DNA of 58,976 nucleotides from Candidatus Woesearchaeota archaeon (GCA_964406515.1 CAYORV010000003.1:1-58976); one strand, 5' to 3'. Shown: positions 1 through 58,976, numbered from the stretch's first letter. Notes: generated by a model from the sequence alone, not told the origin. Numbers and translations: made by a program.

Positions 1-1475
1 TACCAAGATGAATTAACAAAAGTATCCAGCGTATCTGTCTCTCTTCTTGCTTTACCATTACATTTAGGACATTTAGCATTCACCCATTTTTCATTAGTAA
101 CTAAAGGATTTCCTTTACCAAACTTAACATTCTTTGGCAAAATAATAGGCAAATCTTTCTCTGGTATAGGCACAATCCCACACTTATCACAATAAACAAT
201 TGGGATTGGAGTTCCCCAATATCTCTGTCGAGAAATAAGCCAATCTTTTAATTTAAACTGAATCCTCTTCTTACCCAACTTATTCTTAGAAAGATATTTT
301 GTAATCTCCTCTATTGCTTTTTGATTATCAACTCCATTAAACTTTCCAGAATTAATCAGTTTACCATCTCCAATATAAGCCTCATTTGCTACTCTCCCTC
401 CCTGAATAACTTGTTTAATTTTAATCTTATATTTTTTCGCAAAATCAAAGTCACGCTTATCATGTGCAGGAACAGCCATCACCATCCCAGAACCATAATC
501 AGCTAAAACAAAATTCCCAACCCAAACTGGAACCTTCTCCCCATTAATCGGATTGATTGCATAACTTCCTGTAAAAACACCTTCCTTATCCAAATTCTTC
601 ATTTCTTTTTCAGAAACACTTTTTATTTTTTTCAAAAATTTGTCCACATCTTTTTTTTGCTCTTTTGTAACCAATTCATTCAACCGAGAATGCTGAGCAG
701 ATATAACCATAAATGTGACCCCAAAAATTGTATCTGAACGTGTAGTAAAGATCGGCCAAGATTCTCCATTAATTTCAAATTTTATTTCAGTCCCATAACT
801 CTTCCCAATCCAATTTCTTTGGAGCTTCTTAGCCCTATCTGGCCAATCAACTTTTTCCAATCCTCTCAATAATTCATCAGCATAATCTGTAATTCTAAAA
901 AACCATTGTTCCAAATGTTTAATTTCAACAGGAGTATCCTCATGCCTCCAACAACAACCATTCACAACTTGTTCATTCGCCAAAACAGTGTCACACTTTT
1001 TACAAAAATTAACAGGAGCCTTTTTCCTATATGCAATTCCTTTTTCCAACATCTTAAGAAAAATCCATTGATCCCATTTGTAATAATCTGGACTTGATGT
1101 TTTAACGACCCTAGTCCAATCATAACTCCACCCCATTGCCTTCTGCTGTTTCATAAAATTAGAAATTGATTTCTTGGTATATTCTTCTGGATGAGTAGTC
1201 TCTTTTATTGCCGCATTTTCGGCAGGCAATCCTAAAGCGTCATAGCCAATTGGATAAAGAACATTATATCCTTGTGCCCTCTTGAATCTTGCAAAAATAT
1301 CTCCTAACGAAAAAACAAACGCATGCCCCATGTGCAATCCAGCACCAGAAGGATAAGGGAACATATCAAGAACATAAAATTTTTTCTTTTTTTGGTCCTC
1401 TTTAACTTCAAAAATCTTCTTCTCTTCCCATTTCTTCTGCCATTTTTTTTCTATAGTATTAAAATTATATTCCAT
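1..1475 (-). CDS. leuS: Leucine--tRNA ligase, bacterial-type (5' part; runs off window)
   Basis: Manual translation from ATG 1475: MEYNFNTIEKKWQKKW...LDMFPYPSGAGLHMGH (HIGH motif), GLPAENAAI, QWFFRITDYADELL, FTTRSDTIFG, DWLISRQRYWGTPIP. Not in ORF track because truncated. Confidence 0.95.
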   Translation of the reverse strand, partial: MEYNFNTIEKKWQKKWEEKKIFEVKEDQKKKKFYVLDMFPYPSGAGLHMGHAFVFSLGDIFARFKRAQGYNVLYPIGYDALGLPAENAAIKETTHPEEYTKKSISNFMKQQKAMGWSYDWTRVVKTSSPDYYKWDQWIFLKMLEKGIAYRKKAPVNFCKKCDTVLANEQVVNGCCWRHEDTPVEIKHLEQWFFRITDYADELLRGLEKVDWPDRAKKLQRNWIGKSYGTEIKFEINGESWPIFTTRSDTIFGVTFMVISAQHSRLNELVTKEQKKDVDKFLKKIKSVSEKEMKNLDKEGVFTGSYAINPINGEKVPVWVGNFVLADYGSGMVMAVPAHDKRDFDFAKKYKIKIKQVIQGGRVANEAYIGDGKLINSGKFNGVDNQKAIEEITKYLSKNKLGKKRIQFKLKDWLISRQRYWGTPIPIVYCDKCGIVPIPEKDLPIILPKNVKFGKGNPLVTNEKWVNAKCPKCNGKARRETDTLDTFVNSSW

Positions 1476-1527
1476 AAATACAAAACCACTCAGGAACTTT
1501 TAAATATTCTTATTTATTAAATAAAAT

Positions 1528-2046
1528 ATGCAAAAGATACAAGCACATTTTGTTGGAGAAATTATAAGCACAAACTCTGCTGAAGCTTTTTCTCTCTACA
1601 AAAAAAGTCATTTTGGCAAACCAGTGGGAGAAAAAATTCAATACTCTTTTTCAGAAACACTCTTTTTAGTTGAAAAAGGAAAATTAGAAGTTTTTGTAAG
1701 AGAAAAAAGAATTATTAAAAAAGAATTATTAAAAAAAATTCAAAGATTTGATAAAAAGATTCAGATTAAATATCCTGTGTTCAAAAACCTTCGAGAAAAA
1801 GGTTATATTGTTAAAACAGCTTTAAAATTCGGAGCAGAATTTAGAATCTATGAAAAAGGTGCTAAACCTGGGAAAAATCACGCAAAATGGATTGTATTTA
1901 CGGATTATGAATCTGGAAAACTTACATGGCATGAATTTTCTGCGAAAACTAGAGTAGCACATTCAACCAAAAAAAATTTACTCCTAGCAATTGTTGACGA
2001 AGAAGGGGACATCACTTACTACGAAATCAGGTGGATAAGACCATAA
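1528..2046 (+). CDS. endA: tRNA-splicing endonuclease, catalytic alpha-type subunit
   Basis: LKFGAEFRIY...H...RVAHSTKKNLLLAIVDEEGDITYY; catalytic Tyr/His/Lys retained. Confidence 0.93.
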   Translation: MQKIQAHFVGEIISTNSAEAFSLYKKSHFGKPVGEKIQYSFSETLFLVEKGKLEVFVREKRIIKKELLKKIQRFDKKIQIKYPVFKNLREKGYIVKTALKFGAEFRIYEKGAKPGKNHAKWIVFTDYESGKLTWHEFSAKTRVAHSTKKNLLLAIVDEEGDITYYEIRWIRP

Positions 2047-2080
2047 TAAAATTTATAATCTTCTTATTTCTCACCTAAAC

Positions 2081-2956
2081 ATGCCAACCCAAGATACTTC
2101 AGGAATAAAAGGAAATATTCTTTCTATTTTAAAACAAAGAGGACCTAGCTTACCTGTGCATATTGCAAGAGAAACTAGTTTAAGCATCCTATTTGCCTCA
2201 GCATTTCTATCCGAACTTTTATCTGAAAGAAAAATAAAAATAAGTAATATGAGGGTGGGGAGTTCACCAATTTATTATATTCTCGGGCAAGAAAATCAAC
2301 TTGAAAACTTTTCTCTTCATTTAAATAACAAGGAAAAAGAAGCTTTTACAATTTTGCGAAATAAAAAAATTTTAAAAGATATTGAACAAGAACCTGCAAT
2401 AAGGGTAGCACTTAGATCTATAAAAGATTTCGCAATTCCTTTCAAAGAAGGGGAGGAAATTTTTTGGAGATATTTCATAACAGAACAACCAGAACCAAAA
2501 GCTAAAGAAATAGCAAAAATAGAAACTCCAAAAAAACAAGAACCTAAAAAAGAAATTCCTAAAGAAATAAATTCTCATATTATAAAAAAAGTAGATATAT
2601 TTGATAAACCAAAAAAGAAATCTGCACAAAAAGAGAAATCAGAATTTGTTGTAGAAATAATAAATTCCTTAAAAGAAAGTGATATTGAACTCATTCAAGA
2701 AAGGGAATTCAAAAAAAGAGAATTTATGGGAGTTGGAAAAATAAAAACCAATATTGGAAGCATGGAAATTCTTATTATGGCAAAAGATAAAAAAACAATA
2801 ACTGAAAATGATCTCACAGTATCAATCCAAAAAAGTCAAACAGAAAAGAAAATAATTTTATTTATCTCTCCAGGAAAATTAGATAAAAAAGCTACAGAAC
2901 TTCTTCAAGAATATAAAAATATATTAAAATTTGTAAGATACAATAGAAAACCTTAA
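2081..2956 (+). CDS. Hypothetical protein: N-terminal winged-helix-like region, Lys/Glu/Pro linker, possible degenerate nuclease-fold C-terminus
   Basis: ILSILKQRGPSLPVHIARET...FLSELLSERKIK resembles a wHTH; the rest is inference. Confidence 0.5.
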   Translation: MPTQDTSGIKGNILSILKQRGPSLPVHIARETSLSILFASAFLSELLSERKIKISNMRVGSSPIYYILGQENQLENFSLHLNNKEKEAFTILRNKKILKDIEQEPAIRVALRSIKDFAIPFKEGEEIFWRYFITEQPEPKAKEIAKIETPKKQEPKKEIPKEINSHIIKKVDIFDKPKKKSAQKEKSEFVVEIINSLKESDIELIQEREFKKREFMGVGKIKTNIGSMEILIMAKDKKTITENDLTVSIQKSQTEKKIILFISPGKLDKKATELLQEYKNILKFVRYNRKP

Positions 2957-2980
2957 ATATCAAGATACAGAAATATAATC

Positions 2981-3169
2981 ATGGGAAAGATAAAATCTAA
3001 GGACGTAAGAAGATCTGCTAAGAAATTAACTGAGAATGGAGTTAAATTCGCAGGAGATTTTGAAGAGAATAAACAAATACTTACAGGAATGACTATTAGT
3101 AAAAAACTAAGAAATCGTTTAGCAGGATTACTCGCAAAGAGCAAGAAACAAGAACAAATTAATGCTTAA
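2981..3169 (+). CDS. rps17e: 30S ribosomal protein S17e
   Basis: MGKIKSKDVRRSAKKL...DFEENK...SKKLRNRLAG. Confidence 0.92.
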   Translation: MGKIKSKDVRRSAKKLTENGVKFAGDFEENKQILTGMTISKKLRNRLAGLLAKSKKQEQINA

Positions 3170-3213
3170 TTCTATATAAGAAATCTTTTAAACACTTATT
3201 CTCTAATATTTTT

Positions 3214-3286
3214 GTCTCTGTAGCTCAGTGTTTAGAGCGCGGCTCTCATGAGGCCGAGGTCGAGAGTTAAAATCTCTCCAGAGACA
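3214..3286 (+). tRNA. tRNA with CAU anticodon (elongator Met or Ile2)
   Basis: Cloverleaf: GTCTCTG/CAGAGAC acceptor, CGGCT-CTCATGA-GGCCG anticodon arm, GAGAG-TTAAAAT-CTCTC T arm. Confidence 0.88.
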
Positions 3287-3431
3287 TTAATATACTTCTC
3301 GACCGAAACGAGGTCGTGAGGTTATTGGAAAGCGACAAATTTTAGATAATAACGACTTTTCAATAATTGAATAAGAGTTAAAATCTCTCCAAAGACATTA
3401 ATATACTTCTCGACCGAAACGAGGTCGTGAG
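3263..3431 (+). repeat. 58-bp direct repeat (3263-3320, 3374-3431; 1 mismatch) including the tRNA 3' end, around a 53-bp hairpin
   Basis: Direct sequence comparison. Confidence 0.92.
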
Positions 3432-3512
3432 TGAATTTGTGAGAGATAATCTCCAGACGCGAGTTGAGTTCATCACAATAATCTTTTTAATTCTAAAAAA
3501 GAATTCCTAATC

Positions 3513-3914
3513 ATGATTAAATGGCTTGAAAAAAACAGGATAATCCCAATCATATTAACAATTCTCATAACCATAGAAATTTTCTATTTCTCCACATTGC
3601 AGGGCGGAACAGGAACAGGCGTGGAAAATCCTTGGATTGCACGAGCATATCATTTTATTGTTTTTTTCTTATTCAGTTTCTTTTTTCTAATGGCAATAAA
3701 AGGAAAAAATAAAATGAAACTCAAATATTTAATTATAACAATAATTATCTCCATAACCCATGGCATCTTAGATGAGGTTCATCAAATATTTGTGCCTCTT
3801 AGAGATGCCAGCATTAGAGATATTTTAACAGATAGTCTTGGTATATTCTCTGCAGTATTAATCCATAAATATATAGATAAAAAAACTAAAATCAAATCTG
3901 AAACTTCTTCTTAA
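3513..3914 (+). CDS. VanZ-family membrane protein
   Basis: HFIVFF...GILDEVHQIFVPLRDASIRDILTD motif. Confidence 0.85.
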   Translation: MIKWLEKNRIIPIILTILITIEIFYFSTLQGGTGTGVENPWIARAYHFIVFFLFSFFFLMAIKGKNKMKLKYLIITIIISITHGILDEVHQIFVPLRDASIRDILTDSLGIFSAVLIHKYIDKKTKIKSETSS

Positions 3915-4350
3915 TTTCTTCAGATAATTTTTTTAATTCATTAATATCTGCTTGTTCACCAATTTGTGTTGTAACATATCCAGGATAATCATTAAAATAG
4001 ACTTTTTCATCCCCCCACATTTCTTTAAATTTTTTATCTAATCCATGAAGAGGATACAATTTAATGTGAACATGGTTAACTCCCATTCCTTCCATTACCA
4101 TTGCAACCCTTTTAACACCCAAACCTTTCTCTAAGATCTTCGCGACTTTTTTTGAAGCTTCCATAAGTTTACTATAAATCCCATCGGGCATATCAAAAGC
4201 ATAAGAATCATAATGTTCTTTTGTCAAAACTAACGTCATTCCTTTTGTATTCGGCATCGCATCCAAAATAGCCAGAAAATTCTCATCTTCCCAAATCTTA
4301 GCAGAATCAATCTCTCCCTTAACAATCTTACAAAAAATACAATCTGTCAT
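3892..4350 (-). CDS. HIT-family hydrolase
   Basis: DCIFCKI N-terminus; VNHVHIKLYP triad-like motif. Confidence 0.88.
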   Translation of the reverse strand: MTDCIFCKIVKGEIDSAKIWEDENFLAILDAMPNTKGMTLVLTKEHYDSYAFDMPDGIYSKLMEASKKVAKILEKGLGVKRVAMVMEGMGVNHVHIKLYPLHGLDKKFKEMWGDEKVYFNDYPGYVTTQIGEQADINELKKLSEEIKKKFQI

Positions 4351-4422
4351 TTATCATTCAAAAATAAGATATTTAAAAATATATTGAAAACTAAGAAAAT
4401 GTTAAATAAAAAATAAATAATC

Positions 4423-4677
4423 TTATTTTCTTTTTTTTCTAGCTCTTTTTTTTGGAGCTTTTCGTTTTGCTGGAGCCTTTTTCTTTGAAGCTTTTTTCTT
4501 CTTTCTTGGATTTTCTATCCTAGAAACACTTGTACCCATTTTCTTAACTTTTATTACTCCTTTCTTAAGGGCTTTCAATCCAGAAATTTCTTTTTCAAGC
4601 TTTCTAATCTTCGCAGCAATTTGTTTTGGAGTTTTAGCTTTTACCATGTTCCACCTCTTTTTAATTGAGTATATCAA
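4423..4677 (-). CDS. Small Lys/Arg/Ala-rich basic protein (histone H1-like tail); start possibly at MVKAK
   Basis: KKKASKKKAPAKRKAPKKRARKKRK. Confidence 0.55.
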   Translation of the reverse strand: MIYSIKKRWNMVKAKTPKQIAAKIRKLEKEISGLKALKKGVIKVKKMGTSVSRIENPRKKKKASKKKAPAKRKAPKKRARKKRK

Positions 4678-4719
4678 TACATAAGGATTTATAAACTTTT
4701 TGCAGAAATTTCAGAATAT

Positions 4720-4740
4720 ATTTTTGTCGTCGACAAAAAT
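4720..4740. repeat. Perfect inverted repeat right after the glyS stop (possible terminator or small palindromic element)
   Basis: ATTTTTGTCG-T-CGACAAAAAT. Confidence 0.4.
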
Positions 4741-6401
4741 CAATTTATTCGTTTCCCAACATCTTCAAACTTAATTTTTCCGTCAAGAAGTTCACTCAAA
4801 GTTTTATTCAACTTAGAAATCTTAACCCTAATCTGTTTTTTTGTATCTCTATCCCTTATTGTAACATCTTCTTTTTTCAAAGAATCCTCATCAATAGTTA
4901 TACAATATGGCGTTCCTATTTCATCATTCCGAGCATATCTTCTTCCAATACTTCCAGATTTATCATAGATCGCATTTCTATCTTGTCTCAACTCTTCCAC
5001 AATATTTTCTGCCATCTTTTCAAAATCATCTCTTTTAACAATTGGAAAAACCGCAGCTTTAATCGGAGCAAGTTTCGGATGTAATTTCAAAACAATATTA
5101 TCTCTTTCTCTATCATAATAATATGCATCAAACATAAAAACCAAAAAAGCCCTGCCCACACCTAATGAAGGCTCGCAAACAACATGGGGCAAAAATTTCT
5201 TCTTAGATTTTTCATCAAAAATTTTCAAATCCTTACCTGAAAATTTCTCGTGCTGTTTTAAATCAAAATCAGTTCTATTAGCCATTCCCTCTAACTCTTT
5301 CCATCCAAAAGGAAATTCATATTCCAAATCCCAAGTATCCAAAGCATAATGACTTTTCTCTTCAGAAGTATGTTGCCTGATTCTAAACTTCTCAGGATTC
5401 GCCCCAAGATCAACAAACCACGAAAACTCTTGTTCAAGCCAGTAAGCATGCCAATCTGTTTTAATAATACCTTTCTTATGCGCCTGTTTAAATGTCATTT
5501 TTTCTGGCTCTATTTCTGCTCCTTGCATTTCAGAAGAATAAACTAAAATCTTAGTATCTCCAAGTACATAAGGACATTTCTGTTCTGGCTCAACAAAATA
5601 TTCAATTTCCATTTGTTCAAACTCCCTTGTTCTAAACAAAAAATCTCTAGGAGCAATTTCATTCCTAAAGGATTTCCCAATTTGCGCAATACCAAAAGGC
5701 AATTTCATCCTTGCATTATCATAAACATATTTAAAATTTGTAAAAATCAATTGAGCAGTTTCGGGTCTTAAATAAGACTTCAAAGAATCTTCATTTACAG
5801 GTCCAACTTGCGTCTGAAACATAGGATTAAACTCACCCTTATTCTCAAATTCTCCCCCACACTTCTCACAATTAACTTTTCCAACCTCATGCTTATCTAA
5901 TTTAGTTTTATTCCCACATTTTTTACACGCAACTGCAACATCTAAAAAATTTTCAACATGTCCAGAAGCTTCCCACACTTTTGGATTTGTAATTATACTA
6001 CCATCGATACCAACCATATCATCCCTCATATAAACATGAAACTTCCACCATTCCCTTTTCAAATTATTTTCCAATTCTGTTCCAAGATGTCCAAAATCCC
6101 AGAACCCAGCAAGCCCACCATAAATATCTCCAGAAGGGTAAACAAATCCTCTCCTTTTACAAAATGCAGTCATCTCTTCAATTGAAATTTTCTGATGAAT
6201 CATTTCAATTTTCTCGTTCTCAACCTTTTTCTTTTCCAACTTCGGCGCCTTAAAGATTTTCTTAGCCTTTTCTTCAGCTTCTTTTTTTGTTTTCCCAAGA
6301 TAAGCAATCGTTTTTGTCTTTACTTTATCTCCTTCTCGCTTATTTTCATTAAGGTAATAATACTCATTCCCATGAATTGTTTTCTTCACAATAAATGCCA
6401 T
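4740..6401 (-). CDS. glyS: Glycine--tRNA ligase (alpha2 type) with N-terminal extension
   Basis: KRRGF...IYGGLAGFWDFG, LRPETAQ, FRNEIAPR...REFEQMEIE, SIGRRYARNDEIGTP. Confidence 0.95.
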   Translation of the reverse strand: MAFIVKKTIHGNEYYYLNENKREGDKVKTKTIAYLGKTKKEAEEKAKKIFKAPKLEKKKVENEKIEMIHQKISIEEMTAFCKRRGFVYPSGDIYGGLAGFWDFGHLGTELENNLKREWWKFHVYMRDDMVGIDGSIITNPKVWEASGHVENFLDVAVACKKCGNKTKLDKHEVGKVNCEKCGGEFENKGEFNPMFQTQVGPVNEDSLKSYLRPETAQLIFTNFKYVYDNARMKLPFGIAQIGKSFRNEIAPRDFLFRTREFEQMEIEYFVEPEQKCPYVLGDTKILVYSSEMQGAEIEPEKMTFKQAHKKGIIKTDWHAYWLEQEFSWFVDLGANPEKFRIRQHTSEEKSHYALDTWDLEYEFPFGWKELEGMANRTDFDLKQHEKFSGKDLKIFDEKSKKKFLPHVVCEPSLGVGRAFLVFMFDAYYYDRERDNIVLKLHPKLAPIKAAVFPIVKRDDFEKMAENIVEELRQDRNAIYDKSGSIGRRYARNDEIGTPYCITIDEDSLKKEDVTIRDRDTKKQIRVKISKLNKTLSELLDGKIKFEDVGKRIN

Positions 6402-6467
6402 ATGTTAGGTACTACAAATAACTATTTAAATATTTCGGTAGGCACTACAAAAGCAGAATATCTTTGA

Positions 6468-7202
6468 CTAATGAACAGTATCAGATATGTTGATAGGGGG
6501 TTTTTCCAATCCAGCAAGTTCAGGAAAAATTTTAGTTACTATTGAACCTGAAAGATAATAACCTGGAACTTCTCTCCTCAAAGGGACGTTTGTATCGTCA
6601 ATCCCCGCAATACTAAATTCAGATAAACCTTCTAACAAACGTTTTGAACGAATCTCAACTAAAGGAGAAGAATATTGTGTTGGACCCTCCTTCCCTTGCT
6701 CTGCCCATACATATTTCAATAAAACTCCTTCACTATCTCTTGTTACTAAAATATCATGCCCCCTTAAAATCCATTCATCTGAATCATTTTCAAATTCTAA
6801 GTTAAGATCCCGATTAGTGGGAAACTCATCATTAAACCATGCTAATGCTCCTGCAAAATTATTTTTTGTCCAATAAAACAAATTATGATTGTTCTTTGAG
6901 TTATAGAAGGGATGATCAGCTTTCTCAAAATAATGTTTTGATGCTATTTCTACAGCAGAACTTAGATTATCAATAGAACATCCAGGGCTTGATGCCCAAT
7001 CTCCATTCTCTGGATTAAATATTGCTACGCCTCTGCTCCCTCCTTTTCCTGCATAAATTCTTACATTCTCTCCATCTTTTAGGGCTCTTTCTATGCCAGA
7101 ATCTTTTGAAAATTCAATACCTTTCAAGGTTGGTACACGTATTTTAACGTCAATCCCTAGAGGCCATCCTTGAATTTTATTAAACTTAATATTGACTGCC
7201 AT
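6468..7202 (-). CDS. Hypothetical protein
   Basis: 244-aa ORF with upstream TATA-like sequence; no recognised motif. Confidence 0.6.
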   Translation of the reverse strand: MAVNIKFNKIQGWPLGIDVKIRVPTLKGIEFSKDSGIERALKDGENVRIYAGKGGSRGVAIFNPENGDWASSPGCSIDNLSSAVEIASKHYFEKADHPFYNSKNNHNLFYWTKNNFAGALAWFNDEFPTNRDLNLEFENDSDEWILRGHDILVTRDSEGVLLKYVWAEQGKEGPTQYSSPLVEIRSKRLLEGLSEFSIAGIDDTNVPLRREVPGYYLSGSIVTKIFPELAGLEKPPINISDTVH

Positions 7203-7279
7203 GGATTTTATATAAAATGTCTATTTATAAATATTTGTACATAATTGTATAGAACTAAAGCAACGAGGAATTCCCCGAG

Positions 7280-7359
7280 AGCGGAGGGCGAAGTTATTGG
7301 AAAGCGACAAATTATCTAGATTAATAACGGCTTTTCAATGATTGAGTTGTGGACTCGAA
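7280..7359. repeat. Hairpin element (7293-7345, related to 3321-3370) splitting a remnant of the tRNA-Cys 3' end
   Basis: First 21 bp identical to 3321-3341; flanks AGCGGAGGG and GGACTCGAA match 7401-7409 and 7412-7420. Confidence 0.8.
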
Positions 7360-7400
7360 GAGTCACACCCGTTAAAAACAAATCTGAAAGATTTGTTTAA

Positions 7401-7473
7401 AGCGGAGGGTGGGACTCGAACCCACGAAAAATCGGGCTGCAACCGATTGCAGTAGCCGCTGTGCCACCTCCGC
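7401..7473 (-). tRNA. tRNA-Cys(GCA)
   Basis: GCGGAGG/CCTCCGC acceptor, loop TTGCAGC, T loop TTCGAGT, U73. Confidence 0.95.
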
Positions 7474-7505
7474 ATATTCAAATGATAAGTAAATCCTATA
7501 TAAAA

Positions 7506-8579
7506 TTATTCTTTTAGACTCAAAGCATCTTGAGGACAAATTTCCATACAACAAAAACACCTTATACATTTCTTCTCATCAACAACAGGGAAAGGTTTGA
7601 GTTCTATTGCATTAACAGGGCATTTTTCAGCACATAATCCACATTTAATACATTTCTTCTCATCAACAACTATTGGTTTTTGCTTGAATCTTTTCAAGAG
7701 TTTCCTTGAAGATGCAACACTCACAACTGGTTTTTTAAAATGCAAATTTGGAATCTTTTTAATTCCAACTAACCTAAACTTAAAACTACCTAATTTCCTT
7801 TTTACAGCTTCTTTAATCGCTAATATATCTTTGGATTTATAACCAATTAATTGGCTCGCCACTACATCTAAACTTATTGCATTTTTTGAAGCAATAATAT
7901 ATCCTGCTTTTTTCGGCGTACCAGAAGTCGGCCCAGTTCCTTCCATTCCAATAATTGCATCCATTATATTAATTTCAGGTTTTATATTCTGATAAATATC
8001 AACCAACAAACTCGAAAAAACTTTTTCACTTCGAGCTTTGCTATGTAATTTCTGTTTATTCCCCCCAGGAATACAACCATAAAGATTCTTAATCGCCCCA
8101 GTATATTTAGTCAATTGATGCGTTTTCAATTTAGGCATATTAATAATCAAATCAACATCCTTAATTGTCTTAGCTAAATGAAAATTCTTCAAAACTTTTG
8201 CATTCTTATCGTGAATCTTAATTAATTTATCTTGTTCAAAAATAACTTGTGCCCCATATTTTTTAGCAACTTTCTCCATTCCAGATTTTTTAAATGCAAC
8301 ATCAGTTTCCATGAAAGAAGACTCACCAATATAAATTCTACAATTATTCTTTTTCAAAATTTTACAAACCGATTCAACAAGAGAAGCATTGGTAAGAGTA
8401 GCAATTGGATTTTTAAGATTCCATGCCACAATATTTGGTTTAATCAAAACTTTTTTACTCTTAGGAATTTCTATTTCTGCCAAACGCAAAACTTTAGTCA
8501 TCGCTCTATCGACTTCTTCTTGCTTATAGGTCCCACACTTTACTACTGCAACTTTCTCAACTCTTTTTTTGTTAACCAT
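7506..8579 (-). CDS. DUF362-domain protein with C-terminal 2x[4Fe-4S] ferredoxin
   Basis: VLIKPN, INMPKLKTH...GAIKNLYG, EGTGPTSG; CIKCGLCAEKCP and CIRCFCCMEICP. Confidence 0.9.
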   Translation of the reverse strand: MVNKKRVEKVAVVKCGTYKQEEVDRAMTKVLRLAEIEIPKSKKVLIKPNIVAWNLKNPIATLTNASLVESVCKILKKNNCRIYIGESSFMETDVAFKKSGMEKVAKKYGAQVIFEQDKLIKIHDKNAKVLKNFHLAKTIKDVDLIINMPKLKTHQLTKYTGAIKNLYGCIPGGNKQKLHSKARSEKVFSSLLVDIYQNIKPEINIMDAIIGMEGTGPTSGTPKKAGYIIASKNAISLDVVASQLIGYKSKDILAIKEAVKRKLGSFKFRLVGIKKIPNLHFKKPVVSVASSRKLLKRFKQKPIVVDEKKCIKCGLCAEKCPVNAIELKPFPVVDEKKCIRCFCCMEICPQDALSLKE

Positions 8580-8594
8580 ATTTAATCAAACCTA

Positions 8595-8715
8595 TGCCCC
8601 CGACAGGATTCGAACCTGCGACCTATTGCTTTCCTCTTTTCCTTAAAAGGAGGAATGGGAAATTTCCCATCTCACTTAGAAGGCAATCGCTCTATCCAAG
8701 CTGAGCTACAGGGGC
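8595..8715 (-). tRNA. tRNA-Arg(UCU) with 46-nt intron at 37/38 (8631-8676)
   Basis: GCCCCTG/CGGGGGC acceptor; ATTGC-CTTCTA|intron|A-GCAAT; T loop TTCGAAT. Confidence 0.9.
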
Positions 8716-8802
8716 TTCTTGAACCTGTAGCGAATCATCCGTTCCAACGAAAAGGAGGTTGACTGTCAAGGAACCTTGGTTCCTTACATGAGCTACAGGG
8801 GC
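8702..8802. mobile_element. Short GGAACC/GGTTCC hairpin element between 14-bp direct repeats of the tRNA-Arg 5' end
   Basis: TGAGCTACAGGGGC at 8702-8715 and 8789-8802; AAGGAACCTTGGTTCCTT hairpin inside. Confidence 0.7.
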
Positions 8803-8848
8803 CTATAAATTCTAAGAAATAATCATATTTAAAATCTTTCTATTAAGA

Positions 8849-9100
8849 TTAATTTGAAGAAATATCTACAGAAAAACCAAATTCCTCTAATATAAATTTA
8901 GCTAAACCAACAGGGTCTTTTAACATTATCATCCCTTTTTTAAATGCGCTAAAATCATCTATTTTAAGATATCCTTCCAAATTTTTAGCTCTATCTTCAT
9001 TTCCTCGTATAATACAATAAACATGTTCTCCATTGATATCAAGATAAAAATTTTTATTTGAAAAAGATACTGTTGACATAGATAGGATATACTCTTTCAA
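8849..9100 (-). CDS. Hypothetical protein
   Basis: 83-aa ORF, TTG start, no motif. Confidence 0.4.
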   Translation of the reverse strand: MKEYILSMSTVSFSNKNFYLDINGEHVYCIIRGNEDRAKNLEGYLKIDDFSAFKKGMIMLKDPVGLAKFILEEFGFSVDISSN

Positions 9101-9114
9101 CTATTTATTTTTTT

Positions 9115-10008
9115 CTAAATCTCCAAAACATCCAAATCTTTCGCTACAGAAGAATTCTTGAAGATCTTCTTGGCGTCATTCAAAATCTTACTCGGTTCTT
9201 TCTCATATCTTTGGCTTATGTGAGTCAAGATTAATTTCTTAACCTTAGCTTTTTTCGCAATTTGACCAGCTTGTTTTGCTGTCAAATGATTATGTTTCTT
9301 TGCTTTTTCTTCAAGTTCTGAATTAAATGTAGATTCAGAAATAAACAAATCAGAATTCTTAACAAATGGAAAAATTCCTGGATTTACTGATGTATCCAAA
9401 ACAAAGGAAATTTTCTTCCCATCTTCTTGAAATGTCAAATTTTTTGCCAAATATTTTTTGCCTTTGTATGTTATATTTTTTCCTTCTTTTAATTTTTTCA
9501 AAAGAGGTCCTGAAGGAAGTTTAGATTTTTTCAACTTATCTCGATCTATCCTCAATTTTCCTTTCTTAACAAAAGCATATGCATTGCAAGGAATTCCGTG
9601 AGTCATTTTCTTGGCTTCGATATAAAAATCATCTGTCTCAAAAAATTTCCCGTCAACTTCTTCAATTTTAATTTTTCCCCTATCTTTAAAAACAAATGTT
9701 CTAAAAAGATTTCCCATAAATTGTTTAGTTCCACGAGGACCATAAATAAAAAGAGTTTTGTTATAACCGCTCAATGCCAATGTTTGAAGTAAACCTGGAA
9801 GTCCCAAAACATGATCTCCGTGCCAATGAGTAATCAAAATCCGAGTAACCTTGCAAGGATTAATCTTCGCTTTCCTCATTTGTCTTTGAGTTCCCTCCCC
9901 ACAATCTAAAAGAATATTCTCCCCGCCATAAGTAAGTAAAATAGACGTCGGATTTCTTTCAGCACTGGGTATTGAATCAGATGTTCCTAAAAAAGTTATT
10001 CTTACCAT
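9115..10008 (-). CDS. rnz: Ribonuclease Z
   Basis: FLGT, LLDCGEGTQRQ, THWHGDH metallo-beta-lactamase motif, exosite GP loop, LTHISQRY. Confidence 0.95.
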   Translation of the reverse strand: MVRITFLGTSDSIPSAERNPTSILLTYGGENILLDCGEGTQRQMRKAKINPCKVTRILITHWHGDHVLGLPGLLQTLALSGYNKTLFIYGPRGTKQFMGNLFRTFVFKDRGKIKIEEVDGKFFETDDFYIEAKKMTHGIPCNAYAFVKKGKLRIDRDKLKKSKLPSGPLLKKLKEGKNITYKGKKYLAKNLTFQEDGKKISFVLDTSVNPGIFPFVKNSDLFISESTFNSELEEKAKKHNHLTAKQAGQIAKKAKVKKLILTHISQRYEKEPSKILNDAKKIFKNSSVAKDLDVLEI

Positions 10009-10043
10009 AACTAAAAGAACAGAAAATCATTTATATAATTTAC

Positions 10044-10301
10044 TTACTCTTTTTTCAAAACAGTTGATGCCGGAGAAATAAAAATTATTGTGTCACCTCT
10101 CAAAAAACCAAGGCCAAGATTTCTCTTTACCTCGTTGTCCTGCATTTCTTTGATATTATCTAACACTAAGTTAATATGTATATCAAACGCCAAGAGGGTT
10201 CCTACAAATTGTTTATCTCCTTTCAAGTGCACTAAAACTTCTTTTCCCTTCGAGTTATTCAATAAATCCAAGGGCCTTTCAATTCCGTTAACCATATTCA
10301 A
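10044..10301 (-). CDS. Sm-like (LSm) protein
   Basis: RPLDLL...GTLLAFDIHINLVL...LRGDTIIFISP. Confidence 0.92.
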   Translation of the reverse strand: MNMVNGIERPLDLLNNSKGKEVLVHLKGDKQFVGTLLAFDIHINLVLDNIKEMQDNEVKRNLGLGFLRGDTIIFISPASTVLKKE

Positions 10302-10386
10302 TTCATCATAATCCTGTTTATAAAAGTTTCCCCCGCAAAATTACACAAACAAAAAGATATTTAAATCAATCTTATTGCTTTCTAAT

Positions 10387-10740
10387 ATGAAGCGAGGGAA
10401 AAAAATATCCGGAGGACGATATGTCCAAAATAGAAAAAAGAAATCCTATGAAATAGCTGGGCAAAGAAGAATTATTAAAATTAGTGAAGAGAAAAGAAAA
10501 GCGCAAAGAACAAAGGGCGGAAAAAAGAAAATTATTTTACTTGGAGCAAAATTTGTAAATATTCAGGGGAAAGACAAAAAAGCAGAAATAAAAAACGTTT
10601 TAGAAACTCCTTCAAATAGATTCCTCGCCAGACAAAATATATTAACAAAGGGAACAATCCTAGACACAGACCAAGGAAAAGTCAAAATAACAAACAGACC
10701 AACACAAGAAGGTGTTGTAAATGGAATTCTAGTTGAATAA
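10387..10740 (+). CDS. rps8e: 30S ribosomal protein S8e
   Basis: RTKGG, VLETPSNRFLARQNILTKGTIL, TNRPTQEGVVNG; ATG 10387 preferred over TTG 10375. Confidence 0.92.
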   Translation: MKRGKKISGGRYVQNRKKKSYEIAGQRRIIKISEEKRKAQRTKGGKKKIILLGAKFVNIQGKDKKAEIKNVLETPSNRFLARQNILTKGTILDTDQGKVKITNRPTQEGVVNGILVE

Positions 10741-10840
10741 TCTCTTTTTGATTTTTTACTTCTGTATCATAACAATAAAAAACAAAAGCTTTATATAAGC
10801 AAAAGCTTTATAAACCTTACGGAAACCCCCTACCACTAAA

Positions 10841-11758
10841 ATGAGTTTTGTTAAAAAATGCCCAGAATGCGGGAGTATCAATATTACTTCAGACGAATAT
10901 TTAGGAGAAGTTACTTGTAATGACTGTGGTCTTGTCATTGAAGAAAAAATGGCAGATACAGGAATTGATATGCAGGGAAAATTTGACAAAGATGATAAAA
11001 AAGGTCGAGGAGGAGCCCCGATAAGTATACAAAAATTCGACAAAGGATTGACAACAAATGTCGGAGAAATTTCAGACATCTACAAACTAGAACCAGGACA
11101 AACAAGAAAATTCTTAAGACTTAAAAAATGGCAAGAAAGAGTTTCCACTAGTATTGAAAGAAATTTAAGATTGGCCATGGCAGAACTCAGAGTAATAGCT
11201 TCTTACTTAACCCTCCCAAATGTTGTTCGTGATGAAGCAGCCAGAATATACAATTATGTATTACAAAGGGGATTGGTCAGAGGTAGAAGTATGGAATCTG
11301 TAATTGCCGCTTGTTTATACGCTGCATGCAGATCTTATGACATTCCAAGAACCCTCGACGAAATGGCAACAGCCTCAGACGTTGAAAGAAAAGAAATCGG
11401 AAGAACTTACAGATTCATAATCAGAAAATTAGGAATTAGAATTAAACAAAGTTCACCTAAAGATTATATTTCAAGATTTTCATCAGTTCTAAAATTATCT
11501 CCAAAAACACAAAATGATGCTTTGGATGTATTAAGACAAGCAGAAAAAGTCGAGCTTACATCTGGAAGAGGGCCTGCTGGAATTGCTGCCGCAGCACTTT
11601 ATGTTGCAGCACTAATAAACGATGAAAAGAAAACACAAAGAGAAGTAGCAGATATTGCAGGAATAACAGAAGTAACAATAAGAAACCGATACAAGGAACT
11701 AATAGAAAAATTAAAGCTCGGTGAAAAAATAAAAGAAAAAGAAGTTAGAAAAAAATAG
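10841..11758 (+). CDS. tfb: Transcription initiation factor IIB
   Basis: CPECGS...CNDCG Zn ribbon, ERNL, RGRS, TQREVA...TEVTIRNRYKEL. Confidence 0.97.
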   Translation: MSFVKKCPECGSINITSDEYLGEVTCNDCGLVIEEKMADTGIDMQGKFDKDDKKGRGGAPISIQKFDKGLTTNVGEISDIYKLEPGQTRKFLRLKKWQERVSTSIERNLRLAMAELRVIASYLTLPNVVRDEAARIYNYVLQRGLVRGRSMESVIAACLYAACRSYDIPRTLDEMATASDVERKEIGRTYRFIIRKLGIRIKQSSPKDYISRFSSVLKLSPKTQNDALDVLRQAEKVELTSGRGPAGIAAAALYVAALINDEKKTQREVADIAGITEVTIRNRYKELIEKLKLGEKIKEKEVRKK

Positions 11759-11798
11759 TTTTCTAAAGATTTTTATATATTAAATTTGTGATAATTCT

Positions 11799-11858
11799 AT
11801 CAGCCTTGAGCAGTATCTTAAAGGAAGGGTTGATAAGGGAAACCTTAGTTTCCTTTAT
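11799..11858. mobile_element. Short hairpin element of the 33092-33252 family, directly 5' of tRNA-Leu
   Basis: ATCAGCCTTGAG...TATCTTAAAGGAAG...GGAAACCTTAGTTTCC. Confidence 0.7.
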
Positions 11859-11942
11859 GCGGGGATGCCGGAGTGGTCAAACGGGACAGGTTTAGGACCT
11901 GTTAGCTTAGTGCTTACCAAGGTTCGAATCCTTGTCTCCGCA
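11859..11942 (+). tRNA. tRNA-Leu(UAG)
   Basis: GCGGGGA/TCTCCGC acceptor, ACAGG-TTTAGGA-CCTGT, long variable arm, TTCGAAT. Confidence 0.95.
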
Positions 11943-12011
11943 TATGGATTCTCACCTTACAGGTTTCCCAAGGGATGACTCGGGAAGAGCCGCGAATCCT
12001 TGTCTCCGCAT
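11925..12011 (+). repeat. 19-bp direct repeat of the tRNA-Leu 3' end around a 49-bp insert
   Basis: CGAATCCTTGTCTCCGCAT at 11925-11943 and 11993-12011. Confidence 0.9.
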
Positions 12012-15000
12012 TATATAATTTTCTTCTTCAACAATTCCTTAAGCCACTTCATATTATTTGCACCAAACACTTGACCAAGGCCTCTAAAATCCCTACATTC
12101 TTCCTTAGTCAAAATTCCATCAAAAAGAAGTTCATTAATAAACACCATATTTTCAGAATATTTTCCTCCACTTCTCCTACCTTCAATTTGAAGTAAAATA
12201 TTAGTTTCCTTAATAGCAAAATCTACTATCCACTTCTCTCGTTCTTCTATTTCATCACTAGTTCCTTCAGGAGCATACCTAAATGCTCTATAAACATACC
12301 ATTCATCCAACATAATTTCATAATTCTCTAATTTAACCTTGCTTCTTTCATAAGGGTCACCATAAGCATAAACACGAGTTCTATCAGTATTATAATGAGA
12401 AAAAATTGCAGTGTGTTGCGTTTTTTCACAATTCTGGCCAAACACCACAACATCTCCTTTCTCTAATTTACTTGCATCAACTTCAACAAAATCAGTGGTT
12501 CCATCAAACAAAACAATCAAATTATCAATTGCATCCAATGCACAAGCAGTATCTTCAAGTTCTAATCCCGGTGTGCTTATCCCTGCACCAATCAAAACTC
12601 TTGTAACAAATCTAGAACAAACATTGCTTTTTTCCTTTCTTCCTTTTTCATTAATCCTATATTCATTATATCCTTCATCTGCATAATTCTTAGCAATCTC
12701 CCAAATTCTTTTCCCTGTTGGACTTGCTGAATCTGAACTTGAACTTGAACCACTTTCAGAAGTTGGAAATTCCTCTTCAACATGATTCTCAATAAAGTCT
12801 TCTACTGAAGCCAAAGTATCTTCTCCAGTATCACGATATCCTGCTATAAAATAGGTTGGTACACCTTTTATTTCTCCAGGGTGTATAAATATTATTTCAC
12901 CGCCTTCTCTACCAGAACAGAAACCTTTACCATAATCATTACAATAATCATAATTAAGTTTATTTGGCCATGATCCACCAATTACGATTATTTTATCATA
13001 ACCTTGAACATCTTCCCATTCTCCTGACCGACTACCTGTTGGCTCGTCTGTTATCACAAGTGTAACATCATACCCTTTTTCTTCTAATGCTTCTTTAATT
13101 AGTTCTGCAGCTGGCAAATCATTATCATTTCCTCGAGAAGCAGAATAATGAACAACAACTGTTTCACCAAGAGAGATATATTCTTCTTCCTCCTTTTCTT
13201 CAACTTCTTCTTCCCCCGTTTCTAAACTAAAAAGAATTTGAGCCCCTTCATAAAAATCCTTTCCTTCTAAAGATTCTATAAGTTTAATAGGCTCACCATG
13301 AAAATTCCCAGAAGCAATAATTCTCGGAACAGTTATCCAATCCACTTTATCAGGACTCCATTCCCATTTATTATTTTGAAATCTAAAATAAAACAAAGTA
13401 GTGGGCAATTCTGTTTTCCTATATCTAAAAGTAAACTCTTTTTTAGAATTCATTTCAGCATTATCTGCATACAATTTTCCATTAAACTTGCCAAAACCAC
13501 CTTCTTCACTTTCTCTGACAACTGTATCAATTAAAATCTCTAACCCTTGCGCATAACTTTTTCCATCTAATTTCTGAATCAATTCTCCATTATCTTTTGT
13601 AGGTTCATCTTCATCATATCTTCCACCACTAACAACAATTGTAGAAACTTTCATCCAATTTTCTTCATCAGGAGACCAATACCATCCCGCGGAATATGCA
13701 TAATGCAAATTAGAAACCAATACATTTCCATCCTTATATTCAAAAATAGGAAAATCAAATTCTTCTATCTTATCTTCTTCTTCCCCTTCTTTATCTTCTT
13801 CTTCCTCTCCTTCCCCCGCAGTCTTCAATTTCTCCATTTCTTCTTTTATAGAACGTCTCGCAATATCTGCATAAGCATTTCCCCTCAATAAAAACATATA
13901 AGCCTTCTCTTTATTCAAGAAAACCTTATCAAAAATTTCTTCAATTAAAACCAATTGCTTAAAAGAATCTCCTTCATTAGAAATTTCTTCCACCTTAGAA
14001 TTAAATTCTGCTTCACTAATATAATTTCCTTCATTTCTCAACAAATCTAAATAATCTTCAGCCACCTCTTCTAAAACATTACCTTCAATTTCTACACCTT
14101 CAATAATATCTCTTATATTTTCTGTATCAAGCCAACATCCTATATTTTCAGAATCACAATAACCAACCTGCTTCCATCTTGAACTCTCTGTTCCAGCATA
14201 AGAATCAGAACCAATTCCCGGATTTCCCGTAGCACAAGTTCTTATAATTCCATAATTAGCATCATCAAAAATCATTCCAGAAATACATTCTGTTTCTGTT
14301 TTAATATCTGCATCTGTTACTTGACTAGCCACATACAAATCACTAACATAATCAACTACAAATGAAGTTGAAACCTCCTTGAAACCACATTCTTCTTGTC
14401 CATTAACATTAATACATAATTGCTGGTATCCAGAAGCTTCAGTCAAATCTCTTGTTTCTGTAGCATATTCACCAACTCCCACATAACCAGAAGCTATCAT
14501 TAATGTCGAGGAAGTATCTTGATAATAAGAACTTCCTGGAATCCCTTTCAAATAAACTTGATAATACGACCCTGAATTCTTTCCTGCAAATATATGATAA
14601 AACACTTTGTAATGAGATGTTGGAGGCACTGTCACCGACGAGAAAGGTATTTCATCAAATCTTCCATGGAATTGTGCAGGAGAATCTGGTTCTGACAATG
14701 TATCAAGCAAATCCGCACCCTTTGGATAAACTCCTGAAACAGATAACTTACAAAGTTCCCCTCCTACTTCTTCTGTAGACCTTGATTTAAATGCCTTAAA
14801 TGAATTTGCTCCATAATATTGTGTGAAATAATTAACAGAACCTTTAGCGTCAGCCCATGCATCTGCAACAGTCAAATATTCTCCACCCCCCCTACTACCT
14901 TGCCCAAATAATCTTCCAATCAAACTTGGAATTGCAAGGTCTACTAAAGGAAGTGCTTGTCTCCAGAAAAACTCACATATATAAATACTATGAATCTCAT

Positions 15001-18000
15001 CGCAAATTCCAATCATTTCTCCAGTATCCAAGGAATTCTGCAAACAATCTCTGTAAGAAGTTTTCACAGAAAGCCATCCATCAATTCCTGCTTTTACTCC
15101 AGTTAAACAAACAGGCATTGCAATTCCCTCTTGCATATTTGGTAAACATAATACTAAACTTCCAATAATCCCTGATTGAACAACATCTCTCACAGGATAA
15201 GCTCCTCCTAAATCACATCTACTTGAAGGACAAATTACAGGATCACAAACATTAAATAAAAGATTACAATCTTTTGGAGACATAAAATCCTGACATTCCA
15301 TTCCAGGAATATCTACTGCCGGTGCACCTACACTAACTGTTTCTCCTAAAATTTTAACATTTCCTGATAAACCAGAACCATAAGCTCTTGATGCTTGTTC
15401 AATTGCCCTAAATGCATCATTAACTAAATCTTCTGCATCATCCTCATCAAGCCCTTCAAACTGATCAAAAGGCCCTGTCCTTCGATTAACCATTCCACAA
15501 TCATCTACTCCAATACCTTCTTCCAACCCATTCTCTCCAACATTACACAACCAAAAACTACTGACAGCACCAGAATCATCAAATGCCCTAATATTTCCAC
15601 CAACAGGCAATGTCTGTTTTGTTGCAGCATACCAACCATGCTTTAAATCAAAAGGCACAATTGCAGGCCGACCCTTGTACGGCTCTGTCTCATAATATCT
15701 CAGTTCAGCATTCTTGTATTCATTTTCATAAGATGAAGAATCATATTTTTGAAAGTAAATATCTTTTAATCCAGATACATATTTCCCAGGATTTTCAACA
15801 AGATTCCCATCAGAATCATATATCATCAACTCATCAGTAGGAACCAACGTAAGACTGGCAGGACTAAGTCCAGAATATCTTTCCAACCTCTTTATTGGAA
15901 TATTCTCTCCAAAAGAATCATCTAAAACAATTATATAAATTTCTCCTTGATATTGCATCAATTGGACTGGAGTATCTGGTTCTAATTCCACCGAACTATC
16001 TAAGACAGAATATTTCATTATTTTCGTCTTTTCTTTTATATCTTCATAAGTTAATCCCTTATACGCAATTCTCTTTGTATCTTTAGTTTCATAAAGTCCT
16101 ATATCTTTTGCATTAATATTAAAATCTCCTGCTATATTACTTCTTTCTACATAATCCCCTGCATTTTCCCTAACATCAAAAAGTATGGAATAAAGCTCTC
16201 TCTCAGCTAAACTTTGTGCTTCAGAACTTGCACTATCGTCTTTCAAAACTTTCGCCCAAAGTTCAATCTCTCTTAATTGCTCTTGACTATAATACCTATT
16301 TTTCCAACCACTATAATTTAAAATAGTTAGCATATCGTCTTTGGTAATTGCTTCTTCATTTCCATCTGGATCTGCAAAACTATCTGGAAAACTATCATCC
16401 CAATAATTTATAACTTGAGTTGAATATTTTTTCATAAATTCATCAGTGTTAACCGTGCTTGTTCCAAACAAATCTGTCTCTGTAATTCCTTTTTCTAATT
16501 CTTTCATCTGCTTATTTTGTTCAACAATTAATTCAGAAAGTTTAGTTACATCATTGTCAATTGTGTCAGCATTATCCAACAAACATTTATCAATTGAAAC
16601 ACCAGTTTCACTCGAGATGTCTGTGCATTTCTCATACCATCCTCCGCTACCCCTCATAATATGTCCTCTCGCAATTCCTGTTCCACCTGCATTTGCCATA
16701 AAATTTTTGAAAACCAAACCAGCTCCTGTTACAACACATGCTTTCTGAAGTACTTCAACAGTTTTTCCCACACCTTCAGAAAAATTCTGCCATTTCCCAA
16801 TTTGACTATCTAGATTCTCAATTCTTTCTTTAATCTTTTCAGGAGGCAACTTAAATGCTCTTTTCTCAATATCAACCCTAAATCCAAAACTTGCCTCTGT
16901 TCCAGAGTCTTCAATACCTGGAATAACAGAAACTTTTGCTGTCTTCTTAAGATTTACATCAGACAAAGTAAATGTATATCCTCCATAACTTTTTGAAACA
17001 TCTTTCCCTAAAATCAAAGTCTTTTCTTTTCTTCCAGCATTAATTTCAATCTTTGCAGAATCTTGTTCAAGAGAAATTAATTGTATTGTATCTGTTTTAT
17101 CATTAATATAAATAAGTTTATTTTTCCTAGCCTCATAAGAATCTGTTCCTTCTGAATCCTGCACAAGTATTTCTGCACCATAATCCTCAAAACTTGGCTC
17201 ATAGATTCCATCAAAAACAATTTTCTTAGTCTCTCCATTAATAGTCACATAATTTGTAGCAATCTCTTGATTTGAAAGTAGATATTCATTATCACAATAC
17301 TCTTCGATGTTTTTCTCAGAGTTAGGATACAAAAACTTAAACTCATCGCACAATTCAAGAACAGTCCTCTTCTGTTCCCCATCCCAAGCAAGAACAATCT
17401 TTTTATACAAAGCTTCTTCGCCAAAAGTCCTATCATTTAAATCAACATGAGATTCTCCAGAAAAACTATCTATCACTGTTTCATAATCATCAACTGCATC
17501 CTGATATTCACTGATGCCTTCTATTACAATACTATCAATTGGTTCTGTAAATCCATTCAAAATAGCTTTCTCTCCTGATACATCTATGAATGAATGTCTA
17601 ACAATTTCTTCTTTCCTATAATTAATCATATTATAAAATTCATTATCTTTTACACTTTTGGCAACTATATCCAATACTCCTGCAATTCCTTTTACACCAT
17701 CAGCAGCAACACTAACAAGTCCTCCCTTAAAATCATTATATAATAATTCTCCAACAACAATATTATAATAATTTAAATCTCCTTCTGTTAATCTATCCAT
17801 ATGTTCTGACATTGAAACCAAAAAAACAAACAAACCATTCACATCTTTTGCATCATTCTTAGTTCCAATATAACCTACATAAACAGACCTTAAACCATCT
17901 GCTGTTTTGTAAATATGATCTCCCAAACCAACCTCTTTCTCAACTCCACCAATACTCAAATTTACTTTTGGGCTAATAGTAAAATCCATTCTTTCTACTC

Positions 18001-18934
18001 CCTCATCTTCATTACACTTAATCCTAATTTCTTGCACAAGTCCTTTTTTCTCTAACCTAATAACTTCGCACTTGTTATCCAAAAACTTCTCATTTTTTGC
18101 AACTTCATAAATATTAGCATTAACTTTTATCAAGGCTCTTGAATCAGAAGCCTCTAAACTATTTAGTTTTAATCTCAAACTTGCTAAACAATCAAATCCA
18201 GGAAGATATATTTCTCCAGAAGTTTCTCCCTTATCCAATGAAACACTTTGAAGCTTATCATCTCCTGAATAAATTGAGATTACTGCACTATCTTGTCCCA
18301 CATCATCAGCTTTCAAGTATCCCTTATTATTCCAAAAACCATACTGGTATTTCTTTTTTTCCCAGTCAGAATCTTCTAATTCCGGCAAGTAAAAATTTGC
18401 TCTGCCAATTCCAAATGCATTCTTAACATCATATCTAATTCTTGCAGTAAGATTTCCTGAAACAAAATCCGGCATTGCCGAAGCATTTGCTTGTTTTTTC
18501 AAAACTATAACAACATAACCAATATTATTTAGGATAGGATTATTCAAAGCCCCCTTAACACCCAATGCAGCTTGTGCAGGATGAAAAGCGATTCCTTCTA
18601 CTTCTGGAGGATACTCTCCTGAAAAAGAAATGCTCTCAATTGCTTCAACATCTACCAAGGGATTAATCTTTGTCGCTCCTAACCTACAAAAAACAGGAAC
18701 ATTTTGTTCTTCAAGTAAATCAGTTCTTACAACCGCAGGAGTACATCCAAAAGGAGCAATCTGAATTATAAAATCCTGTCCTTGTTCACATGTTGCGCCA
18801 CCAAACTCTTCAGTTCTATCACTCATATATTGCACATACGCAGGAGTAGAACGCATAGCCGATGATGCAAAAGACAAAGTCAAAACTAAAAATATGAAAA
18901 CCATTCCAATTTTTAAAATTCTATCTTGCTTCAT
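12011..18934 (-). CDS. Giant secreted protein (2307 aa): Cys-rich core, internal repeats, C-terminal NlpC/P60-like domain
   Basis: N-terminal signal peptide; NVCSRFVTRVLIGAG...LEKGDVVVFG...QHTAIF near the C-terminus. Confidence 0.75.
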   Translation of the reverse strand: MKQDRILKIGMVFIFLVLTLSFASSAMRSTPAYVQYMSDRTEEFGGATCEQGQDFIIQIAPFGCTPAVVRTDLLEEQNVPVFCRLGATKINPLVDVEAIESISFSGEYPPEVEGIAFHPAQAALGVKGALNNPILNNIGYVVIVLKKQANASAMPDFVSGNLTARIRYDVKNAFGIGRANFYLPELEDSDWEKKKYQYGFWNNKGYLKADDVGQDSAVISIYSGDDKLQSVSLDKGETSGEIYLPGFDCLASLRLKLNSLEASDSRALIKVNANIYEVAKNEKFLDNKCEVIRLEKKGLVQEIRIKCNEDEGVERMDFTISPKVNLSIGGVEKEVGLGDHIYKTADGLRSVYVGYIGTKNDAKDVNGLFVFLVSMSEHMDRLTEGDLNYYNIVVGELLYNDFKGGLVSVAADGVKGIAGVLDIVAKSVKDNEFYNMINYRKEEIVRHSFIDVSGEKAILNGFTEPIDSIVIEGISEYQDAVDDYETVIDSFSGESHVDLNDRTFGEEALYKKIVLAWDGEQKRTVLELCDEFKFLYPNSEKNIEEYCDNEYLLSNQEIATNYVTINGETKKIVFDGIYEPSFEDYGAEILVQDSEGTDSYEARKNKLIYINDKTDTIQLISLEQDSAKIEINAGRKEKTLILGKDVSKSYGGYTFTLSDVNLKKTAKVSVIPGIEDSGTEASFGFRVDIEKRAFKLPPEKIKERIENLDSQIGKWQNFSEGVGKTVEVLQKACVVTGAGLVFKNFMANAGGTGIARGHIMRGSGGWYEKCTDISSETGVSIDKCLLDNADTIDNDVTKLSELIVEQNKQMKELEKGITETDLFGTSTVNTDEFMKKYSTQVINYWDDSFPDSFADPDGNEEAITKDDMLTILNYSGWKNRYYSQEQLREIELWAKVLKDDSASSEAQSLAERELYSILFDVRENAGDYVERSNIAGDFNINAKDIGLYETKDTKRIAYKGLTYEDIKEKTKIMKYSVLDSSVELEPDTPVQLMQYQGEIYIIVLDDSFGENIPIKRLERYSGLSPASLTLVPTDELMIYDSDGNLVENPGKYVSGLKDIYFQKYDSSSYENEYKNAELRYYETEPYKGRPAIVPFDLKHGWYAATKQTLPVGGNIRAFDDSGAVSSFWLCNVGENGLEEGIGVDDCGMVNRRTGPFDQFEGLDEDDAEDLVNDAFRAIEQASRAYGSGLSGNVKILGETVSVGAPAVDIPGMECQDFMSPKDCNLLFNVCDPVICPSSRCDLGGAYPVRDVVQSGIIGSLVLCLPNMQEGIAMPVCLTGVKAGIDGWLSVKTSYRDCLQNSLDTGEMIGICDEIHSIYICEFFWRQALPLVDLAIPSLIGRLFGQGSRGGGEYLTVADAWADAKGSVNYFTQYYGANSFKAFKSRSTEEVGGELCKLSVSGVYPKGADLLDTLSEPDSPAQFHGRFDEIPFSSVTVPPTSHYKVFYHIFAGKNSGSYYQVYLKGIPGSSYYQDTSSTLMIASGYVGVGEYATETRDLTEASGYQQLCINVNGQEECGFKEVSTSFVVDYVSDLYVASQVTDADIKTETECISGMIFDDANYGIIRTCATGNPGIGSDSYAGTESSRWKQVGYCDSENIGCWLDTENIRDIIEGVEIEGNVLEEVAEDYLDLLRNEGNYISEAEFNSKVEEISNEGDSFKQLVLIEEIFDKVFLNKEKAYMFLLRGNAYADIARRSIKEEMEKLKTAGEGEEEEDKEGEEEDKIEEFDFPIFEYKDGNVLVSNLHYAYSAGWYWSPDEENWMKVSTIVVSGGRYDEDEPTKDNGELIQKLDGKSYAQGLEILIDTVVRESEEGGFGKFNGKLYADNAEMNSKKEFTFRYRKTELPTTLFYFRFQNNKWEWSPDKVDWITVPRIIASGNFHGEPIKLIESLEGKDFYEGAQILFSLETGEEEVEEKEEEEYISLGETVVVHYSASRGNDNDLPAAELIKEALEEKGYDVTLVITDEPTGSRSGEWEDVQGYDKIIVIGGSWPNKLNYDYCNDYGKGFCSGREGGEIIFIHPGEIKGVPTYFIAGYRDTGEDTLASVEDFIENHVEEEFPTSESGSSSSSDSASPTGKRIWEIAKNYADEGYNEYRINEKGRKEKSNVCSRFVTRVLIGAGISTPGLELEDTACALDAIDNLIVLFDGTTDFVEVDASKLEKGDVVVFGQNCEKTQHTAIFSHYNTDRTRVYAYGDPYERSKVKLENYEIMLDEWYVYRAFRYAPEGTSDEIEEREKWIVDFAIKETNILLQIEGRRSGGKYSENMVFINELLFDGILTKEECRDFRGLGQVFGANNMKWLKELLKKKII

Positions 18935-20766
18935 CTAAAAGTCACCTCCAAATCTTGGTTCTCAAATAAGAAATAATTATTTTGAAGTTCTTCGATTGTT
19001 TTCGGAACAGCTAAACTATCTGCTTCTATTTCAATAATATTAGAATTTTGCAACTCAGATTCTAAAATATAATACTCTTGCTTTCCCCCTCCTGCAAGAA
19101 CATTAGATATCACCTGCGAAGGAATTTCAATATCAACACATTGTTCTTCAGTCATACCAAAAAGCCCTCCGATACCAGACCGAGAAACTTCAATACATTC
19201 TTCATGAACTATTTTTGATAATTGTATTGATGAGTCCTTGAAAACATAAACTTGAATCTCATATTGTGCTTCTGTTAATTTTACACTATTCTGTTCAGGA
19301 TAAACAATAGTTTCTGTATTATCCTCTGAGATGAAATAAATTATTGCCTCATCTCCATAATTAACTCCATCTAATTTTAATTTAATTTCCCTTTCATAAA
19401 GTTTATCCAAAATAATATCTGCACTTCCGGCTTGCGTTGTAGAAAGAACCTTCTTAGCATCTCTGAATCCTTCTGCTTTTGCAAGAACATAACCATTAAC
19501 ACACTGAGGAAAATCTGAATTTAATGATCCTCCAGAAGTAGTCCCAATATTACACTTCTCTCCAAAACATTCATAGGATATTTGTGCTTCAATTGGATTT
19601 AAAGAACCATCATAAGTTTTAACTTCAATAGGTGTATTCTTGTATTTGCATAATTCAACTTCCACATTAGAGGAAGTTGCGCCTAAAGCTTCTCTAGGTT
19701 TATTTCCTTGGATAACAACTGCAAGAGGGAATTGAAAAGTTTCACTTCCACTTGAGACTTGGACTAAAACAGGATACTTCACATTATAAACAAAGTGATA
19801 AGGAACATAACAAAATCCTAAAATTCCCAATCCAGGTTGATTTCCTACAGGATTAGCTAAAAGCATTTCTCCCTCAGACGGAAGAACTTCAAAAGCACTT
19901 GACCAATCTTTAGAATTAATAAATCTAACATCTTCATTCACATTAACATCAACAACAAAATATTCATCATTTCTACCAAGAAAACTTGCTTCTGTTCTCA
20001 AAGCAAGAGTATTTGTTTCAATAGCATCTTCCAATGAATCAAAAATTTCATTAGCGTTCCAAGTTTGAGGAGAACAAGTAATTTCCACCCCGTCAACAGG
20101 AGCATAAAGTCTCAAAAAATCAATAGCATAATCTTCCAAGAACAAATCTCTTTGCTCCTTATCATAAACTTCTCTTGCTGAAGCATAAAGCGCCCCTAAT
20201 TTTGATTTAATAGATACCCTATGACTTTTAATTATAGAACTCTTATCTTCTTTTTGAATACTCATTTTTAAATTCAATTTTACTTCAACATTATTATTCA
20301 TGATATTAATTGAAGCATCCGGTTCTTCAAATTCTATTTCAAAACCTTCATCATAATAATCATCAAAATTACAATTCCTAATTCTTTCTTCTATAAACTC
20401 TTGAAGTTGCGTCTCCATTTCTGTTTTAGAAGGAACTTGTTCTTTTTCTATATTATTTCCTGAAACATAATACCAATAAGGAATGGGATTTCCTAAAAAA
20501 TTAAGTTGAGACGAAAAAGGCATCTGAGCAGAACCAGGTTCAAAGTCAGGTAATTCAATATATCCTCCTTGACTTTCCAAAACATCAATTCCAATTTCTG
20601 TATCTTCTTCCAAACAAGTCAAAAAAGTATTATAAACTGGTTCAATACTTGCAGGAAGTCCGCCAATTCTAATCTGATCTCTAAGCAAAAAGAAACCCGC
20701 AACTCCAGCAACCAAAACTATCGCAATAATAATAAAAATAGTCACTTGACCTTTTTTACTTCTCAT
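18931..20766 (-). CDS. Large protein with class III (pilin-type) signal peptide
   Basis: MRSKKG|QVTIFIIIAIVLV; ATGA overlap with the giant gene. Confidence 0.75.
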   Translation of the reverse strand: MRSKKGQVTIFIIIAIVLVAGVAGFFLLRDQIRIGGLPASIEPVYNTFLTCLEEDTEIGIDVLESQGGYIELPDFEPGSAQMPFSSQLNFLGNPIPYWYYVSGNNIEKEQVPSKTEMETQLQEFIEERIRNCNFDDYYDEGFEIEFEEPDASINIMNNNVEVKLNLKMSIQKEDKSSIIKSHRVSIKSKLGALYASAREVYDKEQRDLFLEDYAIDFLRLYAPVDGVEITCSPQTWNANEIFDSLEDAIETNTLALRTEASFLGRNDEYFVVDVNVNEDVRFINSKDWSSAFEVLPSEGEMLLANPVGNQPGLGILGFCYVPYHFVYNVKYPVLVQVSSGSETFQFPLAVVIQGNKPREALGATSSNVEVELCKYKNTPIEVKTYDGSLNPIEAQISYECFGEKCNIGTTSGGSLNSDFPQCVNGYVLAKAEGFRDAKKVLSTTQAGSADIILDKLYEREIKLKLDGVNYGDEAIIYFISEDNTETIVYPEQNSVKLTEAQYEIQVYVFKDSSIQLSKIVHEECIEVSRSGIGGLFGMTEEQCVDIEIPSQVISNVLAGGGKQEYYILESELQNSNIIEIEADSLAVPKTIEELQNNYFLFENQDLEVTFR

Positions 20767-20897
20767 TCTTTTTCTACCTCCAAACCAAGTTTTTTTCTTA
20801 TTAAATTTAAAATTTCTGTATTAATATCTTTGTTAATAATTTCTTTAAATTTAGTCCAAAGTTTCTCATCCTCTATAAGAAGCAAATATTTTTTCAT
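20763..20897 (-). CDS. Small ribbon-helix-helix-like protein (44 aa)
   Basis: Manual translation MKKYLLLIEDEKLWTKFKEIINKDINTEILNLIRKKLGLEVEKE; ATGA-coupled to next gene; below ORF-track cutoff. Confidence 0.6.
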   Translation of the reverse strand: MKKYLLLIEDEKLWTKFKEIINKDINTEILNLIRKKLGLEVEKE

Positions 20898-20944
20898 ATA
20901 AGTTCAATACCATAAGAAAATTCCAATATTTAAATGTTTCTTAA

Positions 20945-20971
20945 TTATTAACTTACTTAGTAAGTTAATAA
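20945..20971. promoter_or_regulatory. Perfect inverted repeat with 13-bp arms upstream of the RHH/giant-protein operon (candidate operator)
   Basis: TTATTAACTTACT-T-AGTAAGTTAATAA. Confidence 0.55.
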
Positions 20972-21022
20972 GTTAGTAGAAGTTTTCTAAAATTAAATTA
21001 TTATAAAGATTTCCATACAAAA

Positions 21023-21226
21023 TCAGAATTCTCTTTTTTCTCTTTTTCCTTTCTTTATCAAATGAGTCAGACCTGAAAAAATAATTAAAACTCCTCCAAC
21101 AAAAAAGATCCATTTATTGATTTCAAGCACAAATTTTGGTAGAGTTACAAAAGAAAAAGCAAAATTAATGAAATACAATCCCAATGCCACATAAATCAAA
21201 AACCCGATTGTTCCCCACTTTTTCAT
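21023..21226 (-). CDS. Small two-TM membrane protein
   Basis: Two hydrophobic segments, basic tail. Confidence 0.65.
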   Translation of the reverse strand: MKKWGTIGFLIYVALGLYFINFAFSFVTLPKFVLEINKWIFFVGGVLIIFSGLTHLIKKGKREKREF

Positions 21227-21262
21227 AAACCCAATTAGGATATAAACTATTTAAATATTTCT

Positions 21263-21323
21263 TCAGGCCATTCAACTTCCTGTTGGGATGCTGGAGGTGT
21301 GAGGAACCCGCAGGAGGTTCTCA
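21263..21323. mobile_element. Diverged GC-rich hairpin element, probably of the GAACC/GGTTC family
   Basis: TCAGGC...GGAGGTGT..GAGGAACCCGCAGGAGGTTCTC. Confidence 0.45.
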
Positions 21324-21362
21324 ATTAATTAACTTTAAAAACCCAACTCCTCTTTTTCCATT

Positions 21363-21674
21363 ATGAAAATTCCCAAAGTTACAAACAGATATTGTCCGTA
21401 TTGTAAGAAAAGAACAGAACAAAAGATTAAAATAGTTGGTACAGGTTTTCAAAGAGGAACCTTAACAAGAGGTTCAAAATCACGAGCGAAATTAAGGGGC
21501 CTTGGAAGAGGAATTGGAAACAAGGGAAAATGGGGCTCAAAACCAGCACAATCTAAATTCAAAAGAAAAAGTAAAACAACCAAAAAAACAAACATAATGT
21601 ATACTTGTCAAGAATGTAAAAAATCAAAGTATCAGAAAAAAGGTCAAAGGGCCGGGAAGGTTTTACAAGAATGA
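21363..21674 (+). CDS. rpl44e: 50S ribosomal protein L44e (eL42)
   Basis: MKIPK...YCPYCKK...KTTKK...CQECKK. Confidence 0.92.
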   Translation: MKIPKVTNRYCPYCKKRTEQKIKIVGTGFQRGTLTRGSKSRAKLRGLGRGIGNKGKWGSKPAQSKFKRKSKTTKKTNIMYTCQECKKSKYQKKGQRAGKVLQE

Positions 21675-21738
21675 TAATCAGACGTGACCCAATTTCAGAG
21701 GAAAGTTTAATAAAGAAAACTAGGAGGTTATCTTTATA

Positions 21739-22275
21739 ATGGCACAAGCAAAAAGAAAAAAAAGATTTTTTGATGTAAAGATTCCAACAATTGGAAAAAC
21801 AACACAATTACAAGCATATGAAATTAAAGACCTAGAAGGAAGATTTGTAAAATATGATTTAACAAGATTTCTAAAAGGAAAAAGCATGTTACTAACTTCA
21901 GAAGTAAAAATAGAGAATGATGAAGCATCAACTTCTCCAAGAAAAATAATGTTAATGTCTTACTTTCTCAAAAGAATGGTAAGGAAAGGAACAAACTATG
22001 TTGAAGATTCATTTTCTGCTCCTTGTGAAAATGCTCAGATAAGAATAAAACCATTTCTTGTAACAAGAAGAAAAGTTTCAAGGGCCGTAAGAAAAGCACT
22101 AAGGGAAAAGGCAAGAGAAGAACTTACAAATTATATTAAAGATAAACCTTTCGAACATTTGTTTGATGAGATAATAAAAAATCAATTGCAACGACAATTG
22201 AGCATAAAGCTCAAAAAAATATACCCTCTTTCTCTTTGTGAAATACGAGTTCTACAAGTAGAAAATAAAAAGTAA
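21739..22275 (+). CDS. rps3ae: 30S ribosomal protein S3Ae (eS1)
   Basis: LKRMVRKGTNYVED...KLKKIYPLSLCEIR. Confidence 0.88.
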   Translation: MAQAKRKKRFFDVKIPTIGKTTQLQAYEIKDLEGRFVKYDLTRFLKGKSMLLTSEVKIENDEASTSPRKIMLMSYFLKRMVRKGTNYVEDSFSAPCENAQIRIKPFLVTRRKVSRAVRKALREKAREELTNYIKDKPFEHLFDEIIKNQLQRQLSIKLKKIYPLSLCEIRVLQVENKK

Positions 22276-22346
22276 GCCTGCGGAGAGATTCGAACTCCCG
22301 ACCCTTTGCTTACAAGGCAAACGCTCTACCACTGAGCTACACAGGC
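22275..22346 (-). tRNA. tRNA-Thr(UGU)
   Basis: GCCTGTG/CGCAGGC acceptor, TTTGC-CTTGTAA-GCAAA, TTCGAAT. Confidence 0.95.
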
Positions 22347-22452
22347 ATTTATGCATTGTGTAACGATTAATCGCTTTAAAGCGATTCCTTCCCAAAAGGG
22401 AGGGGTTACTGTAAGGGGAACCGTAGGTGCCCCTCATGAGCTACACAGGCAT
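22333..22452. mobile_element. Short GGAACC hairpin element between 16-bp direct repeats of the tRNA-Thr 5' end
   Basis: TGAGCTACACAGGCAT at 22333-22348 and 22437-22452; AGGGGAACCGTAGGTGCCCCT hairpin. Confidence 0.7.
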
Positions 22453-22514
22453 AATATCAATTAACCAAACTATATTAAAAAGATTTCTATTGGACAAAAA
22501 CCTTAAATACTATC

Positions 22515-22566
22515 TATTGCTTTACAATATTGTATTTAATATTATAATCAGTATTGATTTACAATA
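22515..22566. promoter_or_regulatory. Two TATTG-N5-CAATA palindromes before the HTH gene (candidate operators)
   Basis: TATTGCTTTACAATA 22515-22529 and TATTGATTTACAATA 22552-22566. Confidence 0.45.
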
Positions 22567-22568
22567 GA

Positions 22569-22766
22569 ATGGATAAAAATAGAACAATAATTATAAAAGA
22601 GTTAAAGAAAAATCCAAATGGATTCACAATTTCCGAATTATCTAAAAAATTAAACCTATCTCGACAAACAATCGCTAATTGTTTTGCATTTCTCGAAGGA
22701 GCTCAAAAAGTTAAAATAAGAAAAGTGGGTATGGCAAAAATATATTTCTGGGAGGATAAACAATGA
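22569..22766 (+). CDS. Small winged-HTH transcriptional regulator
   Basis: GFTISELSKKLNLSRQTIANCFAFLEGAQKV; ATG 22569 preferred. Confidence 0.8.
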   Translation: MDKNRTIIIKELKKNPNGFTISELSKKLNLSRQTIANCFAFLEGAQKVKIRKVGMAKIYFWEDKQ

Positions 22767-25231
22767 GAAAACTATTAACAATTATCTTACTAAGTATATT
22801 CCTCATTAGTTTTGTTTCTGCAGTTTGCACAGTTACTTTGGATAAAGAAATTTATAATTCTCAAGCAACAGTTACAGCAACTATGCTTTGCGATAATAAA
22901 AACGAAGATAATGATGCTTATACTCTTAATTGGACTAATTCTTCTAGATATGTTTTAGAAACAGATACAGGGTTTGCACCCAAACATGATAATGCCTTTT
23001 TTGATACTTATACTTTACCAGCAAATTATAATGATACTTATGGAGATTATATTAATGCAACTTTAAATGGAGTTCCATCCCCAGGAGATTTAGAAGGAAC
23101 AGATTTTGCTAATGTTACTGGAGATAATGCTTATAGTTTAATAATAAATCATACTCATTTTTCGCCGTTTGCTTTTATCGGAAATTTATTCTCACTTAAT
23201 TATAATGTTAAAGATGTAAATGGGAAATTAGTCAGTAATGCAAAATGTTTTACTTTTGGGACAGATGAATCTAATTCACCATTGGCGACTTGTGGCGAAA
23301 GTGTTTCTCTTAATGGTAGGGGAGTTTGTTCAGATGTTTTAGCTAATATTTTTGATGAAGGAGAACAATATATTGTAAGAACAAGATGTAGCTGTGGAAC
23401 AGGAGATAATGCTTGTTTTGATGAAGATGGAAATAGTGTTAATTTAAGTACGGGTTCAACAACCACTCCTTTTACTACAAATACTTGGTTGACTGTCAAT
23501 ACCGTTACAGATAAAAGTAATTATTTTATGAAAAATGAAATTATTATATGCGCCAATATTACAAATGTAGATAAAACTTATAGAATTCCGTTACATATAA
23601 ATCATCAAATAAGGTGTAGTGCTGGAGCAGATAATTATGGAGATTTGGATAGAACTTTAATAATTTCAGATGGTGAAGAACATGATGTAAGAGGGATAGA
23701 TAATGGGACAACACAGATGCAATGTAAAAGATTTCAAATCCCCGAATCAAGATATTTACAAGGAAAATCTTCAGAGTGTTATGCCTCTACAACTGTATTT
23801 GTTATTGGGAAGGAACATCAGGAAATTATGAATTATGCTACATCTTCTCCTGTTTTTAATATTACTTCTGATGAATTAAATATCAATCCAGATTGGCAAA
23901 GAACATCGGATTATAATTGGAATACAATAGTTAATCTATCAACTAATAATTATGGAGATTTTAATGGCATTGGAACTGGAAATATTGATTTAAAATTAAA
24001 TATGATACCAAATTCAATTGATACAACAGACCAATATGGAACAAAATCAATTCAAATTGAAGATTTTATAATGACTCAATATATTAAAAATATAATTGCT
24101 AAAAATTCATCTGGAGAGAATATAAGTTATAATTTTGAAATGTTGGACGATGGAAGTATTGAAATAGAATTAATAAACGTTGATATTTCTTCAACCGGGT
24201 GGTTTAATGTTACCTTAGAATTTAATCAATTTTTAGAAAGGCAAGCAGATGCGTTAGAAGGGATAGAAAACAAAACAGGAACATTTCACTTAGATATTGA
24301 TTGTCCTTCTTCTGGAACTATCGGAAGTGACATGAATTGTATAATTACTGCTTATCTAGAAGACCCACAAGCTGTTCAAAAAGAAGTTGATTTTACTTGT
24401 TATATTTCAGATGGAACATATCAATATAGCTCTCTAAATTTCAATCAAATGATTACAAAAAGTGTTGTTTCATTATCACGAACATTTGCAATCCCCTCCA
24501 CATTTACAGATGGAACTTCTTATGTGTTACAATGTCATGCAGATTATTACAATTTAGGAAGCAGAAGAGACAGTTTCTATGATACTTTTACTGCTTCAAC
24601 CTCTCCTCCAGGAGGGGGAGGTCCTTCAGGAGGATCAGGGATCACAGGAGGAGTAGTGGATGAAGAAGACGAAGATGACAAAGAGGGAATTCTGAAAAAA
24701 ATTGAAGACATAATCAAAAAAATAAATCCTTTCAACCCAGAAACAAATCCTTTAGTCCTAATAATAGAAGGTGGCATTTTATTTTTAATTATTGGATTCT
24801 TAATTCTTTGTATCCTAAGAAAAAGAAAACAGCCTCCTCGCCAAAGAACTGATATCAAGGAAACATTACAAAAAATATTCAAACCAATCTTTATCTTAGT
24901 GGGAATTTCAGCAATAATAGCTTTGATTGCATACCTCTACAAAAAGATAAAAAACATTTCAATAAATACGTCATTCATCCAAGATCCTCTAATCAGAGAC
25001 TTAATCTTAATAGGGGCAATTGTAGGATTTGCAATAATTCTTTTCAAATCATTACACATTCGTGGAGAGATTCAATTTGGAAGAGACCCTCATCGCCCAA
25101 GATTCAATCAAGATAAAACCACAAGCCGTCTGCAAAGAAAAATAAACCGCCATACTCTTAAACATGAACTACGAAGAAAAAAACATACAAAACACCCAGT
25201 AATAAGAAAAGTTAGAATAAAAAGAAAATAA
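22763..25231 (+). CDS. Secreted, C-terminally membrane-anchored surface protein
   Basis: Signal peptide, Thr/Asn/Cys-rich ectodomain, Gly/Ser linker, about three TM segments, basic tail. Confidence 0.7.
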   Translation: MRKLLTIILLSIFLISFVSAVCTVTLDKEIYNSQATVTATMLCDNKNEDNDAYTLNWTNSSRYVLETDTGFAPKHDNAFFDTYTLPANYNDTYGDYINATLNGVPSPGDLEGTDFANVTGDNAYSLIINHTHFSPFAFIGNLFSLNYNVKDVNGKLVSNAKCFTFGTDESNSPLATCGESVSLNGRGVCSDVLANIFDEGEQYIVRTRCSCGTGDNACFDEDGNSVNLSTGSTTTPFTTNTWLTVNTVTDKSNYFMKNEIIICANITNVDKTYRIPLHINHQIRCSAGADNYGDLDRTLIISDGEEHDVRGIDNGTTQMQCKRFQIPESRYLQGKSSECYASTTVFVIGKEHQEIMNYATSSPVFNITSDELNINPDWQRTSDYNWNTIVNLSTNNYGDFNGIGTGNIDLKLNMIPNSIDTTDQYGTKSIQIEDFIMTQYIKNIIAKNSSGENISYNFEMLDDGSIEIELINVDISSTGWFNVTLEFNQFLERQADALEGIENKTGTFHLDIDCPSSGTIGSDMNCIITAYLEDPQAVQKEVDFTCYISDGTYQYSSLNFNQMITKSVVSLSRTFAIPSTFTDGTSYVLQCHADYYNLGSRRDSFYDTFTASTSPPGGGGPSGGSGITGGVVDEEDEDDKEGILKKIEDIIKKINPFNPETNPLVLIIEGGILFLIIGFLILCILRKRKQPPRQRTDIKETLQKIFKPIFILVGISAIIALIAYLYKKIKNISINTSFIQDPLIRDLILIGAIVGFAIILFKSLHIRGEIQFGRDPHRPRFNQDKTTSRLQRKINRHTLKHELRRKKHTKHPVIRKVRIKRK

Positions 25232-25233
25232 TT

Positions 25234-25297
25234 CTATTTCAACTTAACAGCAGTTCCATAAGCAAGCATTTCAGAAGCACCCTGCATTATCATTGAA
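25234..25297 (-). repeat. Displaced copy of the last 20 codons plus stop of ybjQ (matches 25931-25994)
   Basis: 64-bp alignment with only synonymous and stop-codon differences. Confidence 0.9.
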
Positions 25298-25347
25298 TTT
25301 ATTATCCAATTGCATAAATTTTTAAATAACATTTTTAATAATTTCTT

Positions 25348-25902
25348 ATGATTAAACGGATAAAACCCTGTGAACATCACAATAGAAAAATAGGTTTAGA
25401 AAAAAGAACTGAGTTTTTCTTTAGTCCTGGCTATAATGTTATAATCGGTCCAAACCAATCTGGAAAATCAACTTTGTTAGAAGCCTTAGCAAGTTGCAAT
25501 TATTGTGAAATTGAGAAAACCTCAGATACAAAAATAAAATTTATCTCAACTGAAACACTTAGTCCTCTAATGATGAAAAAATTTAAATCAAGAGAACAAG
25601 TAATAATGTACACAAGAGCATTGTTTTCATCATATGGGGAAATTGTTCAGGAACTATTAGGGGCTCAAGGATATCTTGAAGAAAATTGCATCATAATTGA
25701 TACTCCTGAAACAGGCCAAGACATAGAAAATAGTTTTATAATACATGAAGGATTTAAAAAAATGGCTAGCAAAGGAATTCAAGTGATTATTGCAACCCAC
25801 CATCCCGTTTTCCTCCAGGATGTTAACAAAGTAATAGAATTTAAAGAAAATTATCTTAAAAAATTTTTAGAATTATATAATAAAAGTTTGATAACTCGCT
25901 AA
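25348..25902 (+). CDS. Stand-alone ABC-class/AAA ATPase
   Basis: Walker A GPNQSGKST, Walker B IIIDTPE, H-loop IIATHH. Confidence 0.85.
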   Translation: MIKRIKPCEHHNRKIGLEKRTEFFFSPGYNVIIGPNQSGKSTLLEALASCNYCEIEKTSDTKIKFISTETLSPLMMKKFKSREQVIMYTRALFSSYGEIVQELLGAQGYLEENCIIIDTPETGQDIENSFIIHEGFKKMASKGIQVIIATHHPVFLQDVNKVIEFKENYLKKFLELYNKSLITR

Positions 25903-25930
25903 TTTATTATTACACCCACACAAATTTTAA

Positions 25931-26287
25931 TCACTTCAACTTCACAGCAGTTCCGTAAGCAAGCATTTCAGAAGCACCCTGCATTATCATTGAAGTCATA
26001 AATCTAATACCAATAATTGCATCTGCGCCCAATTCAATTGCCTGGTTAACCATTCTATTGTATGCTTCATCTCTTGCATTAGCAATCATATCTGTATAAG
26101 TTTTTATCTCTCCACCAACAATACTCTTAAATCCTGCACCAATATCCCTTCCAATATTCCTTGCTCTTACTGTATTTCCTCTAACAATACCTAAAACCTG
26201 CGCAACTTTCTTATCAGGAACTTCTACAGCTGTTGTAACAACTATCTTTCCCTGTTTCTCTTCAGTTTTTATTTCTTGTTCTTCCAT
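25931..26287 (-). CDS. YbjQ-family (UPF0145) putative heavy-metal-binding protein
   Basis: LGIVRG...DIGAGFKSIVGGEIKTYT...GADAIIG...AYGTAV; start at MEEQ preferred. Confidence 0.9.
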   Translation of the reverse strand: MEEQEIKTEEKQGKIVVTTAVEVPDKKVAQVLGIVRGNTVRARNIGRDIGAGFKSIVGGEIKTYTDMIANARDEAYNRMVNQAIELGADAIIGIRFMTSMIMQGASEMLAYGTAVKLK

Positions 26288-26376
26288 TTTATTATCAGCT
26301 TCCTGCTGGGTTGCCGAGCGGTTCTGTGGTAGAGGCTTTTTGTTATCCATCCCTCGTGCAGAATCGCGAGCAGGAT

Positions 26377-26580
26377 TCATAAAAACCCGCTGGTGGTTTT
26401 TATCTGTTCTATTACATCTTCTTTTTTATTTAAAAATATAACTATTCCAATAATTAAAATAGGAATTCCATAAATTAACAGAACAACAGATTCTTCAAAA
26501 GGAACCAAGAGATATACCAAACTCATCGCTATTCCAACTAAAATCATGATTATTCCAACAATTGTTCTACTATTTAACAT
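26377..26580 (-). CDS. Small two-TM membrane protein
   Basis: Two hydrophobic helices followed by EDVIEQIK. Confidence 0.7.
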   Translation of the reverse strand: MLNSRTIVGIIMILVGIAMSLVYLLVPFEESVVLLIYGIPILIIGIVIFLNKKEDVIEQIKTTSGFL

Positions 26581-26662
26581 TAAAAAAATATAAAACTAAA
26601 GTTAATAAAATTAACTAATTCCTCCAATCAAACTATCCTTGATTCAAAAAAAAGAAAAAAAT

Positions 26663-26995
26663 TTAGTTATTCAATCTACCCTTCACATCTTTCAATTGTG
26701 CTTCTAAACTTTTTTCTTGTTCTTTTAAAACTGAAAGTTCGTCTTGTTCAGTTAGTGGATATCCAGCAGATTCCAGGCTTCTTGGTAAACCCCCTCTTCC
26801 TAATCCAAAACCTGGGGCAGGTGGTCCTCGTCTAAATCCTCCACCAAATCCTCTTCCTAAACCAAGTCCTCTTCCTCTACCATATCCTACTCCAGCATTT
26901 ACAGATCCAGGGGCAGAATAACCTGAACAATATCCCATTCCTCTTCCAGTCATTGGTCCCATTCCAGCAGGACCTGTTCTATCTCCTCGTGGCAT
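26663..26995 (-). CDS. DUF5320-family protein
   Basis: MPRGDRTGPAGMGPMTGRGMGYC, Gly/Arg-rich middle, coiled-coil end. Confidence 0.88.
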   Translation of the reverse strand: MPRGDRTGPAGMGPMTGRGMGYCSGYSAPGSVNAGVGYGRGRGLGLGRGFGGGFRRGPPAPGFGLGRGGLPRSLESAGYPLTEQDELSVLKEQEKSLEAQLKDVKGRLNN

Positions 26996-26996
26996 C

Positions 26997-27389
26997 TTAT
27001 TTTTTACCTCCTTTCAATTTTTTAATGAATTTTTCTAATTTCAAAAGAGTAGGTTTACTAAGTCCATGCTCCATGATACATGCGTCCTGTAAAGCCGTTT
27101 TTTCATTTACTTTCAAAAAATCTGTAAAAAATTCAAGCAATGCCTTATGTTTTTTATAAACTTCCTTAGCAATTTTCTCTCCATTTTCTGTCAATTGAAC
27201 AAAACCATACTTTTCATATACAACTAAATTTTTATCATCTAACTTTTTAATCGCCATATTCACACTCGGCAAACTAACAGAAAGATTATTGGCTATGTCT
27301 TTTATTCTCACAACTTTTTTATTATTTTTTAGAACATAAATAGTTTCTAAATAATCTTCAAAACTTTTACTTAAATTTTGTTCTTTCAT
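26997..27389 (-). CDS. DtxR/MntR-family metal-dependent repressor
   Basis: EDYLETIY...DIANNLSVSLPSV...DACIMEHGLS. Confidence 0.93.
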   Translation of the reverse strand: MKEQNLSKSFEDYLETIYVLKNNKKVVRIKDIANNLSVSLPSVNMAIKKLDDKNLVVYEKYGFVQLTENGEKIAKEVYKKHKALLEFFTDFLKVNEKTALQDACIMEHGLSKPTLLKLEKFIKKLKGGKK

Positions 27390-27400
27390 TCTATCTAAAA

Positions 27401-27422
27401 ATTGTTAGTTTTACCTAACAAT
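27401..27422. promoter_or_regulatory. DtxR/MntR-type operator upstream of the repressor gene
   Basis: ATTGTTAG-TTTTAC-CTAACAAT (TTAG-N6-CTAA). Confidence 0.65.
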
Positions 27423-27458
27423 ATTCAAGAGAACTAACTTTAAAAAACTTTCTCATCT

Positions 27459-28322
27459 TTACTCAATCTGTTCAATAATTCCCTCAAAAACTTTTCTGTA
27501 TTCGGGATTTATCTCAACAACTGGTTTCATTTTTATTGTAGAATCAACAAAATCTTTCTTATAAGGAATTCTCCCAATAATGGGAATTTCGTTTCTTTTT
27601 GCAAAACTTTCTATTTTCGAACAAAATTTTCTTGCTAAATCAAATTTATTTATTACAATTCCAGATTTAATCTTAAAATGATTTGCCAAATATAAAACTC
27701 TTTTCAAGTCATGCAATGCAGATGGAGTTGGTTCTGTAACTGCAACTATATAATCAGTTCCAACTAACGAAGCAATAACAGGGCACCCAACACCCGCAGC
27801 AGAATCTATAAGCATAATTTCAGATTCTAATTTTTTATTAATCTCCTCTGCTTTTTCTCTTACAGAAGAAACAATTTCCCCTGAAGCTAACTCACCTAAT
27901 TTAAGTTCCCCAATAATTAAATCTACATTATAATTTTTCCCAACATAAATTGTTCCTATTTGTTTCTTTGTCATAGAAATCGCTCCACTTGGACAAGCAA
28001 CCATACATGCCTTACATCCAATACACACATCTTTTACAAAAGCAGGATATTTTCCCTCAACAAAAACAATAGCATTTTGTTTGCAAATACTCGCACATCT
28101 ACCACATTTTGTACATTTACTAAAATCCCATTGAGGAATTGGTTGATAAACATTAGAATATTTTTTTCTTTTTATAGAAAGAAGAAGATGATCATTAGGA
28201 CACTCAACATCAGCATCAACTAACATTGTTTTCTTTTCTCTTGCAAATTCTACAGCTAAAGAAGTTGCTACCGTAGACTTCCCAGTTCCTCCTTTACCTC
28301 CAGTTACAGCTATTCTTCTCAT
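27459..28322 (-). CDS. MinD-like P-loop ATPase with inserted 2x[4Fe-4S] ferredoxin domain
   Basis: GGKGGTGKST, DADVECPN, CTKCGRCASIC, CIGCKACMVACP, VTEPTP. Confidence 0.9.
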   Translation of the reverse strand: MRRIAVTGGKGGTGKSTVATSLAVEFAREKKTMLVDADVECPNDHLLLSIKRKKYSNVYQPIPQWDFSKCTKCGRCASICKQNAIVFVEGKYPAFVKDVCIGCKACMVACPSGAISMTKKQIGTIYVGKNYNVDLIIGELKLGELASGEIVSSVREKAEEINKKLESEIMLIDSAAGVGCPVIASLVGTDYIVAVTEPTPSALHDLKRVLYLANHFKIKSGIVINKFDLARKFCSKIESFAKRNEIPIIGRIPYKKDFVDSTIKMKPVVEINPEYRKVFEGIIEQIE

Positions 28323-28738
28323 TTTTTATCTCCTTCAATCATAATACAAACATCATGTAAAACTTTTATTTTATTCCTTTTACAATAACTTATAGATTTT
28401 TTTGATTCAGAACCAGGTTGCATCCAAATCTTGTTCACATTTAATTTATTACATTCTTTAACAATCTCATTAGTAATATCTGAGGGGACTACCAAATCTA
28501 CAACATCTGGTCTCTCCGGTAAATTTTCTAATTTTGAATAACATTTATCTCCAAAAATCTTACTAACCTTTGGATTTATTGGATAAACCTTATAACCTCT
28601 TTTTTTTAAATCTGCATAAACCTTATTCCCATATTTTTCAATATCTCTTGAAACACCCACAACTGCAAAAACATTTTTTTTATCTAAAAATTCATTAATC
28701 ATTTTATCATTCTGGGAATCCATTTTACTCATCACCAT
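28319..28738 (-). CDS. CoA-binding protein (YccU-like)
   Basis: AVVGVS...KYGN...YPINP...IWMQPG. Confidence 0.88.
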   Translation of the reverse strand: MVMSKMDSQNDKMINEFLDKKNVFAVVGVSRDIEKYGNKVYADLKKRGYKVYPINPKVSKIFGDKCYSKLENLPERPDVVDLVVPSDITNEIVKECNKLNVNKIWMQPGSESKKSISYCKRNKIKVLHDVCIMIEGDKK

Positions 28739-29099
28739 CCTCTTTTTTTATTCCATAACCCCTACCTTCTCCAGGTTCACAAAAATCTTTTCCTTGTTTA
28801 ATTTCTCCTTTAATAAAACTTTTAATTACTCCATTTATTTCTCCTTGAATTCCAGTAATTAATTTAATACCAAATTGTTCAAAAAGTTCTTGCGCCCTAA
28901 ATCCTGCTCCTCCAGCAATAACATAACTCACACCTTGTTCTTTAAAAAATTTCGGAAGAAAACCAGTCATATGTCCAGGATTTTCAATTACTTTTTTATT
29001 TTTAATTTTATTGCCTTCAATTTCTACAATAGTAAACTCCGGACATCTACCAAAATGTTCAGATACTCTTCCTAAATCTGTTGATATTGCTATTTTCAT
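28725..29099 (-). CDS. NifB/NifX-family cofactor-binding protein
   Basis: MKIAIST...VSEHFGRCPEF. Confidence 0.9.
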   Translation of the reverse strand: MKIAISTDLGRVSEHFGRCPEFTIVEIEGNKIKNKKVIENPGHMTGFLPKFFKEQGVSYVIAGGAGFRAQELFEQFGIKLITGIQGEINGVIKSFIKGEIKQGKDFCEPGEGRGYGIKKEDGDE

Positions 29100-29116
29100 T
29101 TTTTATTTCTAATTAT

Positions 29117-29488
29117 TTACCTCAATCCTGCATGTTGCGGACCAGTAGCATCTGTTAATTCCTTAGATTTTCCTTCAATAAAATCTTTCACAACATCCTT
29201 AATTTTTCCTTCTCCAAAATAAGATTTAATCCCAAATTGTTCAAATACAGAAAAAGCTCTTGGACCTAAATTTGTAGTTATAACCGCATCAACTTTTTCA
29301 TTCGCAACAATCTCTCCTGCTATAATTCCTGCACCCCCCATTTGTGCTTTTGCTGTATTTTCAATTGCTTTCACATTTTTTATTTTCTTATCTTCAATTT
29401 CTACAATTAAAAAATAATTACATCTTCCAAATCTTGCATCTACCTCACTATCCATAGTTTTCCCTATTGAACTTATTGCTATTTTCAT
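29117..29488 (-). CDS. NifB/NifX-family cofactor-binding protein
   Basis: MKIAISS...DARFGRCNYF...GGAG...GPRA. Confidence 0.9.
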   Translation of the reverse strand: MKIAISSIGKTMDSEVDARFGRCNYFLIVEIEDKKIKNVKAIENTAKAQMGGAGIIAGEIVANEKVDAVITTNLGPRAFSVFEQFGIKSYFGEGKIKDVVKDFIEGKSKELTDATGPQHAGLR

Positions 29489-29685
29489 TTTTTTCCCTCC
29501 TTTTGATTCTTTTCGCTATCATGTTTTATTGCTTTTTGAGGACAAATTTCATGACATTTTTTACATCTAATACATTTTTTCATATCTATTACTGCTTTTC
29601 CATTTTCCATACTTATAGCATTAACAGGACACTCCCCAACACAGATTCCACAACCAACACACATAGTTTCATCTACCCAAGGCAT
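29485..29685 (-). CDS. 2x[4Fe-4S] ferredoxin
   Basis: CVGCGICVGECP and CIRCKKCHEICP. Confidence 0.92.
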   Translation of the reverse strand: MPWVDETMCVGCGICVGECPVNAISMENGKAVIDMKKCIRCKKCHEICPQKAIKHDSEKNQKEGKK

Positions 29686-29686
29686 T

Positions 29687-29824
29687 TTAATTTTCTTCCT
29701 CTCTATTTATTTTAATTGCATTATTTGGACAAGCATGCATACATGCTCCGCACCTCTTACAATTTTCAAGATTTTTAACTACTGCTTTCTCTTTAAAATC
29801 TATATCTGTTACATTCATAATCAT
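29687..29824 (-). CDS. Short ferredoxin-like ORF (45 aa, one CxxCxxCxxxCP motif; possibly truncated)
   Basis: Manual translation MIMNVTDIDFKEKAVVKNLENCKRCGACMHACPNNAIKINREEEN. Confidence 0.65.
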   Translation of the reverse strand: MIMNVTDIDFKEKAVVKNLENCKRCGACMHACPNNAIKINREEEN

Positions 29825-29825
29825 T

Positions 29826-30392
29826 TCATTTTTTACATCCTTCTACTTTTCTTTTTTCTTCTGCCTCTTGCAAAGAAGAATATCCTAATTTTTTAAATAT
29901 ATCAGAATATATCTCTTCTTCAAGATTTCTTTTTTCTTCTTTTGCTCTTAAAAGATTAGCATAATATAAATTTAATGTTTTATCTGAATATGTTTCAAGT
30001 TCAGACCTTAAATAAACCCCTGCCCTATCTGTCTCCCCCTGCTCTACACTCCCCAATAAATGAGGATATTTTTCTTTAAATCGTTGTAATGATTTATTTT
30101 CAATATCAACAATCTTATCAATAATAGGATTAAAATTCAAACATCCTACCTGATTCCCCATCCGTGCATATTTTTGGGTCATAAAATTTTTTCCTTCTTG
30201 CTTTGCCTTATTTAAATCTCCAATATAAGATGCTAAAGTATCATATGACCAAGTCCCAAATCCACTCCCTCTTATAAATCTAAAAGCATTAGGATTTTCT
30301 TTACAACTTGTTGGTTCAACTGAATTAACAGCAAGGAACATATCCAATTCCACATCTAAGACTTTCTCAATTAAATCTTTCTTTCTTTCCAT
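29826..30392 (-). CDS. DUF4125-family protein
   Basis: ELDMF...C.ENP.AF..IR...KYARM...YLRSELETYSDKTL. Confidence 0.8.
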   Translation of the reverse strand: MERKKDLIEKVLDVELDMFLAVNSVEPTSCKENPNAFRFIRGSGFGTWSYDTLASYIGDLNKAKQEGKNFMTQKYARMGNQVGCLNFNPIIDKIVDIENKSLQRFKEKYPHLLGSVEQGETDRAGVYLRSELETYSDKTLNLYYANLLRAKEEKRNLEEEIYSDIFKKLGYSSLQEAEEKRKVEGCKK

Positions 30393-30408
30393 TTTATTTT
30401 TTATATTT

Positions 30409-30897
30409 TTATCCTCTTATCATAGGACTTCCGCATTTAGGACATTTTTGTTGGTAGCAAGGTTGCCCCAATGTATGTGAACCTTTATGTCCACATTTTG
30501 GACAAACACATTGTCCACCAGGCCCAGCAGCAGATCTTCCTCCGCCAAGTCCTCTGCCACCACCTCCTCTGCCTCTTCCTAAACCAAGTCCTCTTCCTCG
30601 TGGTTGAACCATCTCAAAATTACCTCCTTGTATTTTTATAGCATAAGCATTAACAAGAGCTTCTGAAATCTTTTTCCTTGCACTTTTCAAAAGTCGTGAA
30701 AATGTTGGTTGAGAAATCTTCATTTTTTTCCCTGCCTCTCCTTGTTCAATTTCTTCATAATCCACTAACCTAATAGATTCAAATTCATCTCTTGTAAGAA
30801 TTATTTCTTTTAAGTGAGCAAGGGGTATTCCTGCAGGTTTAAAATAATTTGCATTCGGTTCAAAAAATATTCTTCTTGACAATCTTGGTCTTGGCAT
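30409..30897 (-). CDS. DUF134-family DNA-binding protein with C-terminal Cys-rich domain
   Basis: MPRPR...FKPAG...DEFESIRLVD...ISQPTFSRLLKSARKKI; GPGGQCVCPKCG...PC...CPKCG. Confidence 0.88.
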   Translation of the reverse strand: MPRPRLSRRIFFEPNANYFKPAGIPLAHLKEIILTRDEFESIRLVDYEEIEQGEAGKKMKISQPTFSRLLKSARKKISEALVNAYAIKIQGGNFEMVQPRGRGLGLGRGRGGGGRGLGGGRSAAGPGGQCVCPKCGHKGSHTLGQPCYQQKCPKCGSPMIRG

Positions 30898-30898
30898 T

Positions 30899-31954
30899 TT
30901 ATCCTCTTGTTAAATTTGATTTACACTTCGGACATTTAATTGTTGAACAAGGGACTCCTCTTTTATGTTTTTGCTTATATCCACATTTGGGACAAACACA
31001 ATATCCTTCAGGTCCTTTTCCCTTAGCTTCCTTAATCATATCTTTAAATCTTCCTTTCCTTTGCCATCCAAAACCCTTCCCTAAAGAAGGTTTGAAATAA
31101 CCTCTTCCAACATCATGAGATTCAACTTGGATAGCTACATATTCTAAAACATTAATCTGTTCAACAAGATTTTTCTCTAATTTTTTTGTTAAACTTTGCA
31201 CTTCATCAACCTTTAATTTAGCAGGTAATTTAATTATAATTTCAGCAAAAACCTTATTCCCCATTTTCTGGGTTTTTAAACTAGAAAATTCTATATTTTG
31301 TTTCTTAATAATCGCCTTAATTTGATTTTCAATTTTTTCATCAGCACTTGCACCTAACAAGGAATCAGTTGTTTCCTTCCCCAAGGAAAATGCTTCCTTA
31401 ATAATATAAATCCCAACAAGTAAAGCTAAGATAGAATCTAAATGTGCAAAAGTGTTTACAAAAAATAATCCCAAGAAAATCGCCAAAGAAACAAGCAAGT
31501 CAATTCTTGAATGAATCCCATCTGAAATTAAACTTACACTATCATATTTTTTACCAGAATGTATCTTTACAAAAGACATAACTCCGTTAATTAAAGCAGA
31601 AATCCCCATTATTCCAAATGCCAAGTAATTAATATTCAAATCAGCAGGAGTAAAAAATGCTTGAATTGCATCATAAATAATCCATACTGCAGAGAAGAAA
31701 ATTATTAATGTAATTACAAAACCCGATATAACCTCTGCTCTCCCATGCCCATAAGGATGTCCTTTATCTGCAGGCTTTTCAGCAACCTTAATTCCAATTA
31801 AACCAACAGTAGAAGCAATTACGTCTGTTGCAGAATTAACTCCATCTGCTATAATTGCAGCAGATTTAGAAATTGCTCCAACTATAACTTTACCAATAGC
31901 CAAAAATAAATTTGCTATAACTGCAAGAAAAGAAACAAATAGTTTTTTATTCAT
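30899..31954 (-). CDS. Cation diffusion facilitator transporter with C-terminal Cys-rich domain
   Basis: KPADKGHPYGHGRAE, SDGIHSRID; GPEGYCVCPKCG...PC...CPKC. Confidence 0.92.
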   Translation of the reverse strand: MNKKLFVSFLAVIANLFLAIGKVIVGAISKSAAIIADGVNSATDVIASTVGLIGIKVAEKPADKGHPYGHGRAEVISGFVITLIIFFSAVWIIYDAIQAFFTPADLNINYLAFGIMGISALINGVMSFVKIHSGKKYDSVSLISDGIHSRIDLLVSLAIFLGLFFVNTFAHLDSILALLVGIYIIKEAFSLGKETTDSLLGASADEKIENQIKAIIKKQNIEFSSLKTQKMGNKVFAEIIIKLPAKLKVDEVQSLTKKLEKNLVEQINVLEYVAIQVESHDVGRGYFKPSLGKGFGWQRKGRFKDMIKEAKGKGPEGYCVCPKCGYKQKHKRGVPCSTIKCPKCKSNLTRG

Positions 31955-31985
31955 TTTAAAAAAAAGAAAGAAGAATTTAAAAAAC

Positions 31986-32291
31986 TTACTTTATCTCCTT
32001 CAACCGTTTTTGTATCTCTTCCATTTCTTGTTTCAAAGATTTTAAATCTTCTTCAAGAAATTGTTTTTCTTCTTGTTCAGTTATAACTGCTGGTTTGACT
32101 TGTTGTGTTGACATTGGTTGGATAGCTCTTGCTCTCAATGCAAATCCTCTACCTCTTCCTAAACCTCTACCCATTCCTCTTCCAACTCCACCATTCATAA
32201 ATCCTGGTGAATTAAACCCTGCACAAAAACCTATTCCTCTTCCAGTCATTGATCCTTGCCCTGCGGGTCCTGTTCCATCTCCTCGTGGCAT
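31986..32291 (-). CDS. DUF5320-family protein
   Basis: MPRGDGTGPAGQGSMTGRGIGFC; ATG 32291 preferred. Confidence 0.88.
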   Translation of the reverse strand: MPRGDGTGPAGQGSMTGRGIGFCAGFNSPGFMNGGVGRGMGRGLGRGRGFALRARAIQPMSTQQVKPAVITEQEEKQFLEEDLKSLKQEMEEIQKRLKEIK

Positions 32292-32321
32292 TTTTATTCT
32301 CCTGCACATAGTGCATATTTA

Positions 32322-32425
32322 GTTATGAATACCTATGCATAACATTATTTAAATGTTTGGGTTTTGAATACTTATTCAAAATACAGTTAAAAGTTTGTGA
32401 AAACTTTTGTCTCGAATATGTATTC
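32322..32425. promoter_or_regulatory. Three GAATA-N2-TAT(T/G)C palindromes around the TATA box of the metal cluster
   Basis: 32322-32343, 32362-32381 (perfect 9-bp arms), 32414-32425. Confidence 0.55.
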
Positions 32426-32487
32426 ATTACTATTCCTCTGTCTTCACAACTCGGTTCTTGAAAAGTTGTCATTAATATAAACTATAG

Positions 32488-33042
32488 TCACTGTTCAGCA
32501 ACCTCTGCCTTCCCATCTTCAATTAAAATCTTAGCTATCTCACTAGGGATATTTGCAACTTGCCCTTTTTCAAATCCCCCCATTTTTTCTCCATCCATAC
32601 CAACAAATTCCTCAACATCCTCTTTAAATATAACTAATTCATTTTTTTGCTTCTCTTGTTTTTTTCCATTAAAAAGATTATTCAATTTTTTATCAGAAGC
32701 ATCTAAACAAACCATTAATTCCTCAAACAATTCTTTTTCAAAATCAAGCATATTATCAAAATCTTGTTTTGAAATTCCAGTTTCAGTAGCAATTAAAACC
32801 AAACTCAAAATCTTCTTCCTTCTTCTTGTAATCAATTCCTTAAACAAGGTCTTCGCATTTTCAAGTTGCTTCTTTGTTTTATCAATAACATCCGAAAAAG
32901 AATCATCTTCCTTCATAGAAATCTCTTTCTTTTCTCTCATATACTCTGCAACATCAATTACAAATTTCTTGGGCAGTTGCTGCAATTGCTCTGCATATCT
33001 TTCTTTTCTCGCAGCTTCATAAATGTCGTTGTATGTTATCAT
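32488..33042 (-). CDS. GINS complex subunit (Gins51/Gins15-like)
   Basis: Helical A domain (RRRKKIL) plus B domain EFVGMDGEKMGGFEKGQVANIPSEIAKILI. Confidence 0.8.
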   Translation of the reverse strand: MITYNDIYEAARKERYAEQLQQLPKKFVIDVAEYMREKKEISMKEDDSFSDVIDKTKKQLENAKTLFKELITRRRKKILSLVLIATETGISKQDFDNMLDFEKELFEELMVCLDASDKKLNNLFNGKKQEKQKNELVIFKEDVEEFVGMDGEKMGGFEKGQVANIPSEIAKILIEDGKAEVAEQ

Positions 33043-33091
33043 CTAAAAAGAAATAATCAAAGACTTTTAATGATTATTATAATGAAGTGCA

Positions 33092-33252
33092 ATCAGGCTT
33101 GACCTATCTTAAAGGAAGTTTCGTAAAAGAAACCCTTGGTTCTTTATCAGGCTTGACCCTAACTTAAAGGAGATGTCATAAGAAGAACCTTATTCTTTAT
33201 CAGGCTTGACCCTATCTTAAAGGAGATGTCATAAGAAGAACCTTGGTTCTTT
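33092..33252. repeat. Three tandem copies (54/53/54 bp) of the GAACC/GGTTC hairpin element
   Basis: Unit ATCAGGCTTGACCCTATCTTAAAGGAGATGTCATAAGAAGAACCTTGGTTCTTT starting at 33092, 33146, 33199. Confidence 0.92.
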
Positions 33253-33255
33253 TTA

Positions 33256-34500
33256 TTATTTCACAAACCCTACCTTCTTCAATAATTCCTTGCCCAGAAT
33301 CCTTCCTAATTTGCCCTTTCTTGCTTCTTTCTCACAAAATTTCTTCTCTTTTGGAGGAGAATCATTATAAAAAAGTACAGGCACAGGGTCAGCAGAATGT
33401 GTTTTTAATTTGCAGGGTGTTGAATGGTCTGCTGTTACTACCACCTTAATTTTATTTGGAGGAGCAAATTTCCTTAAAAAATTAAATAATGTCTTATCAA
33501 TATATTCTAACATCATCTTCTTTTCAGCTGGCTTGTTATCATGCCCAGCAGTATCTGTCTCTTTAATGTGCACATAAGCATAATCTGCACTTTTACGATT
33601 TTTCTTCAAAACTTTAATCGAAAATTTACAAGCTTTCGCCAAGCTCTCATAAAGATTTGCATAAACATCTAATTTCTTTAATTCAGGTTGCTCAAAATGA
33701 AAAGTTTTCATTCCAGAAACTTTAGAAAATCCAACTTCCAAGGGCATATAAGCAGCAGATACCCATTTTTTATAAGGCTTTAACTTTGGAGGTTCAATAC
33801 CAGGTCCACGAATAAGCAAATAATTCGCAGGCATTAATCCTCTTCTCTTTCTTTCTATATTAATCGGATGATTGTTGAGAACTTCGTAAGCCTTCTCTAA
33901 AAATTCATTAATTATATTTACAGTATAATAAGTATTTTCTTCATCATCAAAAGGTTTACAAGAAGTAATTTTATCAACTGGTGCAGCTTTTCCTTGTGAA
34001 TAAGTTAAATCATTCCCAGAAATATTATCTGAAAAACCCCCTCTTAAAATCAAAACAGCTCTATGCCGAACAGTCGGCTGAAAAATAAATTCACAAGGAA
34101 GTTTTATTTTATTATTAATTGCTTTTGCTAATCCTTCTGATTCAAGAGTAGTTAAGGTTCTCCCAGCTCTCCTATCAATCATATTTCCCTTTTCCAAAGA
34201 ATCTATCGTAGAAAAATTAACTCTTAAAGCCAAGTCCCCTCTTGTCAATTTAATATCAGTTCCTCTTGCTTCTAATTGTCCCCTTGTACTTGAAATTAAT
34301 TCATTACCAAAAATAGAAACAATTGCTTCGTCAGATTCTGGAACAAAACTTGGTCTAACAGGATGCATATACCCCATTTCTCCACGAGTTGCTAAGAAAT
34401 CAAGATTAGGAGTTTCTGCAGCCTCTAAAGGAGTCTTCCCATCAAGTTGTTTACAGGGCAAATCGCCCATTCCATCAATAATAACTAACACACCTTTCAT
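33256..34500 (-). CDS. apgM: 2,3-BPG-independent phosphoglycerate mutase (archaeal type)
   Basis: IIDGMGD...KTPLEAAETPNLD, HIKETDTAGHD, TADHSTP...HSADPVP. Confidence 0.93.
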   Translation of the reverse strand: MKGVLVIIDGMGDLPCKQLDGKTPLEAAETPNLDFLATRGEMGYMHPVRPSFVPESDEAIVSIFGNELISSTRGQLEARGTDIKLTRGDLALRVNFSTIDSLEKGNMIDRRAGRTLTTLESEGLAKAINNKIKLPCEFIFQPTVRHRAVLILRGGFSDNISGNDLTYSQGKAAPVDKITSCKPFDDEENTYYTVNIINEFLEKAYEVLNNHPINIERKRRGLMPANYLLIRGPGIEPPKLKPYKKWVSAAYMPLEVGFSKVSGMKTFHFEQPELKKLDVYANLYESLAKACKFSIKVLKKNRKSADYAYVHIKETDTAGHDNKPAEKKMMLEYIDKTLFNFLRKFAPPNKIKVVVTADHSTPCKLKTHSADPVPVLFYNDSPPKEKKFCEKEARKGKLGRILGKELLKKVGFVK

Positions 34501-34506
34501 ATTTTT

Positions 34507-35700
34507 ATGACAACCCTATTCTTTATAAAAATTTATGTTAATGAAAAACATTATAAATCTTTGAGAGTTGAAGAGAGTATGTTTAAACTTCTAAAAGAAA
34601 AAATAAAGGGCTGGACAAAAAGAGTTTCAGAAGGAATAGAAGACGAAGAAGGGCCTGAAAAAATCCCACAAAAACAAGAGAAAGAAAAGAAAAAGGTAGT
34701 AAAACCTAAGAAAAAAGAGATAAAGATTCCTCTAAAAATTAATTATCCTGCAATTATGCCAGACACAGAATATTTAGAAAGAGAACTCAAAAAAGTGGAT
34801 GAAGAAGAAAAATCAAAAGACAAAAAATCGTTCTTTAAAAAAATTTCAAAAGTGAAAATTTCTGAAAAAAACTTTGAAACTTATGCTGAAGAACTCGAAA
34901 TGTTGCTTTTAGAAAACAATGTTGCTTTTGAGGTTACAGAAAAAATCATTCAAGAATTAAAAGAAAAAATAATTGGAAAAGAATTTTTAAAAAAAGAACT
35001 TGAAGAAGAAATAACAGAAGCATTTAAAGAAATAATTAGAGAAATCTTAATTACCCCTCCAGATTTAATGGATGAAGTAAAAGAGAAATTAACAGACCAG
35101 TCAAAAGACCCTTATGTTATTTTATTCTGCGGGATAAATGGTTCTGGCAAAACAACAACAATCGCAAAGATTGCAGATAATTTAAAGGACCGCGGAGTTT
35201 CTTGTGTCATTGCGGCAGCAGATACATTCAGGGCCGCTTCAATTGAACAAATAAAAGAACATGGAGAAAAAGTTGGAGCAAGAGTTATTTCACATGAATA
35301 TGGTTCAGATCCTGCTGCAGTAGCATTTGATGCAGTAAAATATGCAAAAAAGAATTTCATAAGATGCGTGCTCATAGATACTGCCGGACGAATGCATACT
35401 GAAAAAAATCTGTTAAAAGAAATAGAAAAAATTGCAAAAGTTGCTAAACCAGATTTAAAGATTTTTGTAGGAGAAAGTATTACTGGAAACGATGCAATAG
35501 AACAAGTAAAAAGTTTTGATTGGGCAATAGGAATAGACGGAATTGTTTTGACAAAAGCAGACATTGACGAAAAAGGCGGAACCTCTTTATCTGTAGGATA
35601 TGTCACAAAAAAACCAATCTATTATCTTGGCACAGGTCAAGCTTATGACAAAATTGAACAATTTGACAAAGAGAAGTTTATTGAAAGGTTGGGATTATAG
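34507..35700 (+). CDS. ftsY: SRP receptor FtsY (start probably 34579)
   Basis: GINGSGKTTT, DTFRAA, DTAGR, TKAD...KGG. Confidence 0.95.
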   Translation: MTTLFFIKIYVNEKHYKSLRVEESMFKLLKEKIKGWTKRVSEGIEDEEGPEKIPQKQEKEKKKVVKPKKKEIKIPLKINYPAIMPDTEYLERELKKVDEEEKSKDKKSFFKKISKVKISEKNFETYAEELEMLLLENNVAFEVTEKIIQELKEKIIGKEFLKKELEEEITEAFKEIIREILITPPDLMDEVKEKLTDQSKDPYVILFCGINGSGKTTTIAKIADNLKDRGVSCVIAAADTFRAASIEQIKEHGEKVGARVISHEYGSDPAAVAFDAVKYAKKNFIRCVLIDTAGRMHTEKNLLKEIEKIAKVAKPDLKIFVGESITGNDAIEQVKSFDWAIGIDGIVLTKADIDEKGGTSLSVGYVTKKPIYYLGTGQAYDKIEQFDKEKFIERLGL

Positions 35701-35734
35701 AAAATCTTTTATAGTAAAAATTCTTTATTTGTTC

Positions 35735-35908
35735 ATGTATAGTTTAAAGAGATTAAATGGGATCTTAGATGAATATTTAGAAAGAAATATTTCAGAAAAC
35801 CAAACTCCTAATCCAATAATCTCCTCCAATCCAATTAATGAGCACATCAAATTTAAGATTGATTTAAGAACAGGAAAAATGGAAACAATTATTAAAAAAA
35901 TCTTCTAA
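35735..35908 (+). CDS. Small hypothetical protein (57 aa)
   Basis: ATG 35735 fills the ftsY-srp54 gap. Confidence 0.35.
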   Translation: MYSLKRLNGILDEYLERNISENQTPNPIISSNPINEHIKFKIDLRTGKMETIIKKIF

Positions 35909-35953
35909 ATTATAAACCCAAAATTTATTAACCTTTAATTTGCTATTTCTATT

Positions 35954-37330
35954 ATGTTAGAAAAATTAGGAGACGTTCTTAGAAAAGCTACAGATAAGAT
36001 AGCAAATGCCATATTTGTAGATAAAGATTTAGTGGATTCAATAATCAGGGATTTACAACGAGCACTTATAGAAGCAGACATGAATGTTGTTTTAGTTAAG
36101 CAACTCAGCGATAAGATAAAAAAAGCATCTATGGATGAACGGATTAAAGGAATAGAAAAAAAAGAGCATTTGATTAAGCTTCTTCATGATGAATTACTAC
36201 ATATTCTTGGAGAGAAAAAAGAATTAAAATTACAAAAAGGACAGAATAGAATTATACTTCTTGGTTTATATGGTGCAGGGAAAACAACTACAATTTCTAA
36301 AATAGGAAATTACTTCGCAAAGAGAGGAAACAAGGTGGCACTTATCGGACTTGATGTTCACAGACCCGCAGCACCAGAACAATTAAAACAATTAGGAGAA
36401 AAACATAAACTAAATTATTTTATTGATGCTAAAGAAAAAGACCCATTAAAAATCTGGAAAAAATACAAAAAAGAGCTCAAAGATTATGATTTAATTCTTA
36501 TAGATACTGCAGGAAGACATAATTTAGATAAAGAATTAATCAAAGAAGTAAAATCATTAGATAAAGAAATAAAACCCACAGAAAGAATTCTTGTTATGCC
36601 TGCAGATATTGGTCAAGCTGCAAAACAACAAGCTCAAGCATTTGAAGAAGCTGTAAATATTTCTGGAGTAATTATTACAAGAATGGATTCAACTGCAAAA
36701 GCAGGTGGAGCATTAACAGCCTGTGCAGAAACAAAAGCCCCTGTTTATTTTATAGGAACAGGAGAAAAAATAAATGATTTAGAAGAATTCGATCCAGAAA
36801 GATTTCTTTCAAGATTGCTTGGAATGGGCGACCTTCAAACTTTAATAGAAAAAATAAAGTCTGTAACAGATGAAGATAAACAAAAAGCAGTTCAAAAAAG
36901 AATTGATGAGGGCAAGCTTTCATTAGAAGATGTTGTTGAACAAGTCAAATCAATGGGTTCGTTGGGAGGGTTTGATAAGATTAAAGGAATGATTCCAGGA
37001 TTTGCAAACATAAAAGATAAAATTCCAGAAGATATGATAGGAGGACAAGAAGAAAAAATTGCAAAATGGGAACATATCATAAAGAGCATGACATCAGAAG
37101 AAAAAGAAAACCCAGAAATATTGGAAAAGCAAACTTCGCGTATTTCAAGAATAGCCAAAGGAGCAGGAGTCAGTAGCACAGATGTTCGTTCACTTCTCAA
37201 ACAATATAAGATGCTTAATGAAATGATGAAGGGCGGAATGGATGATATGGACATGTCGCAAGGAATGAGCCAAAAGCAAATGATGAAGATGGCCAAAAAG
37301 ATGATGAAAGGCGGGAAGATGAAGTTTTAG
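35954..37330 (+). CDS. srp54: Signal recognition particle protein Srp54
   Basis: GLYGAGKTTT, DVHRPAA, DTAGR, Met-rich M domain. Confidence 0.96.
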   Translation: MLEKLGDVLRKATDKIANAIFVDKDLVDSIIRDLQRALIEADMNVVLVKQLSDKIKKASMDERIKGIEKKEHLIKLLHDELLHILGEKKELKLQKGQNRIILLGLYGAGKTTTISKIGNYFAKRGNKVALIGLDVHRPAAPEQLKQLGEKHKLNYFIDAKEKDPLKIWKKYKKELKDYDLILIDTAGRHNLDKELIKEVKSLDKEIKPTERILVMPADIGQAAKQQAQAFEEAVNISGVIITRMDSTAKAGGALTACAETKAPVYFIGTGEKINDLEEFDPERFLSRLLGMGDLQTLIEKIKSVTDEDKQKAVQKRIDEGKLSLEDVVEQVKSMGSLGGFDKIKGMIPGFANIKDKIPEDMIGGQEEKIAKWEHIIKSMTSEEKENPEILEKQTSRISRIAKGAGVSSTDVRSLLKQYKMLNEMMKGGMDDMDMSQGMSQKQMMKMAKKMMKGGKMKF

Positions 37331-37375
37331 GAAAAAACAAAATCCTATAGGAAATAAAAGATTAGTTAATTTAAA

Positions 37376-38032
37376 ATGGAAAAAATATTAGCGAATATAA
37401 AAAAAGGACATCTCTTAATATATTTTTTAGGGGTATCCCTCTCCCTCATATTCTTTTTACTCCAAAGCAAAACATGTAATGTGATTGGATTAATAGGTTT
37501 TATTATAATTCACTTATATGCCATTAAGGAAAAAAATCTTCTTTCCAGAATTTTTGGAGCAATTTATACTTTTATTTTTATCTTTTATCTAATAATTTAT
37601 CTTTCAATGGCTGTTGGAGAAATAAATATAACAGTAGTTTCTATTATCATATTCACAATTATCTTGCTTCTCGGGAGTGTAACAATTTACTTTTTAATTT
37701 TGAATAAAAGCAAAAATATCATCAGTATAACTTTAGGCTATCTTGGTCTTGCACTTAGTATAATTTTATTATTTGGATTTATTTTTTCCATACTGGGAAT
37801 GAATGCAGATAACCAGATAAAGGGACCAGACAATCAGTCCATAAAAGGAGTTTGGAACTATGTGGGTTTTAGTGCATCAAGTTTTTATGCTATTAATTTT
37901 GGCGAAGTCCCCCAGGGAATTTCAAGAGTATTCTCTTATATAGAGATTGCGATTAGTTTTATAATCCATATAATCATTTTAGGAGGAATCATAAATTCCC
38001 CTAAAAAACCGACACTATTAAAAAATGCCTAA
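37376..38032 (+). CDS. Multi-TM membrane protein with ion-channel-like pore region
   Basis: About six TMs; YVGFSASSFYAINFGEVP between the last two TMs. Confidence 0.5.
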   Translation: MEKILANIKKGHLLIYFLGVSLSLIFFLLQSKTCNVIGLIGFIIIHLYAIKEKNLLSRIFGAIYTFIFIFYLIIYLSMAVGEINITVVSIIIFTIILLLGSVTIYFLILNKSKNIISITLGYLGLALSIILLFGFIFSILGMNADNQIKGPDNQSIKGVWNYVGFSASSFYAINFGEVPQGISRVFSYIEIAISFIIHIIILGGIINSPKKPTLLKNA

Positions 38033-38726
38033 AACAATAGCACAAGGCGCAGAAGCAATCATCACCTTAGTAACTCCAACCTCGCTCTCAAAAAAATCTT
38101 CTTCTTTAACAACTTCTCAATCAATCGCGAGCCACAGCGAGCCATTTATTATAAAAGACCGCATTCCAAAAACATATCGCCTTCCAAAATTAGATAATAA
38201 AATCCGCTCGCGAAGAACTCGCTCAGAAACAAAACTTCTAGAAAAAGCCTCTTCAATTATCAACTCCCCCATCCCCCAACCTCAAAAAGATAAATTCAAA
38301 ATACAAATGCCTTACATAGATGGCAAAAAACTCTCTGAACATTTAGATTCTTTCTCATTACCAAAACAAAAACAAATCTGCAAACAAATTGGAGAATCAG
38401 TAGCAAAACTGCACAATGAAAATATAATTCACGGAGATTTAACAACAAGTAATATGATTCTAAAAGATAAAAAAATCTTCTTTATAGACTTCGGCCTTGG
38501 TTTTCAAAGCCACAAATACGAAGATAAAGCAGTTGACTTGCATCTTCTTCGTCAAGCACTTGAAGCAAAACACTTCAAACATTGGAAACAACTTTTTGAT
38601 GAAGTGATAAAGGGCTACCTCAGCAGAGGTTCTCGCACCCTCCTGGGGTGTAAAAAATCCCAAGATTTCAAAATAGTTTTAGAAAGATTAAAGGCTGTTG
38701 AAAAAAGAGGGAGATATAAACATTAA
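38025..38726 (+). CDS. bud32: KEOPS kinase Bud32
   Basis: QGAEA, IIHGDLTTSN, FIDFGL, EDKAVDL, C-terminal RGRY. Confidence 0.93.
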   Translation: MPKTIAQGAEAIITLVTPTSLSKKSSSLTTSQSIASHSEPFIIKDRIPKTYRLPKLDNKIRSRRTRSETKLLEKASSIINSPIPQPQKDKFKIQMPYIDGKKLSEHLDSFSLPKQKQICKQIGESVAKLHNENIIHGDLTTSNMILKDKKIFFIDFGLGFQSHKYEDKAVDLHLLRQALEAKHFKHWKQLFDEVIKGYLSRGSRTLLGCKKSQDFKIVLERLKAVEKRGRYKH

Positions 38727-39257
38727 TTAAGAAATTATGTTTAACGTTCGACACAATTCTAACATTGAAGCAATATATTGATTACTAGACATTTCAGAAA
38801 TTTGAATTAGTTGATTTTCAGAAGCCAATCCAATAGAATAGTTCACAAGTGCAGAGATAGCCTCATCAACCTTTCCTTCAGGATGCCCAGAAAAAGCAGA
38901 AACAACACCTCTTCCATCATCAGCGATTGTTAGTGCAGAACCAAGATATCTCAAAAGCCCTTCATCAACTGTAGGTGCTCTCGATAATGCAGTTAAATCT
39001 TGATTATCCCTCCAATAAGAAATATTTCCAATCGCTTTTTCATGAGCAAGAAATGCGTATTTTGTCCTCTTTTCAGGAAGAGGGTTATTCCCTATCTCTG
39101 CAGATTCTAAGGCAAGCCTATTAGGACTATCAACATTAAACATGCCCAACACAAAATGACCATATTTCCTATCAGGATGTTCATTTCCACTCAACTTTTC
39201 CAAATTTGAAACTAACAAATCTGCATTCGCTTTAGCCATTTCAAACATATCCATCAT
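38727..39257 (-). CDS. Hypothetical protein, weak GlcG/HbpS-like pattern
   Basis: AHEKA...GSAL...SAFSG...DEAISA; fold call is inference only. Confidence 0.45.
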   Translation of the reverse strand: MMDMFEMAKANADLLVSNLEKLSGNEHPDRKYGHFVLGMFNVDSPNRLALESAEIGNNPLPEKRTKYAFLAHEKAIGNISYWRDNQDLTALSRAPTVDEGLLRYLGSALTIADDGRGVVSAFSGHPEGKVDEAISALVNYSIGLASENQLIQISEMSSNQYIASMLELCRTLNIIS

Positions 39258-39316
39258 AAAAATTCAAGAATAAATCCCTTTTTAAATTTATCTTCTAAAA
39301 AATATAAAAGCATTAA

Positions 39317-39389
39317 TAGCCCCTCCAGGATTCGAACCTGGGTCACAGCCTTCAAAGGGCTGTATACTTGACCACTGTACTAAGGGGCT
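39317..39389 (-). tRNA. tRNA-Gln(UUG)
   Basis: AGCCCCT/AGGGGCT (A1-U72, typical of archaeal tRNA-Gln), CAGCC-CTTTGAA-GGCTG. Confidence 0.95.
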
Positions 39390-39508
39390 ATGAAAAACAA
39401 AACTTATCTTGATTTATAAAATTTACTAACCCACCTTATTCGTTAGAATTAAACCGCGAATCTAGATTAATAACTCTTCGATATGCGAGCTTACGAGCAC
39501 AAATTTTC

Positions 39509-40300
39509 TCACCCAAAAATTCTTTCATAATAAATCTCCCTATTAACTTCATGCCTTTTAGGATTTCTCGATTTAAGAAAATTCCCAAATCTCTTAGGCT
39601 TATATTTCTCTCCAATTAATGTTGCTGCTAATTTCTTATATTCAATACTTGCTTTTGAATTAGGCTTATATCTTGTAGAAGGAGTAAATTCTGCCAAAGA
39701 TTTCAAAATATCAATGTCGTGGGGAATAACTGCCATCACAGGAACTTCGGCCATATCTTCAATCTCACCAATATCCATCTCAAAATTTTTATTATGAACT
39801 TTATTTAAAACCAAACCAATAACAGGAGCACCCCGACGTTTTGCCATCTTAATTGCCTTAACAGTTGTTCTCAAAGTAGGATAATCTGGAGTAGCAACAG
39901 CAATAAGCCCATCAGAAGCCAGCACAACACCCAAAGTCTCTTCATTTAAAGCAGGAGAAGAATCAATCAAAACTACATCATATTTATTTTTCAAGGTCTT
40001 AAGTCTATTCGAAAGTTTCAAAGGGTTTGCATCTTTCCTATAAATCGAAGCAGGAAGAACATCAAAATTATCTAATTTGCAAATCGCCTTGTGAGCATTT
40101 GATTTTCTCTCAAGAACATTCTGAAGCGTGACCACTGGGTCAATTATATTCAAATGCAATCCCAAATTCGGAGCTGAAAGATTCCCATCAACTAACAAGA
40201 CTTTTCTACCAAAATCAGCCAAAGCATCACCCAAAGCAGACACAACAGAAGTCTTCCCAACACCTCCCTTCAAACTCAACACACCAATTGCCATCCCCAT
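39509..40300 (-). CDS. MinD/ParA-family ATPase
   Basis: KGGVGKTS, VLLVDG, IDSSP, VLNK. Confidence 0.88.
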   Translation of the reverse strand: MGMAIGVLSLKGGVGKTSVVSALGDALADFGRKVLLVDGNLSAPNLGLHLNIIDPVVTLQNVLERKSNAHKAICKLDNFDVLPASIYRKDANPLKLSNRLKTLKNKYDVVLIDSSPALNEETLGVVLASDGLIAVATPDYPTLRTTVKAIKMAKRRGAPVIGLVLNKVHNKNFEMDIGEIEDMAEVPVMAVIPHDIDILKSLAEFTPSTRYKPNSKASIEYKKLAATLIGEKYKPKRFGNFLKSRNPKRHEVNREIYYERIFG

Positions 40301-40365
40301 ATTATACCGAAAGAAATATTGTTTAAATAATTTTCATTAGTCATCGTAAGGTTTAAAAGATTAAA

Positions 40366-40719
40366 TTGCGGTTTAATATGATGCCAAAAATAAAACAAGA
40401 AAAGGCCAAAGAAAAATCAAAAAAATTAACTCAAGAAGAGTTTGAAAAAAAAGTCTTAGACCTAGCAAAAAAAGGACTTACAAGTGAAAAAATCGGAGAA
40501 GAATTAAAGAAACAAAAGATTCATTCAAAAGAATATAAAAAGAAAATATCCGAAATACTCGGAGATAAATATGAAATTCCAGATATTAAAAACATAGCAA
40601 CAAAATTAGAAAAAATAAAGGCGCATTCTGAGAAAAATAAAGGTGATAAAAGATCTATGAGAGAGAAAGAACGAGTCGCAGCGCAATTAAGAAGAGCGAA
40701 AAAATATTTCAAAAAATAA
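40366..40719 (+). CDS. rps15: 30S ribosomal protein S15 (shortened)
   Basis: LAKKGLTSEKIG...IPD...H..KNKGDK...LRRAKKYF; precedes a DHH gene as in other archaea. Confidence 0.85.
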   Translation: MRFNMMPKIKQEKAKEKSKKLTQEEFEKKVLDLAKKGLTSEKIGEELKKQKIHSKEYKKKISEILGDKYEIPDIKNIATKLEKIKAHSEKNKGDKRSMREKERVAAQLRRAKKYFKK

Positions 40720-40732
40720 TTTCTATTTAAAG

Positions 40733-42076
40733 ATGGAAAAAGAGGCAAAAAATAATAGTTTAGAATTGGAAATAGAAAAAGTTTCTGAAAAATTCATTAA
40801 AGAAAGTAAGGAAAAAGAAATTTATCTGGTAAGCCATTTTGATACAGATGGGATTACTTCTGCAACTATTATGATTAAAACATTAAAAAAACTTGACAAA
40901 AGATTCTCTGTAAAAATAGTCAAAAGACTCGAAAAAGAATTCATTGATCAATTACCCACAGATAAATTAATTTTATTTCTTGATTTAGCTTCTGGAAGTT
41001 TAAATCATCTCGAAAAATCTAATTTGGAAAATATTTTCATAATAGATCATCATGAAATATCTCAAAAAATTCCAAAGAATGTTCACATAATAAATTCAGA
41101 ATTAAATGGTAAACAAAAACTAAGCAGTTCTTGTCTTACTTATCTTTTTTGCAAACAAATAACTCCAGAGGTTAAAAAATTAGCAAAACTAGCAGTTCTC
41201 GGTATGATTGGAGATTCTATGGAAAAAAATTTAGATAAGATAAATAATCTTATATTAAACGATGGAGAAATCAAACGAAAAAGGGGACTTCTGATATATC
41301 CTTCTACAAGACCATTAAACAGAACTTTAGAATATTGTTCAGACCCTTATATTCCTGAAGTTACTGGAAACATGGAAGGAGTTTTAGAATTACTTCGGGA
41401 AATTGGATTAAATCCTGAAAATGGTAAATACAAAAGCTTAATTGAATTAAACGAAGAAGAAATGTCCAAACTCGTAACTTCAATAATACTTAGAAATCCC
41501 AAGGCAAAAAATAAAGAAATAGTAGGAGACATATTTTTAATCAAATTTTTTAATAAATTAGAAGATGCAAGAGAATTAAGCGCCATGATTAATGCTTGTT
41601 CAAGATTAGATAGAAGTGATATTGCCATACAATTTTGTATGGAAATCCCAAAAGCAAAAAAAATGGCAGAATCAATCCATATGAAATATAAACAATTTAT
41701 AATTTCTGGTTTAAAATTTGTTTCAGAAACAGAAAAAATAGAGGGGAATGGATTCGTAATAATAAATGCCAAGAACAATATCAAAGATACTATAGTTGGA
41801 ACAATTGCAAGTATTCTCTCAAACTCTGCATTATATGAGAAAGGAACAATAATTATTACAATGGCCTATTACAAAGATAAAATAAAAGTTTCATCTAGGA
41901 GCGTTGGAAGAGAAGGAAGAAATCTTCGAGAATTACTAACAAAAGTTGTAGAAAAAACAGGGGGAGAAGTTGGAGGACATAAATTTGCAGCAGGTTGCAT
42001 GATAAGTCAGGAAAAAGAAGAAGAATTTTTAGAATTTTTAAAAAAAGATTTAGAAATTGAATTAATCAAGGTTTAG
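40733..42076 (+). CDS. RecJ-like DHH-family phosphoesterase
   Basis: SHFDTDG, FLDLASG, IIDHH, GGHKFAAG. Confidence 0.92.
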   Translation: MEKEAKNNSLELEIEKVSEKFIKESKEKEIYLVSHFDTDGITSATIMIKTLKKLDKRFSVKIVKRLEKEFIDQLPTDKLILFLDLASGSLNHLEKSNLENIFIIDHHEISQKIPKNVHIINSELNGKQKLSSSCLTYLFCKQITPEVKKLAKLAVLGMIGDSMEKNLDKINNLILNDGEIKRKRGLLIYPSTRPLNRTLEYCSDPYIPEVTGNMEGVLELLREIGLNPENGKYKSLIELNEEEMSKLVTSIILRNPKAKNKEIVGDIFLIKFFNKLEDARELSAMINACSRLDRSDIAIQFCMEIPKAKKMAESIHMKYKQFIISGLKFVSETEKIEGNGFVIINAKNNIKDTIVGTIASILSNSALYEKGTIIITMAYYKDKIKVSSRSVGREGRNLRELLTKVVEKTGGEVGGHKFAAGCMISQEKEEEFLEFLKKDLEIELIKV

Positions 42077-42081
42077 ATTTT

Positions 42082-42504
42082 TTAAAAAAATTCTTCATCG
42101 ACAAAAAAATAATCTACAGAGAATACAAAAAGCCCAGGAAAATCAAATAAATGATTTCCATTAATGGTCCTAGAAGTTTTATCAAAGTGAAATTCATCTC
42201 CTCCCAAATAAGCATTAACTTTTGGTCGTCTAGAAGCATTCGCTCTAATTATCTTATCAGCAATACCTGCGTATCCATTTTCAAAACAATCTCTCAATAC
42301 AACAAACGATCTCGAATCTCTAAAATCATAACTCTCCTTAGGTAAAAAATTCTTTTCTGTTCTCTGATTTTTGGAATTGCCACCAACATAAAGTCTTTTA
42401 GAAGGAGCATCTAAGACTAAGCCAACCAAATCTCTTGGGTTTTCTTTAAGAAAAGCGACATATTTCTCAAATTCTCTTAAGGTCACTATTGTTCCCTCTA
42501 CCAT
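42082..42504 (-). CDS. Hypothetical protein
   Basis: 140-aa ORF filling the gap; no motif. Confidence 0.55.
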   Translation of the reverse strand: MVEGTIVTLREFEKYVAFLKENPRDLVGLVLDAPSKRLYVGGNSKNQRTEKNFLPKESYDFRDSRSFVVLRDCFENGYAGIADKIIRANASRRPKVNAYLGGDEFHFDKTSRTINGNHLFDFPGLFVFSVDYFFVDEEFF

Positions 42505-42585
42505 ATAGTTCTAAAAAAATTTCTCTTTTTAAAAGTTCCCATATCCTATCATAACCTTTAAAACCACAGAATTTCTTCATAAATC

Positions 42586-43296
42586 ATGGAACTAGAAGAA
42601 GGAGACGTTGTTTTGTGTACTGTAGAAAAAATAGTTGGAACTGTAGTATTTGTTAAAATAGAAGATGACCAAGAAGGGAGCATCATCATAAGTGAAATTG
42701 CTCCAGGAAGAATAAGAAATTTAAGAGATTACGTGGTACCAAAAAAGAAAATAGTATGCAAGGTTTTAAGAATTTCACAAAATGGAAATATTGATCTCTC
42801 ATTAAGAAGAGTAACACAAAAAGAAAAAAAAGAAGTATTGGAAAAAGATAAACAAGAAAAAAGTTATAAAAGTGTTTTGAAAAGTATTCTAAAAGAAAAA
42901 ACAGATGAAATAATTGAAAAAATATTAAAAGAAGATAAAATCTTTTCATTTCTAGAAGAAGCAAAAGAAAATTCAAAAAAACTTGAAAAGATTGTCGGAA
43001 AAAAGGATGCAGAAAAAATTCTGGACATATTAAAAAGTCAAAAAATAAAAAAAGCCATCATAAAAAAAGAGTTTTTTCTTACTAGTACAGAACCAAATGG
43101 TTTAGAGATAATTAAAGATATTTTAGGGCATGCAAAAGATCTTGAAATAAAATATCTCTCAGCAGGAAATTATTCAATTAAAAAAGAATCTGAAAATGCA
43201 AAAACAGCAGATAATGAAATCAAAGAATTTCTCTCAGAAATTGAAAAAAAATCCAAACAAAAAGGTTTCTCTTTCTCGATAAAAGAAAAAAATTAA
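42586..43296 (+). CDS. eif2a: Translation initiation factor 2 alpha subunit
   Basis: S1 domain EEGDVVLCTV...ISEIAPGRIRNLRD...IDLSLRRV. Confidence 0.9.
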   Translation: MELEEGDVVLCTVEKIVGTVVFVKIEDDQEGSIIISEIAPGRIRNLRDYVVPKKKIVCKVLRISQNGNIDLSLRRVTQKEKKEVLEKDKQEKSYKSVLKSILKEKTDEIIEKILKEDKIFSFLEEAKENSKKLEKIVGKKDAEKILDILKSQKIKKAIIKKEFFLTSTEPNGLEIIKDILGHAKDLEIKYLSAGNYSIKKESENAKTADNEIKEFLSEIEKKSKQKGFSFSIKEKN

Positions 43297-44492
43297 ATCA
43301 AAGTAGCCTGTTTCTCACCAAGCAAAGCCACACCATAAACTCCATCATATCCTGGCTTAACTTTTAATTTCTGCTCTCTATTCCTCATAATTAAACCAAC
43401 AAGTTTTTCATTCACTTGTTTCTCAATTAATTCTTCTCTTGAAACTCTAAGAAGGATATCAAATTCAGTTTCAAAAGATTCCATCAAAGAATTATATATT
43501 CTCCAAACACCTACACTCTGCATACCTTTGTCAATCGCCAAAGCAATCAACTCATGCAACGGCAAAAGTTTGTAAAAAGGTTTTGAATTTTCCGGCTTAA
43601 AGCCCAACTCTCGAGAAGCAAGCTGTTCTACACGGCTATCAACCCCTACAATCAATTTTTTTTGACAAACAGGACAAATATCTCCCAATTCCTTACTCTT
43701 CTCAGGAGAACAAGAAAACCCGCAATTTCTATGCCCATCCCAATGATATTTTCCATAAGCAGGATCTGTTTCAATTGTAGCTAAAAAAGTTTTATTTCTT
43801 ATTTGTTCTATAATTTCCTTATATGAATCTGTTTTCTTAAAAATCGTGGCTTCTCTACCTAATCTAAAAGGCCAAAAACTATGTGCATCAGAAAAACTAA
43901 CTATTGCTTTATTTTCTAACTCAGATATTCGCCAATTCATTTCAGGATCAGAAGATATACCAGTCTCAATTGCATGAATATTATCAAACTGATCTTTAAA
44001 ACATTCTTTCAAACTATCAAATCCAGACATACTTCCAAACAAACCAAACCAAGGAGTCCAAATGTGTGCAGGAATGACTTCTATATCAGAAGAAATTTTC
44101 ATCATCTCTTTAACAAATTCATCACCAGGAATCTTAAAAATAGGTCTGCCATCATAATCTCTTCTTCCTTTAGTATCAAAATAAGAATTAATCTTTTCTG
44201 CAATTTCAATACTAGGAACTAAAACAACAAGATGAATCCTTCTTCCTCTCTCTTGAGTATATATCAAGGAAATTTCTCCAGAAATAATAAAAGGGAAATC
44301 ATCAAGATAATAAAAACCATTTCCCCTATCTTCTAATTTTTTTATTTCCTCAAACCAAATTGGATGGGTAAAATCTCCTGTTCCCAGCAAGTGCAATCCT
44401 TTAATCCGTGCCCATTTAACAAGATTTTCAAAATTAATATTTTTACTACAAGCTCTTGAAAATCTAGAATGAATATGAAAGTCAGAAATCAT
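43293..44492 (-). CDS. Endonuclease Q-family PHP protein
   Basis: DFHIHSRFS, GTGDFTHP, PAHIWTPW, FSDAHS, GKYHWDGHRNC...CPVC, PGYDGVYG. Confidence 0.88.
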   Translation of the reverse strand: MISDFHIHSRFSRACSKNINFENLVKWARIKGLHLLGTGDFTHPIWFEEIKKLEDRGNGFYYLDDFPFIISGEISLIYTQERGRRIHLVVLVPSIEIAEKINSYFDTKGRRDYDGRPIFKIPGDEFVKEMMKISSDIEVIPAHIWTPWFGLFGSMSGFDSLKECFKDQFDNIHAIETGISSDPEMNWRISELENKAIVSFSDAHSFWPFRLGREATIFKKTDSYKEIIEQIRNKTFLATIETDPAYGKYHWDGHRNCGFSCSPEKSKELGDICPVCQKKLIVGVDSRVEQLASRELGFKPENSKPFYKLLPLHELIALAIDKGMQSVGVWRIYNSLMESFETEFDILLRVSREELIEKQVNEKLVGLIMRNREQKLKVKPGYDGVYGVALLGEKQATLI

Positions 44493-44619
44493 CCAATTAT
44501 CATCCCATCTCCATTAAAGATTAAGAAAAAACAAGATTAAAAAGATTTTGCTGTTTTCTAAAAAAGATTATTTAACATAAAAACAGCCACATCAATATCC
44601 ACAACGCCCAATTTAGAAA

Positions 44620-46419
44620 TTATCTCTTCTTCTTAACAGCAAATCCGCCACCAACAATTATTGCTACAACAACAATTCCAATTGTTATCCATAACCATAA
44701 TAAATTACTTGCTTCTTCAGGTTCCTCATCTCCTCCAATAACTTTCTCTGCAATTGCGAAATAACTAAATGAAGTTACTTCAACATTATAGTAATAGTAA
44801 GTGTCATCTTCAGACTCATAAACTGTTAATAACTCATCCCATTCTCCCGCAGCTTCATTAAACTTAAATGCAGCTATATTAGATTGACTTATACCAGTAT
44901 CTAATAGCCAATTCTTTTGAACCTTAATTGTAAGAACCGCCTTGTCCATTTTATCAGCTAAATTTTCTGATGTAATTTGTATGTATTTATGCACATTTCC
45001 TGCTTTCGCAACAGTAATTTCTGAGGGTTGCACGCTAAATTTCCTAACAGTTACTTTAACATCATTGGCTTGCTCTGTCACTGTGATCTTTATCTCTTCT
45101 ACTCCCATATCTTCTTCAAAATTATATAAGATCATTTCTTCACCAATTCCCACATTAAATACATTAACTTTTTCAATAACAGTTGTTGTACCTCCTCCAT
45201 TACCACCACTACCACTGCAAGAAAGTGTAGAGAAAGTAGTTGAAGCTGAGTTCGCACTCAAATCTACTTGGTCAGTACATTCAACAGTGTAAGAGTAAGA
45301 AGTACCACAACTTAATCCAGTATGAGTTAAAGTTTGTGTTCCTGTTCCTGTTCCAGTAATAGTATTACTAGAACCAAAAGATACTGCGCTAGAACCCCTA
45401 AGTACACTCTTTACCACACAAGTATTAATTCCACTTCCATATGTCCCATCATCAGCTGTAATAGTAATAACATTCTTGCTTGCAGTAGTACCTGTTCCTT
45501 TAGTTAACACTGGTACACCTGGTGCAGTTCTATCAATTGTAAATTGAATAGATTCTGTATTATTAAGATTATTTGCATTTGTAATTGAATCATTCATACT
45601 ATCATTAGCGTAGATAGTAAGAGTATATGTTCCATCAGGGTAAAATGTTGAATTACTCATATTAATAGTTGCATTATAGAAAGCAGCGACGGCGGTAGTT
45701 GTGATGTCGCTAAGATTTAATAATCTTGTGAGATTTACTTGCCCAGTTCTATTAGTAACATTCATATAAACAGAACCACTCAAATTTTCTCCATACTTCA
45801 CACGATCAATTGCATCAAGTATACTTACATTTATAAAAAGATTCTTTACAATATCTTTAGTAGTATAATTTCCATTATTAACTATTGAACCATTAGTAGA
45901 TAATAAATAAGATGAACCAGCAGTTGAAAAACTAACTGCAGGAGGATTTCTATCAATTGTTACATTTGTAAGAGATGTCCAATTTTGATCATTCCCATCA
46001 TTCCTAACACAACTAATATTATATGTATTTGAATCAATCAATCCACTAATATCTGCCACGTACGTAAAGTTAGTAGTATTCCCTTCCTTAGTACCATTCC
46101 ATATAACAAGAGTTAATCTATCCACATCTGAAGTGAAACCAGTTCCATCAAAAGTAACATCACTATCATTAATTGATCCTCCACTTGAATTCCAAAAGCA
46201 AGTTACATTAACTCCTATTGAGGTATTCACCATTGTTGCGTTCACCTCTATGAGCAAGGTATCTTCAGTATAATTTCCTCCATTTACCACACTGTTGTTA
46301 AAAGTAATACCAGTACCACCACCGCTAAAAGCAAAAACAAACACTCCCAAAACTATAACTAGGATTAATCCAAAAAATATACTCATTAAAGTCTTTGCAT
46401 TAGCTTTTTTATCAACCAT
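44620..46419 (-). CDS. PGF-pre-PGF-domain surface glycoprotein
   Basis: Signal peptide, many N-x-S/T sequons, V..NWL...W.EL.T...TSFSYFAI, C-terminal TM. Confidence 0.82.
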   Translation of the reverse strand: MVDKKANAKTLMSIFFGLILVIVLGVFVFAFSGGGTGITFNNSVVNGGNYTEDTLLIEVNATMVNTSIGVNVTCFWNSSGGSINDSDVTFDGTGFTSDVDRLTLVIWNGTKEGNTTNFTYVADISGLIDSNTYNISCVRNDGNDQNWTSLTNVTIDRNPPAVSFSTAGSSYLLSTNGSIVNNGNYTTKDIVKNLFINVSILDAIDRVKYGENLSGSVYMNVTNRTGQVNLTRLLNLSDITTTAVAAFYNATINMSNSTFYPDGTYTLTIYANDSMNDSITNANNLNNTESIQFTIDRTAPGVPVLTKGTGTTASKNVITITADDGTYGSGINTCVVKSVLRGSSAVSFGSSNTITGTGTGTQTLTHTGLSCGTSYSYTVECTDQVDLSANSASTTFSTLSCSGSGGNGGGTTTVIEKVNVFNVGIGEEMILYNFEEDMGVEEIKITVTEQANDVKVTVRKFSVQPSEITVAKAGNVHKYIQITSENLADKMDKAVLTIKVQKNWLLDTGISQSNIAAFKFNEAAGEWDELLTVYESEDDTYYYYNVEVTSFSYFAIAEKVIGGDEEPEEASNLLWLWITIGIVVVAIIVGGGFAVKKKR

Positions 46420-46579
46420 CTTTTTTTATATAGTTAAAATCTATATAATGCATATAAAATTTTATTGTTTATAAATGTTTTTCTTTTTTCAAGTTTTTTC
46501 TTTTTTAAAAAAAGTTTATTCTCCGTCGGGGAAAATCCAAAATGAAAAAGTTTTTAAATTAGAAAAAAGATAAATCCAA

Positions 46580-47059
46580 ATGGAAGAACAAACTTTAGTG
46601 TTAATAAAACCAGATAGCTTAGTAAAAAGTTTGACAGGAAATATTATAACAAAGTTATCTGAAACAGAATTAAAAATCGTCGGTGCAAAGGTTGTCAATG
46701 TGTCTAGAGAACTTGCAGAAAAACATTATTCTGATTTAAAAAATAGGATGATAAAGAAACACGGAGAAGAAAAAGGCTCAAAAATTTTTGAAAGCACTAT
46801 TGAATATATTCAAGGAAAATTTCATACTAACAGAATTCTTGCATTAGTTTACCAAGGAGAAAATGCTGTATCAAAAATTAGAGAACTTGCAGGAGAAACA
46901 AATCCAGAAGCAGCCAATGCAATATCTATTAGGGGTAAATATGGAAGAATACATTCTGAAACACAAGTTTTTGAAAATGCAGTACATTGTTCTGAAACTC
47001 CTGAAGAAGCAAAAAGAGAAATTGCAATATGGTTTGATAAAAAAGAACTCGCTAAATAA
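46580..47059 (+). CDS. ndk: Nucleoside-diphosphate kinase
   Basis: QTLVLIKPD, GETNP, SIRGKYG, NAVHCSE. Confidence 0.95.
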   Translation: MEEQTLVLIKPDSLVKSLTGNIITKLSETELKIVGAKVVNVSRELAEKHYSDLKNRMIKKHGEEKGSKIFESTIEYIQGKFHTNRILALVYQGENAVSKIRELAGETNPEAANAISIRGKYGRIHSETQVFENAVHCSETPEEAKREIAIWFDKKELAK

Positions 47060-48139
47060 TTATTCGTCAATAACTCCAGCATTACTTAAGAAAAATATTG
47101 CCTCATTGTCTGGTAAATCAGGACTATCAACTAATTTTGCAACTCGTGAATCTTTCTTTCCTCGTCGTAAATAAATTCTATATGTTGAAGCATGTCCAAC
47201 AATGTGTCCTCCAATTGCCGTCGTGGGATCACCGAACATCTGCGCAGGATTTGCCATCACTTGATTAGTTACGTAAACAGCAAGATTATGTTGTTCTGCA
47301 AGCTTCATTAAATTATGCATATATCTATTCAACTTTTGTTGCCTATCTGCTAATTGTCCTCGACCAGCAAACTCTGCTCTAAAATGTGCAGTTAAAGAAT
47401 CCACAATCAATAATTTAATGGGTTCTCCATCTTTAATCATTTCTGAAATTTTATCTAAAAGTAAAATCTGATGGTCAGAATTAAACGCCCTGGCAACAAA
47501 AATGTTTTTCAAAACCTTTTCCGGATTCGCTCCCAAGGCTTCTGCAATCTGTTTTATCCTCGCGGGTCTAAAGGTTCCCTCTGTATCAATAAATACACAT
47601 TTTCCGTTAGCTCCTCCACGGTCAAGAGGCAATTGTGTATTGACTGCCAATGTTGAGCCCAATTGAGTTTTCCCCGAACCATAGGCTCCAAAAGCTTCTG
47701 TAACTGCCCTACTCTGAACACCCTTTCCCCCCAAGAGCTCATCAAAACTTTTACTTCCTGTAGTAATATAAGAAACATTTTCTCTACGTGCAGCATATTC
47801 TAATCCATCTGTAAATCCCAATTGAAGCATATTTCTCGAAGCTTGAATTGCTTTTCTTGCAACAGCTGGACTCACACCTGCAGCGTCGCCCAATTGTGCA
47901 GGACCCATAACTGCTAAACTCATGAGATCTGTAATTCCTGCTCCTTCTAACTTCGCCGCCACAGCTGGCCCTATTCCTGGCAAATCAGTTAATTGAGGCT
48001 CTTTAGAATCATCCTTTGGGAAAGATTCACCAGAATCGTCCTTTGAGGAAGGCTCTCCAATAGGTTCCTCTACTTTCTTTGATTTAGAAACAGTCTTCTT
48101 TTCTTCTGTCTCTTCTGCCTTCTTAACAACCATAAACAC
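47060..48139 (-). CDS. radA: DNA repair and recombination protein RadA
   Basis: HhH DLPGIGP, GAYGSGKTQ, IDTEGTFRP, RGQLADRQQKL. Confidence 0.97.
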   Translation of the reverse strand: MFMVVKKAEETEEKKTVSKSKKVEEPIGEPSSKDDSGESFPKDDSKEPQLTDLPGIGPAVAAKLEGAGITDLMSLAVMGPAQLGDAAGVSPAVARKAIQASRNMLQLGFTDGLEYAARRENVSYITTGSKSFDELLGGKGVQSRAVTEAFGAYGSGKTQLGSTLAVNTQLPLDRGGANGKCVFIDTEGTFRPARIKQIAEALGANPEKVLKNIFVARAFNSDHQILLLDKISEMIKDGEPIKLLIVDSLTAHFRAEFAGRGQLADRQQKLNRYMHNLMKLAEQHNLAVYVTNQVMANPAQMFGDPTTAIGGHIVGHASTYRIYLRRGKKDSRVAKLVDSPDLPDNEAIFFLSNAGVIDE

Positions 48140-48186
48140 ACAAACCCCTCTTTGTTTATAAAGATTATTTGCCTAGTAGATATATC

Positions 48187-48642
48187 TTAGAAAACACTAA
48201 AAATCCTCTCAAAAACCAATATTAAATCAACAATCAAAAAGATAACAAAAACAAGTGTTTCAAATCTTCTCCCAGTTCTAATTATTCCTTTAATCTTAAA
48301 TTTAAATGGATAAAATGGCCTTATACCTTGTCTAGTAAGACCATCTATTAATAGGTGTGACCCATATCCTAAGAAAAATGGCAAGATAAAATTAGGATAA
48401 GTAAACCAAAAAACCAAGCTTACTATTAATAGAAATGTAAAACTATGAACTATGCCACGATGTTTAACAAAGAATTGTAAAATTCGGAATGTCTTCTTTT
48501 TCCCAATTTTAGAAAATCGAGAATCAATATCAGGTATAATTGAAGAAATCAAAACAATTGTAAGAAAAATAAATTTATCTTCAGTGGGTAAAAAAAGCAA
48601 CGCAAAAAACAATCCAACTAAAAGATGTGTCTTAAACAGCAT
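48187..48642 (-). CDS. YdjM-like membrane metal-dependent hydrolase
   Basis: THL, IPDID, HRGIVHS, SHLLIDGLT. Confidence 0.88.
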   Translation of the reverse strand: MLFKTHLLVGLFFALLFLPTEDKFIFLTIVLISSIIPDIDSRFSKIGKKKTFRILQFFVKHRGIVHSFTFLLIVSLVFWFTYPNFILPFFLGYGSHLLIDGLTRQGIRPFYPFKFKIKGIIRTGRRFETLVFVIFLIVDLILVFERIFSVF

Positions 48643-49582
48643 TTTTTTCTAATTTAGCTATAAGCTCATCAAGATTTATCTCTTGAACATTGTCTATAAT
48701 CAACTCTGGATTATTAAAATAAGTATTCATTCTCACATTCCCAGAAAAAAACATCTCCTTCCCTAAAAGATTTTGTTTTTGCTCAGTCATCTTTTCTACA
48801 TTTTCTAAATCTGTTAAACCCAATCCATTAATAGTTTCATGAAACAACACCCCTCGAATAGATTCTGTTCCATCATCAATAACCAAATTTAAAATTGCTC
48901 TTTTTTCTGGCATAACCTTTCCATGCTCTGCGCAAACAAAATCTTCTCCTTCTGCCGTAGCTTTTTTCTTACACTCTGGACAAACATGGAAAAATTTCGG
49001 CTCAAACATTTGAACAATAAAAGCTCGGACTCCAATATTATCTGACACATTAAAATTTGCAATCGGTTTCTCTTTGACAATTTTTTCTGTATGAACATCA
49101 TTAAAAATTTCACTACTTAATTTTATTTCTGAAAAACTTCCAAGATGTAACTCACCATCCCTCATACTTCCATTAGCAAGTTCAATTACACTACCTTCTT
49201 TGATATCCCCTTTTTCAACTAAAGAAATATGATTTGTATCCCATAAAACAAGCCGAATATTTGAAGTGTCATCAGCAACAAATAAATTAACAACCTTTCC
49301 TTCATCTCCTTTTTTCGTCGTAAATGTTCTCACAGGAGACAAATTAACCACCTTTGCAGTAAGATTCACTTTTCTCATACCTGGTAACAATTCTTCAATT
49401 TTTAATTTCTCATTATCAAAAGAAATACCCAACTCTGCAGCAATTACTTGGGCCGCTCCTTCCTTACTAATCAATCCAGAAAGCTTCGCCCTTTTTGCTT
49501 CCACTTTCCTTTCAATTTCCTCTTTTTCCACTCCTGCAGATTTGGAAATTTTCTCCAAAATCCGCTCATAATTATCATCCAT
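48632..49582 (-). CDS. Replication protein A-like OB-fold ssDNA-binding protein
   Basis: Two OB folds (DDTSNIRLVLW; IDDGTESIR) with CPEC...CAEH Zn finger. Confidence 0.85.
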   Translation of the reverse strand: MDDNYERILEKISKSAGVEKEEIERKVEAKRAKLSGLISKEGAAQVIAAELGISFDNEKLKIEELLPGMRKVNLTAKVVNLSPVRTFTTKKGDEGKVVNLFVADDTSNIRLVLWDTNHISLVEKGDIKEGSVIELANGSMRDGELHLGSFSEIKLSSEIFNDVHTEKIVKEKPIANFNVSDNIGVRAFIVQMFEPKFFHVCPECKKKATAEGEDFVCAEHGKVMPEKRAILNLVIDDGTESIRGVLFHETINGLGLTDLENVEKMTEQKQNLLGKEMFFSGNVRMNTYFNNPELIIDNVQEINLDELIAKLEKNAV

Positions 49583-49667
49583 CTAATAAAAAAAGTCTGA
49601 ATGTTTTTAAGTATTATTGTAAAAGAAGCATAAGAAAACTTATAAACCTCTTTCATTAAAACAAAAT

Positions 49668-49937
49668 ATGGGAATTGCAGGAATTAAAATAAAAATCATG
49701 CCAGAATCTCCAGATACAAATCTTGAAGAAATAAAAGAAACAGCTAAGAAAATAGTTGAAGAAAAAGGCGGGAAAAACCGAGAGTATGAAGAAGAACCAA
49801 TTGCATTTGGTCTCAAGGCTGTAATCGCTTTTTTTGAATTACCAGAAGACATAGAACCTAGCGCAATAGAAGAACTCTTTAAAAAAATCGATGGAGTTAG
49901 TTCTATTCAAATAATTGATATAAGACGATTAATATAA
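49668..49937 (+). CDS. ef1b: Elongation factor 1-beta
   Basis: KIMPESPDTNL...EPIAFGLKA. Confidence 0.93.
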   Translation: MGIAGIKIKIMPESPDTNLEEIKETAKKIVEEKGGKNREYEEEPIAFGLKAVIAFFELPEDIEPSAIEELFKKIDGVSSIQIIDIRRLI

Positions 49938-49981
49938 TCTAATGCAATAATTCTTATAAAATCAATAACTCTAAGAAAACA

Positions 49982-50230
49982 ATGGCAAATGAATTAGAAG
50001 CAGAAATCTTTGAACAAATGAAAGATGTCTTAATTGAATATACCTCGATTTCATTAGATGAAATAACCAAGGATCTCTCATCTGATCTGAAAATGGATAG
50101 TCTTGATAAGTTAGGATTTGCTTATGAGATAGAAGACAAATTTAACATAAGAATACCAGATGAAAAAATATCAGAATTAGAAACTATCAAAGATTATATT
50201 GAATATATTAGTTCGCACAGAAATCAATAA
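49982..50230 (+). CDS. Acyl carrier protein-like protein
   Basis: Acidic 82 aa; DLKMDSLD...EIEDKFNIRIPDE...TIKD. Confidence 0.85.
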   Translation: MANELEAEIFEQMKDVLIEYTSISLDEITKDLSSDLKMDSLDKLGFAYEIEDKFNIRIPDEKISELETIKDYIEYISSHRNQ

Positions 50231-50260
50231 TTTTATTAATTCTATTTTCAGTTTTAATAT

Positions 50261-50887
50261 ATGCTATCCCCCGAACAAGAAACCCAGATTAAGGAACAAA
50301 TCCTTCAGCAAATAGATTCTACATTTCCAGAGGATAAAAAAGCAGATGCAAAAGCCCAATTACAGGCAATGGATTCAGAACAACTTGAACAATTTATCAA
50401 ACAAAATAATATGATACAATCCGAGGGAGCAGGCGAGCCAAGCACTACTCCCGGACAACAATGTATTTTCTGTTCAATCGCCGAAGGAAATATTCAATCT
50501 TCTAAAATTGAAGAAAATGCAAATGCCATGGCTATTCTTGAAATCAATCCAATCTCAGAAGGACACACAATTATTATTCCAAAAAAACATTCTCAAGAAA
50601 CTTCTGAAAAAGCTCAAGAACTCGCAAAAGAAATTTCAAAATTATTAAAAAAGAAACTTAACCCAAAAGACATAATAATTTCTCCTTCAGTTTTATTTGG
50701 ACATTCTGTTATCAATGTTATTCCAGTCTATAAAGACGAAACAATTGAATCAGAAAAACATAAGGCATCACCAGAAGAACTTGAAGCAACTTTGAAAAAA
50801 ATCTTAGAAGAACCAAAAAAGCCGATTAAAAAACCAAAACCAAAAACAATTAAAAAAAGATTTTGGGTTACGAAAAGGATACCTTAA
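50261..50887 (+). CDS. HIT-like protein with N-terminal helical extension and degenerate triad
   Basis: QCIFCSI, INPISEGHTIIIPKKH; triad reduced to GHSVINVIP. Confidence 0.75.
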   Translation: MLSPEQETQIKEQILQQIDSTFPEDKKADAKAQLQAMDSEQLEQFIKQNNMIQSEGAGEPSTTPGQQCIFCSIAEGNIQSSKIEENANAMAILEINPISEGHTIIIPKKHSQETSEKAQELAKEISKLLKKKLNPKDIIISPSVLFGHSVINVIPVYKDETIESEKHKASPEELEATLKKILEEPKKPIKKPKPKTIKKRFWVTKRIP

Positions 50888-50903
50888 ATTTAATTTTCTC
50901 TTC

Positions 50904-51755
50904 TCAAAAAAACAGATTCCATAATTCTACCTTTAATAAAATCAAACAAAATAAAATTATCAAACTAATTAAAAAAACATGTGTAAAAGGAATTCCTTGT
51001 TTTATCTTAACCTTCTTATATTTTTTTCTTATTATTTTAATCTCTTCCTTACTAAGTCCGTCCCACTTAGCTTTAATTTTTTTCTTACCTATAATTACAT
51101 CATCATAAAGCCAATCTCCTTCTGTCAACTTTTCAACATTAACTTGCTTGACCATACAAGACTCATCAATTGCTTTTGCAAAAACATAAAGATAAGGTAA
51201 AACAAAAAGCAGAATTCCTAAAAAGAAAAAAATGACTTCAACAAAACCCAGAGCCATTATTCCTAAACCTAAGAACATTACTAAATAAATTAGTTTAGAA
51301 TATTTTTTAAATTGTAAGACAAATTCTTTCTTGAATATTTTAAAATTCTTAATTGCTAGAATTCCGCTAACTCCAAAGCTATACAATGCTCCTGAAAAAA
51401 AGAACACAAAAAAAAACATAAAAAAGATTTGAACATTCTCTAAAATTGTTCCATAAATCGGAAGAATAGCTCCAAGCGCAATCATTAATTTTGCATCACC
51501 TCCAGCAAACATTCTCCCATAATAAAGTAAATTTCCTAAAGCAAAAAATATTCCCACACCAAAAATACCTTGATAAAAAAATGAAAAATCTTCTCCCAAA
51601 AATAAAGAATAAAAAAATCTAAATCCTAATGCAAAAATAATCAAAGAAAAGCTTACCCAATTAGCAATTTCTCGACTTCGCAAATCCTGGATAGTTGCAA
51701 ATAAAATCCACAATAAAGCCAACACCCCCAAAAAAATTATTTCAAACATAATCAA
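50904..51755 (-). CDS. A24-family prepilin/prearchaellin peptidase
   Basis: IQDLRSREI, FAGGDAKL, LTEGDW, GIPFT. Confidence 0.9.
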   Translation of the reverse strand: MIMFEIIFLGVLALLWILFATIQDLRSREIANWVSFSLIIFALGFRFFYSLFLGEDFSFFYQGIFGVGIFFALGNLLYYGRMFAGGDAKLMIALGAILPIYGTILENVQIFFMFFFVFFFSGALYSFGVSGILAIKNFKIFKKEFVLQFKKYSKLIYLVMFLGLGIMALGFVEVIFFFLGILLFVLPYLYVFAKAIDESCMVKQVNVEKLTEGDWLYDDVIIGKKKIKAKWDGLSKEEIKIIRKKYKKVKIKQGIPFTHVFLISLIILFCLILLKVELWNLFF

Positions 51756-51779
51756 ACTAATTAAAAGTAATTTATAAAA

Positions 51780-51902
51780 CTATTTTGATTTCTTTTCCAA
51801 GGTCAAGGTTCTTCCTCGCCCACCTTTTTTATAAGGATGTTTTTTCTTTTCCTTTTTCTTGTCCTTTCTTTTATTTCGTTTCTGAGAAAATCCATAATCC
51901 AT
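51780..51902 (-). CDS. Very basic 40-aa protein
   Basis: Manual translation MDYGFSQKRNKRKDKKKEKKKHPYKKGGRGRTLTLEKKSK; TATA-like sequence upstream. Confidence 0.45.
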   Translation of the reverse strand: MDYGFSQKRNKRKDKKKEKKKHPYKKGGRGRTLTLEKKSK

Positions 51903-51947
51903 AATTCAAATAAGAAAAATTAGTTTAAATAATCTTTAGTGAAGAAT

Positions 51948-52334
51948 TTACTCAGATTCTTCTTCAGATTCTTCACTTTCTGCAGGACTTTCAGAACACA
52001 AACCAGGACAAGCTTCTATTCCATACGTTTCGCCATCCTTATTTTCATAAGTTGAAAAGAATAAACAATCCTCTATTTTCTCCTTACCGTCTGCAGTAGG
52101 CAAATCACTAGATTTCAAGGTTCTTTGCTTAGTACAAAAATCATAAACACTCTGCGTTGAACAAGCAGCAGCACATTGATTTACAATTGTGTCAACATTA
52201 TCTCCTCCAATCCATGGAAGAATTGTCTTCCAGCCCATAGTAAATCCTAAAATTAAAACAACTAAAATTACAACTCCAAGAATAATTAATATGATTGCAT
52301 TAGTGCTTAACCCTTGACCCCTTTTATTTTGCAT
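51948..52334 (-). CDS. Pilin-like protein, class III signal, Cys-rich head
   Basis: MQNKRG|QGLSTNAIILIILG. Confidence 0.8.
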   Translation of the reverse strand: MQNKRGQGLSTNAIILIILGVVILVVLILGFTMGWKTILPWIGGDNVDTIVNQCAAACSTQSVYDFCTKQRTLKSSDLPTADGKEKIEDCLFFSTYENKDGETYGIEACPGLCSESPAESEESEEESE

Positions 52335-52372
52335 ATTAACTTTACGATTATTTTATTTATAAAACTTTTTGT

Positions 52373-52648
52373 TTATGGTTCAAATTCAACAGAGAAAAGA
52401 ATCTTCTCTTTTTTCCAAAACCAAAATCCTTTAGTGACTTTTTCTTCTAAATCAAGGCCTGCAGGATTTTCTTGGGCAAATAAAGCTTGTTCAACTTGTG
52501 AATTAATTTCTTTCAATAATTTTATCCCAACAAAAGAATCTCTTGTCTTCAGATTAGCATTATAAAAACTTAGCAAAGCCAAACCACATATCATCAAAAC
52601 TCCCAATACTAAAATAGTCACAGGAATGTCTCCTCGTTTATTATTCAT
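52373..52648 (-). CDS. Pilin-like protein, class III signal
   Basis: MNNKRG|DIPVTILVLG. Confidence 0.75.
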   Translation of the reverse strand: MNNKRGDIPVTILVLGVLMICGLALLSFYNANLKTRDSFVGIKLLKEINSQVEQALFAQENPAGLDLEEKVTKGFWFWKKEKILFSVEFEP

Positions 52649-52697
52649 TGTGCAAAACTCCTGTTTTGTGCTTTGGATGAATTTCCTGTTTATTCAT
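52649..52697. repeat. 49-bp element, copy 1 (43/49 identical to 54919-54967)
   Basis: Direct comparison; abuts the start codon of a pilin-like gene. Confidence 0.88.
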
Positions 52698-53004
52698 TTG
52701 CTTCCTCCAACCATTTATCAATAGCTGCTTTATTTTCATTGCCTGCTAACTCCTGTGCTGCTAACTCGTGTGCAAGAGATGTTTTTGTATCAAGCACTTT
52801 TCCCCCTTCATTAATTTTAATATATCCAACACCTGCATAAATTCCTTCTTCTTCCTTCACCTCTAATCCTCGAACTTCAAGATGTTTTTTCTGCGCTAAA
52901 ATCAAAGCAGCATAAACAGACAAAATTAAAATCACAACTATAACTATTGTCGCAACTACCCATGTCATTGTTTCTCCAACCTGTCCCCTTTTATTTCTTA
53001 ACAT
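52690..53004 (-). CDS. Pilin-like protein, class III signal
   Basis: MLRNKRG|QVGETMTWVVATIVI. Confidence 0.78.
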   Translation of the reverse strand: MLRNKRGQVGETMTWVVATIVIVVILILSVYAALILAQKKHLEVRGLEVKEEEGIYAGVGYIKINEGGKVLDTKTSLAHELAAQELAGNENKAAIDKWLEEANE

Positions 53005-53521
53005 TTTTTTCAGATTTTCCTACAACTCCCAAAATTTTAATTATATATTGATTATTTGCATCATCCAACGAATAAAAACTTCTATCAAGACATTTAGCAA
53101 GCCGACTATATTCTTCATCTTCTTGAACTACACAACTTGCTTTCCAATTATTATTTCCTTCTTTAATATCATAAACAGAATTTTCTGGATTCTTAAAATT
53201 ATAAAAATCAACTTCAACATAATATTGTTCTTCTCCGTCCTCTTCTAATATCAAATGACATTCTTCTATGAAATTATCTTTAAAATCAACAACAAAATTT
53301 CCTCCTTCAATTATCTCAGAATTAATTCTTCCTTCACGAGATATACAATCCGCTACCCTATCTATAAAAACACCTGCTTCAATTTCCCTCACGTCATACG
53401 GAGCACCATAAAAAACATAGACCATTGCAAAAATTCCAGAAGCTACAAGAATCAAAATTACAAACCAATAAAGTGAAAGTATTTTTTCTGCTCCCCTTTT
53501 ATTCTTCATTTTTATAACCAT
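52991..53521 (-). CDS. Pilin-like protein, class III signal
   Basis: MKNKRG|AEKILSLYWFVIL. Confidence 0.75.
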   Translation of the reverse strand: MVIKMKNKRGAEKILSLYWFVILILVASGIFAMVYVFYGAPYDVREIEAGVFIDRVADCISREGRINSEIIEGGNFVVDFKDNFIEECHLILEEDGEEQYYVEVDFYNFKNPENSVYDIKEGNNNWKASCVVQEDEEYSRLAKCLDRSFYSLDDANNQYIIKILGVVGKSEKNVKK

Positions 53522-53909
53522 TTATTTTAATTATATAATATTCTGGAGAAACATCTGGATAAACTGTGACATCTACATCATTAAAAAAAGAATATTCATA
53601 TCCTCCCTTTTCACTCAGTTTCACTCGGACAGTATTTCCAGTTATTTGCACTACATCTTCAAAATTAATACCGTTCTTCTTAGCACGCTTCATCCCTTCT
53701 TCCATATTCAATCTTAATTCCATAACAGGCCTTGAAGAATCAATCAACAACGCAATATTTTTTGCATAAGATTGTTCTAAAAGAATCGCCCCACTTCCTT
53801 GCTTAAACAAAAACAAAATCACAATTGAAAGAAAAAGCAAATTCAAAATAATAAATATAACATTCTCTACAAGCAATGTACCTCTTTTGTTAATTTTTAA
53901 CTTCCTCAT
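53499..53909 (-). CDS. Pilin-like protein, class III signal
   Basis: INKRG|TLLVENVIFIIL. Confidence 0.75.
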   Translation of the reverse strand: MRKLKINKRGTLLVENVIFIILNLLFLSIVILFLFKQGSGAILLEQSYAKNIALLIDSSRPVMELRLNMEEGMKRAKKNGINFEDVVQITGNTVRVKLSEKGGYEYSFFNDVDVTVYPDVSPEYYIIKINGYKNEE

Positions 53910-53991
53910 TTAAAATTGACAACATAGGAAGTGTAAACTTACTGCATTATTCATACTATAAAATAGAAATCTAATTAATAAAATTATCTAA

Positions 53992-54918
53992 TCACGCAAG
54001 TGTTTGGATATCTGCGCAATTGAATGTTTTAAATACGTCTGAGTTAACTTCGACAAGTGTTGGTCTAAGATACTCATTCCCAGATTCTCCTTTACGGGTT
54101 GTTCCAACATAACCTCCCCCAATTCCTCCAGCAGTTGCACTGGAAACAGCAAAAATTATTGAAGGAATAGCTCCAAGTGAAGTAAATCCAGTTGCTGGAG
54201 AGGCTACTATCGCTGCAATTATTCCGGCAGTTCCCCCTGCAATAACTGTGCCCACTACCACCCATTTTGAAACACTAACATCATTATAAACCCCCATCAT
54301 CACATAATAACGATTGTCAAGATCTATTTTTCCAAATTCAGAACCTTCTTCTGCAAGAGTCTGTTCAATTACCGAAACTTGTTCAATTTCTTGAAGATAT
54401 TCTAAATAATTAATTTCTTTTCCAGAAACATTATTATTTGCCATATAATCATAAAATTCCCTTTGATTAATTTCTCTATTCTCAAAAAAATCTTCATCTA
54501 TACTGTCATCAAAAGCAATTTGTGAACAAAGAGAACAATGAAGTCTCTGTGTTAGTTTTTTTCCAACATAATTTATTTTTCCTTCACCAAACATCCACCA
54601 ACAATCAGCCATCTCATTTGCTAAAACTTCATACACCTCATCTTTATCTTTAACTTTTTCAATTTCTGGTTGAGTCATACTCTCACAAGTTCCGTCTTTT
54701 GTTAAACAAACATAACTAGTTTTGCAATTCAATGCCACTGTCTCTTCTGGCAATGCAGTATTGCCTTTCATTACAACAGAGTTATGGCAAACTTCATCCT
54801 CTGTTGTTTTTCCAAGATTTAATCTAAAAAGAAAAAATAAAATTATCGCAAAACTTACTATAAGAACAATCAACATAACTATTTGCTGCGTTGTCAATTC
54901 TCCTTTTTTATTTTTCAT
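53992..54918 (-). CDS. Large pilin-like protein, Cys-rich, with a Gly/Ala-rich hydrophobic segment
   Basis: MKNKKG|ELTTQQIVML; ADCWWMFG; GTVIAGGTAG...TAGGIGGG. Confidence 0.78.
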   Translation of the reverse strand: MKNKKGELTTQQIVMLIVLIVSFAIILFFLFRLNLGKTTEDEVCHNSVVMKGNTALPEETVALNCKTSYVCLTKDGTCESMTQPEIEKVKDKDEVYEVLANEMADCWWMFGEGKINYVGKKLTQRLHCSLCSQIAFDDSIDEDFFENREINQREFYDYMANNNVSGKEINYLEYLQEIEQVSVIEQTLAEEGSEFGKIDLDNRYYVMMGVYNDVSVSKWVVVGTVIAGGTAGIIAAIVASPATGFTSLGAIPSIIFAVSSATAGGIGGGYVGTTRKGESGNEYLRPTLVEVNSDVFKTFNCADIQTLA

Positions 54919-54967
54919 TATGTAAAACTCCTGTTTTATATTTTGAATGAATTTCCTGTTTATTCAT
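54919..54967. repeat. 49-bp element, copy 2
   Basis: Matches 52649-52697; abuts the start codon at 54918. Confidence 0.88.
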
Positions 54968-55065
54968 AAAATTCCCACCTTTTTTAACATAAAATAAAGT
55001 CCAGTAAGCACTAAACCAAAAAAGATTACCCATGCTAAATATTTTATCATTTCATCAAGATTCAT
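54964..55065 (-). CDS. 33-aa single-TM peptide (leaderless pilin-like)
   Basis: Manual translation MNLDEMIKYLAWVIFFGLVLTGLYFMLKKVGIL; ATGA-coupled to the upstream gene. Confidence 0.55.
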   Translation of the reverse strand: MNLDEMIKYLAWVIFFGLVLTGLYFMLKKVGIL

Positions 55066-55556
55066 TTTTTAGATATCTCAATCAAATCATTTACTTTTTT
55101 TATCACTACAAAAGTATCAGTTCCCTTAATCTCAATCTTCTCAAACTCCTTCAAATTCTCAACAATTCCACAAACCCCTTTTTCATTGCAAGCTTTTGCT
55201 TGTCTATCCTTTACCCACAGAATATTATTTTGTTTAATATTTTTACAGATACATAAACAATTTTCTCCTGCACAAGCATTTGGTTTTACTTCATTATCCG
55301 TAAAACTCATCAAACTCCAACCAGAAGGATTTTGGACATGACTTTCTTTTTCCACACCATTTTGATTTACCATCACAATCTTTCCCATAATTCCCTCATC
55401 GCCATTTAAACTTACTTCAGCTTTGGCTAATTTCTGTCCATTAATATTATTAAAATATAAACTAGTCAAAAAATAAACCAAAAACCCAATGCTGATTACA
55501 GCGATAACAATTTTCAAAGTTTCTGATGCAAGCAACATGCCTTTTTTAGTTCTCAT
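55062..55556 (-). CDS. Pilin-like protein, class III signal, CLCIC motif
   Basis: MRTKKG|MLLASETLKIVIAV; start 55556 preferred over 55628. Confidence 0.78.
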   Translation of the reverse strand: MRTKKGMLLASETLKIVIAVISIGFLVYFLTSLYFNNINGQKLAKAEVSLNGDEGIMGKIVMVNQNGVEKESHVQNPSGWSLMSFTDNEVKPNACAGENCLCICKNIKQNNILWVKDRQAKACNEKGVCGIVENLKEFEKIEIKGTDTFVVIKKVNDLIEISKK

Positions 55557-55926
55557 TGGTATTTGTCGGGTTACATTGACCTTGTTTAAACAATCCCTTA
55601 AATCCTGTCGGCGGAGGAACATATTCACATCCTCTACCCCAATAATTTAATTCTTGACTTATACTCTCACACCTATCTTCATTGCAGGGCTTAAACAATC
55701 CTCCCTTACAATCTTCACATAATCTCTCAGGTTCTCTTTCTTCCTCTTGCTGTTCTGATTCTTCAGTAACTCCTGGCTGAACTCCTTCTTCCTCTTCTCC
55801 AGGAAGGTTTTTGAAAAAATCAATTATAGTATCCTTAAAAAATAAAAAAACTCCCCCAATTACAACAACCACTACAAAAATTCCTAAAATAATTTTTATC
55901 AATTGACTTGTAGTTAGTTGCGCCAC
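55546..55926 (-). CDS. Pilin-like membrane protein lacking a basic leader, Cys-rich tail
   Basis: GTG start, AQLTTSQLIKIILG resembles the mature N-terminus ELTTQQIV of the 308-aa protein. Confidence 0.7.
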   Translation of the reverse strand: MAQLTTSQLIKIILGIFVVVVVIGGVFLFFKDTIIDFFKNLPGEEEEGVQPGVTEESEQQEEEREPERLCEDCKGGLFKPCNEDRCESISQELNYWGRGCEYVPPPTGFKGLFKQGQCNPTNTNEN

Positions 55927-56078
55927 TATCCTCTTCCTCCAAGCAAATTTTTAATTTGATCTATCAGCGAAAATCCTTTACCTTTCAACAGAAAAATAGT
56001 AATCATTAAAATTGCTAGCACTGCTAATCCAATTAATAACCACGGCAGATAATCTGAAACAACCCCTTTTTTATTCAT
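55926..56078 (-). CDS. 50-aa Flp-sized pilin-like protein
   Basis: Manual translation MNKKG|VVSDYLPWLLIGLAVLAILMITIFLLKGKGFSLIDQIKNLLGGRG. Confidence 0.7.
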   Translation of the reverse strand: MNKKGVVSDYLPWLLIGLAVLAILMITIFLLKGKGFSLIDQIKNLLGGRG

Positions 56079-56109
56079 AAATAGAAAAAAGAAAGATGAT
56101 TAATAAATA

Positions 56110-58269
56110 TTACCCTAAATTCCCTAACACCACAGAAGTTAAAATAAACAACGCCAATGTTGCAAGTAAAGCTGTAATTAAATACAACACAATTCCTTTT
56201 TTCAAATTAATTCCTATTTTGCTTGTCTTTTCAAGTTTATCTTCTCCAGAATCAATTGTTACTAAAGTTCCAGTTAAGATGAAAATTATTTGAATAAGAT
56301 AAATTCCAATAGCAATTTGTAAGAAATACGGAGGAATCATTTCTACTAAACTAAATATATTTGAAAGTGTATCAAGATTTCCCAATCCAGAAACATCTCC
56401 TCCAGACAATTCTGCGAGATTTAATTTACTTAATATTGAAGTAATCATTGCAGCTAAACCAATAACAATTCCTGAAAGCAACGGAGCAAGGAAAGTCATA
56501 TTACTTTTCATATCAGAAACAATTTCTGCAAGCATATCCTTAAGCCGATTAGTTATTTTCTGTATATTCTTAATATACTCTGAAATACTCATCAAACTTA
56601 CTGCAGCAATCCTTAATCCTTTTTTTGCTGATTCTATTAAAATTCTCATGCTCGTAGCAATCAAATTAGAAGGATAATAAGCAATTGCTCCCCTCTTCTT
56701 ATCAAATATTGCTTTCTCAACACTCATTCCCCCTTGCATAATATTATAATTTACTCTCTTAAAAAAATCCGCAGTCTTCAACCCTTTAGAAGATTCAGCA
56801 ACTCTTCCAAAAGCTAATTCTGGAGGCGTACCGTTTCCAATCCTATTTCCTAACTGAAAAAGAGAATTATTAAATTCTTTTTCAAGTTGTTTTGTTTTTT
56901 GTCTTTCTTTAATTAAATTAACAGTCCTACCTTTAAACGATATTACAAAAAACAATGCTAATCCTAGGGGGATAAACATTCCCAAAATTAAAGAGCCAAT
57001 CCCAAAAGGTCCGGCAAGTCCTGTGGAAGTTTCTATGAATCCAAAAATTGCTTCTTCTCCAAAAAATCCCAATCCCAATTCAGCAAAAGTATAATCTGGT
57101 TTTAATCCTACCAAACTTGGTAAAGAAGTATACTGAAAAATCAAAGGTAAAAAACCAATCAACAAAAATGGAAGACAAATCAAAAACGCTTTTGTATAAT
57201 GTTTCTTACTTTTATATTCTGGATAAAGAGGATTCCTTTCCAACAACTTTGTTTCTCCATATCCTCCTGGTCTTAATAACAAAACTTTATCTGTAAGATA
57301 AAAAACCATAAAAGGAATAACAAGATTAAACAAAATAAAAACATGATACCACTTAAGATACTCGCCAATCATTGCAGAAGCAAGAGGCAACAATGCCAAA
57401 GCCAGTGTCGGCAAAACAACTCCCAACATATAAACATTAGTTAAAGGACTCCGAACATCATGAGTAAACTTCAACATCTTATCATAAACCCCTTCCAACA
57501 CAACTTGCAATGCTTTCTCAAGTGTTAAAATTCTCTTTGCATTATCTGGCTCAAATAAACTACTTTCAATTAAATGAAATGCTTCAACAAATTCAATAGA
57601 ATAATCTTTCCAAGTCTCAAGATAATTATCTAAACTCTCTTTAATTGTGGAAAATTTCCTTACTTCAACATCATAAAAAACTTTTCTAAAATCCAATGCC
57701 AGAGGGGGTTGTAAATGTTGTGAAGCAAAAGCAACAGCTCTTTCTAAATTAGGAGTGTGTCTCATATAAACTACAAGATATAATATTGCTGGAACCATCT
57801 GAGAAGACGCCTTCAGACGCCACTTGTTTGCTAATCTTCTTGGATAACCATTAACAAAATAAAATAGAAAAATAGAAAAAACAGTTATTAAGATAAAAAA
57901 TAGAAAAGGAAAACCTGCAAGACTTCCTTTAATCAATGTTATTGCAACAGAAATTATCAAACCAATTAAAAAAACACTAAGAAAACTCATCACACTTAGA
58001 GTCATTGCTTGCCAAGGTTCAACTTCTAAATGTGCTATCTCTAAATGCTTCTTTATTTTATCCTCATCCTTTTTAGAAATCTTAAGCTTAATCACATTTC
58101 CTAAACTATGGCACCATTTTTCATATTTATTGAGTTCTGGCGCCATTTCTTTCTTAAATTGAATATACGTTTGACTATAATCAATATTTTTAGGTGCAGC
58201 ATTAATTTGATTTTCTATTTTTGCACCATGTTTCTTAAGAACTTCATCAACAGTTGGTTTTCTTGGCAT
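56110..58269 (-). CDS. Type IV pilus/T2SS-F (TadB/TadC-like) membrane platform protein, double domain
   Basis: Two cytoplasmic-plus-TM modules (YLVVYMRHTPNLERA; LFQLGNRIGNGTPPELA); genomic context. Confidence 0.72.
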   Translation of the reverse strand: MPRKPTVDEVLKKHGAKIENQINAAPKNIDYSQTYIQFKKEMAPELNKYEKWCHSLGNVIKLKISKKDEDKIKKHLEIAHLEVEPWQAMTLSVMSFLSVFLIGLIISVAITLIKGSLAGFPFLFFILITVFSIFLFYFVNGYPRRLANKWRLKASSQMVPAILYLVVYMRHTPNLERAVAFASQHLQPPLALDFRKVFYDVEVRKFSTIKESLDNYLETWKDYSIEFVEAFHLIESSLFEPDNAKRILTLEKALQVVLEGVYDKMLKFTHDVRSPLTNVYMLGVVLPTLALALLPLASAMIGEYLKWYHVFILFNLVIPFMVFYLTDKVLLLRPGGYGETKLLERNPLYPEYKSKKHYTKAFLICLPFLLIGFLPLIFQYTSLPSLVGLKPDYTFAELGLGFFGEEAIFGFIETSTGLAGPFGIGSLILGMFIPLGLALFFVISFKGRTVNLIKERQKTKQLEKEFNNSLFQLGNRIGNGTPPELAFGRVAESSKGLKTADFFKRVNYNIMQGGMSVEKAIFDKKRGAIAYYPSNLIATSMRILIESAKKGLRIAAVSLMSISEYIKNIQKITNRLKDMLAEIVSDMKSNMTFLAPLLSGIVIGLAAMITSILSKLNLAELSGGDVSGLGNLDTLSNIFSLVEMIPPYFLQIAIGIYLIQIIFILTGTLVTIDSGEDKLEKTSKIGINLKKGIVLYLITALLATLALFILTSVVLGNLG

Positions 58270-58349
58270 ATTCTCCCTCTTTATATAAGAGAAATAAAAA
58301 CAGAATTAATAAATGTTTAGAATTATAATGTAGCTTTATGTATGATTCT

Positions 58350-58370
58350 AAAGTCGCCGAAGGTGACTTT
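58350..58370. terminator. Intergenic hairpin (terminator or palindromic element)
   Basis: AAAGTCGCC-GAA-GGTGACTTT. Confidence 0.3.
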
Positions 58371-58377
58371 GATAGAA

Positions 58378-58710
58378 TTATTTCTTATTTTTCTCTAAAG
58401 CTTTGAAAAATTTTCTTGCACCAAACATAACTAAGATGGCTGCGATAAGCACTACAATCGGACGAATAATCCAAAGACCAAGAAGTTTTTCTTGATCAGA
58501 ACTTGAATTAAGGAAAACCCCCATCATGATTCCAAGGGCAATATTAATAATTACAGAACCTAATACCAATAAAATAGCTACTCTAAATTCTTTATCTAAT
58601 TTAATTATAGCTCTCAAAAATACAACCAATGCATAAATTAAAATTGCTACTGCAATAATCTCAACCTGCCATGCAAAAGTTATCCAGCTTACCATCCTCT
58701 TAAAAATCAA
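58378..58710 (-). CDS. Three-TM membrane protein
   Basis: Three hydrophobic segments. Confidence 0.65.
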   Translation of the reverse strand: MIFKRMVSWITFAWQVEIIAVAILIYALVVFLRAIIKLDKEFRVAILLVLGSVIINIALGIMMGVFLNSSSDQEKLLGLWIIRPIVVLIAAILVMFGARKFFKALEKNKK

Positions 58711-58735
58711 AAGAAAAATAAGTTAATAAATGTTT

Positions 58736-58975
58736 TCACACTCTTTTCTTCTTAATCTCACTATTGAGCCAATACTGCCATTCTGGAAAAACTCTCTCAC
58801 TCATCGGCAATCCAATTTCTTCCCGAATTTTATCAGATATCTCATGAAACGCATGATTAGAAAGCATATTAAATTTCGCTTCGAGCAAATCATTATTCCC
58901 TATTTTTTCTGCAACATCCACTAATTCTTTTTTTATCTTTCCCCTTAATAAAATATTATCATAAACAGCATCCCA
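58736..58975 (-). CDS. 3' end of an upstream gene, possibly the pilus assembly (TadA/VirB11-like) ATPase
   Basis: Frame open to the window edge (WDAVYDNILLRGKIKKELVDVAE...); identity inferred from context only. Confidence 0.4.
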   Translation of the reverse strand, partial: WDAVYDNILLRGKIKKELVDVAEKIGNNDLLEAKFNMLSNHAFHEISDKIREEIGLPMSERVFPEWQYWLNSEIKKKRV

Positions 58976-58976
58976 A

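Follow-up and report, generated by a model that had tools for sequence, protein, structure and literature searches.

Two tRNA genes preceded by an insert and a copy of their own 5' end

The window analysed here is a stretch of 58,976 nucleotides of DNA from a Candidatus Woesearchaeota archaeon (GCA_964406515.1 CAYORV010000003.1:1-58976), the genome of which (G000) has 640 kb and is 80% complete. On the minus strand of the window tRNA-Arg(TCT) and tRNA-Thr(TGT) are each preceded by an insert and, upstream of it, by an exact copy of their own nucleotides 1-14, which is called the orphan copy in the following. This bears out an earlier note on this DNA, which had proposed an insert after A14 of two tRNA genes together with a duplication of their 5' ends. 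The name E was given to the ~45-nt hairpin module which is the related part of the inserts. The Arg locus contains the following features:

8595..8715, minus strand: tRNA-Arg(TCT), intact, with a 46-nt anticodon-loop intron (ARAGORN with introns; Rfam tRNA 56.2 bits; sequence)
~8631-8676, minus strand: intron of tRNA-Arg with an element-like layout, a hairpin followed by CCUCC and then UUUUAAGG (sequence)
8716..8788, minus strand: Arg insert, 73 nt (sequence; the covariance model matches 8734-8790 with an E-value of 2e-18)
8724..8731, minus strand: Arg 'anti' segment GCUACAGG, complementary to tRNA nt 4-11 (complementarity and folding)
8754-8788, minus strand: Arg element core, with hairpin H1 at 8768-8785 and then GACAGUCAACCUCC (sequence)
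8789..8802, minus strand: orphan exact copy of tRNA-Arg nt 1-14, GCCCCTGTAGCTCA (sequence; flank-repeat scan)
8825..8834, minus strand: TATA-like box UUUUAAAUAU, 22 nt upstream of the Arg orphan copy (by eye)

The features of the Thr locus are:

22275..22346, minus strand: tRNA-Thr(TGT), intact (tRNA search including Rfam)
22347..22388, minus strand: copy of the native tRNA-Thr promoter (..CUUUAAAGCGAUU..) (alignment with the promoters of G001, G003 and G004)
22357-22364, minus strand: Thr anti segment GUUACACA, created by a 4-nt insertion in the promoter copy (promoter alignment)
22389..22436, minus strand: Thr element core, variant B (UGAGGGGCACC..GGUUCCCCUUACAGUAACCCCUCCC, then another, small hairpin) (sequence; covariance model)
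22437..22450, minus strand: orphan exact copy of tRNA-Thr nt 1-14 (sequence; flank-repeat scan)
22451..22488, minus strand: putative promoter-like stretch (AGAAAUCUUUUUAAUAUA..) upstream of the Thr orphan copy (sequence)

Positions 8702-8802 and 22333-22452, previously taken for the tRNAs themselves, extend from nucleotide 14 of each tRNA to its orphan copy. The size of 73 nt given for the Arg insert was correct, whereas the Thr insert has 90 nt (22347-22436) and not 88. The inserts are indeed related, though over their first ~45 nt only (hairpin, ACAGU, CCUCC), and the insert junction A14|UG is identical at both loci. In the Arg insert the element core is followed by a second small hairpin and then by the tail. 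In the Thr insert only the first ~48 nt are element, the last 42 nt being homologous to the native tRNA-Thr promoter of the congeners. The Thr direct repeat amounts to 16 nt when the two upstream bases AT (22451-22452) are included. The two promoter-like stretches at this locus are about half identical, yet the orphan 16-mer is perfect, which looks odd for a single old duplication and would count against reading the insert as a mobile element. The region around the TATA-like box at the Arg locus is a predicted promoter.

The genome contains a third example, tRNA-Phe (C2:15168-15241), which is preceded by an insert of 80 nt and a copy of 14-16 nt, and the layout recurs in seven genomes besides this one. 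In all 11 tRNA 5' cases, from 8 genomes, the junction lies between A14 and G15; five of these (5/5) were found without presupposing the junction and the six further sites came from a search for the junction pattern. It was considered whether the duplication arose from misassembly of repeats. Logan contigs do end inside the repeated Arg hairpin (8784/8817), and one joins 22437 to 8751. The Thr site, however, is crossed without a single difference by two independent Logan contigs of other runs (X3 record 24, covering 22102-23000, and X4 record 32, covering 22267-23000), the Arg site is covered by X1 records 1 (8000-8784) and 2 (8817-11080) with a break only within the repeated hairpin, and the same layout is found at 11 sites in 8 genomes from different assemblies. 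The chance of an artefact is negligible.

A multi-copy family with filled and empty sites

E consists of a defined 5' end (N-GUAAGG), a covarying hairpin of 8-10 bp, an ACAGU/CCUCC block and a variable 3' tail, with a total length of 45-60 nt, sometimes longer. Compensatory changes occur in 6 of the 10 hairpin pairs. A covariance model built from 19 copies yielded 26 matches in G000. Of the 151 genomes available for the order 91 had matches, as had 72 of the 105 belonging to the same family, and the maximum was 33 per genome. E is endemic to this order of Pacearchaeota-like archaea, in whose tiny genomes it is scattered. No Rfam 15 family overlapped E copies, either at the gathering threshold in the window or at an E-value of at most 1 for L001-L004. 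The inserts are thus members of a multi-copy, non-coding family, in agreement with the non-autonomous element family suggested before.

Besides being multi-copy and widespread, E fills sites at Arg, Thr and Phe which are empty in congeners, as seen when filled and empty sites were compared within the genus. The orthologous Arg site is empty in all four congeners (G001-G004), the Thr site in the three viewed and the Phe site in the one viewed. In G003 a promoter homologous to the TATA-box region of the Arg locus (shared GATTATTTCTTA, by eye) directly adjoins tRNA-Arg with no insert. The same holds outside tRNA genes: an E copy after the 3' end of RNase P RNA is absent from the same spot in G004, and a 44-residue insert derived from E in topoisomerase IA is missing in 5/5 relatives.

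Target DNA is usually directly duplicated around E insertions. Repeats of at least 10 nt abutting the 5' end of E were found by the flank-repeat scan in 13 of 72 copies. After setting aside those explained by tandem arrays nine non-tandem duplications were left, mostly of 12-23 nt, as compared to three in a shifted control, and the repeats are therefore not due to chance. Beyond tRNA, a duplication of 14 nt in L043 corresponds to the first 14 nt of an ORF; further duplications comprise 18-23 nt in L032, 17 nt in L023, and 12-14 nt of the tRNA-Gln 3' end in L031. The length of the duplication is not fixed, ranging from 0-3 nt behind RNase P RNA over ~22-24 nt in the topoisomerase gene to ~52 nt in G160. 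Such a range is given by no single known transposase and speaks against a mobile element. At the E ends defined by flank duplications (L043, L032, L031 and Arg) terminal inverted repeats are absent by eye, which likewise counts against a mobile element.

The orphan 14-mers might also be att remnants of larger integrase-borne elements in tRNA genes which had decayed to 50-90 nt, comparable to a tRNA-Thr fragment of Caldiarchaeum beside a recombinase-bearing element. Partial tRNA copies near intact tRNAs are a classical integration footprint (PMC3293823). Mirror-image 3' tRNA copies, which begin in the T-loop and run to the 3' end, are present on C15 and C4 of this genome as well as in G004, and tyrosine integrases are encoded in three of five genomes searched. 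Against this origin, the repeated 14-mers differ among the tRNAs, each matching its own host tRNA exactly, and must therefore have been copied from the target and not carried along by one element. In addition, at all sites the repeats enclose the same core of ~45 nt, identical duplications are found at non-tRNA sites, and G000 was without an integrase. Decayed integrative elements are thereby a highly improbable source of the 14-mers.

Further locations of E

Targeting of the conserved TAGCTCA sequence of the D-arm, as put forward in the earlier note, agrees with the junction of the 11 tRNA 5' cases but not with the whole distribution, as E is also located in anticodon-loop introns, in RNase P RNA, at ORF ends, at tRNA 3' ends and in a topoisomerase ORF. 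In the window itself two more locations were found:

11796..11857, minus strand: E family member, reversed, touching nt 1 of tRNA-Leu(TAG) (11858-11943, plus strand) (covariance model, sequence)
33089..33257, minus strand: three head-to-tail E units starting from the stop codon of a phosphoglycerate mutase ORF (33256-34500) (covariance model)

Among 54 copies in relatives, 15 form the beginning of canonical tRNA introns (Tyr, Asp, Leu, Ser, Met/CAT, Arg, Glu), and these anticodon-loop copies do interrupt the mature RNA. Other copies lie just 3' of RNase P RNA or within it, where G000 and G113 keep E at the same position. Head-to-tail arrays are found 3' of ORFs, and reversed copies abut tRNA +1 or ORF start codons. 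The in-frame insert of 44 residues in the topoisomerase IA ORF consists of two reversed E units.

Folding of the leaders

The predicted fold of all three leaders of G000 is a closed domain with several hairpins and then a single-stranded linker of 8-10 nt before the tRNA, with nucleotides 4-11 of the orphan copy paired to the anti segment (z = -3.7, -5.7 and -1.95). This pairing also counts in favour of the mobile-element reading. When the Arg leader was folded alone, anti segment and orphan copy formed the closing stem (MFE -30.1 kcal/mol, z = -3.68). Complementarity of the inserts to their own tRNA has a mean of 7.0 nt as compared to 5.05 nt for other tRNAs. Of the 11 cases 5-6 have a strong anti segment, and in Phe, G315 and G094a it is weak. 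Tails of the Glu type are matched to Glu tRNAs alone, with 8-10 nt versus 3-4 nt for other tRNAs, counting Watson-Crick pairs only. Simple insertion would not lead one to expect an anti segment specific for the tRNA, which is a point against the element.

E and its closing stem could instead be a selected structured RNA module, acting as a protein-binding or processing signal or as a small RNA freed from leaders, introns and 3' UTRs, with orphan 14-mer and anti segment kept as the stem which defines or releases it, and with insertional spread being secondary. The covarying hairpin, the closed fold of the three leaders, the correspondence of the anti segment to the local tRNA and the shared position in RNase P RNA are consistent with this proposal. 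Furthermore, no more than 1-3 nt distinguish 60-nt E copies located in three host genes from two genera, while the flanking proteins are just 62-88% identical; this near-identity across genera is counted in favour of a mobile element, but could equally reflect selection for function and to that extent weighs against it. On the other hand, E occurs in both orientations with respect to transcription and one copy is translated in reverse within the topoisomerase ORF. Its sites are empty in congeners, so that E is dispensable at each locus, and none of the copies searched matched Rfam at an E-value of at most 1. At Thr, moreover, E lies upstream of the promoter copy and may be outside the tRNA transcript. 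Selection for an RNA module as the primary cause is considered rather unlikely.

Another alternative is a non-canonical intron in the D-loop. The orphan nucleotides 1-14 would then be the real 5' exon, both copies would be cleaved behind A14 by a splicing endonuclease, the 4-bp helix of a bulge-helix-bulge motif would come from pairing between their self-complementary AGCU stretches (nt 9-12), and a ligase would join the exons. By eye the geometry fits, with a minimal AGCU:AGCU helix (AGUU:AGUU in Glu) followed by two 3-nt bulges, C13 A14|U and C13 A14|G15. The 5' junction A|UGUAAGG is also that of the canonical introns starting with E, and intervening sequences in the D-loop are present in relatives (L014 and L162). 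Yet a contiguous intact tRNA gene follows downstream at Arg, Thr and Phe, and splicing is therefore not needed. By eye no consistent set of outer helices can be drawn for the motif, AGC is a competing pairing target of the anti segment, the sole EndA found in G000 is a single frame of 173 residues with the size of an alpha4-type enzyme, and the Thr promoter copy would be located inside the intron. Splicing of these leaders has a very low probability.

Known mobile sequences and the search for an enzyme

The window itself encodes no mobilising enzyme, as had been noted before. The candidates named at that time fared less well: in searches of the 80% complete G000 neither reverse transcriptase nor Y1/HUH transposase nor tyrosine integrase was found, nor was Cas1. 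A TnpB-like ORF on C34 was the only one found in G000. That no transposase-like partner is evident counts against a mobile element. Among the relatives no candidate enzyme family tracks the copy number of E. Cas1 occurs in just 9 of the 151 genomes of the order, none of them high-copy (0-1 E copies among those listed), and reverse transcriptase is lacking in G000, G003 and many high-copy genomes. An autonomous relative with E ends was not noticed amid the searches for Cas1, RVT_1, Y1_Tnp, TnpB-like and Phage_integrase proteins.

Like E, MITEs and RAYT-mobilised REP-type repeats are small, non-coding, multi-copy and mostly intergenic sequences with covarying hairpins, which depend on functions encoded elsewhere and differ in presence between close relatives. 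In contrast to them E has neither terminal inverted repeats nor a target duplication of fixed length, lies within RNA genes and tRNA introns and occurs in head-to-tail arrays; PF01797 (Y1/RAYT) had no match in G000, G003 and G120, though it is present in G112 and G113. Casposons are driven by Cas1, create target duplications of ~14-15 bp and prefer the ends of tRNA genes. E resembles them in duplication size and preference for tRNA genes, but comes without Cas1 in G000 and without inverted terminal repeats, measures ~50 nt and not kilobases, targets the 5' D-loop and has a variable duplication length. For eukaryotic retrotransposons targeting Pol III genes and for SINE-like target-primed insertion, tRNA genes are a safe haven and target duplications vary in length. 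E shares with these one defined and one variable end and differs from them in the missing A-rich tail, in its archaeal host and in the lack of reverse transcriptase in G000 and G003.

For the transposed tRNA introns of Thermoproteales one sequence family across different tRNA species has been described (Fujishima et al. 2010, as cited in a 2026 Asgard preprint). A related family common to introns of different tRNAs is what they share with E, whereas E has locations beyond introns as well, together with target duplications and with filled and empty orthologous sites, which points to arrival at the DNA level. Sugahara et al. 2012 (PMC3293823) report a 5' tRNA fragment, a mobile sequence and, downstream, an intact tRNA, and link the arrangement to intron gain. 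The element described there has 1.8 kb and encodes a recombinase, in contrast to the non-coding inserts of 48-110 nt found here, the repeats of which are copied from each target.

Insertion model and possible link to intron gain

Each insert is probably a copy of a mobile element, E, which is small, non-coding and non-autonomous and the insertion of which duplicates target DNA and thereby lets the intact tRNA survive. The hairpin end of E DNA would be joined to a break at A14/G15 in the tRNA gene, and repair of the staggered or resected target would copy the stretch from about tRNA +1 to nucleotide 14, sometimes more. A complete tRNA gene would thus be regenerated downstream while the orphan 14-mer stays upstream, and within tRNA genes the survivors would be only those insertions which regenerate a complete tRNA. 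At Arg and Phe the old promoter would now drive orphan copy, E and tRNA, with RNase P trimming the long leader; at Thr a copy of the native promoter is situated between E and the tRNA. The anti segment in the tail may pair with the orphan 14-mer and so keep it from competing with the real 5' strand in tRNA folding. The inversion of the Thr and Phe tRNA units compared with congeners (for tRNA-Thr relative to the flanking S3Ae gene, by comparison with G001, G003 and G004) is not accounted for by insertion alone and counts against the element.

As to the mobilisation of E, rough estimates tentatively place a trans-acting cut-and-fill or copy-in transposition activity first, followed by enzyme-free template switching or break repair as a weaker candidate and by reverse transcription of the reverse strand as a doubtful one, the remaining share going to something else.

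More speculatively, E as a mobile hairpin at the DNA level might be the vehicle by which the stable-RNA genes of these archaea gain intervening sequences. Its insertion would yield a spliceable intron in the anticodon loop and an expansion in RNase P RNA, would be survived in the D- or T-loop only with a duplicated target end, and the tail would then evolve complementarity to the adjoining exon-like sequence. If this were true, tail complementarity would follow the same logic of exon-intron pairing as the bulge-helix-bulge site, the tRNA 5' cases would represent introns at an intermediate stage of their birth, and the arrival route of archaeal tRNA introns would become directly testable.

tRNA genes with duplicated 5' ends

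The window belongs to an archaeal MAG of 640 kb in 35 contigs with 32% GC, encodes TFB, RadA and SRP54, and its relatives found through RadA are titled Pacearchaeota, Woesearchaeota or Nanoarchaeota. Two contigs of about 3 kb each (C31 and C32) have 51-55% GC versus about 32% elsewhere and may be rRNA genes or foreign DNA. The tRNA-Arg and tRNA-Thr genes of the window were both placed on the minus strand by ARAGORN, run with and without introns, and by Rfam, and each is preceded by an insert and by an orphan copy of its own 5' end:

8595-8715, minus strand: tRNA-Arg(TCT), complete, beginning with the same 14 nt as the orphan copy, with a 46-nt anticodon-loop intron
8716-8788, minus strand: Arg insert, 73 nt
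8789-8802, minus strand: Arg orphan copy, GCCCCTGTAGCTCA
8825-8834, minus strand: TATA-like box of the Arg site, with a 22-nt spacer to the orphan copy
22275-22346, minus strand: tRNA-Thr(TGT)
22347-22436, minus strand: Thr insert, 90 nt
22437-22450, minus strand: Thr orphan copy, GCCTGTGTAGCTCA, with a promoter-like stretch upstream
C2:15168-15241: third case, tRNA-Phe; upstream of it an insert of 80 nt and a duplicate of nt 1-14

The duplicated tRNA 5' end with a related insert, which the earlier note had described for tRNA-Arg and tRNA-Thr, was confirmed, and tRNA-Phe on contig C2 extends it. The Arg and Thr inserts align well only across their first 45 nt or so, which hold a hairpin of 8-10 bp, then (G/U)ACAGU(C/A)AAC and then CCUCC. 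The 42 tRNA-proximal nucleotides of the Thr insert (22347-22388) align with the native promoter of three genomes of the same genus (G001, G003 and G004; common TTTAAAGCGATT), and the element proper therefore takes up only about 48 of the 90 nt, so that a uniform insert of 73/88 bp, as originally proposed, was not upheld.

An assembly artefact as the source of this layout was checked in read data by comparing Logan contigs from four DNA runs with window positions 8000-23000. Independent contigs, record 24 of run X3 (22102-23000) and record 32 of run X4 (22267-23000), span the Thr site without differences, while at the Arg site the contigs end within the repeated hairpin (at 8784 and 8817), as expected of a repeat. 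As the Thr site is spanned in this way and the order of orphan copy, insert and tRNA recurs in seven other assemblies, an artefact is ruled out for practical purposes. All four runs also contain a contig in which 8712 is joined to 8814 across 14 different letters; in length this matches an empty site, yet the contig comes from a different, more abundant organism, a relative, and gives only a weak hint of an empty-site allele.

The 46-nt intron of tRNA-Arg(TCT) (8631-8676, minus strand) itself has an element-like layout of UGAG, hairpin, CCUCC and UUUUAAGG; in the same genus the intron is absent from this gene in G001, G002 and G004 and measures about 17 nt in G003. A degenerate element unit (21650-21720, minus strand) lies just upstream of the gene for ribosomal protein S3Ae and shares the orientation of the Thr site, which is about 600 nt away.

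A family of hairpin elements

BLAST and nhmmer searches within the genome yielded 26 copies of the element at an E value below 0.1, distributed over 17 loci, 11 of which are inside, or immediately next to, a tRNA or RNase P RNA gene. From an alignment of 19 copies RNAalifold obtained a hairpin of ten pairs with compensatory changes in six of them. A covariance model built on this alignment gave 26 matches in the genome; among 151 genomes sampled across the order 91 carried matches, as did 72 of the 105 that belong to the same family, and the copy number of a single genome reached 32-33. Rfam contains no family that covers the element, and IMG/VR viral contigs gave no match to two exact or degenerate patterns of it.

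Besides the three tRNA 5' sites, the contexts in this genome include a tRNA-Asp intron on contig C27 and the RNase P RNA gene:

C2:13982-14347: RNase P RNA (100.4 bits), with one element inside after CR-I and another touching its 3' end

Head-to-tail arrays of units of about 56 nt start from the stop codon of an ORF on contigs C10 and C23 and in the window (33089-33257). Reversed copies touch the first nucleotide of tRNA-Leu(TAG) (window 11796-11857), tRNA-Arg(CCT) and tRNA-Gly(GCC), another touches the ATG of a nuclease-like ORF on C16, and two lie inside a long ORF on C17. In relatives 54 copies were located by nhmmer in 47 fetched loci. Fifteen of these form the 5' part of canonical anticodon-loop introns, 0-4 nt off the splice site, in tRNAs for Tyr, Asp, Leu, Ser, Arg, Glu and others and in a CAT tRNA; three are within RNase P RNA, in two different places, five abut a tRNA 5' end and about eight an ORF start codon, all of these in reversed orientation, and two repeat the Arg/Thr layout (tRNA-Glu in each of two genomes, G113 and G012).

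Downstream of the RNase P RNA and its touching element (C2:13982-14650; L001:983-1650) two tandem units of about 100 nt are found, each resembling the RNase P 3' end (GAAGGTGGC..CTATTCC..ACTTA) and split by a piece of about 60 nt with 11-bp inverted ends; in G004 a single unit of this kind is present and the element is missing from this 3' end.

In the reversed units that touch tRNA position +1 there is a purine run and, about 22 nt from the unit end, a TTTGATAAAG-like box, and a promoter role for these variants is possible. At the Arg site the element as a promoter was ruled out, because no plus-strand gene follows.

Evidence for movement at the DNA level

A comparison of filled and empty sites, suggested with the original observation, favours insertion. 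Both insert and orphan copy of tRNA-Arg(TCT) are absent in all four same-genus genomes (G001, G002, G003 and G004), and in G003 a promoter region orthologous to the one that precedes the orphan copy here (common GATTATTTCTTA) directly abuts tRNA-Arg. The tRNA-Thr site is empty in all three genomes viewed (G001, G003 and G004), the tRNA-Phe site in the one viewed (G004), and at the RNase P 3' end of G004 only TTA is repeated and no element is present.

The long ORF on C17 (6934-9402, minus strand; L190) encodes a topoisomerase IA with Toprim, Topoisom_bac and zinc ribbon domains, in which residues 498-541 or so, an insertion of 44 residues, are two reversed element units read in frame (C17:7769-7911). 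This insertion is absent in all five relatives searched, which align with residues 1-497 and 542-822 contiguously in DNA. One of the two units has an imperfect flank duplication of about 22-24 nt; the other is joined at a pre-existing CCTTAC microhomology common with the element end.

The flanks of 72 copies were scanned for repeats of at least 10 nt abutting the element 5' end, with a window shifted by 40 nt as control. Such repeats were found at 13 copies, four of them tandem-array effects, which leaves nine as compared to three in the shifted control. Their lengths are 14 nt (Arg and locus L043), 16 nt (Thr and Phe), 17 nt (L023 and L028), 12-14 nt (L031) and 18-23 nt (L032); the repeat of L043 consists of the opening 14 nt of an ORF and that of L031 of the last 12-14 nt of tRNA-Gln. 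With a multi-copy family, empty orthologous sites and flank duplications at hand, the non-autonomous mobile element of the earlier note is the best supported of the readings considered, and is judged somewhat more probable than all others together.

Junction preference

All five tRNA 5' cases found without a presupposed junction (three in this genome and the two of tRNA-Glu) fall after A14 or G15. A junction-pattern search of 401 genomes, with the reversed pattern as control, gave 31 matches in 26 genomes, a raw count not clearly above the control, and of the 30 loci fetched only those 10 with the element were counted. Six sites were added in this way (two in G094 and one each in G315, G160, G358 and G178), the one in G160 with a duplication of about 52 nt. 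As the resulting 11 sites in eight genomes fall at A14/G15, either a real preference for this position or a strong survivorship bias has to be assumed. The proposed targeting of the TAGCTCA D-arm sequence is borne out as far as the recurrent junction is concerned; its specificity is contradicted by copies in introns, RNase P RNA, ORF ends and the topoisomerase gene, and the element is clearly not restricted to the tRNA 5' junction.

A mirror image of the 5' cases occurs at C15:2-225, where tRNA-Tyr and a copy of about 22 nt, running from its T-loop to its 3' end, enclose a reversed long variant. Partial tRNA 3'-end copies of about 22 nt beside the reversed long variant are also present beyond tRNA-Glu (C4:24680-24830) and, in G004, beyond tRNA-Phe (L181). 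Extra sequence in the D-loop was seen in tRNAs of two relatives (L014 of G003 and L162 of G094); L162 contains the tRNA 5' end in three successive copies of 14 nt, 22 nt and the full gene.

Promoters and leader structure

At the Arg site the orphan copy is preceded by the orthologous promoter, inspection by eye of the 38 nt between element core and tRNA revealed no clear promoter, and the precursor of tRNA-Arg probably carries an 87-nt leader. At the Thr site the sequence ahead of the orphan copy is promoter-like yet much more diverged, the 16-nt orphan copy is perfect, and tRNA-Thr may use the promoter copy within the insert. The Thr unit (22275-22490) is inverted relative to its flanking genes as compared to G001, G003 and G004, and so is the Phe unit (C2:15074-15241) as compared to G004 and G002; the tRNA-Arg unit is colinear with its counterparts in the genus.

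In ten of the 11 tRNA 5' inserts a segment about 10-15 nt before the tRNA is complementary to approximately nucleotides 4-11 of the tRNA (Arg, GCUACAGG; Glu, (A)ACUAUCGG; Thr, GUUACACA, the latter owing in part to 4 nt inserted in the promoter copy). The longest Watson-Crick run averages 7.0 nt against the own tRNA versus 5.05 nt against other tRNAs, and with G-U pairs allowed six of the 11 inserts beat 95% of shuffles, those of Phe, G315 and G094a being weak. When the three leaders of this genome were folded alone (z-scores -3.68, -5.66 and -1.95), the orphan copy paired with this anti segment and closed a domain of element hairpins, followed by a single-stranded linker of 8-10 nt ahead of the tRNA. 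The preferred reading of these folds is that the anti segment would mask the orphan 14-mer, which would then not compete for the partners in the acceptor and D-stem. Alternatively, the segment might stem from a templated (quasi-palindrome) mutation or might serve in targeting.

Candidate enzymes and rejected identities

The enzyme which the earlier note had placed outside the window was sought in the whole genome and in the order. The genome has no match to Cas1, RVT_1, Y1_Tnp or Phage_integrase; as it is 80% complete, such a gene may still lie in the missing part. RVT_1 occurs in 60 of 151 genomes of the order. Cas1, considered for the 14-nt duplication and rejected, is present in nine of the 151 genomes, and many high-copy genomes are without both. 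Reverse transcriptase was discarded as it is absent from this genome and G003 and, by the match lists, also from many high-copy genomes (G112, G120, G151 and G097). Two further frames are on record:

C34:~400-1500, minus strand: TnpB-like (Cas12f1-like_TNB) frame of 376 residues, on a 2.6-kb contig
~1500-2019, plus strand: only splicing-endonuclease match in the genome, a frame of 173 residues, alpha4-type size

The TnpB-like frame was rejected as mobiliser, since no copy of the element lies on its contig. As to the nature of the element, several readings were weighed by eye and dropped: a C/D-box sRNA (poor boxes, and the hairpin would fall in the guide region), a K-turn (lower stem Watson-Crick in variant B), hammerhead and other self-cleaving ribozymes (missing conserved cores and no Rfam match), ORB boxes of a replication origin (wrong polarity and too many copies), CRISPR (no spacers) and a ToxI-like antitoxin array (unrelated genes downstream of the arrays).

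Relation to known systems

Full-text literature searches retrieved no description of this family. The nearest concepts are casposons, the intron families of Thermoproteales, an element of Caldiarchaeum and introns entering at breaks. Casposons make duplications of about 14-15 bp at tRNA genes. In Thermoproteales, as cited in an Asgard preprint, intron families common to several tRNAs were read as transposition, and in Caldiarchaeum, according to PMC3293823, a recombinase-bearing element of 1.8 kb left a tRNA-Thr 5' fragment. A general proposal holds that introns are gained at breaks, where direct repeats are left behind. The available sections of a prokaryotic MITE survey report a high MITE density in some DPANN genomes and contain nothing like the present element. 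By their defining tests it does not qualify as a MITE, a RAYT-REP, a casposon derivative or an integrase footprint; it behaves most like a non-autonomous insertion element.

One family is thus met in four settings: it forms the 5' portion of canonical introns of at least seven different tRNAs, lies within RNase P RNA, occurs as fresh insertions that have target duplications and empty orthologous sites, and is read in frame within an essential protein gene. In very small DPANN genomes this ties intron-like sequences to a mobile DNA element. The arrival of tRNA introns in archaea is an open question on which the element bears, and its place at the head of many tRNA introns and within RNase P RNA makes it a promising handle on the origin of archaeal intervening sequences. 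It also illustrates how a gene-dense genome tolerates an insertion in an essential RNA gene by duplicating the gene end. Inserts of this kind will mislead the annotation of tRNAs and RNase P RNA in these lineages; in this genome ARAGORN took the tRNA-Asp for Ser and, with the intron option off, missed tRNA-Arg with its intron.
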